Origin: Laetmonice hystrix | Lineage: Eukaryota | Assembly (NCBI GenBank): GCA_965235115.1 | Contig: OZ249438.1 | Location: 6,510,001 to 6,574,000, forward strand | Length of the DNA: 64,000 bases | Direction: 5' to 3' | Shown here: in pieces, positions 1-64,000 of the stretch | Layout: every line of letters starts with the position of its first letter | Position numbering within the stretch: position 1 is the first letter of the stretch | Position numbers and translations under genes: made by a program | Notes under the pieces: generated by a model | Databases searched by the model: none | Told to the model about the DNA's origin: nothing | Seen by the model: the letters and a program-made list of their open reading frames with translations, nothing else

Positions 1-207
1 ATGCAGCTCAACATATGTACCAAAGTTTGTTTATAGATGGGGGATATTAGAGTGTCTCAAACCCGTCCAGTGTCACGGGTGTCGCCGTGCCATAGGCTGG
101 GCCGCTTGGGTGATTTCATACTGGCACACCGCCTCCCGTCTGCACCCCCGCCCCCAGTCAGGATTTCAGGAAATTTTACAGCTCTCTGCTAGCCACTTTG
201 ATCCATG
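1..207. mobile_element. Internally deleted fragment of the hAT-like non-autonomous element found at 53991-55380
   Basis: 1-100 matches about 54218-54325; 130-207 matches 55321-55380, including a degenerate right TIR (AGCCACTTTGATCCATG vs GGCCACTTTCATCCCTG). Confidence 0.75.
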
Positions 208-410
208 ATCATGTAGCAGTGGGTGTTGGTGATGACACAATGTCTGATGTGGTGTGGTGTTGCCTCCTATAACAGCGTGATGTTTACGAAAATGTCTTAG
301 AAACTTTGCAGGACAAATGGAGATTGTGGGCACATGAAAATAAAATAATGTTTTGCTTTGCATGAATAATAGTGTCCTAATTTCGATTGGCACATGTTCT
401 CATGGCATGT

Positions 411-870
411 CAGCCCTCGACATTAAGCATTAATCACTGGCCCGGCCCGTTTTTTCATGTGCCGGGCCAGTCCGGGCCAGTAACTTTTGTAAATCACTGG
501 CCCGACCGGGCCAGTTACTTTTGTGAATCTGTCTCACGATGAAATACTTTCCAAATGCTCACCAAATACTTTCACAATCGCGATTTTTAGCCGTAGTACC
601 AGTACCTTCTCTGCTCCAGCCATTTTCACTGAGGTCGTAGTAATGTCAAACGCATGCATTAAAAATTCAGCCATGATTCTGCCATGATTCACTGGACTAG
701 ACGCTCACTCTTTTTGTGCCACGCTCTTGTGATGATCTTGTCGTCTGCTACAAGGACACGCAGGAAAGGACCCCACACCTGGGCCAGTGGACCAATTACC
801 TGGGCCAGTAACTTTCCTTTTCTACTGGCCCTGTGGGCCAGTACATCAAAATGATTAATGTTGAGGGCTG
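411..870. mobile_element. MITE with 21-bp TIRs and a 5-bp TSD (hAT-like CAG terminus)
   Basis: Left CAGCCCTCGACATTAAGCATT vs reverse complement of right CAGCCCTCAACATTAATCATT (19/21). CATGT at 406-410 and 871-875. Internal ACTGGCCC/GGGCCAGT palindromic repeats. Confidence 0.85.
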
Positions 871-1023
871 CATGTTTTAAATCAAGAAGATGGCATTGGA
901 AGTCTGTAGAGATCCTGGCATTTTCTTTGGGAAAAAAACCCAACTCTTTGTCTGAAACCAAGGATATTCTGAACTCCAAAATGACGAAATTTACAGGGTG
1001 TTTCACCTTTCTTTATGTTTCAG

Positions 1024-1201
1024 ATACAGTGAGTAATTCTTCAGAGACCACGACGGTGGACGGTATTAAACAAGACGAGATTAAGGAATTCGCTAAGCAG
1101 TTCAAGATCCGGCGGTTGTCACTTGGTTTGACGCAGACTCAGGTGGGTCAAGCACTCAGCGCCACCGAGGGGCCTAGCTACAGCCAGACAACTATCTGCC
1201 G
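1024..1201 (+). CDS. pou6: POU6-class transcription factor, exon encoding the N-terminal part of the POU-specific domain
   Basis: [42 protein letters not shown] closely follows POU6F1/F2. Acceptor tttcag at 1023; donor gtgagt at 1202, phase 2. Confidence 0.93.
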
Positions 1202-1502
1202 GTGAGTGACAATACTAATGAACCTCATGAAACACACACATGTGAAAAACTCAGAAATTTAGTCATGAGTCGTTCATGAAACATAGCAGAAAGAAATAGC
1301 ATAAAAATATGATAGATTAGTATTGTACATTATCATGCATTTGATTTAGGTTTTTAAATCTTAGAATTGATCATTGATTAGGGTTATGGGAATGGAGAAT
1401 TGTGTATGAAATGAGCACCTTGTTATATTATAACTAAGCCAGTTACATAAAGCAGGCCTTACGAGGGTTACAATAACCAAATGACCATGCTGCTGTGGAT
1501 AG

Positions 1503-1717
1503 GTTTGAAAAACTGGAGGTCATGTCAAAGAGTGCACAGAAGTTGAAGCCAGTGATGGACAGCTGGATGGGTGAGGCCGAGGAAGAGTACAAGAATGGTG
1601 TTAAGAATCTCACCGACTTCATCAGCGGTGAACCATCCAAGCGCAAGAGAACGTCGTTCATGCCGCAAGAGTTGGAAGTTTTGAATGAGCATTTTGAACG
1701 GAATAAGCATCCCTCAG
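1503..1717 (+). CDS. pou6: POU6-class exon: end of POU-specific domain, linker, start of homeodomain
   Basis: FEKLEVMSKSAQKLKPVMDSW...NLTDFISGEPSKRKRTSF...HFERNKHPS. AG at 1501-1502 completes CG|G (Arg); donor gtaaga at 1718, phase 1. Confidence 0.93.
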
Positions 1718-2930
1718 GTAAGATCTGGGGCCTAGCTTTCTACATGTCCGACTGAAACTATTTGTACTGCACACTTTTTCTCCTTCATTTTGTTATTTTA
1801 TTTTAAAAAGAATCATTTGTCTGGGCATAGTCATGAAGAGGATGTGCCACTGCAGTCAGAAAGCTTCCAATTTTCCGAGTTTATTGCATTCTGCTAGATG
1901 CCAAACCTTGTGACGTAAATTAGTTAAAGCAGTGGTCTACTCCCGAATTTGCCAATTCACACTGGTTCTGTCTTATCCCAACTAAAGGGAAACATGTATT
2001 CTTACCAAATTTACCCCAAAGCCATCTATTTACTCGTGATTCTTGCGAAATGAGCAAACCTGCACCCCTTGATCGGCTCTGAAAAACACGGCACACACTT
2101 ATACATCTATACAAGTATTCCCCACACTGTAAGGTCTCTACAGATCTATGTCTTTCTTTTGGTGAGACTGCTTATAGTTATGAATACAGTGAGCTTTGTT
2201 TGGAAATTTAAAAGTTCTTAAAAGTTTACCGTGATGTTTAAAAAGGTAAATTATAATGCTATAATATTCTGAGAATATCTACTGACCTTTTTAGTTTCTG
2301 CTTCTGTAATATTTTAATGCATCTTTCGATAAAACGAGAGCTTGACAGCAAAATAGTGGAGTCTACTTTTATTTAGGGGCAATTTCTTTCTGAAAATATA
2401 TCTAAATTGGTTTTAGTTTTCAAAATGTCATAAAGTCGTATCAGTTTGGGAAAAACGGGCTAAGGAGAAAGACTTTTGTGTCGCAAGAAGACCCAGAATT
2501 GGACTCTTCTTTCTGAGGTCGGTTCTGGTGATGTTTTGAAGGTCAGAAAAGTTTGTCAGACTCTGCAGCGGTAGACAAAGCATGGAGAGACGGTCACAAA
2601 GATCACTTTGTTAACCACTGTGGTTTAAAGTTTATAGGAAAAAGAGAAAAAGAAAATTTTATAGTTAATGCTGATATCTGCACACAATGCAGGCTTGTTA
2701 TTAAAAACTTTATTTTTAATTTTTGAAGTGATTTTTTCTGAGATTGTGGTGATAAAAACCCCCGAAGGGTTATCCCAATGTCACTGGAGATCTCCTGACT
2801 AACATCACATTCTTGGGTTGGAATGAAATGGGGGGGGGGGGGTGGAAATACAGAATAGACAAATATCATCTTACTACTAGGGGACTGTGAAAGCTCTAAT
2901 ATCACAATATTTGCTTTTCATTTCTTGCAG

Positions 2931-3037
2931 GAGCTGAAATAACAGAGCTGTCAGACAAGCTGAATTATGACCGAGAGGCCATTCAAGTCTGGTTCTGCAA
3001 CAAGCGCCAAGCTGTCCAGACCACCAAAAGGCTTAAG
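2931..3037 (+). CDS. pou6: POU6-class exon: homeodomain helices 2-3
   Basis: After tttcttgcag: (G)AEITELSDKLNYDREAIQVWFCNKRQAVQTTKRLK, containing the POU WFCN motif. Candidate phase-0 donor gtatgg at 3038; without splicing the frame stops at 3079. Confidence 0.92.
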
Positions 3038-3121
3038 GTATGGCTAAGCAAAGTGTTCATGTTTACAGCCAAATTTTGATCAATTTAATGTATTTATGAC
3101 AAAAAAACAAGGTTTATTGAA

Positions 3122-3235
3122 CAGGGATGCCAATCTTCTGTGGAAGCATGGAAATCTGCATTTTTTTGTCCTTGGACCCCCTACTGCAATTTATGATTGT
3201 TTTGCTGTTTTGGTGACTTGCTGTTGGCATCCCTG
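3122..3235. mobile_element. Small MITE-like remnant
   Basis: Perfect 12-bp TIR CAGGGATGCCAA...TTGGCATCCCTG; no TSD recognised. Confidence 0.5.
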
Positions 3236-5045
3236 AATAGACCTGATTCATGATGACGTCATAACTTGGGAAAGCCCATTTTTACGGAAAGCATGCTGTG
3301 ATTGATTGAGGAATGCATAGGCAATAACTGAGCATCAATTGTGGACGTTCCCATACAGATGCCTGGCTTTGATGCTCTGAGCCGTGTTATCGGTATATCC
3401 CCGTGGTAACTTAACCCCCACCAAATTTGGTTAGAAGTAAAGATCTATAGTTCTGACCTTATCCCAAACCCCTACCCCTCCTAAAATCATATCCCTATCC
3501 TATCCCTAGCCTTAACCAGAACCCCTACTCATAAATTTGTCTATAAGTTACCTGTCAGTGGATATTCAAAAAGCCATCGACTTCAGTATTATAATGCAGC
3601 AGAGTAGATCTACCCTCCTCCCAGAACATGGAAAAATTATTGCCTATGGCACCAGATAAGTAAATGAATGGAACGCACAGTTTGGATGTTTTCCTGACCC
3701 AGCCGCCAGGCTACCGACAAGTCTTGTCACCAGTCACAAGATTTATCTTCAGGAAAGAAATCAAAACTAACAAGAGACAAGTGTGTACGTTATTGTGTTG
3801 TGTGTACATTATGTATGTTATTGTGTTTTGTTTTGTTTAACGGGCTATGGGTTGGGAGGTGTGTTTTGTGAGAATATATGTGTATCTGTAGGGGTGTCTT
3901 GTCTTGGAAAATAAAAAATATTATAAAAAAAACAAAAACAAGAGACAAGTCACTTAAAATGGCGTGACAGTTCGAAATGCAACAGTTTTTCGGCACTAGT
4001 GTAAATTAACGGTGGAATTTGGTGTGGCAATCGGTTCGGGCATAAAACAGTCAATCCCATCATGCTATACGAGGAAATTCTGTGACGTCATTATGAAATA
4101 TAGGTCTATGGAGGCCTGTACTTCCCCCAAAATATGGACGGTTTTGTCCTATTTCGTGGAAGACAAGGCCATAAATAGCCATAATTATCCCATCCCCCAA
4201 GTGGGGGATGGGATCTTGAAATTGTCTGGTTTCGTCTTCCCTATTATTATTATTATACGCGTTGTAGTTGTAGTAGGTAGTAGTTAACAATGGTCGATTT
4301 CTCAGTCGTTTCTTAAGGTATCGTAATGAAACTTGGTGGGACCCTTGCTCATGAGCATAGTAACTCATTTTTATATGCATGACGTCATATGACGTAACGT
4401 CAGAGAGTTATGACGTCATCAATAGTTGGGGGAAAATACCTTATTTCTAGAGTCCTTGAAGGAGCAGAACAAAATTTATTCATATCGGGGACCTTATCAC
4501 TTAAGTGCCTATAACTTTGTTACTACATTTGACCCCTGACCTTTAACCTTCTTGAGATGTAAGTCATATGTCAAAAAGTGACAAAATTGTTTCACGCCCC
4601 ACATTTTTGGTCAAATCGACCCCAAATTGATTTCAGGAAATCTCAATGGGGGCCTTCAATGGGGTCCGTGTGGATAAAGCGCTGTGACCTATTTTAAGGG
4701 TACCACGTGGCATTAAAGTTGGGGTCATGGCCGTTTTCAGAAACAATTGGCTGTAACTTCTAAACGGTGAAAGATGGAGCCTTGGTTACTATTGAACATG
4801 AATAGGAAGTCATATATGCTCTTTATTATATAATTTTTTTAGGTCACGTGACTATTTTTAAAAATTAGGGGGGAAAAATAAAAAAAGGGAAAAACATGCC
4901 GGGACCTCTCCACTGCGAGTCGAACACTCTTGACCATCGCCACACAATTCTGACATGTGATTACAGGATTGAACTGGTACTGATTACCAAAGGATATTTT
5001 GTAATTGCATTCAAATAGACCAATCCAAGATTTTTTAATAGGTTA

Positions 5046-5400
5046 ACTGTCTGTGACACCAAGATGGCTTCTCTAAAATCAATAGTTTTTATGCTATGGC
5101 CCCTCAAAGTTGACCCTTTTAGGTTATTTTCAATCAAAGTTCAATGATATCTCAAAACGATTAAATATATGAATGTCTGGTTTTCTCCATGGGGGATAGG
5201 ATACAAAATTGAACCATTTGACCCGAATTTTAAAAATCCAAGATGGCGGCCAAGTTGACCTAATTTGCGATTTCAGCACCATTGGATTGGGTAATAGGTC
5301 AACTGTCTGTGACACCAAGATGGCTTCCCTAAAATCAATAGTTTCAATGCTATGGCCCCTTAAAGTTGGCCTCTTTAGGCCATTATCAATGTCGGGTTTT
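5046..5400. repeat. Local duplication, period about 256 bp
   Basis: AACTGTCTGTGACACCAAGATGGCTTC..AAAATCAATAGTTT..ATGCTATGGCCCCT occurs near 5046 and near 5301. Confidence 0.6.
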
Positions 5401-6419
5401 AACCATTGGAGTTAGGATGGAAAACTGCACCCATTTTCCCCGAATTTGACAAATCCAAGATGGCGGCCAAGTCATGTATGCTCTTTCAAGTGACACCAAG
5501 ATTTATGACATAGCGTCATGTCATACGTCACACTAGCATTAATCTCCGCCCACTGCACATATTTGGTGAGCACTGAGAGATAAATCGCCAATGAGTGGTG
5601 GGAATCTGAGAGGTGGCTTGGCACGACAGTTTCCCAGTGTGCACTGCATCAGGTTTCATATCGTGTTGACAAGTGATGATAACCAGGGGAATGGGATCCC
5701 TGTATTGCTTCAGCAATCAGTGTTTCTAGTTAACCATGAAATGGTGGCCGGCTTGTCCCTAGTGCTCCACACACCATTCGATTGCATTTGTTGTCCTCAA
5801 GCTGGCAGTATTCATCATGTGAAGAGCACTTCCTGTATGCAAATGAGGCCGAAGTGGCCACCAGAATGAGGTTCAGTAGTTTCTGTATGGTTCGGTTACT
5901 CTGCCACTGTGTCCGAGCGCCAGTATTGATGCTGTAAGGTTGATATGACAAGGGACAGGGGTGACTTCAAACGTAGGTGACTGGTATAATATTGCACCAG
6001 GTGGCGCAAATGAGCATGACACTGAAACACGAGGGTCAGCTTTGGCTGGATACTGCATTCCCTCACTTCCTTGGATGAAACCTAGGCGAAATTATTATAA
6101 CATTTTACTGGGCACTGCCTCAAGACTGTATAGCCGAGTCCTTCACCCATTGTGGTCAAGTCCCTTTAGTAATGGTAAGCACCATGTTACTTTATTACTT
6201 GATGACTTGTTAGCCCCCAACCCCTCCAGGGGGCTTCTCCTTTACACTTCGTCTGTACGTCCATATGGCACGTCTGTCCCTCTGTCCGTCCGTCCGTCCA
6301 TCCGTCCGTGGACAGCGATATCTCAAAAACACGTGATCCAAACCTTTTCATATTTTAACACAAGATCACCTGTGTATCACTGAGAAATATCTTTTGAAAT
6401 TGCATTCTTTATGCTTTTC

Positions 6420-6845
6420 ACTATGTCTGCACAACTATATGTCTGGCATGATTGTTTTGACTCGATGCAGGATTGGTCATTCTAGATTAACCCACGTGTT
6501 TTTATTGAAGGGGGAGCCACCTCCAGAATGTCATGGCTGTCAATGTCCTTTGAGACTGAAGCATCTTTTACTTGAGTGTGGTGATTTTACTCTGATCAGA
6601 CAACGGTTTTATAATGAGACAAGTCTTAAGGATTTTTTAGCAATATCAGACCAGGAATGATTTTAGAGTTTTTGTCAGAGGCTGGACTTCTGACTCTTTT
6701 ATGGTGTGTTGGTGGTGTTCCCGTTGGGACCCGGGATAAAATAGGTTCCTTTGGTTTTATGGTCTTTTAACTCTGTTTTCGCCGTGAAGATGGCCCCGGA
6801 TGCCGACTAGGCACAAAACCACCACTACTCACTCACTCACTCACT
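6420..6845 (+). mobile_element. 3' fragment of an I-group-like non-LTR retrotransposon
   Basis: LTRCRIGHSRLTH...PPECHGC...LKHLLLEC is the C-terminal CCHC motif. 3' UTR ends in an (ACTC)n tail; the same 3' end recurs at 44595-44716. Confidence 0.8.
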
Positions 6846-7055
6846 GGCATGATTTTTAGGTTGCATGGGATGTATAAAGGAGATTGTTGGGTTCTTCTCC
6901 GCGCATACACACTTTGTAATCTCTCATAGGGAAGAAAGCAAAGCTGCTGAATCCTCAATGGCTTTTATGTCATCCTCATTTAGAGTAACAATGTCCTTAA
7001 AGTTTTTTCTTACTTCTGGACTCATGTACAGGCAGCAATAACTGCAGGTTGCAGT

Positions 7056-7300
7056 TCAAGGAATTTCTTTGGATCTATGAAAGAAACCCACAATTTTGAA
7101 AACCTGAGCACAAACACGAATTATCTGTTTTACTTGAAGCCGGTTCTGGGTTGCCAAGTTCAGGGTATGGGCAAAGCAGCCCAAATGTAACGCTATGCCT
7201 GCCTCTCTTGCTGCTATCCCCATATTTGATGCATTGTTTCTCAGCCTTGACATTCCCTTCTATGTCCCACTCTTTCATACTCTCCTTGAGCACTTGCCCT
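7056..7300 (-). pseudogene. hAT (ZBED-like) transposase remnant
   Basis: Frameshifted LKESMKEWDI.. / NASNM..AR..HLGCFAHTLNL..VGFFHRS, containing the hAT CxxH motif. Confidence 0.75.
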
Positions 7301-8441
7301 ATATATTGGGTGGGCCCAAAAAATTTGGAACACTCTTCCCAATGTCATGATGTTTTGCACATGATATCATCTGGTTATTTGGAGCCTGTGGTACAAATTT
7401 CACATAAATCGGTCAATATGTCTACAAATAGGGCCATTTTTAAAAATTCGTGTCAAAAATTGCAGTGCCGGACCAGGGTCATTGGCGTGATGCCGCACGT
7501 CTTTTAAGCGGGAAACTGCCCTAAAAAACTGAGTCCCGTCACGTTGAACGACCCAGTTTCCCTGGCGTGCCTCAATTAAGGCAGGGTTGTTGCCACTGTG
7601 TCTGAAATGACGTGACGTCAAATGACATTATGTATGAAATGCCCCCTGCCAAAAACTGGTGGCCGGTCCACACTTAAACGCCATGGATTACACCATTTGT
7701 GATTCTCTGTCTGGAAAAGTCTGTAAAGGTCGCAAACAAAAATTCGCCGAGAATGAACTAAAGAAGAAAATTCAGGAAAAGTGGGAGGGAATTACTCTAG
7801 AAGAAGGAAGTCAATCGGGATATTCAAAAAGAGACTAAAGGCTGTGTGTGAACACTGAAGGGGTCACATCGGTCACCTTTGAAACCAACTGAAATAGGTA
7901 GGTGAGAGTTACACGGCTCTCCGGCATTGCATTTTTCGACATATCCTGTTTGATTTGTTCCACATAAAGAGTTTTTGGCCTAGCGGTCTGAAATTTTCAC
8001 CACAAAATGCTATTAACCATATAACATGATACCCTAAATATCAGTCACAAACTATGCAAACTAGAAGCTATACTCAAGTAAAGAGTGTTCCAGACACAGC
8101 GGGACCAACTCTGCTGAGGATGTCTGGTCCAGCATTGCAATTTTTGAAATGCAGTTTTTAAAATGACCCTATTTTTAGATGTTTTGACCTCAAAGATTAA
8201 ACGCATTAGATTTCACACTATCTTTGGGGATATTTTCCAATATCTTTTCACAATAGTCCTTTGCATCCTACGGCTGCATAATACATTTGAATTTTTTGTT
8301 CCATTTCCTTAATGTGTAAATACACAGGAAGTTGTGGAAACACAAACACTGGTTGACACCTCTGCTTTAGAAACTTCCTGTCTATAATTTAGTATAGGTC
8401 TAGGTTATTGCCTGTTGATAATGAAGTTTTCTTGTTTTTAG

Positions 8442-10661
8442 ACCTCAACTGCAATAACAGCTAGAAAGGGGAGTCAAACGCCAGGGAGGCAACAGTATAA
8501 TATTAAAGATGATCATCGCCTTCTCAAACCAACCCAGGCAAAACAACAGCAAATATCTTCAAGGGAAATGACCACCTCTATTGTATCTACATCCACTGGA
8601 AGAAGCTCTGCTAAAACGTATGAAAAATTTATAGAAGACATTCCAGGAATCAGCTGCGAAGGAATAAGTATGGTAGAGCGAATCAGTCTCTATCAGGCGT
8701 ACCTAGAGGATCTGGATTCTACCTCCAAATGGAAATCTTCAGTCACACAGGTAGCTAAGGATAGAAGATCAGGCTCCATGGGAAAAAGTAGTACAGTCAG
8801 TAAAACAGTGAATGTTCAACTTGGGACTGTCGGTGAACTGCGTGAACCATTACCTGCAACTGTAGAAAGAGGGCGTGGTGAACGGCAACCTGTCGGTGAA
8901 CTACGTGAACCATTACATGCAAGTGTAGAGGGAAGGCATAGTGAACGGCAACCTGTCAGTAATCTGTGTGAACCATTACGTGCAAGTGTAGAGGGAAGGC
9001 ATAGTGAACGGCAACCTGTCGGTGAACTGTGTGAACCATTACGTGCAAGTGTAGAGGGAAGGCATAGTGAACGGCAACCTGTCGGTGAACTGCGTGAACC
9101 ATTACGTGCAAGTGTAGAGGGAAGGCATAGTGAACGGCAACCTGTCGGTGAACTGTGTGAACCATTACGTGCAAGTGTAGAGGGAAGGCGTAGTGAACAG
9201 CAACCTGTTGGTGAACTGCGTGAACCATTACGTGCAAGTGTAGAAAGAGGGCGTGGTGAACGGCAACCTGTCGGTAATCTGTGTGAACCATTACGTGCAA
9301 GTGTAGAGGGAAGGCATAGTGAACGGCAACCTGTCGGTAATCTGTGTGAACCATTACGTGCAAGTGTAGAGGGAAGGCATAGTGAACGGCAACCTGTCGG
9401 TAATCTGTGTGAACCATTACGTGCAAGTGTAGAGGGAAGGCCTGGTGGACGGCAACCTGTCGGTGAACTGTGTGAACCATTACGTGCAAGTGTAGAAAGA
9501 GGGCGTGGTGAACGGCAACCTGTCGGTAATCTGTGTGAACCATTACGTGCAAGTGTAGAGGGAAGGCATAGTGAACGGCAACCTGTCGGTGAACTGCGTG
9601 AACCATTACGTGCAAGTGTAGAAAGAGGGCGTGGTGAACGGCAACCTGTCGGTAATCTGTGTGAACCATTACGTGCAAGTGTAGAGGGAAGGCGTGGTGA
9701 ACGGCAACCTGTCGGTAATCTGTGTGAACCATCACGTGCAAGTGTAGAGGGAAGGCGTGGTGAACGGCAACCTGTCGGTAATCTGTGTGAACCATTACGT
9801 GCAAGTGTAGAGGGAAGGCATAGTGAACGGCAACCTGTCGGTAATCTGTGTGAACCATTACGTGCAAGTGTAGAGGGAAGGCCTGGTGGACGGCAACCTG
9901 TCGGTGAACTGTGTGAACCATTACGTGCAAGTGTAGAGGGAAGGCATAGTGGACGGCAACCTGTCGGTGAACTGTGTGAACCATTACGTGCAAGTGTAGA
10001 AAGAGGGCGTGGTGAACAGCAAACGAGAGTTGATGAGGATAATAGTGACGGAAACCCTGGTGACAAGGATGGAAGTGAAGATGATGGTATTGAAGTGGAT
10101 TCAGATTTGGGTCTCCCTGAAGATGATGAGAGTGACTCGACAGGCAGGTCACTTATTTTGATTGGTACAGAGGAATGGACTGTGTTTAAATCTCCTGATA
10201 TAGATAGTAGTTCAAAGACTTTTAGTAAAAATCTTCCCTCAGAAGCCAAATCACATGAAAAACAAAGTTGCAAAAGGAAAGCTTATAGTGTCAAAAGACC
10301 TAAAAGTTCAATGGACCTTGCCCCAAAAGGCTTTACTTCACACACAGAAAAACCTGCGGAACAATCTGCCCCCAAACTACCAAGCATGCATTCTGTTATA
10401 AGTTTAAGTTCAGACAGTGAATCGGAGGCTGTAGATGATGACTTGAGCATTGTCTCATGTGACTTACCTAAGGAGCGTCCCAAATGCTGCCGGTGTGGAA
10501 GGTTGAAGCTGCTGTTTAAACCATTCAAGTGTGATTCAACAAATACTTCCAGTATTAACAACACAGGACATCAGTCATGTAATAGTCATGACACACCTCA
10601 AAGGCACGCACACCAGAACCCGCTAAAACATGGCACGGTGATCGACCTTACCATTGATTAA
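8442..10661 (+). CDS. Large putative terminal exon (740 codons): 21-aa tandem repeats, acidic/Ser region, SIM-like motifs; probable C-terminal extension of the POU6 protein
   Basis: Acceptor cttgtttttag at 8441 is phase 0 and in frame with ORF 8568-10661 (126 nt upstream). The frame is closed by TAG exactly at the acceptor. Phase matches the POU donor at 3038. ATTAAA near 10677. Confidence 0.65.
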   Translation, partial: TSTAITARKGSQTPGRQQYNIKDDHRLLKPTQAKQQQISSREMTTSIVSTSTGRSSAKTYEKFIEDIPGISCEGISMVERISLYQAYLEDLDSTSKWKSSVTQVAKDRRSGSMGKSSTVSKTVNVQLGTVGELREPLPATVERGRGERQPVGELREPLHASVEGRHSERQPVSNLCEPLRASVEGRHSERQPVGELCEPLRASVEGRHSERQPVGELREPLRASVEGRHSERQPVGELCEPLRASVEGRRSEQQPVGELREPLRASVERGRGERQPVGNLCEPLRASVEGRHSERQPVGNLCEPLRASVEGRHSERQPVGNLCEPLRASVEGRPGGRQPVGELCEPLRASVERGRGERQPVGNLCEPLRASVEGRHSERQPVGELREPLRASVERGRGERQPVGNLCEPLRASVEGRRGERQPVGNLCEPSRASVEGRRGERQPVGNLCEPLRASVEGRHSERQPVGNLCEPLRASVEGRPGGRQPVGELCEPLRASVEGRHSGRQPVGELCEPLRASVERGRGEQQTRVDEDNSDGNPGDKDGSEDDGIEVDSDLGLPEDDESDSTGRSLILIGTEEWTVFKSPDIDSSSKTFSKNLPSEAKSHEKQSCKRKAYSVKRPKSSMDLAPKGFTSHTEKPAEQSAPKLPSMHSVISLSSDSESEAVDDDLSIVSCDLPKERPKCCRCGRLKLLFKPFKCDSTNTSSINNTGHQSCNSHDTPQRHAHQNPLKHGTVIDLTID
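8829..10025 (+). repeat. Coding tandem repeat, 19 x 63 bp (VGELCEPLRASVEGRHSERQP)
   Basis: Units counted from the translation; all are 63 bp with no frameshift. Confidence 0.95.
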
Positions 10662-10989
10662 TGACACCAGTATATCATTAAATTGAAGAAGTGCTATTCT
10701 TTTATGGTATTAGGTATTATATTTATTCACTTATGAAATACTCTGATAAAAATTTGGTGTTTCAATGATTCTTCGGCGCAATTCATGTGGTAAATGACAC
10801 CAAGATCTTGCTGGTAAAGTAACATGCATCATGCCTTACATAAAATGTAAGCCACAATTTTATAAAGTTTAATCCATGAAAAAAATGAAGGTAGTGTTAT
10901 TATGGTGTGTTAAAAACATATATAATCTGGAGAGATGTTGCATGCAGTGCACATGAAGGCATGAAGGAGTTTTTTTTAAATTTTAAAGC

Positions 10990-11418
10990 AATCACCGAGG
11001 ATCTCTCAATTCAGTGACTCCAACGAGGTTGGTGACTCCAAAATTATGAGGACATGGGCTGTTAGGTTAGACTACATAAACCAATAAGTGTATACCCACA
11101 GAAATAGAGAAATCTAATGAAATTCAACATTTCAGTTGACTGTCGTCGCCATGAAGCGAACGGCTCATGGCTGGTTGTTGAGATTCATCAGTTCATTGCC
11201 CAATGAATTTCACTTGCTGTTCAAGTTAATGCCAGGTCTACGATTTTGTCAACACCCAGCGCTAAGGAGGTCTCTTCATAGCGACAACAGGCAACTGGTA
11301 TGTTGATTTTCCTTAGATTTCTCCATTTCTGTGGGTATTATTGATTTATGTAGTCTAAGTTCTTATATAACCTAACGGCACATTTTGGAGTCACTAAATT
11401 GAGAGATACTTGGTGATT
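10990..11418. mobile_element. Fold-back MITE with long imperfect TIRs
   Basis: ATCACCGAGGATCTCTCAATTCAGTGACTCCAA vs inverted TTGGAGTCACTAAATTGAGAGATACTTGGTGAT; inverted similarity continues about 100 bp inward. Confidence 0.7.
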
Positions 11419-13778
11419 ATTTAAAGTGCATGTTATTTGAAGCCTCCAAACAGAAGGGCCTAGTTTGACTGTCCAAATCCGTTCGTACATTCATCTGTAT
11501 GTACAATATTTGTAAATCGAGTAATTTGTCAGAATTGTAAGATTAAGCTTACCTGAAACTTACAATCATTCACTGTTAGGCGGCCATCTTGGATATAAAC
11601 TCATTTGGAGGAATAACTGAGACAATCTGGATTTCTTTCAAACTTGGTGCAGACAAGAGCCATATGAAGGTCAACAATATGGCAACATGGTACTGATGTA
11701 ATGGTAGCCATATTTGTTTTTTGACTCTGAAAATAGAACTGTTTTGACTTGTATCTTGAAAGTGGCCCATGATAACGCAGTAGTTACTAGTCCATCAAGG
11801 TCGCAAATATTTTCAAATTGGATGACATTATCTTGGTGCATTGTGAAGAACCCAAACTCAGGATTTTGATGGAATTGACTCTTTAATACACAATGCAGTA
11901 GTCACGTTAGAGGGAGACACCTGCCTTGACTAGATGTGAAATCTTCAACTCCCCCGCTGCTCCTCGCACTGGAGAAAACTGGAAGGATTGAAATAGGTCT
12001 ATAATTATTAAATACCCTAAGATTATCATTTTTGAATAAGGGAACAACGTTTGCTTTTTTCCATTGAACAGGAATATATGATTATTATCATTTTGTGGTG
12101 AAAGTTTCAGACATAGGTCAAAATATCTTTTAGTGCCAATCTAATGTCGAAAACTGCCATGCTGGAGAGCAAAGTAAGTTTAACTGACCTTTTTCCGTTG
12201 AAAGGTGATCGATATGGCCTCCATTCTGTTCACACACAGCCCTAAGTCTCTTTTTGAATGACCCGATTGACTTCATGTTTGTAAACCTTTTCAGGGAGGG
12301 AATCTCAGTCTGGTGTGAACCCATCCTTTATCCAGGTAACAACCTGCAATACTGTTTTGTCATCAACACTGAACATAATGGCTCAAGTCAGTGAACTCCC
12401 GTGAAATTCCAGGTAATATATAGATATAGAATCCCCCATGGCCGTGATACGGCCATGGGGGTCCTTCCACTGGACTATTCGGCAGGCTACTAATTTATTG
12501 CCAACATAATGCTTAAAATTTCAGATACAACCTGCTCTGTGTGAAATTTTCTGATGAAATGTGTCAAAACAGAGTCTGACACAAAGATTGACACTGAGGT
12601 CAGAGAGATGTCGCATCATTCAGACACAGTGGAACCAACCCTGCCTAACACATGCAGCATCATGTTAATTACCCTGTTCTAACTTTGCAGTTTTTTAAAG
12701 GCAGTTTTTAAAGTGGCACTCATTTGAGACATTTTCACCTATTTATCTGAAATTTGTACCACACGGCCCAATTAACTGTAAAATATCATGTGCAAAATAT
12801 GATGTCGGTATAAAAATGATAGAAGTTAGTCAAGATTAGAGTGTTCCAGTTTGGTGGGGGATGGTGATGCGTTATGGATGCGCCACTCAGCGAGTTTCTT
12901 AGGGTTCATGAAGTTATAGTGTTTTAGCAAAAAAAAAACTATCCCAGATTGTTGTCCTTTCTATTTTTGTATTTGAAAGTAGTTAAAATATTCCAGCTGA
13001 ATTTAGAATTTAGAATTTTAGAAAATATTAGAATTTTAGAAAATATCCACTAAATATATACTAACAAAATAAAACAAATTAAAAAATAAAAAATGTTTTG
13101 CCTGAATCCACAAGAAACATGGTGGGAAGTAAAAAAAAAAAACTTTTTCTGTCGCTTTTGTTCACTAGCATAGCCGACATCCTTAGTGCTGCCGCTCATG
13201 CAAATCTCTGTTTTTGCAGCAGCTCTAGTCAAAGAAGTTATGTGTATGGATGCCTTGGCTTTAGATTATAATGTTAATTGGTTTTGTATCCATCAAAGTA
13301 TATAGTAACATATTTTAACTATCTATACTGCCATTCATATTGTTCATTGACCCATTCTTTGTAATAAGTACATTACAAAAGCAGTAAAAAATCAGTTTTT
13401 AGTGTGTTTGAGCGTCGTTTTTTCTGCCCATGTTTGTACCCATGTTTGTACATTTAATGTAATGATATGAATATAATATTCCAGTTTAAAAAATATATAA
13501 CATCTACATATCCCAATGAATCATTTTATAATATATTTTGCTTTTTTTAGCTTTTAGCTTGAGGCTGACCTGTAAGGTGATGTTTGAGTATGATTTTATC
13601 ACTTGTCCAGAGCCAGGGGTCATTACGTGAGCACAGATCACATAGTTGACATTGTCTTCCAGTAGTTGCAAAGAAAAACCTCCATTATAGCAGAACCCGC
13701 AGGTCAGGCACGTAATTAAGCCTCGTTTAAAGTCCATGTAAAAAGTAAATAATTTTTGGAAATACTCTGCTCCCCATT

Positions 13779-14130
13779 CAGGGTGACCACAGCACAGGGA
13801 AAACAGGGAAAATTCTCTGCAGGAAAAACACAGGGAATTTGGAATTTGGACAGAGAAGGGTAAAAATTGGGCATAAGAAAAAAGTCTGTGAAAAGGCAGC
13901 ATTGTTGAATATTGAGGTTTATTTGAAGAGCTCCTGAGTCACAATACTTTAATGCCTAAGGAGGAAAAATCCCACTCGCAAATTGCTGATGATGATGATG
14001 ATGTTATTCAAAACGGCTGCCATATTTGATAAAAACACTGAATGGCAGCCATGTCATATCACAGGGAAAATTCATCGCGTGCCAGGGAAGGCACAGGGAG
14101 TTTGAAATTGAAATTTTTGTGGTCACCCTG
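13779..14130. mobile_element. hAT-like MITE
   Basis: 13-bp TIR CAGGGTGACCACA...TGTGGTCACCCTG; subterminal CAGGGAA repeats; flanks CCATT/CCAGT (possible 5-bp TSD with one mismatch). Confidence 0.75.
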
Positions 14131-14164
14131 CCAGTTGAAGTCCAAGTAAAACAGTCTTAAACTC

Positions 14165-14346
14165 CAGGACCCGGTTTTTAGTTTGGAAACCGAGTCTTAA
14201 GATTCAAATCTTAAGACTGAACTCTTGTTTCAGAGCCTCTGATTGGTCCTTCAAATGAAGTCAACCAATGAGGGACCATAACACAAGTCAGTGTTAAAAT
14301 TCCAGTCTTAAGATTGGTAAAATGACGAACTAAAAACCGGGCCCAG
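14165..14346. mobile_element. Short MITE
   Basis: GGACCCGGTTTTTAGTT...AACTAAAAACCGGGCCC inverted termini. Confidence 0.6.
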
Positions 14347-14693
14347 AGCTTATCTCATGCTGTGTGACAGGTATCAAAAAGTACCAATCTGCCCCCTGCC
14401 TTGACCGCACTTGGAATCTATGTCACCCGGCTGCGCGACGTCAGTTGTAGGACTCAGTTCTGCACCCCGCTTGGCTAGCATAGCATAATCCCCTGTCTGT
14501 TCTTCAACTGGTTATGATGATGAATCCGATCAAAGTTTTGGATATATGGTCAGTGCTCTATTTCTGAGGGGTCAGATGATGACGTGAAAGGTGGTGAATG
14601 TTGTTCTGCCTACCAAGCACCACAGGCCTATATTGTATGAGCCTGTAGCAGAACGTGAATGGGGGCAGTTGTGGGCCTACTGACTGGTCTGCT

Positions 14694-14742
14694 GCTGATG
14701 CTGATGCTGATGCTGATGCTGATGCCGATGCTGATGCTGATG
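14694..14742. repeat. (GCTGAT)n microsatellite
   Basis: About 8 hexamer units. Confidence 0.9.
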
Positions 14743-14914
14743 TTTAGTGTTCACTACCCAGAGTTACCATCAGCTGTTCAAGTCTGCGTGCCTTGATATA
14801 GGCTTATATGCCGATATGGGCTTAAGGTTGCTTCCTCTGCATACAAGCAAGAATATAATAATCCACAGATTCCTCCTCATGAGTAGGCCTAAGTATCAAA
14901 GCAGTCAGACACTT

Positions 14915-16800
14915 TTCTGAGTGGAGTACCGGGATTACAGCAGTGTGTGATGTTGAGCATACGATCTCCACAACTGGGTATCTCGAATACTCGCAGACTA
15001 TGACGAGGAAGTATTCTCCAGTGTGTATGGGTCCACAGAAGTCCATGCTGACTACTTACCATGGACCACTTGGCATGGGAGACATCTGTGACAGTTCCTG
15101 CGTCTTTGTGTTTGTGTTTACTTGACAGGGGATGTAGTTGTTGACTGTGTCTTCTACTTTCCGGTCTATGCCTGGAAACCAGACCTTTGACCGGATCATT
15201 GCTTTTGTACAGACAATCCCTTGGTGTCCCTCGTGGGCAATGTCAACTGCCTGCTGTTGTAGGACTATCCCTTGGTGTCCCTCGTGGGCAATGTCAACTG
15301 CCTGCTGTTGTAGGACTATCCCTTGGTGTCCCTCGTGGGCAATGTCAACTGCCTGCTGTTGTAGGACTATCCCTTGGTGTCCCTCGTGGGCAATGTCAAC
15401 TGCCTGCTGTTGTAGGACTATCCCTTGGTGTCCCTCGTGGGCAATGTCAACTGCCTGCTGTTGTAGGACTATCCCTTGGTGTCCCTCGTGGGCAATCAAC
15501 TGCCTGCTGTTGTAGGACTATCCCTTGGTGTCCCTCGTGGGCAATGTCAACTGCCTGCTGTTGTAGGACTATCCCTTGGTGTCCCTCGTGGGCAATGTCA
15601 ACTGCCTGCTGTTGTAGGACTATCCCTTGGTGTCCCTCGTGGGCAATGTCAACTGCCTGCTGTTGTAGGACTATCCCTTGGTGTCCCTCGTGGGCAATGT
15701 CGACTGCCTGCTGTTGTAAGCTGATAGGGCTGCAGTCGTAGTCCCCATCGTTCCCGGGCAGTCGCAGCTTCTTCCAGATCGATGGGGCTTGTGATCTGTG
15801 ATTACTTTAAACGGGGCTCCTTGGATGTACATGTCAAAGTGTTCACATGCCCACAGTATGGCTAATGCCTCTCGTTCTGTTTGTGAATACCTTGACTCAG
15901 TATCGCTTAGGGCACGACTGGCATAGGCAACGGTTTTTCCATCCTGGGCAAGTAAGGCACCCAGTCCGAAAGGACTTGCATCAACGACGATCTCTGTTTG
16001 CTTGCGCGGATCTAAATATGCCATCACAGCATCACTTGCTAGCGCTGCTTTGATGCTGTCAAAAGTGACATTTTGTTGTGTGAGCCTGTAAAGTGGTTCA
16101 AACAAGGTGGGAAAGTCTTTGATGAATTGTGCAGAGTATGTGGCCATGCCCAGGAATGATTTGATTTTAATGGGTGCCGGTGCGTCTTGTATGGCTTTGA
16201 TTTTCCCGGGGTCGACTGAGATTCCATCGACCAGACGAGTCCAAAGAATTCAATGTGGTGAAGATGGAATTTACACTTTTTGAGGTTGATCGTCAGACTG
16301 CCGGAGCTTAGACATTCAAATGTTGCTGCAAGCGCACAATAATGTCATCGCTGATGTTTTTGACACCTGATATTCGACAGAGCTTGGCGGATAGTTTCCT
16401 GAAATATTTCTGAAGCCTAAGATATTCTGAAGTTTAGGCATTTGTACGTTCGGAGGCCTTGACGTGTTGAAAATGTTGTGATGTATCTGGAATCAGGGTG
16501 CAGTTCCAGTTGGTGGTATGCAATGGCAAGATCTATTTTCGAGAAAACAGTTGCACTGTTCAGGTCAGAGATTATTTCCTCAATGGTTGACATGATATGA
16601 CATTCTTGTAGTATTGCCTTGTTCGGTTCCCTCATATCTGTGCATATGCATAAATTGTTTCTGTCTTTCTTAGGTGTGACGACTATGGCACTGCACTATG
16701 GGTGCACCGTATGGATATATCTTGCTTGAGTGACGTTTGTGTAGGGTCGGTCTGCCAATCTTTTCATATGTCTTCTCATCTATGATGTTTACTGAAGCAC
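14915..16800 (-). mobile_element. Gypsy pol remnant (RT, RNase H, integrase N-terminal half)
   Basis: FSKIDLAIAYHQLEL..SRYITTFST; VDASPFGLGALL..YASRAL..YSQTEREAL; HEGHQGI..VWFPGID..C; DFCGP..YFLVIVCEYSRYP. Multiple frameshifts. Confidence 0.9.
15216..15720 (-). repeat. Tandem array, 10 x 51 bp, of the integrase HxxxH segment (LQQQAVDIAHEGHQGIV)
   Basis: Near-identical 51-bp units; the unit starting at 15471 lacks 2 bp. Confidence 0.95.
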
Positions 16801-16949
16801 CTGTGTCAATCATTACATTCGTAGTAGTGATGTTCAGCTTCAATGTGATGTGTATTCATCTTCGCTGGAATCCATAGTAGTGGCATGTTGTGGTGGGGTC
16901 TGGGGGGGGGGGTACAGTGCATACTTGTTTGACATGAGCATTGGTTGTC

Positions 16950-17700
16950 TTCCCGAATTTGGCTATCCAGAAACAGGAAAAACTGACAATGGTCCTTCAT
17001 TCACTTCACAAGCATTTAGACAGTATGCTGAGCACTGTGGCTTTATACATTGCAAAATCACTCCGATGTGGCCACAAGCCAATGCCCAAGCAGAAAGCTT
17101 CCTTCTGAAGTTGGTGGGTGCAGCCATCGTTTAAGGGAAGTCATGGAAGCAAAATTTATACAAGTTGCTTTGCGTCTATCGGTTAACGCCACACACCAAA
17201 ACCAAATTTAGCCCTTTTCGCCTCATGTTTGTTCGCCTCATGTTTGGTCGAGAACCACAGACAAAATTCCCTGACCTGAACATCCCCACCGACACCACCA
17301 GCGATGAAAAATAGCTTGTGCCAATGACACCCTGGCCAAGCAGAAGATGAAGGATTACTCAGACAGGAAACATCAAGTACAAGGAACAACATTCAAACCA
17401 GGTGATCCTGTATTCCTTCGCAGCCAGCAGCCACACAAAACAAAAGCTCGATTTGATATTGCTCCAAGAAATAATGCACATGACCCGGTCCAAATCCGCC
17501 CACGACGAAACAGGGTCATCCCTGCAAAATTCAGAGACTTTGTTCTATAGGAGACGTACAAAGACTATTCTGTTGGGGTAGGTAATTCAGACTCTTAAAA
17601 CATAATTATTATAAAAAAAAGAAGGGGAGAGATGTAATGTTTATCCATGCAAAGCGGCAGCAATGTTATCTTTTACAACAACACGTTTTATGACATCCAT
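16950..17700 (+). mobile_element. Gypsy integrase C-terminal half, PPT and start of 3' LTR
   Basis: EFGYPE..KTDNGPSFTS..WPQANAQAESF..YRLTPH..FGREP; RPRRNRVIPAKFRDFV; PPT AAGAAGGGGAGAGA followed by TGTAATG at 17633. Confidence 0.8.
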
Positions 17701-19061
17701 GCGTATGAACCCACAGATGGCACTGGGGGCCAGTGGCAGCACATGTACGATCGGTGCAAGTTTCCATCCTCATTTTCTACATGTACAACATCACACTTAT
17801 GGACTGAAAGGCAGGGGGGCCTTCATTCGAAGGTGAGAAAGCCATGTAGGCCTATCATAATGCCCACAATACTTAAATAATCGAGGCAGATTCATCTTTT
17901 TCTGCGTCACCCCACCCTTAACATCAAATATCGTTACCGTCGTACACAATTTCAGAAAATCTAAGTTGGGGGGTTTCTGAGACTTGGCAGACAGAAAGTG
18001 CCGACCCACACAAAGTAGCATCTGAGGAAATAGGGTGAGATGTTGGCAGGGTTGAAACTGGACCACCCATCACTTTCCCGGCTCCCCACCCGGCCTGCTG
18101 CCCACCCCCCGGCCTGCATGGGCTCCCCTCCCCACATGCTGTGCCCGGGTCACCACGACTACCGTGGTTCATGACACTATGTTTCTCAAAGGCTACCTGC
18201 TGTCTTCTTATGGCAGGATCTGTGGCCGGAGTTGTTACAAAACTTTACCACACAATAATAAACCATTTTGAGAGATTGGCATGCGTCTATAATGGTGTTG
18301 GTATAGGGGCGTTCACGGTGACGTCATTCGCGGGGATTCCCTCGGCCCTAGCAAGTGGCTGGCAAAAAGCATGCTTGCAGGCACATGTTGTGTATGTTTA
18401 CAGTTTACAGTTCAGCGATCTTGCTTTTTTCTTTTTTTCACGTGTCCATGAGAAAATGGTCATATCCTGTGTTGCTGTTGGGTGTGCTAGTCGCTGTATC
18501 AATGGAAATGTGTCGTTCCATCGCATTCCAAGCGAAAAATAAACGTGAAGAGATCACTGGCTGAGAATGCAATCAAGCGCATTCACTGGCAATCGAAATC
18601 CATCAACCGTGTTTGCGGAAGGCATTTTATATCAGATATGCCTGAGTACTTTAATTTGTTAAATATTACCATGAATTATAATATAGCAATGTAAAAGCAT
18701 GACGGAGGCCGTGAAGTTGCAGTGCCGACTGCAACGGTGCACTGACCCAAACAGGCAGCCATACCCACCCCCAGACGGAGGTGTGATGTTGACGGAGTTC
18801 AGCCCTCTTTATGCCAGCCCCACCCTCACACCCGGTCCCCACCCTGACACCCAGGCACTGCCGCAGCACCGCAAAGAGAGGGCCTGCCGACACCGGGGCA
18901 TCGTGGCTTTCTCGCCGGGTGTTGGAAGAACATGGGCGGTAGCGTATAGGGGGCGATGGTTTGTCTCCTTGTCTGCAACTTCCCTGCATAATGCATTGCT
19001 CCATTCAGTCAATAAATTCCACTGAGTTGGATTTAATAAACAAGGCAACATTACATGTAGG
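17701..19061 (+). mobile_element. THAP/zinc-finger unit, copy A, 5' part
   Basis: Matches 31519-32775 with the same left boundary GCGTATGAACCC. THAP remnant from ATG 18456 (MVISCVAVGC..SFHRIP / AIKRIHW..RVCGRHF) is frameshifted. Confidence 0.7.
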
Positions 19062-19407
19062 TGAAGTGATACCCAAGATGGTGTAGACTGGTTAGTATTC
19101 GTTTAATGCTCATGGGAGCTACATGTGCTTTCACGTCCCGGACCCTGGAATGTCCCTCACCCCGAGTGTCCCTGCAAAGTTTGTTCCAGACGCCCTCTGG
19201 CGAGTTGTACTTGTACTACTACTGTTCGACTGGGCAGATATCATTACATCCCCCTCTCCACAAATTGAAACAAATTACGGAACTACTAACTTAAGTGACT
19301 GTTTCAACATATCATGCTTATGTCTACTTTGGGAAGTGGGTGGACTGCCCAACAACCCTTTTTCTTTTACGTGAAGGGATTATTCTGCCCTTTTGGTCAC
19401 GTGTCTG

Positions 19408-22400
19408 CTACTGTGGTCTAAACCTGTCTGGTGGTTTAACAACCCGACCCGAGCGGGTTGTCCGCACTCCATCTGCCGATGGTGGTATCACTGTCTCGTG
19501 CACTGGTGGTGGTGGATTGCCCTGGTTTGTGGGTGCGATGTCAGCCGTTGGTTCCGGCTGTGGTGTGCTGTCCAGTCGTTCCCGCATTTGCGACCGGTTG
19601 CGCCTAACGTAATTCCCTGTTTGGGTTTCCACCACATAAGACCTCGGCTCAGGCCGTTGTCTTACCACGATTCCCGGTTGCCATATATTTGACTTACTAC
19701 CCACGATGCCCGGGTGTCGGCAGGCCCTCTCTTTGCGGTGCTGCGGCAGTGCCTGGGTGTCAGGGTGGGGACCGGGTGCTACCCATACTTTCTGTCCTGG
19801 GTATAGTGGTGGTAGGCATCTGGCACCACGGTCGTGTTATTCTTTATACTTCTGCTGCTTGGCTGTCATCACATCTCGAATGCCATCCTCACAGCTGTCC
19901 GAACGGAATGGTAGCAGTGTCGTCAGCTTGCGCTTCATCAGTAGCTCTCCCGGGGATGGTATTTTGTTGTCAATCGGTGTTGCACGAAGATTTAGCAGAG
20001 CTTTTGCAGTGTTCTTTTTGTTTTTGATACACTTCCTGATGGTTGGCTTGACCCACCGGATCTGCCGTTCAATAAACCCATTTGCCTTTGGGTAGTGCGG
20101 TGAGGAAGTGATGTGCTGGATCCCCCATTCGCTACAGAAGCGCTTGAAGTCTTCGCCCGAGTACTGGGGTCCATTATCTGATCGGATTTGATCCGGTCGG
20201 CCAAATAGGCTACATGCTTCCTCAATGAATTTGGCCACAGAGGCTGCTGTGACCGGCCGTGGTAGCTCCCTGACTAGAGGGTATTTCGAGTAGTAGTCCG
20301 AAAGGATCACAAAGTCTCTGCCCTTTATCTCGAACAAGTCTGTCCCGAGCACTTTCCACGCGGCACGGGGCACTTCTGTCACCAACAACGGTTCACTCCT
20401 GTTGGCACCCTGCTCCTCCTGGCAGGATTCACAATACTTGACCATCTTCATGATGTCATCGTTGATATTCGGCCAGTACACGGTGTCACGTGCCAGCATC
20501 CTGGTTTTTTCAATGCCTTGATGGCCTGCGTGGAGCTGTGTTAAGATGTCTTCCCGCATACTCTCCGGGATGATGACTTGACACCCTTTGAAGATGACAC
20601 CGTCCTCTACTCCTAGTCCATCCCTGTAGGACCAGAATGCCCTGAGGGTTGTAGGCAGCATCTTGATGTTCTCCGGCCATCCATGGTATATTACTTCTGA
20701 CAATGCATTCAATGTTGGGCATTTCCTGGTCTCGGTCTGGAGAGCTGTCTGCTTCTCGCGGCTGAAATTAATGAGATCCATTTCGATGTTGTCAACGCGT
20801 ACGTCCAGTTGTACTGGCTGATCCTCCTTGGGGTTAGGGAGACGTGATAACGTATCACTGATGATCATTTGATCTCCTGGACGGTATTTCACTGCGTAAC
20901 TGTATCCTTGTATGCGCACCAGCATCCGCTGTAGTCTAGGGGGAGCAGATACAATGGGCTTTGCGCATATGATCTCTAGCGGCTTGTGGTCCGTAATGAC
21001 AGTGAAGTTCCTGCCATACAGATAGGAGCTAAAACGTTCTATACCATGGACCACCGCTAGCATCTCCCGTTCTATGTTGCTATAGTTAGCTTGTGTCTTG
21101 GATGCATAGGATATGGGTCGTCCTTCCTGCACCACGCACGCTCCCAGTCCTTTCATTGACGCGTCTACTTCCAACTCTACATGCTTATTCATGTCATAGT
21201 ACGTCACAGAGCGCGCAGTTATAGCCTCCTTCAGCCTATCGTAGGCGTTTTGATGCCCCATGTCCCACTCGAATGGTACATCTTTCTTCAGTAAGTCCCG
21301 TAGGACTGCTGCAGTGGCACTTAGGTTGGGGATAAATGTGCCCATGTACGTTAGCATCCCTAGGAACCGTTGCAGATCCTCTCTTGTCTGCGGGGCAGGC
21401 ATCTCCTGAATATCCCTGATCTTAGCTGGATCAGGCGTGATGCCTTCCGCACTGTAGGTGTTCCCAAAGAACGATATTAATCGCTGCTTAATGGCACATT
21501 TCGCGGAATTGAAGACCAAACCATGGGCCTTGGCCTTCTCCATCAAGTCAGTCAGTCTTCTATCGTGCTCCTCCTCTGTAGCAGCAACGACACAGACGTC
21601 ATCTGTGATTCCGACACATCCTTCGAGTCCTTCCAGGAGCTCGTCCATAATATTTAAGCCAAATGAAAGCCTCTTGAAGCAGTAACGCCCGACTGGTGTC
21701 CTGAAAGTGGTTAGAAGCTGGCTGCCCTCCTCCAGCATCACGCGTCTAACTTGCTGAAATATTTCGCACCAGCAAACGTGGGGTTTATTTCCTCCAAGGT
21801 GGGCGTTTTGTGAGGACATCTTTTGACTGCTGCATTGAGGTGCTTAGGGTCTAAGCACACCCTTAAGCTCCCATCACCCTTCGTGGCGTATACTATGCTG
21901 GAGCACCAGTCGGTGTGCTCCTTAACTTTGCGGATGATGCCCATACTCTCCATCCGTTGTATCTCCGCCTTGATCTTGGGGATGAGGTTGACGTTGTATT
22001 TTCGCAGTCTGTCCACATATGGTTCCGCGTCTGGCCTCAGTAATATTTTCGCAGGCTCCTTGAATTTGCCAATCTTGTCAAATTGGTCCGGGTAACGCTG
22101 CTTGAGGTCCGCCACTGAGGATATCCCACCTGTGATGTTGTCCACCTCCAGGCGCTTACATGTGATGGCTACCAGCTTAAGTTTTTCGCATGTTCTCAGG
22201 CCAAGTACGACTGGTTGGTCAACAGTCACGACATAGAACTTGGTATTTACGCTTCTTGATCCATACTGACACTGTATCTTGAAGCTCCCTAGACAGCCAA
22301 TCTATCTTGAAGCTCCCTAGACAGCCAATCTCACCACCAGTGTATGCCGTTAACGTGGGCCTGTCATTTGTCTGTAGGATTTCCTCCGGCCTCCGGTCAC

Positions 22401-22668
22401 CATACATCTGCCTAAAGGTGCGCAGAGGCAGCGCGTTTGCATTCGAGCCAGTGTCTATTTTTACCCTGAGCTTGTGTACTCCAGGTACCAGTGGCAATTT
22501 TACATGGATCTCGGTGAATGCTTTATCCACTGCAACTGCATCCAGGTGCTTATCTGGGAGAGTTATGGTATAAAAACTCTTCACGGCAGTGTTACCCTTG
22601 TCCGAGCTATCCGATTCCATATGATGCGTAGTCTGAACATCATGAAACTGCCTCCTGCCTGATTGCAT
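19408..22668 (-). pseudogene. Gypsy pol (protease, RT, RNase H, integrase), frameshifted
   Basis: KIDTGSNAN (protease); CLDPKHLN..FSKLDA; GITDDVCV; VDASMKGLGA; HAGHQGIEK..C..C; GTDLF..DYYSKYP..SDNGPQY..YPKANGFIER. Confidence 0.92.
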
Positions 22669-23423
22669 CCGGTTTCTCGGCTGTCGGTGCTGGGCGCGCT
22701 ATTTCCCTTTCTCCTATAACTGGGATTTTCTCCTCGGCAGAAATCCTTCCAATGGCCAACTTTACCACATGTCCCACATAGGTCCTTATATGCTGGGCAG
22801 TTACGGTAGGCATGGTTCCGACCACAGTTTCCGCATGGCTTACGCGCGCTAATCTGATCGACTGCGCGGTCTTGTACTACAGGCTGTAGCGAGGTCAATT
22901 GCTTGGTCCCTGCCGCAGTGGCTTCGTGTCGGCGTCCCGCACTTAGTACCTCTGCTAGGGTTAGCCCCTCGTCCTTTCCTAACAGCTCATGCCGGAATAG
23001 ATCCATCGGGGTGCTCGCAATCACTAGCTCAATTATACGGTCCTGCATCTCACCGTCGGAAAACGCACAAAGTTGAGCCTGTGCCCTGGCACGAGTCACA
23101 AATTCGTCTAGCGATTCGCCCTCTCTTTGCCGGTATTGCATTAATTGTAGTCGATGGATGCGAAAGTTCACGGCGACCTTCAATTGTCGTTCGAAGAGTT
23201 CCCATATCTGTTTTGGGTCTTTCTGTTTAGCCTCACTTAATCCTGATGCGTTAAGCCGTCTCAGGCCCTCGTCCCCGATGCCTATTTTAATTTTTCTTGC
23301 TATTTTGTCATCGTCCACAATCTCGTTATCCTCGCATACAAGCATCATTTTCTGCTTAAATAGCTTGAATGAGTCCGCTACATCAGCCCCTTCCCAGCAC
23401 ATGGTAGGATACTTGGAAGCCAT
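22581..23423 (-). CDS. Gypsy gag with CCHC knuckles
   Basis: ORF with RQREGESLDEFVTR and CGNCGRNHAYRNCPAYKDLCGTCGKVGHWKDFC. Confidence 0.9.
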   Translation of the reverse strand: MASKYPTMCWEGADVADSFKLFKQKMMLVCEDNEIVDDDKIARKIKIGIGDEGLRRLNASGLSEAKQKDPKQIWELFERQLKVAVNFRIHRLQLMQYRQREGESLDEFVTRARAQAQLCAFSDGEMQDRIIELVIASTPMDLFRHELLGKDEGLTLAEVLSAGRRHEATAAGTKQLTSLQPVVQDRAVDQISARKPCGNCGRNHAYRNCPAYKDLCGTCGKVGHWKDFCRGENPSYRRKGNSAPSTDSRETGCNQAGGSFMMFRLRIIWNRIARTRVTLP

Positions 23424-23804
23424 GGCTGTAAATGTCTAACTTGTGTATAGAGAGAGTCAGGTCTGTAGCACGGGGGCGATTGTTCAATCTATTATAAGGC
23501 TGGGACGGTTGAGTAGAGTGCCTGTTTGTGGACGTGTGGCAAGGCAGTCACGAAGAAACCGTATGTGCTAGGTCACACATGGTAGAGTAGACGCCCCCAG
23601 CAGTCCCCGGAATGTCCCTCACCCCGAGTGTCCCTGCAAAGTTTGTTCCAGACGCCCTCTGGCGAGTTGTACTTGTACTACTACTGTTCGTCTGGGCAGA
23701 TATCATTACAGTAGGCATCTAATGATTTAGGCCTATAGTGTTCAAAAATTCCCAGGGCATGTCCTTCAGCATGGTCCACCGTTGTATGCCCTCTTCTCCA
23801 ACAG

Positions 23805-23888
23805 GAAGCAACAACAACAACCACCAGGCCAACTGCAGCACAGGCCAGCAGAGAGCCGCAGCAGCCACCTCCCAAAAAAGGAAAGAAA
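23805..23888 (+). CDS. 84-bp phase 0-0 exon of the THAP/zinc-finger unit
   Basis: ttctccaacag|EATTTTTRPTAAQASREPQQPPPKKGKK|gttagt; repeated near 26590 and 32872. Confidence 0.55.
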
Positions 23889-24131
23889 GTTAGTTCTCAT
23901 TTCATTACTTAACAACATCATGATTTGGCTTCTGCCTCAATGACATTCTTCCATTCCTTGTCCAAAATACAGCACTCCTGCCCAGCAGCTAATATTCTGT
24001 ATTACAAAATTTCCCAAAGTGTCTCACTGTGATACCAAATGTTACAAAAGGTTGTTGACATGTTTCTTTATAAAATTATGTTTCCCACATGTCGTTGGTG
24101 GAGATCACTTATTATCTGTCTCATTTGCTAG

Positions 24132-24355
24132 CAGACATGTCCAGATTGTGGCTGTGATGTTGCCAAGGTTCCAAGGCATCTTCGCAAGGTTCACCAATGG
24201 CCAGCGGACAAAGCTAAACACTGGCAAATGATAATGCGCCGGAGGACTGCCACTCTCCTTCCAGCTAGCAAATGGACCAAGCACAGGCGCATACACTCCT
24301 GCCCAGTGACGGGATGCCATTACATTGGGCGTCAGCTTTCTCAACACTTGAAGAC
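24132..24355 (+). CDS. Exon with two C2H2-like zinc fingers (missed by the ORF track)
   Basis: tttgctag|QTCPDCGCDVAKVPRHLRKVH...HSCPVTGCHYIGRQLSQHLK|gtgagt; phase joins the preceding exon. Copies near 26914 and 33205. Confidence 0.7.
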
Positions 24356-24661
24356 GTGAGTAGAGTTCACTTTTCCTTACCTTCCAGTTCCCTCTTCTTC
24401 AGTGCCCAACAATTCCATGTTGGATGTCAAATTTAGATTATGTGTTGACCCCTCTTCTATAGTCAGGACTTGCATTTAGAAAAAATGACTTCCGACAAAT
24501 TGCTTTTATGCACAGCATAGGCTGTAAATAATACTGACAATAACATTTACCAAATCTACAAACACCAGTCTTCAGTCCACTCATCAAAGTGATTCTTTCA
24601 CCACCTTCATTTGTTCTTTTCACTTACCTGTGACATGCCACTCTGTGTTGCCATCATTCAG

Positions 24662-24809
24662 TGTCACACACTATGCAACCGGTGGGCGTATTCTTACAAC
24701 AAAGGAAGTTAAACGGATGCTGAAGGGGGTCATGACGCTAGGAAGGCCACCGTTGCACCTTGATACATCACCAACACCACCAGCTCCAACACAACCGGTG
24801 TCCATCACG
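24662..24809 (+). CDS. Further candidate exon of the same unit
   Basis: cattcag acceptor; VTHYATGGRILTTKEVKRMLKG..PAPTQPVSIT; donor acg|gtaagc; duplicated near 27445. Confidence 0.4.
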
Positions 24810-26435
24810 GTAAGCATCTGTTACTGGGGAAATTCACATTTACTATGACTGCTCTCATATGGAAAGCCACTTACCTGCTTCGGTGTCTTTGCCTAAAGTG
24901 TCATGTTGGGTTAGGTTAGGATGGCTTACATGACCTACCGTACCTGTTTCAGCCAATGAAATCTGCTTTAAATCATTCCATTTCTAGACAGGTGCCACAG
25001 TTACTTGAGTCGCACGCCTGATGGAAAGTATAACTGTGTAACATAACATTTAGCTATTTCTCATTCACTTTCAGGCACAATCATAACATTTGTCTACACT
25101 TACGTCCTTTTTTGCATCAATAGTTCAGTTCTAAGGCTACACAATTTCAGTAAATTTGGTAACAATGATCCCAGTGAATTTGGGCACTCTGTCTTTTTTT
25201 AGGAAAAATCAGCTTTTCTGTAGTCAAGTCCTCTTTTAGACCCTACTTTGAAAAATTATGTTCTAAGATGGCCATTGGCATACTCATACTGTGTAGGCTA
25301 CTTTCATTTTCAACATACAATAACCCCACAAAGAACTTTTGAGTTGATCAGGCAAAGCATGTTGTAGACCGCAATGATCAAAGTCTTAAACACAGGAAAA
25401 TTTACCTGAATCTCTATAGTCCGGTGACATTCTAGGGCCTGCTGATCTTGTTATGACGGGAAAGAGGGTTTTTTTGGCTGCTGAGGCTAAGGTTAGGCCT
25501 AAATTTAAATTTAAATAAAATCCTGGGGAGGCCCCTGGGGAGGCCTTCAGACCCCTGCTATCTAAACGGCTGGCTCGCACCTGAATGTTGGCGCCCGGTG
25601 GCTGAGTTTGCCCCCCCCTTCAAAGACCTAGGGCTAGGCCTACCTACACTCCTGGCCCCCTTCCCCCGATCTGCCACTGAAGTGAAGAGGTAGGCCTAGA
25701 ATCTAGCCTCTCTATGCAGGGCTAATTTAAGGTCCCCAAATTTCAGCCCATCGCATTTCATTGAAATGTTCTTAGATGATCCGCATTTGCCGGACTTCCC
25801 CTATACTATAGCCTAACTACAATACAGTGGTCCCCCTCCTAAACGGGGATCGTTAAGTACATATGGTTACCACAGGTACCACACATGAGATAACTACACA
25901 TAGTTATAAAACTAGGTGGCGACTTCCCATGTAGAGGGAGGGGGAAAAGGGACATGTACATGGAGTTATTCTTGCCAAATAACCTCCCACATAACAACAT
26001 GACACAGTTTCAGTTCAGAGACAGAGTGACAGTTCAGAGAGAAAATATAATATTATTTAAGGAAAGACTCTAATCTTGTCTGTTTCATTTACGGCTTTTT
26101 CTAGACTCTTCTTTTAGCAAGTCAGGAAGTTTGTAAATGCAGTCCAGCATCTGAGTATTCTGCTGTTACAGAGCAAAGTCTAAAATATGCACTGAATGCT
26201 GCCAGGCTTGTTTAGGGGTTTGATGACCAGCCGGGTCAAGGTGAGACACTTGACCTGACAGCCGGCGGCCACAGGGTGGAAGTGGGTGGGTTGGGGGGGG
26301 GGGGGCGTGGTGATGGAGGGTCGGCAGGCAGGTGGGCATGGGGGAGACAGTGTTATGACTGAGCCATTATTACTGCTGAGGGAAAGGCAGCCAAATCTGA
26401 TTCTCAAAGGCTGGTCGCTGATAAGGGGTGACCAG

Positions 26436-28616
26436 TGCTCCATTCAGTCACTGAATTCCACTGAGTTGGATTTAATAAACAAGGCAACATTACATGTAGG
26501 CATCTAATGATTTAGGCCTTTAGTGTTCATAAATTCCCAGGGCATGTCCTTCAGCATGGTCCACCGTTGTATGCCCTCTTCTCCAACAGGAAGCAACAAC
26601 AAGGACCACCAGGCCAACTGCAGCACAGGCCAGCAGAGAGCCGCAGCAGCCACCTCCCAAAAAAGGAAAGAAAGTTAGTTCTCATTTCATTACTTAACAA
26701 CATCATGATTTGGCTTCTGCCTCAATGACATTCTTCCATTCCTTGTCCAAAATACAGCAATCCTGCCCAGCAGCTAATATTCTGTATTACAAAATTTCCC
26801 AAAGTCTCACTGTGATACCAAATGTTACAAAAGGTTGTTGACATGTTTCTTTGTAAAATTATGTTTCCCACATGTCGTTGGTGGAGATCACTTATTATCT
26901 GTCTCATTTGCTAGCAGACATGTCCAGATGGTGGCCGTGATGTTGCCAAGGTTCCAAGGCATCTTCGCAAGGTTCACCAATGGCCAGCGGACAAAGCTAA
27001 ACACTGGCAAATGATAATGCGCCGGAGGACTGCCACTCTCCCTCCAGCTAGCAAATGGAACAAGCACAGGCGCATACACTCCTGCCCAGTGACGGGATGC
27101 CATTACATTGGGCGTAAGCTTTCTCAACACGTGAAGACGTGAGTAGAGTTCACTTTTCCTTACCTTCTAGTTCCCTTTTCTTCAGTGTCCAACGATTCCA
27201 TGTAGGATGTCAAATTTAGATTATGTGTTGACCCCTCTTCTATAGTCAGGACTTGCATTTAGAAAAAATGACTTCCGACAAATTGCTTTTATGCACAGCA
27301 TAGGCTGTAAATAATACTGACAATAACATTTACCAAATCTACAAACACCAGTCTTCAGTCCACTCATCAAAGTGATTCTTTCGCCACCTTCATTTGTTCT
27401 TTTCACTTACCTGTGACATGCCACTCTGTGTTGCCATCATTCAGTGTCACACACTATGCAACCGGTGGGCGTATTCTTACAACAAAAGAAGTTAAACGGA
27501 TGCTGAAGGGGGTCATGACGCTAGGAAGGCCACCGTTGCACCTTGATACATCACCAACACCACCAGCTCCAACACAACCGGTGTCCATCACGGTAAGCAT
27601 CTGTTACTGGGGAAATTCACATTTACTATGACTGCTCTCATATGGAAAGCCACTTACCTGCTTCAGTGTCTTTGCCTAAAGTGTCATGTTGGGTTAGGTT
27701 AGGATGGCTTACATGACCTACCGTACCTGTTTCAGCCAATGAAATCTGCTTTAAATCATTCCATTTCTAGACAGGTGCCACAGTTACTTGAGTCGCACGC
27801 CTGATGGAAAGTACAACTGTGTAACATAACATTTAGCTATTTCTCATTCACTTTCAGGCACAATCATAACATTTGTCTACACTTACATCCTTTTTTTCAT
27901 CAATAGTTCAGTTCTAAGGCTACACAATTTCAGTAAATTTGGTAACAATGATCCCAGTGAATTTGGGCACTCTGTCTTTTTTTAGGAAAAATCAGCTTTT
28001 TGGTAGTCAAGTCCTCTTTTAGACCTTACTTTGAAAAATTATGTTCCAAGATGGCCGTTGGCATGCTCATACTGTGTAGGCTACTTTCATTTTCAACATA
28101 CAATAACCCCACAAAGAACTTTTGAGTTGATCAGGCAAAGCATGTTGTAGACCGCAATGATCAAAGTCTTAAACACAGGAAAATTTACCTGAATCTCTAT
28201 AGTCCGGTGACATTCTAGGGCCTGCTGATCTTGTTATGACGGGAAAGAGGGTTTTTTGGCTGCTGAGGCTAAGGTTAGGCCTAAATTTAAATTTAAATAA
28301 AATCCTGGGGAGGCCCCTGGGAGAGGCCTTCAGACCCCTGCTATCTAAACAGCTGGCTCGCACCTCAATGTTGGCGCCCGGTGGCTGAGTTTGCCCCTCC
28401 CCCCTTCAAAGACCTAGGGCTAGGCCTACCTACACTCCTGGCCCCCTTCCCCCGACCCGCCACTGAAGTGAAGAGGTAGGCCTAGAATCTAGCCTCTCTA
28501 TGCAGGGCTAATTTAAGGTCCCCAAATTTCAGCCCATCGCATTTCATTGAATTGTTCTTAGATGATCCGCATTTGCCGGCCTTCCCCTATACTATAGCCT
28601 AACTTCAATACAGTGG
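26436..28616 (+). repeat. Tandem duplicate (copy B) of 18997-19061 plus 23716-25830, lacking the Gypsy insertion
   Basis: Offset about 2783 bp, near-identical by eye; carries the empty site TTACATGTAGGCATCT with a single GTAGG. Confidence 0.92.
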
Positions 28617-28792
28617 CACGGGGGAGACAGTGTTATTAGGCAGCCAAATCTGATTCTCAAAGGCTGGTCGCTGATAAGTGGAGTTGATGTAGGGAATAAG
28701 GGTGGAATTATAGTGTGAAGTGGTTAATGCAATGGAAACGCTAGAGGCAGGTGGTCGCTGATAAGGGGTGGTCTTTAACAGAGGGACCACTG
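28611..28792. mobile_element. Tc1/mariner-type MITE remnant; a longer copy lacking its right end lies at 25825-26430
   Basis: TA|CAGTGG...GAGGGACCACTG|TA. Confidence 0.7.
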
Positions 28793-29402
28793 TACTCTTG
28801 CACACTCCTCCCAAGGAAATCTAGGCCAGAGAGGCAACCTAGGGAGGTAAGTGTCACCCCCCTGAAAAATATGCTGGGCCACAGTTACGTCCATATCCCA
28901 AAATGAAGTTCCTCTCAAGGAAATATTACACACAAATTACCAATAATTTCAGAAGTTAAGAAAATCGGATGGCCGATCGGATGTAAATCGGCTTAGTGGA
29001 ATTCAGCCTTAATAGGCCTACATTTAAATTCAGAGACTAGACAAAAATGTTGGAGAAAACCAGGTCACCTTATTTGACACGAGACTACATAAGTGCTGCG
29101 TGCGAACTGCGAATTAAATGAATAATGTCTTGTGAAGGAAACGGGCAACTCATAAGGAAATAATCTATAGTCTGTACTACAGTTGTTTATAGTCCAGTCC
29201 TTGGACAAGAGCTATATTCGATGCCTTTTTTAGCTTTGTCACTAGGTCCTGTTTGGCTTTTTCATAGAGACTTGGGATAACTTTACCACTAAAGTATCAA
29301 CAGCTTCACACCCGAAGTTAAAAAAATGGATGAACCAAGATGTCAGCCACTATGGCGAACGTGCTGGACCATCATCTCAAAGACGCAGTAGATTTCTGAC
29401 TA

Positions 29403-30982
29403 ACTTTGGGAATATATTCAAATATCTTTTCACGGTGGTCCTTTCCATCCTATGGCTGCATAATACATTTGAATTTTTTGTTCCTGTTCCATAATGTGTA
29501 AATATACACAGGAAAGTTCTGGAAACACAAACACTGGTTGACACCTCTGCTTTAGAAACTTCCTGTCTGTCATTTAGTATAGGTCTAGGTTATTGCGTGT
29601 TGTTAATGAAGTTTTCCTGTTTTTAGATCTCAACTGCAACATCAGCTAGAAAGGGCAGTCAAATGGCAGGAAAGCAACAGTATAATATTAAAGATGATCA
29701 TCGCCTTCTCAAACCAAACCAGGCAAAACAACAGCAAATATCTTCAAGGGAAAAGACAACCTCTATTGTATCTACATCCACTGGAAGAAGCTCTGCTAAA
29801 ACGTATGAAAAATTTATAGAAGACATTCCAGGGAGCAGCTGCGAAGGAATAAGTATGGTAGAGCGAATCAGTCTCTATCAGGCGTACCTAGAGGATCTGG
29901 ATTCTACCTCCAAATGGAAATCTTCAGTCACACAGGTAGCTAAGGATAGAAGATCAGGCTCCATGAGAAAAAGTAGTACAGTCGGTAAAACAGTGAATGT
30001 TCAACCTGTTGGTGAACTGTGTAAACCATTGCGTGCAAGTGTAGAGGGAAAGCGTGGTAAAAGACAACTTGTCGGTGAACTGCGTGAACCACTCCATGAA
30101 AGTGTAGAGGGAAGGCATGGTGAACAGCAAACGAGAGTTGATGAGGATAATAGTGATGGAAACCCTGGTGACAAGGATGGAAGTTCAGATTTGGGTCTCC
30201 CTGAAGATGATGAGAGTGCCTCGACAGGCAGCTCACTTATTTTGATTGGTACAGAGAGAGACTGGAAGGAATGGACTGCATTTAAACCTCCTGATATAGA
30301 TAGTAGTTCAAAGACTTTTAGTAAAAATGTTCCCTCAGAAGTCAAATCACATGAAAAACAAAGTTGCAAAAGGAAACAATCTGCCCCCAAACTACCAAGC
30401 ATGCATTCTGTTATACATTTAGCTTCAGACAGTGAATCGGAGGCGGGAGATGATGACTTGAGCATTGTCTCATGTGACTTACCTAAGAAGCGTCCCAAAT
30501 GCTGCCGGTGTGGAAGGTTGAAGAGGCTGTTTAAACCATTCAAGTGTGATTCAACAAATACTTCCAGTATTAACAACACAGGACATCAGTCATGTAATAG
30601 TCATGACACACCTCAAAGGCACGCACACCAGAACCCGCTAAAACATGGCACGGTGATCGACCTTACCATTGATTAATGACGCCAGTATATCATTAAATTG
30701 AAGAAGTGCTATTCTTTTATGGTATTAGGTATTATATTTATTCACTTATGAAATACTCTGATGAAAATTTTGTGTTTCAATGATTCTTCGGCGCAATTCA
30801 TGTGGTAAATGACACCAAGATCTTGCTGGTAAAGTAACATGCATCATGCCTTACATAAAATGTAAGCCACAATTTTATAAAGTTTAATCCATGAAAAAAA
30901 TGAAGGTAGTGTTATTATGGTGTGTTAAAAACATATATAATCTGGAGAGATGTTGCATGCAGTGCACATGAAGGCATGAAGG
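29403..30982 (+). repeat. Segmental duplicate of about 8222-10967 (intron end, terminal exon, 3' UTR)
   Basis: Collinear similarity from CTTTGGG(G/A)ATAT to GCATGAAGG; 3' UTRs nearly identical. Confidence 0.92.
29627..30676 (+). CDS. Second intact copy of the putative POU6 terminal exon (350 codons, 2 repeat units)
   Basis: Acceptor ctgtttttag at 29626, phase 0, in frame with ORF 29663-30676; same C-terminus HGTVIDLTID*. Confidence 0.6.
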   Translation: MSTATSARKGSQMAGKQQYNIKDDHRLLKPNQAKQQQISSREKTTSIVSTSTGRSSAKTYEKFIEDIPGSSCEGISMVERISLYQAYLEDLDSTSKWKSSVTQVAKDRRSGSMRKSSTVGKTVNVQPVGELCKPLRASVEGKRGKRQLVGELREPLHESVEGRHGEQQTRVDEDNSDGNPGDKDGSSDLGLPEDDESASTGSSLILIGTERDWKEWTAFKPPDIDSSSKTFSKNVPSEVKSHEKQSCKRKQSAPKLPSMHSVIHLASDSESEAGDDDLSIVSCDLPKKRPKCCRCGRLKRLFKPFKCDSTNTSSINNTGHQSCNSHDTPQRHAHQNPLKHGTVIDLTID

Positions 30983-31037
30983 GTGTATGGGTGACATGAT
31001 TTAGGTTACAGGGGTGATCATATTATATACAGCACTA

Positions 31038-31280
31038 CAGTGATCTGGAAAAACCTAATAGGTCAAGTTTTTGTCCCATTTGAGTTAGTCTCATTTTTGG
31101 ACTTACTAGGTTTTGCCCTTTCATATAGTCCAATGCAAGTGATCAGAACTCTACCCAATTTATAGTTCTTGACCTGGAAAAACCTAGCGTTTGCAGCACC
31201 TCAATGGGAGGAATGGTTTGTTTGTCCCAGTTTTCTCAAAATGAGGCAAAGTGGACTTGCTGGGTTTTTCCAGATCACTG
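31038..31280. mobile_element. Tc1/mariner-type MITE
   Basis: TIR CAGTGATCTGGAAAAACC; second copy in inverted orientation at 41332-41581 ends CACTG|TA. Confidence 0.85.
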
Positions 31281-31515
31281 TTGAGCAGTAAAGTGTCATG
31301 TGATTGCCTTGTGGCTGATCCGTTGGATAATTTCCATTTCTACCAATGGTTGAGAAGCTCGCAACATTTCTCTGCGTGATATTTAGTTGTTGCCTGAGCG
31401 TAAGTTTGTTGTCTAATGTAATACCTAGATACTTGTATGTATCTTCTACTTTTAGTATTTCACCATTAAGGGTGATGTCCTTGTGATTAGTTTCTTTAGT
31501 TACAAAGTGTACAAC
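31281..31515 (-). mobile_element. LINE RT C-terminal fragment
   Basis: ITLNGEIL..DTYKYLGITLDNKLT. Confidence 0.7.
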
Positions 31516-31518
31516 TTT

Positions 31519-33629
31519 GCGTATGAACCCAGATGGCACTGGGGGCCAGGGGGGCCAGGGGGGCCTTCATTCGAAGGTGAGAAAGCCATGTAGGCCTATC
31601 ATAGTACCCACAATACTTGTATCATCGAAGCAGATTGAACTTTTTCCGCGTCACCCAACCCTTAACATCAAACATCGTTACCATCGTACACAATTTCAGA
31701 AAATCTAAGTTGGGGGATTTCTGAGACTTGGAAGACAGAAAGTGCCGACCCACACGAAGTAGTATCTGAGGAAATAGGGTAAGATGTTGGCAGGGTTCCC
31801 GGCTCCCCACCCGGCCTGCTGCCCACCGCCCCGGCCTGTATGGCCTCCCCTCCCCACACGCTGTGCCCGGGTCATCACGACTACCGTGGTTTATGACACT
31901 ATGTTTCTCAAAGGCTACCTGCTGTCTTCTTATGGCAGGATCACGAGAAAACTCGTGTACACTGTGGCCGGAGTTTACCGCACAATAATAAAACATTTTG
32001 AGAGATTGGAATACATGTGTACGTCTATAATGGTGTTGGTTTCAGGGCATTCACGGTCACGTCATTCGCAGAGATTCCCTCGGCCCTAGCAAGTAGCTGG
32101 CAGAAAGCATGCTTGCTGGCACATGTGTATGTTTACAGTTTAGCGATCTTGCTTTTTTCTATTTTTCACGTGTCCTTGAGAAAATGCTCGTATCCTGTGT
32201 TGCTGTTGGGTGTGCTAGTCGCTGTATCAATGGAAATGTGTCGTTCCATCACATTCCAAGTGAAAAAAATGTTAGATCACTGGCTGAGAATGCAATCAAG
32301 CGCATTCACTGGCAACCGAAATCCATCAACCGTGTTTGCGGAAGGCATTTTATATCAGATATGCCTGAGTACTTTAATTTGTTAAATATTACCATGAATT
32401 ATAATATAGCAATGTAAAAGCATGACGGAGGCCGTGAAGTTGCAGTGCCGACTGCAACGGTGCACTGACCCAAACAGGCACCCATACCCGCCCCCAGACG
32501 GAGGTGTGATGTTGATGGAGTTCAGCCCTCTTAATGCCAGCCCCACCCTCACACCCGGTCCCCATCCTGACACCCAGGCACTGCCGCAGCACCGCAAAGA
32601 GAGGGCCTGCCGACCCCGGGCGTCGTGGCTTTCTCGCCGGGTGTTGGAAGAACATGGGCGGTAGCGTATAGGGGGCGATGTTTTGTCTACTTGTCTGCAA
32701 CTTCCCTGCATAATGCATCGCTCCATTCAGTCACTAAATTCCACTGAGTTGGATTTAATAAACAAGGCAACATTACTAATGATTTAGGCCTATAGTGTTC
32801 ATAAATTGCCAGGTCAAATTTCACTGCCCTTGGAGCATGTCCTTCATGTTGGTCCACTGTTGTATGCCCTCTTCTCCAAAAGGAATCGACAACAAGGACC
32901 ACCAGGCCAACTGCAGCACAGGCCAGCAGAGAGCCGCAGCAGCCACCTCCCAAAAAGGAAAGAAAGTTAGTTCTCATTTCATTACTTAACAACATCATGA
33001 TTTGGCTTCTGCCATCAATGACATTCTTCCATTCCTTGTCCAAAATACAGCAATCCTGCCCAGCAGCTAATATTCTGTATTACAAAATTTCCCAAAGTCT
33101 CACTGTGATACCAAATGTTACAAAAGGTTGTTGACATGTTTCTTTATAAAATTATGTTTCCCACATGTCGTTGGTGGAGATCACTTATTATCTGTCTCAT
33201 TTGCTAGCAGACATGTCCAGATTGTGGCCGTGATGTTGCCAAGGTTCCACGGCATCTTCGCAAGGTTCACCAATGGCCAGCGGACAAAGCTAAACACTGG
33301 CAAATGATAATGCGCCGGAGGACTGCCACTCTCCCTCCAGCTAGCAAATGGACCAAGCACAGGCGCATACACTGCTGCCCAGTGACGGGATGCCATTACA
33401 TTGGGCGTAAGCTTTCTCAACACGTGAAGACGTGAGTAGAGTTCACTTTTCCTTACCTTCTAGTTCCCTTTTCTTCAGTGTCCAACGATTCCATGTAGGA
33501 TGTCAAATTTAGATTATGAATTGGCCACCTTCCATGGTCAGGAATTGCATTTAGAAAAAATAAGTTCTGACAAATTGCTTCTATGTCGAAGCATCTTTTA
33601 CCATCACATTTCATTGAAATGTTCTTAGA
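31519..33629 (+). mobile_element. THAP/zinc-finger unit, copy C
   Basis: Collinear with 17701-19055 plus 23717-24520, with deletions; truncated on the right against a Gypsy remnant. Confidence 0.75.
32184..32417 (+). CDS. THAP (C2CH) zinc-binding domain ORF
   Basis: MLVSCVAVGC..VSFHHIP..AIKRIHWQPK..RVCGRHF; all four C2CH ligands in one frame. Confidence 0.75.
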   Translation: MLVSCVAVGCASRCINGNVSFHHIPSEKNVRSLAENAIKRIHWQPKSINRVCGRHFISDMPEYFNLLNITMNYNIAM

Positions 33630-34176
33630 GGGGCAATCTATCTGCAGCACTGCTATGTGGGAGTTGCTCTATCTCAAACCACTGAATAATAGTCCGCTAC
33701 TATGAGATGCTTGTATCCATTCAGCTCGAACAGATCACTTGCCACTTGTACTAGAACCCCCAATCGGGAGTCGGGGACATCCCAGGCAGTTACCACAAGA
33801 AGTTCTTTCAAAGTTTGAACATACCGTCGTTTGTATTTTCGTTTCTTTTACATTGCAACTCCTCGCATCGAGGTAAAAAACCATCAGCTTTCGCCGGTCG
33901 TGCGGATCACCCGTTCTCTCGCGAGATCCCCTCCCGAGATCAGACTGTGGTGTCGCGGTATATTTAGACTTACTAAAACTAAACCAAGTCTCTCAGTTGG
34001 TTCCAGAACACTCCTCGCCTGGTTTTAGGATAAAATCACTACTAGTGAGTCTTGTGGCTGTAGAATGTCTCTGTCCACATATTGTCTATAACAATACTCG
34101 TTAACTAATCTACTGTAATCTCTACAGTCCAATGTTAGGAACTAAAATTGTGGACGAGTTATGAATGATAAGGTTA

Positions 34177-37100
34177 TTAATGCAGGTCTTCGTTTTGAAG
34201 CAGCAACACAAGTTCGGTAACAGGGCGAGCGTAGACCCGCTTGACGCCATCCCGCGCTGTCTGAACGCGGACCTTGCGGACCTGTTTGTCACTGCTGGGT
34301 AAAGTTTCAATGACACGTGCATAGGGCCAGTCATTGCGATGGGTGGTGTCCTTGAGGAGCACAAGGTCACCCACTTGCAGATTGCGCTGATGGGCCTGCC
34401 AGCGCTTTCGCGGTTGGAGTGTAGGCAGGTACTCCTTCCGCCAGCGGCTCCAGAATAATTGAGCAAGATGTTGGACCCGTCGCCACTGGCGTCCACAGGC
34501 GTTTGCTGCATGAGTGAAGTCTCCTGGGGGTGGCCCTATAGGGCTGGACTTCATGGTAAGTATAGCGGCTGGCGAAAGAACTTCAGGGCTGTCTGGGTCC
34601 GATGACACTGCGACCAGAGGCCGACAGTTGATAATGGCTGACACCTCAGCCATGAATGTGGAAAGAAGTTCATGCGTTAGTGGCACCTTCGTTTCTCGGA
34701 GAATGGAGTCCAGGATGCGTCTACTCACACCGATAAGGCGCTCCCAAGCACCTCCCATATGCGATGCATGGGGCACGTTGAACTTCCACTGCATGCTGTT
34801 CTGTGTGAGATAGGTCTCTAGAGTAGTCTTGTCCATTTCCCTTAGCGCCTCATTCAGCTCTCTTGAGGCTCCAATGAAATTGGTGCCACAGTCAGAGTAA
34901 CAGCATTTCACCTGGCCACGTATCCAGTAGCCCTGCGTGCGGACAGCTCCGGCCGTAATCTGACGTCCCTGGTGACGCACATTCTGATGCACGTTGCGCA
35001 CAATCAAGGTTGCGATGTACTGGCGTTTGTGTAGTAGAATGGGGTGTTTCTCCTTGTCCTCTAGGTCTGAGAGATCAAGGCGGCCACCAACTCTCATGAC
35101 TCCGTACTTGTCTAGAAAGGGGCTCAGTTTGTAGAGGGTGCTTCCCTGGGAAACTTTACCATGGCGTTGCAGATGTTGGATGTCTGACTTGAAGTCGTCC
35201 TGTTGTGCTGTCTTGATTATCAGTAACGCGGCACCTTCCATGGTCTCAACTAACCACTCGCTACGGGGACTGACATGCAGCTGGTTGGGCGTAGTCTTGG
35301 AAGACTTGTAGAGACGAATAAAGTGCATCAGCATGGCGATGGCTTTCACAAGTGAGCTCCAGCTTGAGAAGCGAGTGAAACGTTTTGAACCAAGATGTTC
35401 CTCGGCCTGAGCTGTGACCGTTGCTGCAGTGCGAACTTCAGGGTCATCCTGTGGAGTCACATAGGGTAGGCTGGTGCACATGTTTACCTGTGAGGCATGC
35501 AGAAATCTGGGGCCTTGCAACCTTGAAGAGTTCATCAATTCGTGTGCCTTGACGGAGCGTGTTGCCAGGTCTGCCGGATTGACATCCGTTGAGACGTAGT
35601 GCCACTGGGGGGGTGTGCTGGTTTTGCGAATACGTTGCACCCTATTCGCAACATAGACATAGAATCGTCTGGACTAGTTTTGTACGTAGCCCAGCACCAC
35701 CTTGCTATCCGTGTAGTAGCTGACTGACGTAAGTTGAATTCCCAACTCGTCAAGAATGGTGTCCGCCAGTTCCACTGCTAGAACTGCTGCGCACAGTTCC
35801 ATGCGGGGAATTGTTATGGGCTGAGCTGGTGACAGCTTAGCTTTCCCAGCCACAAACTGGACTGTGACCCTGTCTTTGTCGTCGCATAGGCGTAGGTATC
35901 CACAGGCTGCGATTGCTTCTGTAGATGCGTCACAGAAGACATGTAGCTCACGATGAGAGTTGAGTGACATGGGATATTTGCAGTAGGCTCGTGGGACGTA
36001 AACCTCGGCGAGGTCCACGAGAGAGGTGCACCACCTTTCCCAGCGCTCCCTGAACTTGTCCGGCAATGGCTCGTCCCAGTCGAGTGGCTTGCCATCTGGT
36101 CCAGCTGTCGTCATCTAGCGCAAGAGAATTTTTCCCTTGATGATCACCGGCGCGGCCAAGCCGAGAGGGTCGAAAATACCATTTACCAGGGATAGAACGC
36201 CTCGCCTTGTGTAGCATTTGTTGATGTCAGGAGCTTTGAAGACGATTTGATCGCTATGAAGATCCCAATACACACCAAGTGAGCTCTGTATTGGAAGGGT
36301 GTCAGCACTAAGGTCCAGGCTCCGTAGGCTGGGTGCATGTTCAGACTGCGGAAAGTGCGACATTACTTCCATGCTGTTTGAGGCTATTTTGTGAAGATGA
36401 AGGTTGGCTGTCGCCAGCATCTCCCTGGTACGCGTCAGGAGATCTATGGCCTTTTCTGCTGTGGGAAGACTTGTCAGCCCATCGTCGACATAGAAGTTGT
36501 GCTCCACAAACTGTCGTGCGTCCGCGCCGAACTTGCTTTCATTGAGCTCCGCGGTCTTGCGCAATCCATAGGCTGCGATGGCAGGGCTTGGACGATTGCC
36601 AAAAACATGGACCTTCATACGGTGCTCACAAACCTCCTTATCAGGGTTGTTGTCCTTGAACCATAGGAATCTTAGCCAGTCGCGATGGTCCTCTTGTACA
36701 TAGAAGCAGTAGAACATGTGTTCCACATCGGCCATGATCCAAACAGGCTCCTGGCGGAATCTGAGGAGTACTCCAAAGAGCGAGTTGTACATGTCTGGAC
36801 CTGTAAGGAGTGCCTGGTTGAGTGATTTTCCATTCCAGGTGGCGCTGCTGTCAAAGACTATACGTAGGTCTTTAGGTTTGCGGGGGTGGAACACGCCAAA
36901 ATGAGGAAGGTACCATCGAGGGCGAGACTCTCCAGTGTTGGAACCTGGTTTGATGGCTTCAGCATGATCCCTTGCGAGCAGCTTGCCCATGCATTCCACA
37001 TACCGCTGCTTCAGTGCTGGATTTTTATTGAAGAGCTTGCAAAGACACTTGAGACGATTCATTGCCATGCACCTGTTGTTCTCCAGGGAGACGGTGTGTT

Positions 37101-38169
37101 TGAAGGGTAGAGGGGCGACCCAGTATCCTCTGTCATCCTTGACAAACACATCCCGCATGATTGTCATGAATTGTCGGTCCTCATTCGACAGACCAGGTTT
37201 ATCATCATTCTTTGTTTTGATGAACACATCTCGGCCTATGCTGTCTTCTGTTTTGCAGCTACTGTTAATGTCTGGCAGAGTGCCGGATAGCGAGTGTGAG
37301 TCAGTGACAGCATCATCGCATAGAAGGATGCGATTGGAACAAGGAGAACAGAGAGATGGTCTCCCATTGTCAACAATGTGGGTCCGGTAGACGTCGATTT
37401 TGTCAGGCTTGTGCATTCCCTTGAGGCAGATGTCCCCCACAATGACCCAGCCGAGATCAGTACGTTGTGCCCACGGAGCATTTGCTGGTCCATTACGCGA
37501 CTCCCTAACTTTAAGAAGTTGTGGTGCATCCCTGCCGATGAGTAGCATGATTTCTGCCTCTGCGCGGTAAGGTGGGATTTTAGTTGCGATTGGGCGCATG
37601 TGACTGTAGATTTTAGCGACATCAGCAGTGGGAATCTCAGACCAGTTGCTAGGGATAACGTTACATTCTGTGATTGTCGGAAGCGGCAACTGCGTGGTGC
37701 CATCGATGGACTCAATGACCAGATCATTTATACGCCTCCCTAGTGCAGCACTTGAGCCCGCACATGTTCGCAGTTCATAAGGGATAGGCTCATTGTGACA
37801 GTTAAAGTAACTAAAGAGTTTACTGCTGGCGAGGGAACGGTTGGACTGGTCGTCCAGTACTGCATACATGGTGAGGACTTTGGTTGGGTTTTTGGCACTG
37901 TAGACATTGACTAGACATATTTTGGAGCATGACCTGTTGCCAAACCCACTCTTGGCACAGATCTTGGTGCAATTGTTGACAATCTTCACTGGCTCCCCGC
38001 CGTAGACTTGGCGGGACCCAGATGCTTGAGTTTTACCTTGAGAGCATGGGTGAAGCACCGAGCAGTGCTCAGTACTGTGGCAGTCAGAACACTGTATGCG
38101 CTCGTTGCAGTCGGCAGTTACATGTTGAGTTGATGCTGTACTGGGTGAGAAGTTGCATCCTGGTATCAA
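34177..38169 (-). pseudogene. BEL/Pao pol with two in-frame TAG stops and an integrase deletion
   Basis: YAVLDDQSNRS; LLIGRD; WYLPHF..RIVFDSS; ADVEHMF; FYVDDGL; LHVFCDAS; YTDSKVVL; SDCGTNF; FWSRWRKEYL. Stops at 36115-36117 and 35674-35676; GYWI|RG junction near 34921. Confidence 0.93.
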
Positions 38170-40219
38170 TGGACTTTGCTTTAAAGGCTCTGCAGTCAGC
38201 TAGCAGGTGATTTTTAGTGTTATGGAGCATGCAAGCTTGCCTTGGGTCCATCAATGACTGCGTGCTGTGTGAACCGTACCTTTCCGGTTTCCTTTGTGAA
38301 GTGTCATTAGATGCACTGGGTCTCACGTTCGTCTTGTTGACCCGAACTGTACCATAGGTTGGTCGTGTGCCTCTAGTTGGACGATACACGTTGCTTGGAG
38401 CAAACCGGGGTGCTTTTGTTGTAATTGGAGTGATTTGCAGGCTCAGGTCATTCCAGATATTGCATAATCGTCTGAGAAAGGCTGCTAACTCAGAAAATGG
38501 GGGAAAGCTTCCTCTATACAACTCCTTATACTTGAAGGCTTCGGCCCTCCAATTGTCCACTACAGGCGGTGGAAGTTTGGCTACGATAGGTTTAATAAAC
38601 TGAGGCGTATCCAACGCTGCAAGTCCACCGAGAGAACCATCATTTTTAGCTGCTTCCACTTCCTCGACTATGTCGCTAAATCTCTGCAAGCCTGGCCCAT
38701 CCCGTGATGCCACAGTAGGTAGTTGCTCCAGCTTCCGGATGAGTGCTTGCGTTACAGCTTCATCACTACCGAAGCGCTGGTATAGACGTCCCCATGCTTC
38801 ACTTAGACCTTTGTCCGGATTGGCTATGTATGCCCTACTAAGCCGCTTCACCATCTGTTGAGCCTCAGACCCCTCAGCCATGTGCTCAGCCATCAGATTT
38901 AACTGTTCATCTGAAGAGAGTGGAACATTTTTTATCATGTTGCAGAAGGATAATCTCCAAATCCTGAAGTCCTCTGCTTTGTCCTCAAATTTAAAGATTT
39001 TAGAAGATACCAAGTCTTGCCGTAGTAAATACTCGCCAAGGTTTTTCATGGACGAAACCATAGCTGCACTTCCCTCGCCTTCCACTCGTTGCATTTCATG
39101 TGGGTAGGTGGGAGAGGAGAGATGTGGAGAGACACAGCCTGCAGTCTGCCGAGTGTAGGCCTGGTCAGCTGCTGTGCGTGGTTGATGACTGATCCCTGGT
39201 GCAGTCATGGGTGGCATAGTTGGTGACGTGGTGTTACCCTGACACGGCATGTTTGAGACAGCTGGTTGCATTATAGGTGGGTACGCAGATGATGAGAGAC
39301 GTGGCGAAACTTGGCCTGTAGTCGGCTGAGTGCGAAACTGGTCAGCTGCTGGGTATGGTTGATGACCAATCCCTGGAGCAGTCATGGGTGGCATGGTCGG
39401 CGACATGGCGTTACCCTGACGTGGCATACTTGAGACAACTGAAGGTTGTGTTATAGGTGGGTACACAGATGATGAGAGACGTGGCGAGACGTGGCCTGCA
39501 GTTGGCTGAGTGCGAAACTGGTCAGCTGCTGGGTATGGTTGATGACCAATCCCTGGTGCAGTCATGGGTGACATGGTTGACGACATGGTGATACCCTGAC
39601 GTGGCATGCTTGAAACAGCTGAAGTTTGTGTGGTTGACATACCTGTGGCAAGTGACAACTTCTGTGGAGATTCATGACATGGGCTGTGATAATGCTCATT
39701 CATGGCTGCTGTGGTTGTGAAAACTTCATTATACTGGCTGGGTGCTGACTGTCCCATGTCCAGGTCACCCATGTACACTGTGCCCTTTGTGGGTGAGACA
39801 CCCGTCACTGAGTCTGAAACCTGTCGATCAGCAGGTAAGTCAATGTTTGGCGTACTGACCTTAATAGGTTGTCCCTGAGCTTCATCAGTACCTGAGAACA
39901 TTAGGTCCACCTTTTCAGCCGGTGTAGGTAGCTGAGACACGGGCATGCACTCATCGACGCCTCCACCTTCAAGTTCACAGAACGCTTCCTCGATAGCCCG
40001 GAGCCGTGCGTCTGCTACCGCCGCTTCTTCCTCGAGATGTAACCGCTCGACCTCTAACTGGCGTACCGTGGCTTCCAGTTGAGCCTGAGCCAACCTACCT
40101 CCGCTGGCTGCTCTAGTTTTGGCTTCCGCAGCCTTAGCTCGAGCTTCCGCTATGACAGTTGATGACTGTGATGAGCTGGATGAGCCGGTATGCGACCGTG
40201 AACAGCGAGATGCTGACAT
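38084..40219 (-). CDS. BEL/Pao gag with internal 60-aa repeats
   Basis: KFEDKAEDFRIWRLSF..EAWGRLYQRFGS..IVAKLPP..W is BEL gag-like. Confidence 0.88.
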   Translation of the reverse strand: MSASRCSRSHTGSSSSSQSSTVIAEARAKAAEAKTRAASGGRLAQAQLEATVRQLEVERLHLEEEAAVADARLRAIEEAFCELEGGGVDECMPVSQLPTPAEKVDLMFSGTDEAQGQPIKVSTPNIDLPADRQVSDSVTGVSPTKGTVYMGDLDMGQSAPSQYNEVFTTTAAMNEHYHSPCHESPQKLSLATGMSTTQTSAVSSMPRQGITMSSTMSPMTAPGIGHQPYPAADQFRTQPTAGHVSPRLSSSVYPPITQPSVVSSMPRQGNAMSPTMPPMTAPGIGHQPYPAADQFRTQPTTGQVSPRLSSSAYPPIMQPAVSNMPCQGNTTSPTMPPMTAPGISHQPRTAADQAYTRQTAGCVSPHLSSPTYPHEMQRVEGEGSAAMVSSMKNLGEYLLRQDLVSSKIFKFEDKAEDFRIWRLSFCNMIKNVPLSSDEQLNLMAEHMAEGSEAQQMVKRLSRAYIANPDKGLSEAWGRLYQRFGSDEAVTQALIRKLEQLPTVASRDGPGLQRFSDIVEEVEAAKNDGSLGGLAALDTPQFIKPIVAKLPPPVVDNWRAEAFKYKELYRGSFPPFSELAAFLRRLCNIWNDLSLQITPITTKAPRFAPSNVYRPTRGTRPTYGTVRVNKTNVRPSASNDTSQRKPERYGSHSTQSLMDPRQACMLHNTKNHLLADCRAFKAKSIDTRMQLLTQYSINSTCNCRLQRAHTVF
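39110..39620 (-). repeat. About 3 x 180-bp coding repeat in BEL gag
   Basis: SSMPRQG..PMTAPGIGHQPYPAADQFRTQP..VSPRLSSS.YPP, three times. Confidence 0.9.
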
Positions 40220-41331
40220 CGTTCCGGGCGATAATGGGTGCTGTTAGCTGGGCTACACGTGGTATTCACGTGGTTGGATTGTCGGCGCTCGACTCGGCGA
40301 TGTTTGCTAGGTTTTTTACTGTACTGGAACCCCCAATCGGGAGTCGGGGACATCCCAGGCAGTTACCACAAGAAGTTCTTTCAAAGTTTGAACATACCGT
40401 CGTTTGTATTTTCGTTTCTTTTACATTGCAACTCCTCGCATCGAGGTAAAAAACCATCAGCTTTCGCCGGTCGTGCGGATCACCCGTTCTCTCCCGAGAT
40501 CCACTCCCGAGATCAGACTGTGGTGTCGCGGTATATTTAGACTTACTAAAACTAAACCAAGTCTCTCAGTTGGTTCCAGAACACCACTATTTGCCATGGC
40601 CGTTCTGGCACTTCTGTGGGCAATAATGGCTCTTTCTGCTGTCTTGTCCTGTGACTCTGGCAAGCGTCACATCTTGATACAACGTCTTCAATTTGCTTGT
40701 TGAGGCCTGGCCAGTATAAGATGTCCCTGGCCAGTTCCCTTGACAGTTCCCAAATGGGATTCATGGATGATGCCTAGCATTTCTTGACGCATAGAGCTTG
40801 GTATGACAATCTTCTTGCCCTTGTATACAATGCCATCTTCTACAGACATTTCCTCAAGGAAATCAATGTAGTGACGGTCTTCTGGGCTTGCTTGTGCCTT
40901 ATTTTCAGGCCATGCTGGGCCTTTGATGACTGTGATCAACTTGCAGGGCCATGTCTTGCCTTGTCTCTTCTTTCACCTGCAGCAACCGTCTGTCGCTGAA
41001 GTTGTATGTGGATCTGATGTCCTCTGAGCCCACAATAAATACGTTGTCTCCATCCATCAAGAACTCTGGATCTGTATGGTCCTAATACAGCAAAGACAGA
41101 CATTTCGCCATGAACGTGTGACAGGATTGCTGTCTGTGTCTGTTCCCTTTTGATACAATCGTGACATAGAGTTAGGCACAGGGATATCCTTGGCCTGTGC
41201 ACCAAATCAAATGTGTGGTGCCTGATCTTCATACACATCTGCTGGAGACGTGGTGCGAGTTGGAATAATGGCTTATCCCTCAGCTGCACAAGAGGCTTGT
41301 GGTCAGTTACCACTGTTATGTCAGATCTCTA

Positions 41332-41581
41332 CAGTCAGATCTCTACTGGAAAAACCTAGCAAGTCCACTTTGCCTCATTTTGAGAAAACTGGGACAAACA
41401 AACCATTCATCCCATTGAGGTGCTGCAAACGCTAGGTTTTTCCAGGTCAATAACTATGAATTGCGTAGAGTTCTGATCACTTGTATAGGACTATATGAAA
41501 GGGCAAAACCTAGTAAGTCCAAAAATGAGACTAACTCAAGTTGGACAAAAACTCGACTTACTAGGTTTTTCCAGATCACTG
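41332..41581. mobile_element. Tc1/mariner-type MITE (copy of 31038-31280)
   Basis: Reverse-complement match over about 240 bp; TA flanks. Confidence 0.85.
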
Positions 41582-43174
41582 TAGAATTCCACCATACAGG
41601 TAAGTATGGAATTTCTTGAAACCCCAGATGATCATGAGAAGCTCCTCAATCTGGCCGTAATTGTATTCGCTGGGGGTCAGAGCCTCTGAGGCATAATGGA
41701 TAGGCTTACCTGCCTGAAATGAGACTGCTCCTAAGCCAGGCTGGCTTGCGTCCATGCTGAGTGTGATAGGCTTCTCGAGTGAGTAGTATCCAAGTACCGG
41801 AGCAGTAGCACTTTTTAACGCTTCAAAAGCATTCTGATGACATTCGTCCCAGTGCCATCTGAACCTGGTCTGGGTTGACGTAGGGGCTCAGTCATAGATC
41901 TAAGGTTCTTTAGAAATTTACAGGTGTAAGTCACCATGCCCAGTAGTGTTTGTACATCTGGGGTGCATTTCACAACAATCGTAACCCTGTCGTCCGTAAA
42001 AATCCCCATTGAAAACACATTGGTGTTTACTATACGACAAGCTTATGACAGGTTGTGAAACGCACCCCTGCCACCGACTGTGGTTGAGGCATTTTCCAAA
42101 CTGCTGTTACTTTGTCGGGGCTGACTGCAACTCTGCAGATGGAATGTGGCCCACCCCTCAACTTTGTCGTCACATAGGTGCAATTTCTCAGGATTGAATA
42201 CTACATGGTTGGCTCGAGCTGTATGCAGAACTTCAGTGAGCCTGCGGTTGTGTATTTTCATGTTTGGCGCATGAATCAATAGGTCATCAAAGATAACTTC
42301 GCATCCCTCTGTGGTGCCAAAAATTTCCTGCATAACCCGCTGATAAATTTCAGGTGCGACGGAGATTCCCATAAGCAGTTGTTTGTAGCAGAATCTGCCA
42401 AACGGCGAGTTGAAAGTTGTGAAGAGTCTTCACTGTTCACCCAAAACAAGCTGGAAAAATCCTTGACGTGCATCCAGCTTTGTGAATAGTTTGCGGCCGT
42501 GAGTCTTGGTTATCACGTGCTCAACAGTGTTGATAGGGTGGTTTTCACGCCGAAGGGCCTGGTGTAAGTCTTTGGGATCAACTGTGATCCCAATGTCATC
42601 TGCTGTGACTGGACCTTTCCTCGAGTGCTGTGACTTCTTCAAGACTGTGTGCATCGCTGCACACCAGGAGGTGGGGGTCCCCAGTGGTATTTTCTCTATA
42701 ATACCTTCACTCTCCATCTGAGCCAACTTGTCTTTTACTGCTTCCCTCGGGGCTTCTGGGTTGGGCCTGGGGGGATGGGCAACAGGATTGGCATTGGGGT
42801 CTATATTAAGGGAAATTTCTCCTAGGGATCTTACCTAGCCCTGGAAACACATCTGTGTATTCATTCAGGATCTCAACCACCGCAGGTGCCTGACATTTCA
42901 CCTTGCTGAAAAGCTTCTCATGTTTACCATCATCCAGACCAACTAGGTTGGGGATCTTATGATCCAACACCTCACACAGGAGGGTGTACTGCTTATCCCC
43001 ATGTGATACCTCGAGAATGTGTATTGTCAACATCCACATAATCCTCAAATTCAATGTTGTGCACATGTCTATGCTTTGCTCTACACGCTCGCTCAAAGTG
43101 ATTAAAGTTTTGGAAAAATCGGCACTGTCTACCCCTCGCTGGACAGTATCCGTAAGCGTGAGAGTACCTATAGT

Positions 43175-43600
43175 TCAAACAAACAGTGTCTCGTCCGCTA
43201 TCATGTCCTCAGTTTTTAGTGCGCTAATCGTTTGTACTCTTTGGTTAGTAACCAGTAACATCAACATGACGAGTTTTGCTGCCAGTTCTCTTAACGTAAG
43301 ATTTCTTAAAGGTGATAATTCTCTTAAATATCTAAGCACAATGTCTACATCCCACATAGTTGCATATCTAGTTCTCTGTGGTCACATGTTGTACATACCT
43401 TTTAGCACGTGACATACCACTGGATGTTGTCCAAAAGGCGAGCCCTCATACCTACACAGCATCATAGAAAGTACGCTTCTTGCTATATTAATAGCACTAT
43501 ATGAGAGCCCCATTCTGAATAACGTTACTAGTAAATGAATCCCTTGTTCATCCTTTCTCCACACACATTGTGTTCCATTTCTTTATGTAAATGTAACACT
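43175..43600 (-). pseudogene. DIRS-type tyrosine recombinase N-terminal remnant
   Basis: GLSYSAINIARSVLS..GQHPVVCHVLKGMYN; WDVDIVLRYL..LTLRELAAKLVMLMLLVTNQRVQTI. Confidence 0.85.
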
Positions 43601-43879
43601 TATTGTTTTTCTGTTATATAACCCGTAATGGCTGTAATGTAGGTTGTAAGGTAGGGGTACTGAAGAAACTGGGGGGACTGTATTTTTAGGGGTACCGCTG
43701 GCCGAATGATCGGGACGGGGACAGGTGACAGCAGCCGGTGTTACAGCGAGGAGCGGTACAACCACGCCCAACCACTGACACAGCCTGGTTTAGGTATTTC
43801 CAACAGTCCAGGCAACCCTATGACATATAATTATTGTACCAATAAGGGCTGGTGATCGATGTTTATCCCTGATAAACTG

Positions 43880-44290
43880 GGGGTGGCCCGGCCAACTGGC
43901 CAAAAAAACCAGAACTACTCACGTTAGAGTATAATGATCGCTATATTGTCCACAGCTACCCGGACGCCTAGCTGACGGGTCAGTGCTGTAACTGTGGGGA
44001 GCTGCCCACCCGGAACCCTAACAACGGGTCGTTCCTATGGGCAGAACAGTAATCCAAGTGAGACCACGGCCCCGGACCCTGAGCGAGCAAAAACATGTTC
44101 ATTCTCAAGGAGGGCCAACCGGAATCTGCCTCGACTGCCAATTTTGTACACCACCCCAAAATTATTGATGCCGCGAATGCGCATCCACTAAAACAAAGTA
44201 CGGAGTCTCAGGTGTACAAAACCAGGGGCCGAGGCTGCTGGTGAAGTTAATGTTAGTGCGAAAGTGTACTTTCGTCACACTCCACCTCTG
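43880..44290. repeat. Dispersed repeat of about 400 bp, also at about 62500-62850; both copies adjacent to DIRS remnants
   Basis: AACTACTCACGTTA.AGTATAATGATCG...GTGCGAAAGTGTACTTTCGTCAC shared. Confidence 0.85.
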
Positions 44291-44329
44291 GTTAATTTGA
44301 GTCTAAGTTGGAGACTAGACTCACTCAGG

Positions 44330-47300
44330 GCCCATCTTCCCACCTATGTATATTAAGGTAACAAAAAAACTACTGACCGAAAGCTAGGCGACCGACATGA
44401 GCTTGACCATCGGACTGCAGATAATTCGGACTAGACGTGGTCACTTTGATTCCCCAATCATTTGCAAACGATCTGAACTGTCGACTGTTGAACGGCATGT
44501 TATCAGTGATTATCTCCTCCGGAATCCCGTGCCGTGCAAACACACCCTTGACGTGACTTATTATGGCACCTGCTGTCTTTGACTGACCTAGACGTCCCGT
44601 TGGGACCCGGGATAAATAGGTTCCTTTGGTTTTATGGTCTTATAACTCTGTTTTCGCCGTGAATATGGCCCCAGATGCCGACACGGCGCAAAACCACCAC
44701 TACTCACTCACTTACTCTGACCTAGACGGGCCAACTCGGGGTACTTGGAGTAACAGTCAACGCATACTAAGTAGTCTGACCCTTTAAAGGTCATCACATC
44801 CATAGCCACCTTTTGGAATGGGTACTTGGGCACACTGTGCTGCATCAACGGCTTCTTTTGTTGCGCTGGCCGGTTCCTTAGGCACGTTCCACACCGGGAA
44901 ACCATACCATTAATCTGACTGTTCATGCTGGGCCAATAGACGACTCCTCTGGCCTGAGCCTTGCACTTCTCGGCCCCCATGTGCCCTTCATGCAAGATCT
45001 GCAACATATCCTGTCTCATATTCTCTGGAATAATAAGCCTCTGGCCCATAAACAACATTCCATCTGCTACAGTCAACTCGTCACGAACATTCCAGTATGG
45101 CCGCAACTCCCTGGGCAGGGACTTATATCTGTCCGGCCACCCTGTCGTGACTACCTGCTGCAATTGCTGCAATACAACATCTTCTGCTGTTTCCTTCCTG
45201 AGCTGTTGAAGCTTGTTCGGACTGGCTGGTATGTCCCTGATAACTGCATGGACCATGACTTCAATATCATCTGATAAAGTCGGCTCTGCTTCCCCCTGCA
45301 TGTATGCCCGCGACATCGTGTCTGCTAAGAACATTTCTTTCCCTGACGTGTACTTGACATCTAAGTCATACCTCTGGAGATGCATCATCATTCTTTGGAC
45401 TCTTGGCGATGCTTTGGCAACTGACTTTTTTAGAATGATTTCTAATGGCTTATGGTCAGACTGGACCTGCACACGTTTGCCAAAAAGATATTGGTGGAAC
45501 TTGGTACATGCGTAGCAGATCGCCAGCAGCTCCTTCTCCAGCTGTGCATAGTTTTGTCAGCCGATACGCATGGTCTCCTCTTCTTCAAGAAGAGAGACTG
45601 GCGTTAGTCTCCACTCCTTCAAGAACAGAGACCTTGCCCATTCCGCCCAGTGGTGGGCGTAAGAAATGGAGACTTTCTTCTTGAAAAATGAGAGCAGGTG
45701 TATACATTTAGACAAGGAAACTAAATTCTATTCTATCCTATCCCTATCCCTATCCCTGACCTTAACCCTAACCCCTGCCCAAACATTTAGTGGAAAGTTA
45801 TCATGGGGGAAGAACCCATTAACTTAACTATAAATATTTCAAGATGGCTCCTAGGCAAAATTTGATAGGTAGGACCAAACGAAACTTCATGCAAAATTTG
45901 GTGCTTTTATCCGCTCTGTAACGGTAATCTCAAATTATTGCGCTAAGCCACCTGACTAACAGGCTTCCCTTTCTGCAAAAGGCACGCCCCTAGGCCCGAC
46001 TGAGATGCATCTGCCTGAATCATTACAGGCTTGCTCACATCATAATACTTCAACACAGGCTCGTTCACTAGTACTGCCTTTATCCTCGACAATGCCTCCA
46101 CGTGCTCACGTTGCCAACTCCACTCAACATCCTGTTTGATTAAATGGTGCAGCGGAGCTGTAATTTCTGACTCATTAGGTATGAACTTAGCCAAATATTT
46201 GATCATGCCCAACAACCACTGTAGGGACGCACAATCTGTCGGCTGTGGCATTTCTACAATCGCCTGTATTTTTTCCGGGTCAGGCGTCAATGCACTTTCC
46301 CAGGTACTTAACCTGTTTGACCTTGAACTGAGACTTATCATTGAACTTCACATTTCGCTCACTGGCCCTGCACATGACCTTGTGTACTATTGCGTCATGA
46401 TCTTTGTCATCTACACCTGCAACTATCAGGTCATCATGCACTATGTTCACTCCCATAATGTCACCGAATGTTTCATACATCTTTCTCTGCAGCACCTCAC
46501 TGGCAGAACGTATGCCAAAAGGCATTCGTAAGAAACGCTTTCGCCCCCACGGTGTATGGAAAGTAGTATAGACACTGGACCTTTCTGTTAGCTTTACATG
46601 CCAGAATGCTTTGCCTGAATTTGCCTGAATTTCCTCAGCTGTTGGGATATGGAAATGCTCCCGGCTTAGGGTCTAAACAGATCCTTAATGACCCATTTTT
46701 CTTCTCTGTGATGACTAAGTTGTTAACCCAGTCTGTAGGCCCCTCTGCATCAGCTATCACTCCACTTTCAACCAACCTATCTAAGGCCTCTTTTACCTTT
46801 TCACGTTTAGCAAACGGTATCACGTGTGGAGACTGAACGACTCCAGGCACTGATGGGTCTAATTTTATATCGTAAGGCTGTTCAAACTGCCCTAAACCTT
46901 GCCAATTCTGTGGGTACATTTCTTTCAACCCTTGGTATTTCAGGCTTTGATCACTCACAATTGTATTCACACACTTAATCAACCCCATGGCCTCGGCTGT
47001 GGCACGACCCAGTAACACTCTCTCAACCTTGTCTACAACATAGAACTCAGCTACGTGTACATCAGAACCCTGATGCGCTTTACATGTCACCTTAACACTT
47101 CCTTCTGGGCGCACCCTCATGTTTGACTGAAACCCTGTTAAAACAACATTTGTAGGCTCGAGTGTCAGTTCAGCTTTGGTACACAACTGCTTGTAAATTT
47201 TTAATGGCATCACATTTCCTTCAGCACCAGAGTCAAGTTTTGCTCTCAACTTTACTCCTTCAAAGCTTATCGTTGCAACCCATTTACCAGTCTGCCCAGC

Positions 47301-48375
47301 GGACTCACAGTTTAACACCTGGACTGTTCCAAGAAACACTTCTGGGCTTTCATCTTCACTGTCACCTGCCACACTCTGACTCATGGCATGGACCTGCCGC
47401 TGCTGACTACGATGATAGATGGCAAAGTGATTGAACCCGCCACACTGATTGCAGCGTCTCCTGTAAGCAGGACACTCCCTGGGCCCGTGTACACGACCAC
47501 TTGCAGTATTGCCTGGCACCACTGCCGTGCCCGACAGGCTGCTGACGGTCCTTGTCACTCTCGACTGAGCCCCGGTTGCCACCTTGTCTTCCGTTCATCC
47601 AACGGCCTGACCTACCCGTAGTCGTAGATGATACACCCTGAACTGCATGGACTTCGATTGGCCCACCAGTAGATATCATTTCCTTCATCTGTCGCTCTGT
47701 CGATTCTGCTGCATTGCACACATTCACAACTTTGTTGAGGGTTAACTCAGGCTCTCTTAACAGACGCTCCTTCACACGCCCATCACGTATCCCAAACACG
47801 ACTTTGTCCCCGATCATGAGATCTTCATCGGCAAACTCACAACTAGCCGCCCGAATATGTAAGTCTTTGAGCCATTGATCTACTGTCTCACCCTCTGCCT
47901 GATTGCGGCTCCAGAAACGGTACCGTTCAAAAACAGTATTCTTACGTGGCCTGCAATATTCTCCGAACTTCGTCAGCACTGTCTCATAGTCCTGTTTGTC
48001 CTCACCTTCGGCGAACGGAAACTGAGCATATATTTCCTGGGCTTCTGGCCCGGCCGCATGCAACAAAATGGCGACCTGTACCTTCTTTGCTTTGGCACCC
48101 AACTCACACGCATCGAAATAGGTCCGAAACTGACCTTCCCAACGCCGCCACGCTTCATCGACGTTGCTGACATCAAAGTCGAAACACTGGGGGGGTTTTA
48201 GCATGTCCATCCTCGATCCTTTTACAGAAACCCGGCCTCTTCTGACACCATGTCATAAAAGTACAAACACGTGCGTTGGGGTTTGTTGGGCGGAAGCCCT
48301 GCTTCTTTAATAAAGTCCACTAACACCAGGTGGCTACATGTGCTACCCGTTACAACCCAGTAGCATATCACGACA
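44330..48375 (-). mobile_element. Gypsy element: 5' LTR, tRNA-Leu-type PBS, gag, pol; 3'-truncated
   Basis: Probable LTR 48251-48375 (TGTC..GACA) followed by TGGTGTCAGAAG, complementary to the tRNA-Leu 3' end. Gag 47407-48210; KLDSGAEGN; VHDDLIV; ADASQSGLGA; HEGHMGAEKC; FARHGIPE. Confidence 0.9.
44595..44716 (+). mobile_element. 5'-truncated LINE 3' end inserted in the Gypsy integrase
   Basis: Matches 6720-6845, ends in ACTCACT; 12-bp TSD CTGACCTAGACG at 44583-44594 and 44717-44728. Confidence 0.9.
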
Positions 48376-48914
48376 GTTATGATGTTAAACCCAGTCCAAC
48401 TTGGAACAGCTTGACCCTCCTGATCTGCTTGCCTGGCAAGGAACCACGATAGGTTTTTGCTGAGGGCAGCCTGAGCAGCTTTTTTGGCATCGAGGATATA
48501 GCTGTCTTTGGTAGGGGGCCCACACGTGCACCAGGCACATAGATTTGCAGATCTTGTTGGGAAGTGCTGACAGACCTCTGTTTCTTAGTATATAATGTCG
48601 TTTATTTCACCACAAGATATTTACAAGGTAGTGTGCTATTGTAGTTTCATGTACATAGTAATAACTTCAGATGGATATTCACATTTGACCAATATGTGGG
48701 ACAGAAAAACCTTATGGTGATGTAGGGTTGAAGCTTAAAGCTTAAGTACCCTGTCTCAGTCTCAATACATGGAATTAATTGGAATAAAATGATCTTAATA
48801 CATAAAAAGGTACAAAATACTGTTACTTAATTCACTGTAAAATAGTTCTGCAGTGTGATCTATTCACTATGCGTTTTTGTATGAAAAGTCATATAATACA
48901 GTATACTATTGTAG

Positions 48915-51900
48915 TCATTCAATGTCTCCATTTAGAAGCAGGTCTTTAACTAGGCGTTTAAAAACACAGAAGTTCATATCATTAACAGTGGTCAGGATAT
49001 TACAAACATTGTTCCACAGTTTCACTCCAGCACACCTTATACATGAGGATTTAAGTTGATTTTTTGATATAGGTATATGCAACAAATTTGCTTGTCTTGT
49101 GTTATATGAATGTATAGTCACATTAACCTGATAGAAATCGTCAAATACATTTGGAAGCATTGAAGCATGATATTTGAACATAAATAGAAGTACCGTGTAC
49201 TTGTATATTTCAGAAAGTTGTAATATCTTTAGTTTTATAAAAACTTGTGAAATAGATTCAAATCGTTTTACTCCAGCCATGATCCTGATTGTCTTTTTCT
49301 GTAATTTAACAAGTGGTAATAATGTCGTGGCATTTGCGCCTCCCCATACCGTTAAGCAATAGGTGAAGTATGGATAAACAAAAGTGTAATACATATTAAC
49401 TAATGTTTCTCGATTAAGGTATTTTCTTGCTTTACGCAATATACCCATAGCTTTAGAAATTTTATTAGATAAGTAGTGCACATGTGACCTCCAAGATAAA
49501 TTTTCCTCCAATATAACTCCGAGAAACTTAATTTTTTCCACTTTAGAAACGTTATCATTGTTAATTTTGACAGGCAATTCTGTTCTGCAGTTTTTATGTT
49601 TCGGTCTAATAAGCATATAGTTAGTTTTCGTAACATTCAGGCATAATTTGTTTGCGTTCAGCCAATCATAAAGTAATGCTAATTTTTCATTCATGACTGT
49701 ACATAAATAGTGTTCATTTTTTCCATGAACAAAGACGTTTGTGTCGTCTGCAAACATAAGTAAAAATAAGTCTGGTGAGACATTTGCCATATCATTTACA
49801 TACATAAGGAACATCAAGGGTCCCAGAATGGACCCTTGCGGTACACCACAATTTACAACAGTTTCGGGCAAGGCAATTTTATTATATAATACTCTTTGCT
49901 TTCGGTTTGATAAATAATCTCTAAACCAGTCCAATGCAATCCCCCTGATTCCATAATGCTCTAATTTCTTTAACATAATATCGTGATTTACTGTGTCGAA
50001 TGCCTTTAAGAAATCTAAGAAAACACCTAATATTACTTCCCCTTTTTCAAGAGAGCTTATCAGCCTATCAAGTAGCAACAGCAGTGCCATTTCCGTTGAC
50101 CTTCTTTTTTGGAACCCGAATTGGTATTTATAAAGAATAGAGTTTGACCTGAGGAATGAAAAAAGTCTGTTATGCATAAGGCGTTCAAGTATTTTTGAAA
50201 ACACGGGAAGTACGGACACTGGTCTGTAATTTGTTAATTTATTTCTATCACCTGCTTTAAAGATAGGAGTTACATTAGCAATTTTCAATTCTGTGGGGAC
50301 AGCACCTTGTTCTAATGATAAGTTGAATATATACGTTAATGGATCTAGTAGTGGCGTGGACACCTTTTTTATCAATGTGGGTTTAAGATCGTCCCATTCT
50401 GCACTTACATCCTTTATTTTACTGATTATCTTGTTTATTTCTTTTTGACTGGTTGGATTTATGTAAAATGAATGTGGAGATCTTTCAGGAAGGAATGTTA
50501 ATGGATTGGTTTTAGTAATGGGTATTTTTTTAGATAAGCTTTGTCCAATATTTGTAAAGTATGTATTAAATGATTCAGCAACTTCTCGGTCTCCTTTAAT
50601 TGTTACATTATTGTGGATAAGTTCAATAGTTTTGTTACTATCGTTGTTGGTGTTAATTATTTGTTTAAGTATTTTCCAAGACTTTTTGAGATCGTGCTTG
50701 TTTTCGCTGAGTACATTTTGGAAATGATTGCGTTCTGCACTTCTAATCAGTTGAGTCAATTTATTTCGATATGTTCTGTAGTATTTCTCATCAACAGCTT
50801 TTGAGGTAGTCTTACTCCTTTGAAATAATTTATTTTTTACTCGAATTGACTTTTTAAGTCCTTCCGTTAACCATGGTTTTCTATTACGATACCTTTTCTT
50901 CACCCTTTTGAGCGGAAATCTATGTTTGAACTTGTCAGTTATTATATTTTGAAATTCAGAATATGCAGTTTGCACCCCATTGTGCTGGTAAATCACATTC
51001 CAGTCTGTGTTGACAAGGTCTTGTTTGAATCTTTCGATATTTTTTATACTGAAATCCCTTGTTAAGAAATATTCACTCTCATTTGATTTAGTACAGTAAT
51101 CTAGGATGGCGTATATTGGAAAATGATCCGAGACGTCCGACAGTATTATGCTATACTTATGTCTATCTAAGGCGACAATATCGTTGGTAAAAATATTGTC
51201 TATAAGTGTTGAGGAGGTGCTTGTTACTCTTGTCGGTTTCATGATTAATGGCAGGAATGAGTTCTCATACATCAGATTAAGGAAATTGTTACTTGATTCA
51301 TGATGTTCAACATTAAGCAAATTAATGTTGAAATCACCCATAATATAGCATACAGTATTCTCTCTCTTCATGTCAGTTAGGCACTGTGCAAAAGTTTCTG
51401 AAAATAAATCAATATTTGTGTTCGGCGGTCAGTATACAACTCCAAAAATCATATTCTCTTTTATACCAAAGTCCTCTCCCTTGATTTCAATGAATAAACA
51501 TTCTAAGTAGTTTGTGACCATGCTGATATCTGAGCGCACAACATACGGTATGTGGTCCCGTATAAAGAGTGACACACCACCACCCTGCTTGTCCTCTCTG
51601 TACAATCCCTCATGTTTGTATCCTTCCATACCATACCTTTCAAAACTATTTTTTCCAAGCCACGTTTCAGAATTTCCTATAATGTCAAACTTAAGTTTCA
51701 GATTTTCTAAAAGGATTTCAAGTTTATTGAGGTTTCGAGGAATGCTTCGGATATTGATATGTAATGTTGCCAACTTGTTACTTGAACATTTTACCAACTC
51801 ACGATTTAGGGATTCCTCAGAAACGTATTTACATGAAGTGATGATATTACTGCTATAATTATTCAGAAAATTGACATCAGGATCAATGTTTTCTAAAAAA

Positions 51901-52262
51901 TGATCCTCTTTTCTATCTATTTCATATGCAGGATAACACATATTCTCAATTTCTCTAAGTGTTATATTATTGTATAAGTGAATGTTTGTTTCGGTCATGG
52001 TAGCGTATTCATCATCATCCAAGTTTTGAAATGGCAAAGCTTCTCTTATACATACAGGGCAAATCCAGTTTGTACTTAGGCCTGCATGGATATAATCATC
52101 TTTTGTAAAAAATGGCAAACAACGTATATGGGTAGACTCTTGGCAGGCAGAACAGTTTAAGACAAGATCGTGTCTATTCAATCTCTTTTTACATAATTTA
52201 CAGGTATGACAGCCATCGTGTATTTGTTTAGAAATGCTCTTACTTTGTACTCCTATATACAT
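48915..52262 (-). CDS. LINE ORF2: PHD finger, APE endonuclease, RT; one in-frame TGA at 51429-51431
   Basis: CKLC..CSAC..THIRC..WICPVC; HINIRS..SETWL; VY*PPN; MGDFN; SDHFP; NYRPVSVL; FLDFLKAFDTVNH; GVPQGSILGP; FADDT; KFLGV. Confidence 0.93.
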
Positions 52263-52301
52263 ATTTACAGTTCATTCGCAAGCGTTCATGTATAGAACTA
52301 C

Positions 52302-53438
52302 TTATAGTCTGTCTAGTGCGGCGTGCCCACACCTCTCGATTAGTTCAAACCTCTTAGGGCCAATGTGTCTCCCTCCATACCATCGCGAAACTACCACAAT
52401 AACATTTGTTTTGTTTTGTTCCTTTAGCATCTTTAGTAGCTTACCACCAGCGCCATATTCGCCATCGTCTTTCATGCCTTCTTGTATTTTGTTTCCAGAG
52501 CCAAGCCGGTATGCGTAGATGTTATGTGTCGCACTTGCTACTAGACGATCCTCAAGTAGCTTAGCTAGTACCGGTGCCACACCCACGGTCTTGGAGAGTT
52601 TGGCACTGTGCCCCTGGAAAGTGCTGCCTCCCTCCGTATGGTGGTCTGTATGCAGAAGTTCCACATCGCGGGCTTTTTCCATGTCCTCCGGTGTAATGTC
52701 CGTGTGGTGATCTGGCACCATGTGAACTTGACCATTAATGACAAGTTTGTCACCGCGCCACGACACCCTGTTGTTGGCATCTCTTTTCGCATCTTTGTAT
52801 GTCTCCATCAGTCTCTTCCTTTTTTCCTGAACTTGAGCCGGAAGCTGCTTGTTCACCCAGTAGGTTTTACCAGCTAGGTTCCTTGCGTGTTTCATCACGA
52901 CATCCTTGCCTTTGGTGGAGTTAAATTTGGCCACAATTGGTCTATTCCCTCCACGTCGGTACCCCATTCTGTGGACTCTATCCATCGCAATCTCGTCGGC
53001 GTTTTGAATATCCATTTCTTGCTTCATGAACTGAACTAGCTTTCTTTCAGTTTCGTCATTGTTCTCATCTTGCGTTTCTGATATGCCTTTGAATACCAGG
53101 TTGTCCCGCATTGATCTAGAAGTTAGATCAGTGATCTCTTCTTCTTGGTTAGCCATCTTCACGCTCATACGTGCCACAATCCCCTCTGTCAGTTTTAACC
53201 TTTGTTCCATGCTTTTCATTTCTTGTCTCAGCTCCTGGTTTTCCGTGGTCAAGATTCCAACTGTGTGTTTGAGTTGTTTTAGATCGTCTTTCACCAAATC
53301 AACAAACTCTTTCAGTAGTGTTGACTGGTTCGCTTCTATTCCTGTAAGAATGGCTATGACGTCAGGGCTTTCGCTTTCTTCGTCCCCAGTCAGCTGTAGC
53401 GACTTGGGTCCCTTTGTTCTCCTTTGTTTGTCCGACAT
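52302..53438 (-). CDS. LINE ORF1: coiled coil, L1-ORF1-like RRM/CTD, C-terminal IMPACT/YigZ (UPF0029) domain
   Basis: Heptad region; RDNLVFKGI..DRVHRMG..RPIVAKF; then STFQGH..ASATHNIYAYR..DDGEYGAGGKLL..VIVVVSRWYGG..GPKRFELI. Confidence 0.9.
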   Translation of the reverse strand: MSDKQRRTKGPKSLQLTGDEESESPDVIAILTGIEANQSTLLKEFVDLVKDDLKQLKHTVGILTTENQELRQEMKSMEQRLKLTEGIVARMSVKMANQEEEITDLTSRSMRDNLVFKGISETQDENNDETERKLVQFMKQEMDIQNADEIAMDRVHRMGYRRGGNRPIVAKFNSTKGKDVVMKHARNLAGKTYWVNKQLPAQVQEKRKRLMETYKDAKRDANNRVSWRGDKLVINGQVHMVPDHHTDITPEDMEKARDVELLHTDHHTEGGSTFQGHSAKLSKTVGVAPVLAKLLEDRLVASATHNIYAYRLGSGNKIQEGMKDDGEYGAGGKLLKMLKEQNKTNVIVVVSRWYGGRHIGPKRFELIERCGHAALDRL

Positions 53439-53990
53439 GGTTCAAACAGTGGGCTTTGTGTATTGGACTTTTCGTTTCCTCAGGTCCAATCGTTGAGTTT
53501 CCAAGAATTCTTGAAATTTCCAGTTGTTACACTAAATGGAGCCACCAAACTGACACCAATAGAATCCTTGTATCCTTATATGTAATATGTATAGGTTTTG
53601 GAGTATAATGCCACACTAAAAGTGGTAGAAATCACACTGTAATCCGAGAGCAAGTAGAAGACGTGTACCCATGTGCGTAATCCGTAATCCGTCTGTGGTA
53701 GTTCAGCTCGAGGGGTGTGTGGTCCATATACCTTTGCCTGTACTGCAATGCCGTTCACTCGGTGTGACGTGCCCTTTTCTGTGAGAGTCTCCTCTAGTCT
53801 GTCGATATTGTCCCATGCAAGATTGGTTAACACATACGGCTTGATGGACGCTGGAAGTACAACGGTTTGATTACCTGCCATCTTCTGGAGACACAAAGCA
53901 GTGTCGTTTTCTTCCAACTGGGAGTAAGAGACACCATGCCCAAGCTTATTCAGCATTTGGATGAGCTCAACGTTTCCAGTCAACGTTTTA

Positions 53991-55380
53991 CAGGGATGAA
54001 AGTTTTCAGGAAATTTCCTGAAATCAGGAAATTTGAAAAAATCCCCCCCCCCCCCCCCCAAGAAATAACACCCAAAAAAGGAAATAGGCCTAGATCTATA
54101 GGCAAAAGAGGTAGGCCTAAGCCAAGGCTAAGTATTGCCCTGGACTGTGTGGTGGGCAATTTTATTTGTTAATATCAAATGAAACAATATCCCCTTCCAG
54201 GACGTTTTTTAACACCATGCAGCTTCAATATATCTCTACCTGCCCAAAGTTCGTTTATAGATGGGGGTATTAGTGTCTCAAACAAACCCGTCCAGTGTCA
54301 CGGGTGCCGCCGTGCATAGGCCGGTCTGCCGGGGGTGCTGGTGTACCGCCCGCGGTCCCTGTAGCTGTGGTCACATCGCTCACATAGACCGGCCCGCGTG
54401 GGCCCGTGTCGCTGTGGTGAGAGCGACTCCCCTCAGGTAATGACTTCAGGCAAAACTGATGGTCAGGCAGCTGCGAAGCCCGTTGATTCAGGCTTGCCAT
54501 TATGCCATATCCATGCGCGAGTTTTGCCTGAGCGCTCACTTAGTGATAGCAATGAGACTATAGACAGACCGGTCTGTCTAGTCCCGGCAATAGTGATTAG
54601 GCTGACGAACTACGCACCATCACAATGTCACTCCTCACAGGAAACTGGGTCAATTTAGTTCTATGAATCTGCCTAGTTCTCATAATGTTTTCTTGCATAT
54701 AAATTTGAGGATAATGGCATTACATATATAAGTGGTTTTCACTGAAGTTTTGGGGTTGTCAGGACTTTTGATTACATTTGTTGATCAGTGCAGGTGTCCT
54801 GATAAGACCGGAAATGACAATAATCACAACAACATGAGTGGCACATGGACACACGGGCTGAACCACTCGACTCAGCGACTGTGTTGCTTGGCTGAGAGCC
54901 GCTGAGGGTCGTGACTGCTGAGGGCCAAGACTGACGGACAGCCTGTGTGGTCAGTCCAACACATGGAAGCTGTTTGACAATGTAATCGGGTGCATTTTGG
55001 ACGCTAAAAGCCGACTGGATCCCAATGTTGGAGAGAGACGGCAGAGCCAGGCACTGAGTGACAGGCAAGCAACAGCCTTGAACAGGGGCATGGACTGATG
55101 AGTGATGGAGTCTATCCAGCAAATTTGCAGGGGTGGGGGTTGGGGGGTTGGGGGGGGTGGCGACTAAATACTGAGGGCTAGGCCCTATAATATATAATAG
55201 CTAGGAGGCCTTATCGGATCATGATTGTCTGCTGTTCCTAGCCTGACTTTTTTTAAGGGGGGGGGGGGGTAAGCCCCTTGGATGTGCGCATGAACAAATA
55301 TTAATTATGGACATTGGCCCCCGCCGCTGCCCCCCGGTCAGGATTTCAGGAAATTTTACAGCTGGCCACTTTCATCCCTG
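53991..55380. mobile_element. Non-autonomous hAT-like element (1390 bp) with a 6-bp TSD
   Basis: Perfect 13-bp TIR CAGGGATGAAAGT; GTTTTA at 53985-53990 and 55381-55386; removing it restores the host reading frame. Confidence 0.92.
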
Positions 55381-56745
55381 GTTTTAACTGCATATGGAAG
55401 AAGGAGATGTTTTGGTGGTTGATACTGGCCACATGTTACTGCATATATTAGATCCTGACTAATTGACTGAACAAGAGTGGTTACTCTTTCCGATTGTAAT
55501 TTTGCATCTGCATCTCCAGTCAGAAGTCCCAGAAGAAACCGCTCCAGCTTATTTGGAATTGAAATATGAGCATCACTATTCATATCAGATGGATGGCATG
55601 GCCACGGAGTGGATTTCATGTCTTGCCTAATTACTGAACAGATTTGTGCTGAGGACTGATCAATGATGTTGTTACTTGTTGCATTCGATGCCCAAACTCC
55701 CAGTTCCTGACGTATAATTTGATTTTCCAAGACTACATCCTTCAACGATACACTTTCTGGAACCACTAGCAACTTTCCTTTGTCATTTGGAAATATGTCA
55801 ATCGAATCTCCCAACTCATATTCCAATCTTCTTCGAATGTGCTTTTTGGTCGAATCCCTCATATGTCCGACCCTCAAGGTGAGTAATGATTCCAGCTTTT
55901 GCGTTAAGGACACCAATGTTACAATCTGTTTCTTTGGAGTGATTTCAGTCCTAATATACTCAAAAAGATTGTCATACGCTTCATTTTCAATCATAGTATA
56001 TCCATGGGTATCATTGACTTCCTGATTATTACATTGGTGCTCATTATTGTGTGACTTCGTATCTCTTGTGTAGTTTTTATAGCAGGAAACATGGTGGTAG
56101 TGTGCCTCTGCAGCCACAATGTCTCTACTGGTGAGTGCAAGAAGGGACTCGTCTCTCTTGCAAAGTGCACATTCTCTTAGTGTTTGGTCAGCTCTCAACT
56201 GTAAGGCTTGTGTCAGTTTTTCGCGTGTCTTGGAGCCTTTCTGAAACTTTACCTTCTGGCAGAAAATACACACTTGATCATACACCCTTGACTCTGATGA
56301 CGATCTTCTAGATGGTCTTTTAGATGAACATGTATAAATACAGTCTGACTCGTCATTAGGTTTCCTTTTTAGTGTCTCTAAATCCCTTTTCATGGTGAAA
56401 AGGCTTCTGCATTTACGATGATACAGAATCTGTGGAACTTCTTCTTCCTCAAGCTCTTGTGCTAAGTGTAGCAAAGCAGCATGGTTTCGAATCTTGGCGG
56501 CATTCAGTAAAGTTACCTAGGACTCATGACTCTGTGCACTGACTAACTTATCTTCTGTACATGTTGTCATATGTATGATACACTGCTCTCCATGGATTCT
56601 TGTGTTGAAGGGTTTCCATTCTGGCTATTTTCTAGAAAGCAATATTACCAAAATATCTGAAAAAAACCCACAAAAATCATAAGACTGCATAAACCCCACA
56701 GGCAGGGTAATGAAAAACTAAGGATGTGGTACAAATGAATGTTAA

Positions 56746-57067
56746 CCCTATGCCGGCGACGTTTGTTACGTCACAGTCGTCACAGAGGCTGACCCAGTTT
56801 TGTGCACCACCCCACGTGGGCGAGCCATTTTGGATTTTCGTCTCGAAAAACGTGATTTTGGGACACATAAAAGAAAATAGCAATCAATGTAATATGTAAG
56901 GGGGAGGAGTTAGTACATCTACTCGACAATTGTAGTTGGGTGATTGACAGTCTTTGCTATCAATGGGCTGGATTTACGTGGAGTGGTCGGAATAGACAAA
57001 AAAGTGCCTCAAGGCATCGTCCGCCCTGGCACGGTAATGCCTCAAGGCATCGTTCGCCCTGAAAGGG
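56746..57067. mobile_element. Possible TTAA-flanked (piggyBac-like) short element
   Basis: TTAA|CCCT...AGGG|TTAA, but the TIRs match only partly. Confidence 0.35.
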
Positions 57068-57427
57068 TTAATAATAATATCAGGAAGAAGAAGAAGAAGA
57101 AGATTTATTAGCTTGGTTGTACAACTAACTGCACGCCATGAGGAGACTACAACTGCCGTTTGAACGGTACATACGTAAAACACCAAGGGGACGGACAGGT
57201 TTTATGGAAGAAATATCAAGGTTTATATACTAGAACAGCATCTATAAAGTGAATATAAAATTACTTGCATGAAGGATAACACATACGTGTATGTGTAGGA
57301 TATTTATAATCTTTACGCCGGAGAGTTTATGGACGAATAATTAGAGGGGTAATCTTACCTGCAGCAAGGCCTGGCTTAGGTTTGACCCCCTCAACTGAGA
57401 TGAACTGTAGCCTACTACAGCATCTAT

Positions 57428-57692
57428 GGGTGGGTGGGTATTTGGGGTTTTACGCCTTGCAACAGCCAGGGTCATATCACGGCGGTGAAGATGATGATGA
57501 AAGTCAGTTTTTCTTGGTGGAGGAAACCGGAGTACCCGGAGGAAACCACCGGCCTTCAGGAAAGAAATGACTGACAAACCTTTCACACATGCAGCCCAGA
57601 CCAGGAATCGAACCCGGACCGCAGCGGTGTGAGGCGATGGTCATAGGTGTCATGAGCCAGCACCTTTGACCACTCGGCCACCCTAGGCCCCC
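57428..57692 (-). mobile_element. tRNA-derived SINE with a V-domain-like core
   Basis: A box TGGCCGAGTGG; B box GGTTCGATTCC; core GGTTTCCTCCGGGTACTCCGGTTTCCTCCAC; (ACCC)n tail; 13-bp TSD CTACAGCATCTAT (57415-57427, 57693-57705). Confidence 0.92.
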
Positions 57693-57870
57693 CTACAGCA
57701 TCTATAAAGTGAATATAACATTACTTTCGTGAAGTATGACGTGTATGTGTAGGATATTTATAATATATGTAATCTTTAGGCTGGAGGGTTTATGGAAGAA
57801 TAATTAGACTAGGGGTAATCTTACCTGCAGCAAGGTCTGGCTTAGGTTTGACCCCCTCAAGTGAGTCGAG

Positions 57871-58578
57871 CGTGCTCTGGCCGCCATGTTGCTTCGTGTC
57901 GCTGGGGCTTGTTTTACGTTTTTTCCCGGGGGGCGGCTCATCCTCGGATAATTCTCCCTCCTCCACTGAGAGAAGGCTTGTGTTACCGACTGCATCGATA
58001 ACATTTCCGGGATCGGGCTCCCCCTCTCCCGGCTCTGCAGCCGTGTCGTCGGCCACATACGCCTCGTACTCGGCGTCGAACTCCGCCTGTCGATCTTTCA
58101 TCGCCCTCGTGTCCATTTTCAGGCTGCTGAGTTGGTTGCCAAACCCTGCAATCAGGTTTGCTAGACTGTCCATTGACTTTTTAATGTTGCCGAACTCCTT
58201 CACCGTCTTCGGGCTCGTAGACTGGCCGCTGGCCTCCGATTCCGATTCGGAGACCGAATGCTCTCGAGCACGCCGGGCGTCGTGCACTGTGTTCTGCTTG
58301 GCCGGGCCAGCATCACTGCCGCCCGCCTCCGTGTTTGTCGGCCTCGTCTGCCGTGTCACGGCCCCCGTGGCCGTGTCCGCTGGCTTGTCCTCGGCCTCGG
58401 CCGACGTCTTTGCCAACTCTTTTTGTTTCTCTGAACGAGTCGCTCCTCGCGAGGATGCACCGGTTTTTGGGTCTTTCCCTTTCTTTGGCTCTAGCGCCTT
58501 AGGCTTAGGCGATTTCTCTTGGCCATGTGTTTTCCCAATGTCCGCCATGATGCCACTGAGCAGATCGGTCATTTTCAA
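57871..58578 (-). CDS. Low-complexity/coiled-coil ORF resembling a DIRS-type ORF1 N-terminus
   Basis: GC-rich open frame with a charged region, an amphipathic helix and EEGELSEDE..KKRK; runs into the repeat array. Compositional resemblance only. Confidence 0.4.
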
Positions 58579-60579
58579 ACTCCGCAGAGATTGAATGGCC
58601 TATAATCGTTAGTTAGCAAGCCGCAGGCTATACTATACAACTGTGCAAAGTCTGTCTTTAGGTCAGTTTACAACAAGACAACTTGACGTCTGCGTGGCTA
58701 TCCGAAACTCGTAAAAATCCAGTGAAAACTCGGAGCAAAAAAGACAATCTACCGCGTGTAGCGAAAGCTCACGTGCACTGATTCTCGGATGCTCACGTGC
58801 AATCTCGTGTGATCCTGCTCCCCACGGGATGACCAGGTAGAATTACTTTCATGAAGTAACATGTACGTGTATGTCTAGGATATTTATAATACATGTAATC
58901 TTTACGCCAGAGGGTTTATGGAAGACTAATGACAGACTAGGGCGTAATCTTACCTGCAGCAAGGCTATTTAAATTTACTTCCGTGAAGTATTACGTGTAT
59001 GTGTAGGATATTTATAATATATGTAATCTTTAGGCTGGAGGTTTTATAGAAGAATAATTAGACTAGGGGTAATCTTACCTGCAGCAAGGTCTGGCTTAGG
59101 TTTGACCCCCTCAAGTGAGATGAACTGTAGCCTACTACAGCATCTATAAAGTGAATATAAAATTACTTTCATGAAGTTAACACATGCATGTATTTATAAT
59201 AATGATGCCAGACTAAGTGTAGCAGCTAAACAATCCCCTAAATCAACAAAATGTTCTATGTGAATTAACCATCAACAGACTAATTTTACGAAACGCGTCA
59301 TTCAAATTATTTTGAGGATGTAAAATCCAGTGTATACCTGTTTGTAATACTATTTGAATAGGCCTAATTTACAACTGAGAATAGGATATAGGAAATATTA
59401 TTTTCATAGGGCCTTATATTAGGAGGGAGGCAGGGAGGCTGGCAAGGAGGCCGGCAGGGAGGCCAGCAGAGAGGGGGGTAGGGAATGAGAGGGAGGCAGG
59501 GTCGAGAGGCAGGGATTCGTCATAGCTGTAAAGTTCTATAGGCCTATTTCGACTAGGCTATACACTGTCACAGTATAGGCCTAAAATCATTTGCTTCTTA
59601 GACTAAACTTTGAACCAGTAGGTCCCCTATGCATGGCCCGATGTATGTAATCATTAAAAACGGGGGGGGGGGGGGCATTAAATTGTTTTATCTTGTTATT
59701 GCTAATGAGCACTGTTGCCAGATTTCTCTATTCATACGTAGGCCTAGGACCTAGGCTAGACTCATGATTGTATCTGACTAAGTTAAGTGAACGTAGCAGT
59801 CGCCTTGATCTATCAGTCTCGAATGTAAACAATTAGCAGACGACGATGTCCATTTCTTTTATAGCTAGGTCTAATATTGTGTTCCTGGGACATTAAGATA
59901 TATTTGAAATATTGATGTATATCTTTCTTTTTCAAATAATACGTCAAAGTGAAAGTTAAAGTTGAAAGGTTGGCAGATAGTGCAGGCTAAGCGTTTGTAG
60001 GTAGTGGTTCAGTTCGGTATGTAACCATAAGGTTGGTGATCTACGTGAAGTCCATCAGTGAGACAGGTGCAACTCTAGGTGGGCGTGCACTAGAGTGACT
60101 AGAGTGTCCATGCGGGGTGATGAAGAGGTGAAGCACTGTGGATGCCGGGTATGGGGGGCCCCACAAGTTTAGAGGCCAAAACTAGAGGACCGCTGTGGTG
60201 CAGGCAGCCGTGGTGACATTGGAGAACTCAGCAGAACCAACTGGACAGGGAGTACACATAGTGGACCCAGGTTCTGCAACAATCACTTAAAAGAAATGTT
60301 ATAGTAACCGACGAACATTTCTCTCACAGGTCACACAACTTGTTAAAATTTACTGTTTAAATTATTACCCCAGTAGAATTACACTAGAATTAACTGTGTG
60401 CCAAAAAAAATTACCCGACAGGCAACTGATTATATAAAGTCCCCAAGAGTGTTTATAAAAATTAGCATCATAGATGCCCCCTTCCCCTGCTAAATTTAGA
60501 AACTATGTTTCTATGCCAATGATCAGTGTGGCTAAGGACAGGACGGGCTAGCATGGGGGGGGGGTCAGATTGGCCATGA

Positions 60580-61949
60580 TCATGAGAGCAGGTCTAACAT
60601 GCGACAGCTTGGGAGGCGACGTCGGCGTCGAGGCCGTTGATTAGCTGGGGATGTGGGAGGTACGTGGCCCGACGGGGAGAGCTCGGCGCTGTGAGGGGAC
60701 TGAGGTCGACCCGGTGGGGAAGTTTCCGGGGTCGGATCAGGGGTCGCGTCGGTGTCTGGACTGGTCGGCGACGGCGGGGCTGGTTTCAGCATGTCCACGT
60801 GGTAAACCATGCGACCAGTGACTCCCATAGCAACAGCATACACAAGATCATTACGTTTATCTTCCCACGTTTGCCTTACCACCTGTGGTTGAGCGTCACT
60901 GTCTGAATCGGAAGATGGGTGACCCACACAACCTGCAAGCCTTTCGCGGCTCTTTCGGTGCATAATAATGCGTTGGAGGCGCGATGCCTCCTCAGCAGTG
61001 GCGAGGAGCGTGGGGGGGGGGGCGGTGCTCGTATGGCGAGTATAGGCCCACCCGCACACGACCAAATGTGTAGCCGGTAATGGGCTCTGAGTGAGAGGGG
61101 GGAGACACGTGACCCTGCGTAGGGGGATTTGGTCTTTCATCACTAATGCAGGGTGTGGGGACCGGCGGTACTCGGCGGTGGCGAACGGCTTGGGCATGTC
61201 AGCTCGGGCGCAAAATGGAAGGGCCTCGGAAGGGCCAACGCGTGAGGCAGTACGTCCGTGGGTTGACGTCGCGAGGTAGTAATGTTGCCCGTGAATGTGG
61301 CGCGGTTACCAGCAGTAGCTGCCGGGGCAGCAACATAAAATGCTGAGGGTAATCATGCATGTGCTGTGGGCCCTAAATGACCCAAGTCCACACGTGTACC
61401 TCCCCTAGTAGGAGTGTCATTTAGTGGCGCTGCAGAAGGGGTGCTATCAGAGCTACGAGACGTATGACGGGCAAAACGCGGGCTGTCTGCAAGACGAGTG
61501 ACAGCTGCCTGCAACTGTTCCAGCATCCCCTGCTGCTCGCGGTCACGCTGCTCATGCTCCGCACGTTCGCGGGCACGCTCCTCCACCATGACGCAAGAAA
61601 ATTTCTCGATGAAGCGGTCAAGACGGTCATCGGCCTTGACGGGCCGGCGGGTAGTGTCACCACCTGGTGGTGGTATCAATTCAGGAGGACGGCAAAGGTC
61701 CAAGTCAGTCTCGCGGGACAAGGTCGGCGGGGAACCCCGGTAGTGCGAGCGGGTATGCCGAGCGACGGCATCAGTGTCATAATCAGGATGAGTGGTGTCC
61801 GAGGTGCAGGCCTTGGGCGTCTCTGCCTCCAGAGGCGTGAGAGAACGCCCACCCGGTGACGGGGAAGTAGGGTCGGGAATACCCAGAGTGACACTCTCAA
61901 ATGGCTTAGAGAGTTGGTCCATTGTATCGCCGGTTGAGGACGACAGCAA
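60580..61949 (-). mobile_element. Internally deleted LTR-retrotransposon-like remnant (gag-like start joined to an integrase-like tail)
   Basis: Coiled coil EERARERAEHEQRDREQQ; PQVV..DLVYAV..VYHVDMLKP..RPRRRRRLPS resembles Gypsy integrase C-termini. Confidence 0.5.
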
Positions 61950-62062
61950 TCACAAGTACAATAGCAGACACACACAAAAAAATCAAATACTGAGGAAATA
62001 TGCACAATATATCTTATATCATGACTCTCACTGTCCTCAAAGTCAAAGTCAAGCACAGCACG

Positions 62063-62335
62063 CCAATACAGGCACTGTATCAAACTACTCCACACCAGTA
62101 CAGGCACGGTATCAAACACCACACCAGTACAGGCACGGTATCAAATGTACACCACACCAATACAGGCACGGTATCAAAAGTACACCATGCCAATACAGGC
62201 ACGGTATCAAACACCACACCAGTACAGGCACGGTATCAAACACCACACCAGTACAGGCACGGTATCAAATGTACAACACACCAGTACAGGCACGGTATCA
62301 AAAGTACACCATGCCAATACAGGCACGGTATCAAA
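62063..62335. repeat. Minisatellite, 9 units of 29-33 bp
   Basis: Core CCA(G/A)TACAGGCACGGTATCAAA. Confidence 0.93.
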
Positions 62336-62849
62336 CCAAGAAATACCACTGACTAAAACTACAGGCCTCCTGCCTATTAAAAAAAACGCAATTTGTCACC
62401 AAGTGAGATTTGCAACCTGCAAAAGCAAAGAACAGGGTTGGTGTGCCTCCAGGGGTGGCCCAGCCAACCCCGACCCACGTGGGTCTACGATCTACTAATG
62501 ACGAGACAAGATGGCCGTACCCAGTACGGCCAAAGAAAACAAAACTACTCACGTTATAGTATAATGATCGTTATATTGTCCACAGCTACCCGGACGGACG
62601 GAGCAGAACGGTAATCCAAGTGAGACCCCGACCCCGGACCCTGAGCAAGCAAAAACATGTTCGTTCTCAAGGAGGGCCAACCGGAATCTGCCTCGACTGC
62701 CAATTTTGTACACCACCCCAAAATTACTGATGCCGTGAATGCGCCTCCACTAAAACAAAGTACGGAGTCTCGGGTGTACAAAACCAGGGGGCGAGGCTGC
62801 TGGTGAAGTTAATGTTAGTGCGAAAGTGTACTTTCGTCACATAAACTTC

Positions 62850-64000
62850 ATACACCCGACGAGTGCGTAGTCTCCACGACTCTAGATAAAGGACTGTAGC
62901 ATCCTTCAAGAGGCCTAGTTGGCGGATATTGTCCAATAAAGAAGAGCTGTCGTTTCCCCCTGTCCTTGTGGTTGAAGAGCTGTTATTAGAGTGTGTCCTG
63001 TAGGTCGTTTTTCCCTGTCCTTGTGGTTGAAACACTTGTTAGGTTGTCTCGCTGGCGAGGGAGGATCATCTTGTCCTTTGCTGCCACCATTAGCGTTCCA
63101 TACTAAGGCTGTGCTGGCCAGTTTGGTGTGACTACAACTGCTTTGACGTTTTGGCGATTTTTTTGTAACACCCGGTTCATCAATCTGAATGGAGGAAACG
63201 CATAAACAAATTCAAACTGAGCTCAATTCTGGGTGAATGCATTAACGAATTTTGCCTCTGGATCTGGGCCCCAACTGGCATATTGGTTCAACTTCGCGTT
63301 AGCCCTGGAGGCAAACAAGTCTATATGCAGAGTACCCCAATGGTCACATAGATGGTTGAAAATGTCCCTATTTAGACCCCACTCCGTGTCTACTCTCATA
63401 ATCCGCCTGCGATTTTTGTGATCCGGATATGTAAGTCGCCAATATCCAGTTGTGATGCACTTCGCACCAGTCCCAAATTTTACGAGCTATCTTATTACAT
63501 TCCCTTGATTGTGTTCCACCCCATGTGAGATATACGCAACTGTAGTTATGTTATCAGAAAGTACCTTGGTGCCTTTCCCTTTTATGTTATGACAGAGTGC
63601 TTGCAAACCCAACTCAATCGCTCTCAATTCTAACATATTATGATGAGACCCTTCGTTAATTCCGGAGGCGATATCCTTATTGTTTTTGACATACACTCGA
63701 TATTAGTCAACCACCACTTTAGTTCGTTTTCCACTTTAAGAGTTAGATTAATCCGTTTTTGGAACCCTTCCGGTCCCACTTTAGTTAGCTCTGTAATGTT
63801 CTCCTGCTCAAGGTTTTTAACAATCCATACTCTGCTGCTTTACAAATGTTGTTAAGCAACCCCATCACTGACGCAAGTTCTTGAATGGTAAATTTCCCTT
63901 TTGTTAACAGGGCGGTAATAGTATTCGTCACCTTTGTAATTTTCTTTGGGGTACGCCGAACCTGCATTTTCTCTGTATCTAGAAGGTACCCTAAAAAGGT
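62850..64000 (-). pseudogene. DIRS remnant: RT end, RNase H, methyltransferase-like domain, start of recombinase ORF
   Basis: FLGYLLDT; LELRAIELGL..VLSDNITTVAYI; HIDLFASRANAKL..YASWGPDP..YAFPPF..RVLQKI; YLESWR..TRRVY. Confidence 0.85.

What the first reader, a model, noticed from the sequence alone, without database searches (positions are those of the whole stretch)
2931..10661. POU6 homeodomain apparently spliced to a novel 740-aa repeat-rich tail
Seen: a phase-0 GT donor right after ..TKRLK (3038) and a phase-0 acceptor at 8442 that opens a 2.2-kb frame with no start context of its own (TAG at the acceptor). The joined protein would have 19 x 21-aa repeats rich in Arg, Glu and Cys, then an acidic Ser-rich region. 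Known: POU6 proteins normally end shortly after the homeodomain. Inference: a lineage-specific POU6 with a long, length-variable disordered C-terminus.
Basis: partly seen in the sequence, partly recalled or inferred. Interest (0 to 1): 0.7.

Follow-up and report, generated by a model that had tools for sequence, protein, structure and literature searches.

The report
POU6 duplicate joined to borrowed tail exon
A recently duplicated POU6 transcription-factor gene in this annelid-like animal has lost its normal stop and is spliced onward, most likely into a copied last exon of an unrelated, fast-evolving gene, so it is probably a young chimeric gene, although the junction itself was only inferred.

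Summary
The sequence features are real. AAG|GTATGG follows ..TKRLK at 3037/3038. A strong phase-0 acceptor sits at 8441/8442. The frame has 739 codons and holds 19 exact 63-bp repeats. Two details need correcting: an in-frame ATG with G at -3 lies at 8568, and Cys is only 3.5% of the repeat.

The tail is not a POU6 invention. It is one of three copies of a terminal-type exon on this chromosome: A here, B at 29627-30676 and C about 470 kb away, with 19, 2 and 11 repeats. One foreign homologue exists, without repeats and without a POU domain. The family shares a short helix, three SUMO-interaction-like motifs, a CCxCG motif and a ..VIDLTxD end.

A canonical POU6 on contig C12 stops seven codons after KKL in the same exon. 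The window's copy is its diverged duplicate.

One run (X4) behaves like RNA. It holds an exon2-exon3 contig with no read-through past 3037 and 72 further letters. Its laid piece ends at 3035, and the only spare depth outside repeats is at 8400-8599. Both point to a 3037-to-8442 joint, but that joint was not listed.

My odds are 0.55 for the fusion and 0.25 for an independent tail gene. The scan's other note (s1-334737) saw copy B.

The parts
1024..1201 (+). POU6 paralogue, exon holding the first two thirds of the POU-specific domain (acceptor cag at 1021-1023, donor GTGAGT at 1202).
   Evidence: Pfam Pou PF00157, E 3e-18. Best solved relative is POU6F1 3D1N, E 2e-17. 93% aa identity to the C12 paralogue. 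Sequence read.
1503..1717 (+). POU6 paralogue, exon holding the end of the POU-specific domain, the linker and the first half of the homeodomain (ends ..CCCTCAG|GTAAGA).
   Evidence: Pfam Pou and Homeodomain. Best solved relative is POU6F1 3D1N, E 2e-21, against 2e-4 for other POU classes. Sequence read. Its last 85 nt lie in RNA-like contig rec23.
2931..3037 (+). POU6 paralogue, exon holding the second half of the homeodomain (..VWFCNKRQAVQTTKRLK), ending in phase 0.
   Evidence: Pfam Homeodomain, E 1.5e-7. X4 contig rec23 matches 2928-3035 at 100%, with 82 and 72 further letters on either side.
3038..3043 (+). 5' splice site GTATGG, used in RNA. Without it the frame would stop at 3077-3079.
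   Evidence: No depth of run X4 on 3036-3199 beyond rec23. The frame was read.
8166..8315 (+). Transcribed stretch that ends just before GTAAAT at 8316. It may be the tail copy's own non-coding 5' exon. Its role is unexplained.
   Evidence: X4 contig rec29, 150 nt at 100%. Stops in all three frames. Only about 85% like copy B.
8426..8441 (+). Pyrimidine tract and AG acceptor. It is conserved in copies B and C and, as '..LPCFQ', in the foreign homologue.
8442..10661 (+). Tail exon, copy A: 739 codons plus the stop. It is a terminal-type coding exon of a small family.
   Evidence: A-identical RNA-like depth lies at 8400-8532.
8568..8570 (+). In-frame ATG (G at -3). This would be the start codon if the tail were translated as a gene of its own.
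   Evidence: The ATG is kept in copy C. In copy B it is lost and replaced by an ATG 30 codons upstream.
8827..10022 (+). 19 tandem units of 63 bp (21 aa, VGELCEPLRASVEGRHSERQP).
   Evidence: Copy C has 10.6 units and copy B 1.9 units.
10023..10658 (+). Conserved C-terminal part: an acidic stretch, three SUMO-interaction-like motifs (SVISLSSDSESE, DDDLSIVSCD, GTVIDLTID), and CCRCG.
   Evidence: Alignment with copies B, C and P0001. Motif scan.
29627..30676 (+). Tail exon, copy B: 349 codons, about 2 repeat units, same acceptor. DNA homology with copy A runs from 29383 to 30982.

Best explanation
The window holds a young chimeric gene. A segmental duplicate of the animal's POU6 gene lost the ancestral stop just after the homeodomain and gained a 5' splice site (AAG|GTATGG) there. 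The parent, or at least the canonical copy, lies on contig C12.

About 5.4 kb downstream lies copy A of a duplicated terminal coding exon from an unrelated, fast-evolving family. That exon brings its own strong phase-0 acceptor. Splicing 3037 to 8442 would give a POU6 DNA-binding protein with a 739-residue, largely disordered tail. The tail has a short conserved helix, 19 Arg/Glu/Gly/Pro-rich 21-aa repeats, an acidic stretch and three SUMO-interaction-like motifs ending in ..VIDLTID.

Inferred function: the tail would tether the POU6 domain to SUMO-modified chromatin partners, with the repeat array adding valency or spacing.

Shown: both halves exist separately elsewhere, the donor is used, and A-type exon sequence is transcribed. 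Inferred: the junction itself, translation of the chimera, and SUMO binding.
For: Donor use. Run X4 has no depth on the unique intron bins and has a repeat-to-unique depth ratio about 1000 times lower than the DNA runs, so it behaves like RNA. Its contig rec23 (262 nt) matches 2928-3035 only. The left end runs 3 nt into the intron because exon 2 also ends in CAG, so the aligner extends as far as letters match. The right end nevertheless stops at 3035, not 3037.

Inferred joint. That is what the tool's left-placed joints do when the two letters AG also fit before the partner exon (compare rec13, 'both' = 2). The 72 remaining letters must then lie inside 2800-8799, after an AG. Depth arithmetic leaves spare X4 depth outside repeats only in 8400-8599. 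There no differences from copy A are reported at the 13 positions that tell A from B and C. The inferred end, 8511, equals 8481 + 30, and 8481 is a position where A differs from both B and C.

Phases and origin. Both splice sites are phase 0. The tail frame is open from the acceptor in all three copies and in P0001, as expected of an exon that needs an upstream coding exon. The C12 paralogue and the foreign POU6 fragments end ..ALKNTIKKL + 5 aa + stop within the same exon. DNA homology between the C3 and C12 genes includes introns and upstream exons.
Against: - The joint 3037 to 8442 is not in the printed tables; 20 joints and 12,417 pieces were not shown. My reading rests on the tool's conventions and on depth sums.
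- Contigs collapse variants, so copy-specific statements are weak.
- Another X4 contig (8166-8315) ends exactly before GTAAAT, 126 nt upstream of the acceptor, which suggests the tail may have its own 5' exon.
- Copy C and P0001 are not next to POU exons.
- An in-frame ATG with a good context exists at 8568.
- dN/dS among the copies is about 1.
- One sample and one small run; no run is on record as RNA.
Confidence: 0.55

Rival explanations
1. Two separate genes. The tail copy A is its own transcription unit, with a non-coding 5' exon ending at 8315, a 126-nt intron, and translation from ATG 8568 giving 697 aa. POU6 exon 3 is spliced to some other, unidentified downstream exon.
For: X4 contig rec29 covers 8166-8315 at 100% and stops right before GTAAAT, at a depth like that of the POU6 exon (13.9 against 16.8). 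The ATG at 8568 has G at -3. Copy B lost that ATG but has another in frame. The family exists without POU exons at copy C and in P0001.
Against: It does not explain why rec23's laid piece ends at 3035. No locus-specific X4 depth marks another exon in 3038-8165. If 8315 joined 8442 at that depth, rec23's tail should break 30 nt into the exon, not at 70. The stretch 8201-8315 is less conserved in copy B than the supposed intron. The frame is open from the acceptor in four sequences, 88 codons in P0001.
Confidence: 0.25
2. POU6 exon 3 is spliced to a tail-family exon, but to copy B (29627, two repeats), or to both as alternative last exons, rather than to copy A.
For: Copy B keeps the same acceptor and phase. 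A B-type tail is 89% like A, so it could have been aligned, had the AG assigned to it, and then been dropped by the 95% rule. The scan's other note, s1-334737, proposes alternative last exons.
Against: The acceptor of A comes first, 21 kb earlier. If A and B were both used, the contig would break one letter after the joint, since A starts AC and B starts AT, yet 72 letters follow. A-identical depth is present at 8400-8532.
Confidence: 0.1
3. The chimeric transcript is splicing noise. Copies A and B are decaying duplicates of the terminal exon of the gene at copy C, and no functional POU6-tail protein is made.
For: dN/dS is about 1.0-1.3 among the copies in the C-terminal 210 codons and in the first 42 codons. 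The POU6 copy itself evolves fast towards its 3' end: 93%, 73% and 71% aa identity for its three exons.
Against: There are no stops in 739, 349 or 589 codons at 5-12% divergence, and five independent indels are all in frame. The motifs are conserved down to a homologue of 31% identity. The POU6 copy keeps WFCNKRQ and is expressed.
Confidence: 0.1

Closest known systems
POU class 6 factors (human POU6F1/Brn-5, PDB 3D1N; POU6F2; Drosophila pdm3)
   Same: It has a bipartite POU-specific domain plus a POU homeodomain with WFCNKRQ. Among solved structures the best match by far is POU6F1. The exon breaks are the same as in the canonical paralogue on C12.
   Different: Canonical POU6 ends a few residues after the homeodomain, within the same exon. 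Here that stop is gone and the exon ends in a used splice donor. Gold et al. 2014 (PMC4245813) infer a single POU6 in invertebrate bilaterians; this genome has two.
Chimeric genes made by exon capture or exon shuffling, such as host-transposase fusion transcription factors that arise through a captured splice acceptor (from my own knowledge, not checked here)
   Same: A duplicated piece that brings its own 3' splice site and open frame lands downstream of a gene and is spliced onto it in phase.
   Different: The captured piece is not a transposase or a DNA-binding domain. It is the disordered, motif-bearing last exon of a cellular gene family. The DNA-binding part is the recipient.
Multi-SIM SUMO readers (the PIAS 'VIDLT' motif, RNF4; from my own knowledge)
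   Same: There are three short hydrophobic cores (VISL, SIV, VIDL) flanked by Ser/Asp/Glu runs. They are conserved between the copies and P0001.
   Different: No RING, SP-RING or other Pfam domain is present. Binding to SUMO was not tested. I found no named family by Pfam, by the Atlas, or by a scan of 1.84 billion proteins.

Membership tests
POU class 6 transcription factors | POU-specific domain | tested here: met
   PF00157, E 3e-18 (exon 1024-1201) and 9e-5 (exon 1503-1717).
POU class 6 transcription factors | POU-type homeodomain with WFCN(R/K)RQ in helix 3 | tested here: met
   PF00046 on both halves. VWFCNKRQ was read.
POU class 6 transcription factors | Closer to class 6 than to the other POU classes | tested here: met
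   POU6F1 3D1N scores E 2e-21 against 2e-4 for the next class, and 2e-17 against 5e-12. No tree was built.
POU class 6 transcription factors | Protein ends shortly after the homeodomain | tested here: not met
   The canonical stop is absent and the donor at 3038 is used in RNA-like contig rec23. The feature is met by the C12 paralogue. This is a usual trait of the class, not part of its definition.
Chimeric (fusion) gene | Both parts exist as separate genes elsewhere | tested here: met
   Canonical POU6 on C12. Tail copy C has no POU exon within 17 kb, and P0001 is a foreign homologue.
Chimeric (fusion) gene | A transcript that spans the junction | tested here: inconclusive
   Inferred from the piece ending at 3035, the depth sums and the length of the contig's tail. 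The joint itself is not in the printed rows.
Chimeric (fusion) gene | The reading frame continues across the junction | tested here: met
   Phase 0 on both sides, reading ..TKRLK|TSTAITARK...
SUMO-interaction-motif (SIM) proteins | Hydrophobic core [VIL]x[VIL][VIL] or [VIL][VIL]x[VIL] next to acidic or Ser residues | tested here: met
   Three such sites are conserved in copies A, B, C and P0001. The pattern is short and common, so this is weak.
SUMO-interaction-motif (SIM) proteins | Binding to SUMO | not testable with these tools
   SUMO of this genome is split into exons, so no unaltered chain could be given to complex prediction.

The most novel reading that the evidence does not exclude
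The tail exon is a self-sufficient 3' cassette (acceptor, open frame, SUMO-interaction-like motifs, a repeat array of changing length, its own 3' end). It has been copied at least three times along this chromosome and is spliced onto whatever gene lies upstream. At copy C that would be an 810-codon exon 11 kb upstream with its own 22-aa repeats. At copy A it would be a POU6 duplicate, giving a POU-family factor with a built-in multivalent SUMO-reading tail.
Probability: 0.2. Interest if true: 0.65.

Novelty: new variant of a known kind. Interest (0 to 1): 0.5.

Why it matters
POU6 is usually a single, conservative gene in invertebrates and ends right after its homeodomain. A second copy that has swapped its stop codon for a splice donor and picked up a foreign, repeat-bearing tail would be a clear, datable case of a transcription factor gaining a new effector part by exon capture. 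Both parents are still present in the same genome for comparison. The three tail copies, with 2, 11 and 19 repeats, also offer a natural series for asking what repeat number does. If the two halves turn out to be separate genes, what remains is an ordinary POU6 duplicate next to a small orphan gene family.

Tried and rejected
- **RNA runs.** None is on record for this stretch. The single read-laying run gave contigs only, and the rows that would show the joint were not printed.
- **Spliced fragments in the protein collections.**
  - The exon-3 query found only canonical foreign POU6 ends, P0003 and P0004.
  - The tail's N-terminal and C-terminal queries found nothing.
  - An exact look-up of copy B found nothing.
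- **Foreign homologue.** The contig of P0001 could not be read.
- **Family searches.** Pfam on the tail gave no hit. Pfam on 41 open frames upstream of copy C gave no hit. The Atlas gave no usable hit.
- **Structure.** A single-sequence fold of copy B was low-confidence (mean pLDDT 42.6), with only a helix over SMVERISLYQAYLEDL. This fits disorder but proves little.
- **Exon 3 joining the 8166-8315 stretch.** Rejected: the depth of bin 8000-8199 is fully used by rec29.
- **Copy-specific expression read from contig variants.** Abandoned: DNA contigs of one sample show mosaic patterns, so the contigs collapse variants.
- **Copy B's ATG loss and gain as evidence for an own start codon.** Rejected: the pattern is equally likely under both models.
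- **Complex prediction with SUMO.** Not sent: SUMO here is split into exons.
Full report
**What is in the sequence**

Three exons of a POU gene lie at 1024-1201, 1503-1717 and 2931-3037 on the + strand. Pfam finds the POU-specific domain and the homeodomain across them. Among solved structures the best match by a wide margin is human POU6F1 (3D1N): E 2e-21 against 2e-4 for the next class on the second exon, and 2e-17 against 5e-12 on the first.

The third exon ends ..VWFCNKRQAVQTTKRLK at 3037 and is followed by GTATGG. Without splicing the frame would stop at 3077-3079.

At 8440-8441 a long pyrimidine tract ends in AG. From 8442 a frame of 739 codons runs to the stop at 10659-10661. It holds 19.0 units of 63 bp at 8827-10022, with 92% matches and no indels. 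Each unit codes 21 aa, VGELCEPLRASVEGRHSERQP.

- An in-frame ATG with G at -3 lies at 8568.
- Cys is only 3.5% of the repeat. Arg, Glu, Gly and Pro dominate.

**The tail belongs to its own small family**

It holds exactly three copies of the tail exon, all on the + strand of contig C3:
- Copy A is the one in the finding.
- Copy B lies at window 29627-30676, with 349 open codons and 1.9 repeat units.
- Copy C lies at C3:6987420-6989138, about 470 kb away, with 589 open codons and 10.6 units.

The A/B homology runs from 241 nt before the acceptor to about 300 nt past the stop. The A/C homology starts only 54 nt before the acceptor. All three copies keep the acceptor and are open from it.

A scan of 1.84 billion representative proteins found one true relative, P0001 (395 aa, E 1e-14, 31% identity). 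It has no repeats and no POU domain. Its frame also reads through a '..LPCFQ' pyrimidine tract, then stays open for 88 codons before the first Met.

Conserved between species are:
- YEKFIED..SSC.G.SMVERISLYQAYLE
- an acidic stretch
- S.I..S.E.E followed by DDDL...CD.PK..P.CC.CG
- the C-terminal HG.VIDLT.D

The three short hydrophobic cores with Ser/Asp/Glu flanks look like SUMO-interaction motifs. That reading is mine and untested.

Among the three copies dN/dS is about 1. Yet five independent indels are all in frame and none of the copies has a stop. The frame is therefore kept while the residues drift. A single-sequence fold gives low confidence, with only a helix over the conserved N-terminal motif.

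**A second, canonical POU6 exists**

On contig C12 a paralogue shares the same exon breaks. Its aa identity to the window's copy is 93%, 73% and 71% for the three exons. It ends ..RQALKNTIKKLTTQTH-stop inside the last exon. Two foreign POU6 fragments end the same way.

DNA homology between the two loci covers introns and upstream exons. This is a fairly recent whole-gene duplication. Gold et al. 2014 (PMC4245813) infer one POU6 in invertebrate bilaterians. In the window's copy the sequence after KRLK no longer aligns cleanly, the old stop is gone, and a donor stands there.

**RNA evidence**

No run is on record as RNA. Of the four runs from the one sample, X1-X3 cover introns evenly at a depth of about 50 and are DNA.

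X4 has no depth on the unique intron bins. Its repeat bins run 50-550, against 1e5-7e5 in the DNA runs, so it behaves like RNA.

Its contig rec23 (262 nt, depth 16.8) matches 2928-3035 at 100%, with 82 letters before and 72 after. The bins 2800-3199 hold nothing else of X4. Exon 3 is therefore spliced on both sides, and nothing reads through 3038.

- **Left end.** It reaches 2928 because exon 2 ends in CAG like the intron, so the aligner extends as far as letters match.
- **Right end.** It stops at 3035 although AG follows. In this tool, joints are placed leftmost, and letters that fit both sides go to the right-hand piece (rec13, 'both' = 2). The simplest reading is that the AG was given to a second piece that starts on an intronic AG inside the stretch.
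- **Depth sums.** They leave room for 72 letters at depth 16.8 only in repeat bins or in 8400-8599. A repeat would break such a contig within 30 nt. In 8400-8599, 5476 depth-letters are unaccounted for, and no difference from copy A is reported at the positions that separate A from B and C.
- **Contig end.** Placed at 8440-8511, the contig would end 30 nt after 8481, a position where A differs from both other copies.

I take this as indirect support for 3037|8442. The row itself was not printed.

**What speaks against the join**

X4 contig rec29 covers 8166-8315 at 100% and stops, with one unmatched letter, right before GTAAAT at 8316. That is 126 nt upstream of the acceptor. It has stops in all frames and could be a non-coding 5' exon of an independent tail gene translated from ATG 8568.

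Two things weaken that idea. A join 8315|8442 at that depth should cut rec23 30 nt into the exon. And this stretch is less conserved in copy B than the supposed intron. I cannot explain rec29.

Copy C is transcribed: rec30 carries exactly its six differences from A. It has no POU exon within 17 kb upstream. The family therefore does not need POU6.

About 11 kb upstream of copy C lies an 810-codon open exon. It has its own 22-aa repeat and a possible phase-0 GC donor. It may be the real upstream part of the parent gene, which would make A and B copies of a last exon.

**Verdict**

- Most likely (0.55): a young chimeric gene, a POU6 duplicate spliced to a captured copy of a foreign last exon.
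- Next (0.25): two separate genes.
- Smaller shares go to a join with copy B and to non-functional splicing.

The kind of event (duplication, stop loss, exon capture) is known. The product, a POU6 with a long repeat-bearing tail that may read SUMO, would be a new variant.

Noticed in passing
L013:3970-6399 (G000:C3:6973970-6976399, + strand), 11 kb upstream of tail copy C: An 810-codon open exon, single copy in the genome, with no Pfam or Atlas hit. It is Lys/Arg/Ser-rich and has two PxW..L.KDI.TG...GS motifs and 13 tandem 22-aa units (TGAGPPPPGSRGRGRQASHCVR). A phase-0 CAG|GCAAGT (GC donor) lies at 6369/6370, ten codons before its stop. It may be the upstream part of the gene whose last exon is copy C.
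   Followed up: partly
window 8166-8315: A contig of the RNA-like run lies here at 100% and ends exactly before GTAAAT, 126 nt upstream of the tail exon's acceptor. It has stops in all frames. Its role is unexplained.
   Followed up: partly
L025:4362-6919 (G000:C12, about 21388362-21390919): A canonical POU6 paralogue with the usual stop just after the homeodomain. Homology to the window's copy includes introns and exons up to 2.5 kb upstream of the window's start.
   Followed up: yes
window 8442-8490: The first 50 nt of the tail exon differ by 16-18% between copies A, B and C. That is more than the intron just before (about 6%) and the rest of the exon (2.7%). All ten A-C changes there are non-synonymous.
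   Followed up: partly
window 7807-8023 and 12075-12274; 7346-7503 and 12647-12804: Two pairs of inverted repeats (about 75% alike) flank tail copy A. The left arms lie in DNA of very high copy number (contig depth 3,000-37,000 against about 50), so they are probably copies of a small transposable element in opposite orientation.
   Followed up: no
window 6400-6800: The most abundant repeat of the stretch, with summed contig depth of 4e5-7e5 in the DNA runs. It overlaps an open frame with a LINE-type C-terminal Cys motif (..ECHGCQCPLRLKHLLLEC..).
   Followed up: no

Follow-up and report, generated by a model that had tools for sequence, protein, structure and literature searches.

The window, a stretch of 64,000 nucleotides of Laetmonice hystrix DNA, carries on its minus strand a 6,837-bp LTR retrotransposon with the following features.

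40584..40588, minus strand: 5' copy of the 5-bp target-site duplication AGTGG, with the 3' copy at 33742-33746, from the alignment of the LTR flanks
40320..40583, minus strand: 5' LTR, 264 bp, TGTT...TACA, direct repeat with 33747-34010 at 99% identity
38084..40219, minus strand: gag-like ORF of 711 aa, starting 100 nt past the LTR
34177..38169, minus strand: pol region in three ORF pieces (36115-38169, 35674-36114 and 34177-35640)
34011..34019, minus strand: polypurine tract GGCGAGGAG, directly before the 3' LTR
33747..34010, minus strand: 3' LTR, direct repeat of the 5' LTR, 99% identical

The LTR borders were fixed from the AGTGG target duplication and the polypurine tract GGCGAGGAG. On the sense strand, which is the minus strand of the window, the 5' LTR ends in ...CCAGTACA at 40320, and relatives have the same ccaggcgaggag / ccagacggggag tract ahead of the 3' LTR. 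A Pfam search gave no match for the gag-like ORF. Since the coding region contains PF05380 (Peptidase_A17, Pao) and PF18701 (DUF5641), the element was assigned to BEL/Pao, and it presents the features of this group: Pao-type pol domains, TG..CA LTRs, a short target duplication and a polypurine tract. Searching with the reverse transcriptase (RT) gave 352 homologues at E<=1e-20, nearly all of them with PF05380, and those with 41-50% identity come from fish, frogs, lamprey, ticks, molluscs, corals, anemones and a crinoid.

The copy in the window is broken into four ORFs in all. Four sequencing runs of one sample were compared as contigs, in which copy variants were seen and no transcript starts or ends; 20 nt behind 38139 are present in other copies in these contigs and absent from the window copy. 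About eight full-length copies exist in the genome, and since they are 98-99% identical and several keep open frames of about 2,130 aa, the family was considered young.

Some further observations were made around the element. Its insertion interrupts the integrase gene of a different, degenerate retroelement (window 40584-40800 and below 33742); the flanks read HESH...CDACQSH...ERPWQIV and then ASDLFELNG across the element, with a frameshift upstream. Within the gag-like ORF, at 39087-39623, a 180-bp unit is repeated three times in tandem and in frame (77-91% alike, 60 aa each); the contigs from the DNA runs fragment at this place and their summed depth goes up. Between 25000 and 33314 of the window there are two pairs of 300-nt direct repeats, one 6,293 bp apart (26722 and 33015, 99%) and a second one 2,783 bp apart (25000 and 27783, 97%), and these probably represent further LTR elements or some tandem arrangement.

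The sequence directly after the 5' LTR has an exact complement inside the LTR itself, and the following features were defined.

40310..40319, minus strand: candidate primer-binding site GTAAAAAACC, directly after U5
40446..40455, minus strand: candidate self-primer GGTTTTTTAC, positions 129-138 of 264 in the 5' LTR, exact complement of GTAAAAAACC
33873..33882, minus strand: GGTTTTTTAC in the 3' LTR, in identical columns of the LTR alignment without gaps

The segment at 40446..40455 is proposed to be the start of R or near it. When the two arms are paired, the C at the 3' end of the segment stands opposite the first base after the LTR. An earlier note on this DNA, made from the letters alone, had reported that the LTR is followed by GTAAAAAACC and not by TGG, that both LTRs contain the exact complement, and that the pairing has the geometry for priming; these three observations were reproduced on the sense strand, at 40319-40310 for the site and at 40455-40446 and 33882-33873 for the complement. 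The site was unchanged in 8 of 8 full-length copies. In one full-length copy (L004 and L016, G000 contig 1, about 59.95 Mb), the primer segment of both LTRs ends in T instead of C (GGTTTTTTAT) and the site is unchanged, so a G-U pair results at the junction.

When the LTR was shuffled 5000 times with its dinucleotides kept, an anchored 10-mer came up in 0.08% of the shuffles. When 2000 other offsets of the internal region were tried, none reached 10 nt and one reached 9 nt. One 10-nt match by itself would be weak evidence, suggestive and short of decisive. The earlier note had also proposed a second 8-bp pair that could close the fold, TCGGGAGT / ACTCCCGA at 40510-40503 and 40344-40337, which did not hold up. 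It occurs only in the 5' LTR of the window element, while the other copies and the element's own 3' LTR read TCGGGAGG at that position, several reading ATTCCCGA. About 0.5 pairs of 8 bp are expected by chance in 264 nt. Being private to one copy and at chance level, this pair was rejected as a structure and treated as chance.

A primer from the host was searched for in several ways. No TGG follows the LTR of the window element, and neither a CCA-complement nor a tRNA-type site was found in the elements studied. The tRNA-complementary site of about 18 nt that is typical of Belpaoviridae is absent from the window element, its 100-nt leader contains no other candidate primer site, and there is no tRNA gene in the window. 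In a genome-wide pattern search, the 17-nt complement of the site was found exactly only at the 8 sites themselves, and with up to 2 mismatches the genome gave no more matches than the control. In addition, the primer strand would include a T run of 4-7, which is T6 in the window element. Since a T run of this length inside a nuclear tRNA gene terminates RNA polymerase III, the primer strand cannot derive from the interior of such a gene.

Two other readings of the site were discarded. A tRNA-like reading of TGGTCAAACATCGCC, in the family with 61% RT identity, cannot be matched to tRNA positions 53-61, and in the window's active family the TGG has been lost. A splice-donor reading of CA|GTAAAA was set aside because it leaves unexplained that each LTR mirrors its own site. 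Regarding the tRNA genes of this genome, a first look with an Rfam tRNA search gave about 32,000 tRNA-like candidates, with 63 scored places listed. Identical-scoring tRNA genes form large arrays on G000 contig 1 at 71.03-71.23 Mb, with a spacing of about 2.2 kb, and on contig 7 at 27.26-27.46 Mb, with a spacing of about 7-8 kb.

The pairing was then compared among 19 diverged BEL/Pao elements: nine families from this genome, the window element included, and elements from a sea anemone, a tick, a mussel, a lamprey, a frog and two fish, together with L079, L080 and L084. The families from the same genome were found by a search with the RT ORF, and LTR borders were definable for eight of them besides the window element. 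Those with no definable LTR pair were left uncounted, namely the own-genome families at 64%, 42%, 39% and 36% (C20) RT identity, a locus of the tick Dermacentor and a crinoid locus. An exact complement of 8-15 nt anchored on the first post-LTR base was found in 12 of the 19 elements, and in one more it is present as 7+3 with a bulge. The anchored complement is weak, with 5-7 nt, in six elements, mostly from vertebrates. The arms in the other families of this genome are as follows, with RT identity to the window element.

61% family: site GTAAAAAACT, LTR AGTTTTTTAC, 10 exact pairs (15 with one mismatch)
45% family: site GTAAAAAGACT, LTR AGTCTTTTTAC, 11 exact pairs
Two families of about 36%: site GTGAAAACT, LTR AGTTTTCAC, 9 exact pairs
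Third family of about 36%: site GTGAAAAACT, LTR AGTTTTTCAC, 10 exact pairs
38% family: site GTGAAAAAACT, LTR AGTTTTTTTCAC, 9 pairs and one bulged U
41% family: site GTAACAAACT, LTR AGTTGTTAC, 7+3 with a bulge
34% family, with an LTR over 1.3 kb: site GTAAACGACT, LTR AGTTTAC, 6 pairs, weak

The site varies from family to family and both arms shift jointly, with A/T runs of 4 to 7 and with joint changes of GTA/TAC versus GTG/CAC, GAC/GTC and GAG/CTC. Shuffling gave p values of 0.0004-0.008 in the six best own-genome families. In a cross table of sites against LTRs, the longest match for each site was with its own LTR, or this was tied with the LTR of a sister family.

The same was found in elements of other animals, with the longest complements listed here.

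L079: site GTGAAAAAAGAG, LTR CTCTTTTTTCAC, 12 exact pairs
L080: site GTAAAAGG, LTR CCTTTTAC, 8 exact pairs
Sea anemone Actinostola: site GTAAAAAAAGAG, LTR CTCTTTTTTTAC, 12 exact pairs
Tick Ornithodoros: site GTGAAAAGACT, LTR AGTCTTTTCAC, 11 exact pairs
Contig L084: site GTAGAAAAGTTTGTT, LTR AACAAACTTTTCTAC, 15 exact pairs

In Actinostola and Ornithodoros it is the 3' LTR that matches exactly, and the 5' LTR, which is older, has acquired one later change in the segment. In the sister pair L079/L080, an A-T pair is swapped for G-C at helix position 3. The weak cases are Xenopus (7 pairs), lamprey (6), two fish (6 and 7) and Mytilus (5), which have just the core GTAAA(A) / (T)TTTAC in common. In the RT tree, the three weak vertebrate elements included (lamprey, Xenopus and one fish) form one clade, and both deep clades contain strong helices. 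The main check that the earlier note had asked for in related BEL elements, namely whether the sequence after the LTR covaries with the LTR segment, was thus positive in 12-13 of the 19, from several animal phyla. Together with the lack of a tRNA-type site, this lends support to its reading that the element may be self-priming. As a separate observation, the anemone contig (L081:18559-26209) has, next to its BEL/Pao element, a long tandem array whose units measure about 58 nt.

The position of the LTR arm was also studied. Whatever the length of the LTR, from 213 to more than 1,300 nt, its distance to the LTR end is 62-194 nt, and it is the sole internal LTR block that could be aligned across families. 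The arm mostly begins with AGT after C or T (CAGT/TAGT), which is initiator-like, and in many families AATAAA or ATTAAA is found within about 15-50 nt 3' of it. An initiator-like start and a nearby poly(A) signal are compatible with a short R that would begin at or near the arm. L084 has a TATA box and CAGT about 27 nt upstream of the arm, and its primer would lie inside the leader and not comprise the first bases. In the window LTR, an A/T-rich box and CAGT are located 65-85 nt upstream of the arm, and the RNA may start upstream of it. In the distant BEL/Pao family of L084:6440-6515 and L087:4710-4790, CAGTTTTT stands about 28 nt downstream of a clear TATTAAATA box, with a 15-nt self-complementary arm about 22 nt past CAGTTTTT.

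Folding was calculated assuming that the RNA starts at the arm. In the window element, the minimum-energy fold closes R-U5 with the helix of site and arm, with a mean pair probability of 0.88, and defines the following feature.

40320..40445, minus strand: 126-nt loop proposed for R-U5, with the primer/site helix closing it in the minimum-energy fold

The mean pair probability of the closing helix was above 0.7 in 10 of the 14 elements folded, and the helix was absent from the predicted fold in three of the six weak-helix elements. It is A/U-rich and in most families has only 9-12 bp.

Taken together, it is probable that the window element primes its minus-strand DNA with a piece of its own RNA instead of a tRNA, in a Tf1-like manner. 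What is observed is the anchored complementarity, its compensatory maintenance across families and phyla, the fixed distance to the LTR end and the lack of a tRNA-type site; from this we infer the RNA start, the cleavage and the priming itself. The genomic RNA would start in the LTR at, or slightly upstream of, GGUUUUUUAC. This segment would fold back over about 126 nt of R-U5 and pair with GUAAAAAACC, which occupies the ten positions next to U5. Cleavage immediately 3' of the paired segment, for which the element's RNase H is the presumed agent as in Tf1, would leave a 3'-OH on the C opposite the first post-LTR base, and reverse transcriptase would copy U5 and R starting exactly at the LTR border. 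The primer may then be the extreme 5' end of the RNA, as it is in Tf1. In the standard model of LTR reverse transcription, the plus-strand strong-stop DNA copies the primer, and by this step the site would be rewritten from the LTR segment in every cycle, which would account for the strict co-variation of the two arms.

The same helix could instead be a panhandle of the leader with a role in packaging, dimerisation, translation or RNA stability, some host RNA being the primer. The high probability of the predicted fold is in agreement with this, and retroviruses, in which U5-leader stems adjoin the primer sites, provide a precedent, priming in the present element being a prediction from sequence. 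Nevertheless, the helix of every family is anchored exactly on the first post-LTR base, a register that only priming needs. The 100-nt leader contains no further candidate primer site, the LTR is not followed by TGG and no host locus is complementary to the site, so this explanation was considered unlikely. A host tRNA, tRNA half or other small RNA ending in ...UUUUAC as the primer, with the likeness to the LTR being unrelated (due to promoter function, for instance), is less probable still. Conservation of the core GTAAAA / TTTTAC from cnidarians to vertebrates would suit such a primer, as would the weak cases, which have only the core. However, family-specific changes of the site are mirrored in the own LTR, which one host RNA cannot explain. 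The T run of 4-7 would end transcription by RNA polymerase III, there is no CCA-complement, and the 17-nt complement exists only at the sites themselves, all of which makes a host primer very improbable.

The earlier note had cautioned that a 10-nt match with a homopolymer core can arise by chance. In favour of chance are the low complexity of the sequence, the limited weight of a single 10-mer in 264 nt and the second pair, which was itself a product of chance. The shuffle p values in six families of the genome, the independent exact matches of 11-15 nt in other animals and the consistent position of the arm refute this reading, and coincidence is hardly credible as an explanation. Priming by the element's own RNA is thus retained as the preferred reading. 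For the wider idea that it is also the normal and ancient replication mode of a large clade of BEL/Pao elements, found throughout Metazoa in cnidarians, ticks, molluscs and vertebrates alike, we see even chances.

If this is true, the textbook description of Belpaoviridae as tRNA-primed would be incomplete and self-priming would occur in all three LTR-retrotransposon superfamilies, BEL/Pao being the third one added, a pattern that would favour either a repeated easy origin or an ancestral hairpin-type primer. The priming mode is a defining trait of retroelement families, and LTR finders, which seek tRNA sites, would score such elements as having no site. In host defence, tRNA primer sites are attacked by small RNAs that come from tRNA 3' ends, and a self-primed element would escape this. 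The anchored complement offers a simple sequence rule to find more cases, and the origin of priming modes becomes testable on the tree.

The window element resembles the canonical BEL/Pao elements (Belpaoviridae, Semotivirus: Tas, Pao, BEL, Achilles) in the order of the pol domains, the TG..CA LTRs, the 5-bp target duplication and the polypurine tract. According to the ICTV profile, replication in Belpaoviridae is tRNA-primed, with an 18-nt site complementary to tRNA-Arg or tRNA-Gly (PMC8742986), and Achilles has a tRNA-Tyr site (PMC4580426), whereas the elements studied here have no tRNA site. Primer sites are not discussed in the two main BEL/Pao surveys (PMC3118150, PMC554778). The earlier note knew of no report of self-priming in BEL/Pao, and a literature search likewise found none, subscription-only papers such as the early BEL-like descriptions being out of its scope.

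Descriptions of self-priming exist for Tf1/sushi and Tcn1 (gypsy), and for TAR (copia) it has been predicted (PMC6317226, PMC2864245). In Tf1, the RNA's first 11 bases pair and RNase H cleaves between bases 11 and 12 (PMC7175516), compared with pairing over 8-15 nt in the BEL/Pao elements. Like Tf1/Tf2 of Schizosaccharomyces pombe and the Tf1/sushi group, these elements lack a tRNA site, and the bases after U5 complement a segment of the element's own LTR-derived RNA at or near its putative start, over 10 nt in the window element. R-U5 would likewise be the loop, and the register would set the 3' end of the primer at the LTR border. Unlike in Tf1, the helix is A/U-rich, the RNA start and the RNase H cut are only putative, and no equivalent of the Tf1 U5-IR stem-loop is established in the BEL/Pao element. 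Tf1/sushi elements are Ty3/gypsy chromoviruses, whereas Pfam and the homologues place the window element in BEL/Pao, with a Peptidase_A17 and DUF5641 pol and outside the chromodomain lineage. The Tcn1 clade (gypsy) and TAR/Houba/Osr-1 (Ty1/copia), from fungi and plants, are similar in the kind of evidence: self-priming was likewise predicted there from complementarity alone (PMC6317226, PMC2864245). They belong to other superfamilies and kingdoms, while the candidate BEL/Pao case is from animals and would represent the third LTR superfamily.

What the first reader, a model, noticed from the sequence alone, without database searches (positions are those of the whole stretch)
52302..52655. LINE ORF1 carries an IMPACT/YigZ 'ancient domain'
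Seen: the last 117 aa or so of an intact ORF1 contain STFQGH, ASATHNIYAYR, DDGExGAGG.LL and VVVSRWYGG..GP.RF..I, which are the signature blocks of the IMPACT C-terminal (UPF0029) domain. They are fused after a coiled coil and an L1-like RRM/CTD, inside a full-length LINE. Known: cellular IMPACT/Yih1 has this domain plus an RWD domain and dampens Gcn1-Gcn2 stress signalling. Accessory ORF1 modules I know from CR1/L2 elements are esterase, PHD and CCHC; I do not recall IMPACT among them. The RWD domain is absent here. Inference: a retrotransposon lineage has domesticated a host translation/stress or RNA-binding module, possibly for RNP handling or to counter host defence.
Basis: partly seen in the sequence, partly recalled or inferred. 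Interest (0 to 1): 0.85.

Follow-up and report, generated by a model that had tools for sequence, protein, structure and literature searches.

The report
LINE ORF1 protein carrying IMPACT domain
A young jumping gene (LINE) in this animal genome makes an RNA-packaging protein that ends in a complete copy of the IMPACT/YigZ "ancient domain". The same fusion recurs in several LINE lineages here and in well over a hundred protein clusters elsewhere, so it is a real, selected and apparently undescribed accessory module, though what it does is unknown.

Summary
Window 52305-52658 (minus strand) encodes the last ~117 aa of an intact 378-aa ORF1. It matches Pfam PF01205 over the whole model (E 5.4e-25), and its predicted fold matches yeast Yih1 and bacterial YigZ.

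The rest of ORF1p is an L1-type coiled coil, RRM and CTD. There is no RWD domain.

The element spans 48587-53691 (5105 bp) and is full length. It belongs to a young family with 93-99% identical, mostly 5'-truncated copies. Its PHD-APE-RT ORF2 carries one private in-frame stop.

The fusion is not a one-off:
- Three LINE lineages in this genome carry the domain. One places it after a GDSL esterase and before CCHC knuckles.
- 194 retrieved proteins (138 clusters at 50% identity) have RRM/CTD followed by IMPACT.
- Partner ORF2s range from a true L1-clade ORF2 to non-L1 types.
- The closest PHD-APE-RT relatives elsewhere have the same ORF1 backbone without the domain.

Non-synonymous divergence is low although synonymous sites are saturated. 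The signature residues shared with cellular IMPACT are kept in 183 non-redundant copies.

Function is inferred only. I think the domain is most likely a peripheral partner-binding module on the ORF1p trimer. It cannot act by RWD-mediated Gcn1/Gcn2 inhibition.

The literature I could search contains no description of this fusion. Verdict: a new variant of a known kind, of moderate to high interest.

The parts
48587..53691 (-). Full-length non-LTR retrotransposon (LINE), 5105 bp, 'family A'
   Evidence: Other copies share a 5' end at about 53689-53691 and a 3' end at about 48584-48587. The flanks are contiguous, apart from 8 bp, at the paralogous empty site C3:2313597-2313910.
53439..53691 (-). 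5' UTR (253 nt); starts with a GGATTAC GGATTAC repeat
   Evidence: The C18 copy shares the same 5' end.
52302..53438 (-). ORF1, 378 aa, intact (coordinates include the stop codon)
53112..53360 (-). ORF1p residues 27-109: long helix, predicted parallel trimeric coiled coil
   Evidence: AF2 model. Trimer model scores 0.73 against a best control of 0.00; contacts fall at heptad positions 52-109.
52848..53102 (-). ORF1p residues 113-197: RRM of L1 ORF1p type
   Evidence: Profile hits to 2ykp, 2w7a and 2ldy. Foldseek hits 2yko and 2w7a.
52722..52838 (-). ORF1p residues 201-239: short C-terminal domain (CTD) of L1 ORF1p type
52305..52658 (-). ORF1p residues 261-378: IMPACT/UPF0029 'ancient domain' (Pfam match covers residues 271-375, i.e. 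52314-52628)
   Evidence: PF01205 E 5.4e-25. Yih1 6bqi by sequence and by fold. Signature residues are conserved.
52263..52301 (-). 39-nt ORF1-ORF2 spacer. ORF2's ATG is in the ORF1 frame, but a 5-codon mini-ORF ending in a second in-frame stop lies between them.
   Evidence: Read directly from the sequence.
48915..52262 (-). ORF2 (PHD-APE-RT), split into 277-aa and 818-aa pieces by one in-frame stop
52050..52202 (-). PHD finger at the N-terminus of ORF2
   Evidence: PF00628 E 1.2e-5, 25.7 bits against a cut-off of 24. The same PHD is present in ORF2 relatives L054-L059.
51102..51827 (-). Apurinic-type endonuclease region (approximate limits), interrupted by the stop
   Evidence: The C-terminal half matches PF14529 at E 1.4e-4 and PF03372 at E 3.6e-3, both below the cut-off because the domain is split. 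Homologues at 45-47% identity carry PF03372/PF14529.
51429..51431 (-). In-frame TGA that breaks ORF2 in this copy only
   Evidence: The 99.1% identical C5 copy has a sense codon at this site.
49509..50237 (-). Reverse transcriptase domain
   Evidence: PF00078 E 3.8e-35.
48587..48914 (-). 3' UTR (328 nt). AATAAA lies about 20 nt before the end; there is no poly(A) or microsatellite tail.

Best explanation
SHOWN. This is a genuine LINE ORF1 protein built from five parts: a disordered N-terminus, a trimer-forming coiled coil, an L1-type RRM, a short CTD, and a complete IMPACT/UPF0029 ancient domain at the C-terminus. It sits in a young, recently active LINE family whose ORF2 is PHD-APE-RT and is not of the L1 clade. 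The domain is an old, mobile accessory module of LINE ORF1s. It recurs in divergent lineages, in two ORF1 architectures (L1-type and esterase-type) and beside very different ORF2s. It is under purifying selection and keeps the residues that are invariant in cellular IMPACT.

INFERRED. The ORF1p trimer coats the LINE RNA through its RRM-CTD and displays three IMPACT domains on its periphery. These domains do what the ancient domain does everywhere, which is to engage a universally conserved partner through the conserved loop face. My preferred partner is the translation machinery. This would couple ORF1p to the ribosome that is translating the LINE mRNA, aiding cis-loading and possibly re-initiation at ORF2, 39 nt downstream of the ORF1 stop. 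The domain cannot act as cellular IMPACT does on Gcn1/Gcn2, because the Gcn1-binding RWD domain is missing.

I rate the anatomy and selection claims at about 0.95 and the mechanism at about 0.3.
For: Domain identity: PF01205 at E 5.4e-25 over the full model; Yih1 6bqi at 3.9e-31 with the family profile; Foldseek hits 6bqi, 2cve and 1vi7.

L1-type backbone: 2ykp/2yko/2ldy by profile and by fold. The AF2 model has pLDDT 92.2. The trimer model scores 0.73 against a best control of 0.00. In the tool's calibration that mark was reached by 21 of 30 proteins solved as homo-pairs and 0 of 23 solved as single chains. Runs agree on at least 79% of contacts and partner pLDDT is at least 80. The interface is the heptad positions 52-109, and the IMPACT domain is not part of it.

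Part of an active LINE: there are about 14 further copies at 91-99% identity, nearly all 5'-truncated with a common 3' end. A second copy (C18) shares the 5' end and the ORF1-ORF2 junction.

Recurrence: families A, B and C in this genome; 25 PF01205 hits genome-wide; 194 proteins with RRM/CTD then IMPACT, of which 138 are distinct 50%-identity cluster representatives. ORF1-IMPACT lies upstream of APE-RT on four independent contigs. One of these partner ORF2s is a true L1-clade ORF2, at 2.7e-122 to human ORF2p.

Selection:
- Between subfamilies A and A2, synonymous sites are saturated (pS about 0.8). pN is 0.125 in the domain and 0.159 in the rest of ORF1.
- In family C, pN is 0.28 in the domain and 0.45 in the rest.
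- Fifteen signature residues are kept at 81-98% across 183 non-redundant TE copies and match the host-invariant residues.

Partner-binding face: the invariant features of Yih1 and YigZ cluster in loops on one side of the molecule (PMC4503747). That paper cites earlier work for Yih1/IMPACT binding ribosomes and actin.
Against: No experiment bears on function. The molecular role of the ancient domain is itself described as unknown (PMC7140605).

The reported ribosome- and actin-binding regions of Yih1 overlap the linker as well as the ancient domain. Ribosome binding by the domain alone is therefore not established.

In family C the domain is internal, followed by CCHC knuckles. This weakens the idea that it acts as the last part to emerge at ORF1 termination.

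The closest PHD-APE-RT relatives do without the domain, so it is dispensable for that ORF2 lineage.

No RNA data were available for this organism.
Confidence: 0.5

Rival explanations
1. The domain is an enzyme or small-ligand-binding module. It would act on a nucleotide or nucleic-acid modification and be carried by LINEs as a counter-defence or RNP-processing activity. In this reading it is functionally interchangeable with the NADAR hydrolase domain found in the same slot of related ORF1s.
For: Family C ORF1 is Zn-finger/coiled coil, then GDSL esterase, then IMPACT, then CCHC. Its homologue P0392 aligns across the N-terminus, the esterase and the CCHC knuckles but has NADAR (PF08719, E 1.4e-21) where family C has IMPACT. 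The near-invariant polar residues H305, D324, D325, E327, R352 and R363 look like an active or ligand site. Unchecked first-stage notes report NADAR-ORF1 LINEs in this same genome.
Against: I could find no reported catalytic activity for any UPF0029 member. The slot swap rests on one metagenomic protein. Co-occurrence with an esterase does not show that the domain is itself an enzyme.
Confidence: 0.2
2. The domain is a decoy of cellular IMPACT. ORF1p would compete with host IMPACT for the ancient domain's partners (ribosome, actin, CDK1) and so alter stress signalling or translation in favour of the element.
For: The domain is 44-49% identical to animal IMPACT and keeps the host-invariant residues. 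Host IMPACT is present in the genome as an intron-split gene on C7.
Against: The Gcn1-binding RWD domain is absent, and Gcn2 inhibition maps to RWD (PMC7140605). All ORF1-borne domains lie apart from the host clade on a long, well-supported branch (100/99). A decoy would be expected to track the host protein.
Confidence: 0.1
3. The domain is a neutral passenger, a chance exon capture with no function for the element.
For: Close PHD-APE-RT relatives lack it.
Against: It persists across lineages whose synonymous sites are saturated. It has lower non-synonymous divergence than the RRM/CTD part of ORF1 and conserved signature residues in 183 non-redundant copies. It occurs in at least 138 clusters at 50% identity.
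Confidence: 0.03
4. The ORF is a host gene (a domesticated ORF1-IMPACT fusion) that merely lies next to a LINE ORF2.
For: ORF1 is markedly more GC-rich than ORF2 (GC3 0.46-0.51 against 0.32).
Against: A second copy (C18) shares the 5' end, ORF1 and the ORF1-ORF2 junction. The whole 5105-bp unit is absent from a paralogous empty site. The same GC contrast is seen in families A2, B and C. ORF1 and ORF2 diverge in parallel between A and A2, at about 70% nucleotide identity each.
Confidence: 0.02

Closest known systems
L1-type (type II) ORF1p: human and mouse LINE-1 ORF1p (PDB 2ykp, 2yko, 2ldy, 2w7a)
   Same: A coiled coil predicted to trimerise, a single RRM and a CTD, in the same order. Found by profile and by fold. 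The trimer model passes its controls.
   Different: Pfam PF02994 does not reach E 0.01 on the single sequence. The CTD is short and is followed by a 20-residue linker and a 117-residue IMPACT domain that no solved or surveyed ORF1p carries.
IMPACT / Yih1 (PDB 6bqi) and bacterial YigZ / TTHA1053 (1vi7, 2cve)
   Same: A full-length UPF0029 ancient domain with the same fold and the same invariant residues.
   Different: It has neither the RWD domain of eukaryotic IMPACT nor the C-terminal domain of YigZ. It is fused to an RNA-binding retrotransposon protein. It falls outside the animal IMPACT clade.
L2 'subgroup 5', type IIB elements of Metcalfe & Casane 2014 (PMC4120745): Transposase_22-type ORF1 with a PHD at the start of ORF2
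   Same: The same overall layout: a CC-RRM-CTD ORF1, then a stop and a new start, then a PHD at the N-terminus of an APE-RT ORF2. L059 from another sample has exactly this layout without IMPACT.
   Different: ORF1 here has the extra IMPACT domain. Membership of the L2 clade itself could not be tested because I had no reference RT sequences.
Esterase-type (type IV) ORF1 of CR1/L2 elements (e.g. zebrafish ZfL2-1; PMC3905857)
   Same: Family C in this genome has the GDSL/SGNH esterase ORF1 (PF13472 at 2.6e-10 and 3.7e-11).
   Different: Family C adds an IMPACT domain after the esterase, and CCHC knuckles after that. The 2014 survey found esterase ORF1s only in vertebrate groups.

Membership tests
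UPF0029 / IMPACT ancient domain (Pfam PF01205) | Match to the family HMM above the curated cut-off, over the whole model | tested here: met
   87.9 bits against a cut-off of 27, E 5.4e-25, profile positions 2-107 of 107.
UPF0029 / IMPACT ancient domain (Pfam PF01205) | Fold of Yih1 ancient domain / YigZ N-terminal domain | tested here: met
   Model pLDDT is 96-98 across the domain. Foldseek gives 6bqi 4e-7, 2cve 3.9e-6 and 1vi7 7e-5.
UPF0029 / IMPACT ancient domain (Pfam PF01205) | Invariant signature residues (F; A.A.H...AYR; DDGE; R; G..RF) | tested here: met
   All are present in the window copy. They are conserved at 81-98% in 183 non-redundant TE-borne domains and at 98-100% in 62 host IMPACT proteins.
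Eukaryotic IMPACT/Yih1 protein (Gcn1-binding regulator) | N-terminal RWD domain (PF05773) that binds Gcn1 | tested here: not met
   No RWD hit at E 0.01. The N-terminal 260 residues are coiled coil, RRM and CTD. The protein is therefore a carrier of the domain, not an IMPACT orthologue.
Eukaryotic IMPACT/Yih1 protein (Gcn1-binding regulator) | Groups with cellular IMPACT in a domain phylogeny | tested here: not met
   The host clade (14 vertebrate and arthropod sequences plus P0214) is separated from all ORF1-borne domains with 100/99 support. The tree is unrooted and host sampling is narrow.
Type II (L1-like) ORF1p | Coiled coil that trimerises | tested here: met
   Helix at 27-109. Homotrimer model scores 0.73 against a best control of 0.00, with heptad-spaced contacts. 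This is model support only and may partly reflect memory of solved L1 ORF1p trimers.
Type II (L1-like) ORF1p | Single RRM followed by a CTD, homologous to L1 ORF1p | tested here: met
   Profile against PDB: 2ykp 5.8e-7, 2ldy 3.5e-5, 2w7a 1.2e-3. Foldseek 2yko at 2.8e-7, with TM-score on the target 0.57-0.66.
Type II (L1-like) ORF1p | Pfam PF02994 (Transposase_22) match | tested here: not met
   No hit at E 0.01 with the single sequence. The homology is seen only with a profile or a structure.
APE-type non-LTR retrotransposon (LINE) | ORF2 with an apurinic-type endonuclease and a reverse transcriptase | tested here: met
   RVT_1 at 3.8e-35. The APE C-terminal half matches at 1.4e-4, below the cut-off because the domain is split by the stop. 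Full-length homologues carry PF03372/PF14529.
APE-type non-LTR retrotransposon (LINE) | Copies 5'-truncated to varying extents, with a common 3' end | tested here: met
   Copies start at query positions 1761, 3727, 3768, 4707, 4710, 4860 and others, and all end at 5208-5217.
APE-type non-LTR retrotransposon (LINE) | Target-site duplication | tested here: inconclusive
   The window copy shows none. Eight bp of the empty paralogous site are missing instead. The C18 copy is flanked by AAGCTTA on both sides.
L1 clade | ORF2 closely related to L1 ORF2p | tested here: not met
   The window ORF2 scores only 5e-9 to human ORF2p, no better than to R2 (1.4e-10). The L053 ORF2 scores 2.7e-122.
CR1/L2 (Jockey superfamily) clade | RT groups with CR1/L2 reference elements | not testable with these tools
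   No named CR1/L2 reference sequences were reachable. The layout (PHD at the ORF2 start, no poly(A) tail) resembles L2 subgroup 5, but this is only a resemblance.

The most novel reading that the evidence does not exclude
The IMPACT/YigZ ancient domain has been a universal domain of unknown function for about 25 years. The novel reading is that it is a catalytic or ligand-binding module which LINEs deploy interchangeably with NADAR hydrolases in the same ORF1 slot. That would make it part of a retrotransposon counter-defence or RNA/DNA-modification toolkit. The many ORF1 fusions, together with natural with/without pairs, would then give the first tractable handle on what UPF0029 does in all cells.
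Probability: 0.15. Interest if true: 0.85.

Novelty: new variant of a known kind. Interest (0 to 1): 0.62.

Why it matters
Two open questions meet here. One is why LINE ORF1 proteins collect accessory domains such as esterase, PHD and CCHC, and what those domains do for retrotransposition. The other is what the IMPACT/YigZ ancient domain does at the molecular level.

A fusion that recurs under selection places this domain in a defined setting: on the periphery of an RNA-coating trimer, without its usual RWD partner. Nature also supplies comparators. There are sister elements with the same ORF1 backbone but no domain, and esterase-type ORF1s with IMPACT or NADAR in the same slot.

This makes the domain's contribution directly testable. 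It also extends the catalogue of ORF1 types, which in the survey I could read has five types and no IMPACT.

Tried and rejected
Literature.
- No paper combines UPF0029, PF01205 or YigZ with retrotransposons.
- Several searches were swamped by the ordinary word 'impact' or the surname Yigzaw.
- Absence in this library does not prove the fusion is undescribed.

Organism. Run names are coded and homologues are unnamed. The assembly accessions GCA_024449465.1 and GCA_003704795.1 gave no paper. The only hint is that the Atlas clusters are 'commonest Mollusca'.

Expression. No RNA run holds the sequence.

RT clade naming. No reference CR1/L2 sequences were available. The Atlas search on ORF2 was uninformative.

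Chimera idea. The jump in GC between ORF1 (GC3 about 0.5) and ORF2 (0.32) first suggested a recent chimera. I rejected this because families A2, B and C show the same contrast, and because ORF1 and ORF2 diverge in parallel between A and A2.

Host IMPACT gene. It is therefore missing from the tree.

Outgroup. No bacterial YigZ or non-animal IMPACT sequence was reachable, so the tree is unrooted.

Family C homologue search. The search saturated at 8000 candidates and returned only two hits. The spread of the esterase-IMPACT layout remains unknown.

dN/dS ratios. They could not be computed between subfamilies because synonymous sites are saturated. Only pN and pS are reported. The one young pair, L031/L032, has too few differences and includes a degraded C-terminus.

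TSD of the window copy. None was found.
Full report
OBSERVATION

On the minus strand the window holds an uninterrupted 378-aa ORF at 53438-52302. Pfam PF01205 (UPF0029, the IMPACT 'ancient domain') matches residues 271-375 across positions 2-107 of the 107-position model. The score is 87.9 bits against a curated cut-off of 27, at E 5.4e-25, so this is not a chance resemblance.

A PDB sequence search finds the yeast IMPACT homologue Yih1 (6bqi, E 3.8e-14) and Thermus TTHA1053 (2cve). With a 62-sequence family profile, 6bqi rises to 3.9e-31 and E. coli YigZ (1vi7) also appears. No RWD domain is present.

REST OF THE PROTEIN

The same profile hits human L1 ORF1p (2ykp/2yko, about 6e-7), the RRM-CTD structure 2ldy (3.5e-5) and the RRM alone, 2w7a.

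An AlphaFold2 model built on the alignment is confident (mean pLDDT 92.2, pTM 0.79). It shows:
- a disordered N-terminus;
- one long helix at 27-109;
- an RRM at 113-197;
- a small CTD at 201-239;
- a linker;
- a compact alpha/beta domain at 261-377.

Foldseek against the PDB returns only two kinds of significant hit: L1 ORF1p trimers (2yko, 2.8e-7) and IMPACT/YigZ structures (6bqi 4e-7, 2cve, 1vi7).

A three-copy model of residues 50-378 supports a parallel trimer:
- It scores 0.73 against a best control of 0.00.
- In the tool's calibration that mark was reached by 21 of 30 proteins solved as homo-pairs and by 0 of 23 solved as single chains.
- The runs share at least 79% of contacts, and partner pLDDT is at least 80.
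- The tool warns that the calibration used two copies and that a pass may reflect memory of solved relatives.

The confident contacts are heptad-spaced positions 52-109 plus a few RRM residues. The IMPACT domain takes no part in them. ORF1p is therefore a type II (L1-like) ORF1 protein with an extra, peripheral C-terminal domain.

THE ELEMENT

A DNA search of the genome (627 Mb in 35 contigs) defines the unit. Other copies begin at query position about 112 and end at about 5212-5217, which correspond to window 53691 and 48587. The two flanks of the window copy are adjacent at a paralogous site, C3:2313597-2313910, and only 8 bp (TTGAAAAG) lie between them there. The window therefore holds a 5105-bp insertion into another repeat, without a clear target-site duplication. 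A second copy on C18 is flanked by AAGCTTA on both sides.

Layout of the element:
- 253-nt 5' UTR;
- ORF1;
- a 39-nt spacer holding a second in-frame stop;
- ORF2 at 52262-48915;
- a 328-nt 3' UTR with AATAAA about 20 nt before the end and no poly(A) or microsatellite.

ORF2 starts with a PHD finger (PF00628, E 1.2e-5). It continues with an endonuclease whose C-terminal half matches PF14529 at 1.4e-4, and then a reverse transcriptase (PF00078, 3.8e-35). One in-frame TGA at 51429-51431 splits ORF2. A 99.1% identical, 5'-truncated copy on C5 has a sense codon at that site, so the stop is private to this copy.

About 14 further copies at 91-99% identity were scored. Nearly all are 5'-truncated at different points and share the 3' end, which is the signature of recent LINE activity. 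Only the window and C18 copies retain this family's ORF1, and only the window's ORF1 is intact. These counts are lower bounds, because the tool scores only the best candidates.

NOT A ONE-OFF

A protein search of the genome, followed by tblastn on 10-kb loci, shows the domain in three LINE lineages.
- Family A is the window, together with a 73-78% identical subfamily A2 (L031, L032).
- Family B (L033-L035, L037, L038, L047) has a 361-370-aa coiled-coil/RRM ORF1 ending in PF01205 (E about 4e-11 to 7e-11) and an APE-RT ORF2. It is 25-35% identical to family A.
- Family C (L039-L044) is different in kind. Its 520-627-aa ORF1 has an N-terminal Cys-rich/coiled-coil part, a GDSL esterase (PF13472, 2.6e-10 and 3.7e-11), then PF01205 (3.3e-16 and 4e-14), then CCHC knuckles. 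Several near-identical intact copies exist.

A Pfam-model scan of the whole genome gives 25 PF01205 hits. The cellular IMPACT gene is probably the intron-split match on C7.

Outside this genome:
- HMMER over 1.84 billion cluster representatives gives 146 hits below 1e-30.
- Among the proteins I retrieved, 194 have RRM/CTD followed by IMPACT, always in that order. Of these, 138 are distinct representatives of 50%-identity clusters.
- In 166 of the 194 the domain lies within 15 residues of the C-terminus.
- None of 62 cellular IMPACT proteins has the RRM.
- Four independent contigs show ORF1-IMPACT directly upstream of an APE-RT ORF2.
- The ESM Atlas holds two Impact_N clusters, of 57 and 242 members, resembling ORF1p. 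Both are labelled Eukaryota, commonest Mollusca.

RETICULATE DISTRIBUTION

The ORF2 next to ORF1-IMPACT in L053 is a true L1-clade protein (2.7e-122 to human ORF2p over residues 5-884). The window's ORF2 and family C's are not: they score about 5e-9 and about 3e-10 to L1, no better than to R2. Yet the ORF1s of the window and L053 are 38% identical over 310 residues, while their ORF2s align only partially at about 20%.

Conversely, the nearest relatives of the window's ORF2 in other samples (L054-L059) are PHD-APE-RT at 42-48% identity. They have no IMPACT homology in 1.6-3.6 kb of upstream sequence. In L059 the upstream 304-aa ORF is the same coiled-coil/RRM/CTD backbone (hhalign probability 98% to profile columns 39-235) and ends just after the CTD. 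That is the 'type IIB, L2 subgroup 5' layout of Metcalfe & Casane 2014: a Transposase_22-type ORF1 with a PHD at the start of ORF2 (PMC4120745). The window element is that layout plus IMPACT.

In the esterase-type ORF1, the metagenomic homologue P0392 aligns with family C over the N-terminus, the esterase and the CCHC knuckles. It carries NADAR (PF08719, 1.4e-21) where family C carries IMPACT. P0393 carries esterase plus IMPACT. The domain therefore behaves as a cassette that moves among ORF1 backbones and ORF2 partners.

SELECTION

Between A and A2, synonymous sites are saturated (pS about 0.8). Non-synonymous divergence is 0.125 in the domain and 0.159 in the rest of ORF1. In family C the values are 0.28 and 0.45. 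The domain is thus at least as constrained as the RNA-binding core.

Across 183 TE-borne domains that are no more than 90% identical to one another, the following residues are kept at 81-98%: F274, A301, A303, H305, A309, Y310, R311, D324, D325, G326, E327, R352, G360, R363 and F364. The same residues are 98-100% conserved in cellular IMPACT.

A maximum-likelihood tree was built from 87 domains over 120 columns. It places the 14 vertebrate and arthropod IMPACT proteins, plus P0214 (a protein with three tandem IMPACT domains), on one side of a 100/99-supported branch. Every ORF1-borne domain lies on the other side. The TE backbone is unresolved, and family C groups weakly with B.

This argues against repeated recent captures from host genes and fits one old acquisition followed by exchange among LINEs. 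The tree is unrooted and host sampling is narrow. The domain scores higher against animal IMPACT (about 96 bits) than against yeast Yih1 (56 bits) or bacterial TTHA1053 (20 bits), which suggests a eukaryotic, possibly animal, source.

MECHANISM

Shown: the architecture, the predicted trimer with peripheral IMPACT domains, the retention of the conserved face, and the lack of RWD.

From the literature:
- Gcn2 inhibition by Yih1/IMPACT works through RWD competing for Gcn1, and the function of the ancient domain is 'still unknown' (PMC7140605).
- Its invariant features cluster in loops on one side, which suggests binding to a conserved molecule. Yih1/IMPACT associates with ribosomes and actin through regions overlapping the linker and the ancient domain (PMC4503747).
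- From my own memory, not tested here: the YigZ N-domain is classified with the ribosomal protein S5 domain 2-like folds, and its C-domain with EF-G-like domains, which again points to the translation apparatus.

Inference: ORF1p trimers present three copies of a module that docks on the translation machinery or another universal partner. This would favour co-translational loading onto the LINE's own RNA, and perhaps re-initiation at ORF2 39 nt downstream.

I give the mechanism about 0.3. The main rival (about 0.2) is that the domain is an enzyme or ligand-binding unit used like NADAR. A decoy of host IMPACT (about 0.1) is less likely, given the missing RWD and the deep split from host sequences. 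The passenger and host-gene readings are contradicted by the data.

NOVELTY

The survey of 448 Jockey-superfamily elements lists CCHC, RRM, coiled coil/Transposase_22, PHD, esterase and zinc finger/leucine zipper, and no IMPACT. It reports esterase ORF1s only in vertebrate groups. A 2024 study of gastropod non-LTR elements does not mention the domain either. No paper in the searchable library links UPF0029, PF01205 or YigZ with retrotransposons. I could not consult Repbase, Dfam or InterPro architecture tables, so prior curation cannot be excluded.

I class this as a new variant of a known kind: a LINE ORF1p with a previously unlisted accessory domain. It is widespread, selected and modular.

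EARLIER NOTES OF THIS SCAN

Nothing had been noted at this place, and nothing mentions IMPACT. Unchecked first-stage notes report NADAR-bearing LINE ORF1s elsewhere in this genome. I saw an esterase-NADAR ORF1 only in a metagenomic homologue, so those notes are a lead, not support.

Noticed in passing
L041:1519-3399 and L039:1649-3343 (G000 C3:34039000-34048900 and C3:3111500-3121400); also L040, L042-L044: A third LINE lineage has an ORF1 built as Cys-rich/coiled-coil N-terminus, then GDSL esterase, then IMPACT domain, then CCHC knuckles. Several near-identical intact copies exist. The 2014 ORF1 survey reported esterase-type ORF1s only in vertebrate groups.
   Followed up: partly
P0392 (ENA metagenome protein, 627 aa) compared with L041 ORF1: A homologous esterase-type ORF1 carries a NADAR domain exactly where family C carries IMPACT. 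This suggests interchangeable accessory cassettes. It fits unchecked scan notes of NADAR-ORF1 LINEs in this genome.
   Followed up: partly
P0214 (569 aa, metagenome or genome protein): This protein has three tandem PF01205 domains and no RWD. In the domain tree it groups with cellular IMPACT, not with the ORF1-borne domains.
   Followed up: no
window 52305-53438 versus 48918-52262; also L031/L032, L035, L039, L041: ORF1 is consistently more GC-rich than ORF2 (GC3 0.41-0.55 against 0.31-0.41) in all four families. The contrast is kept between subfamilies whose synonymous sites are saturated, which points to a maintained difference in codon composition between the two ORFs.
   Followed up: partly
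window 53692-56500 and 48400-48586; paralogue at G000 C3:2313300-2314200: The LINE inserted into another repeated element. Its flanks are 98-99% identical to a second locus. That element carries ORFs at 53576-54061 and 55356-56474 on the minus strand, which I did not identify.
   Followed up: no
window 8568-10661 (+) and 29663-30676 (+): Two paralogous ORFs share their N- and C-termini. The first is expanded by about 20 tandem copies of a ~21-aa unit (…GELREPLRASVEGRHSERQPV…).
   Followed up: no
window 19837-23423, 34177-40219, 44708-48210 (all minus strand): There are three LTR-retrotransposon-like gene sets (gag with CCHC, protease, RT, integrase). The window is almost entirely transposable elements, and I found no host gene usable for taxonomy.
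   Followed up: no
G000 C3:6.27-6.93 Mb (around the window): Several family A and A2 copies and PF01205 hits cluster within about 0.7 Mb of the window (C3:6266980, 6373558, 6740349-6746351, 6916434, 6932253, 6933029). This may be a TE-rich domain of the chromosome.
   Followed up: no
L034:4886-8403 (G000 C4:34103200-34113100): A family B copy is split inside its RT by a nested insertion that encodes large integrase/RT-like ORFs on the opposite strand.
   Followed up: no
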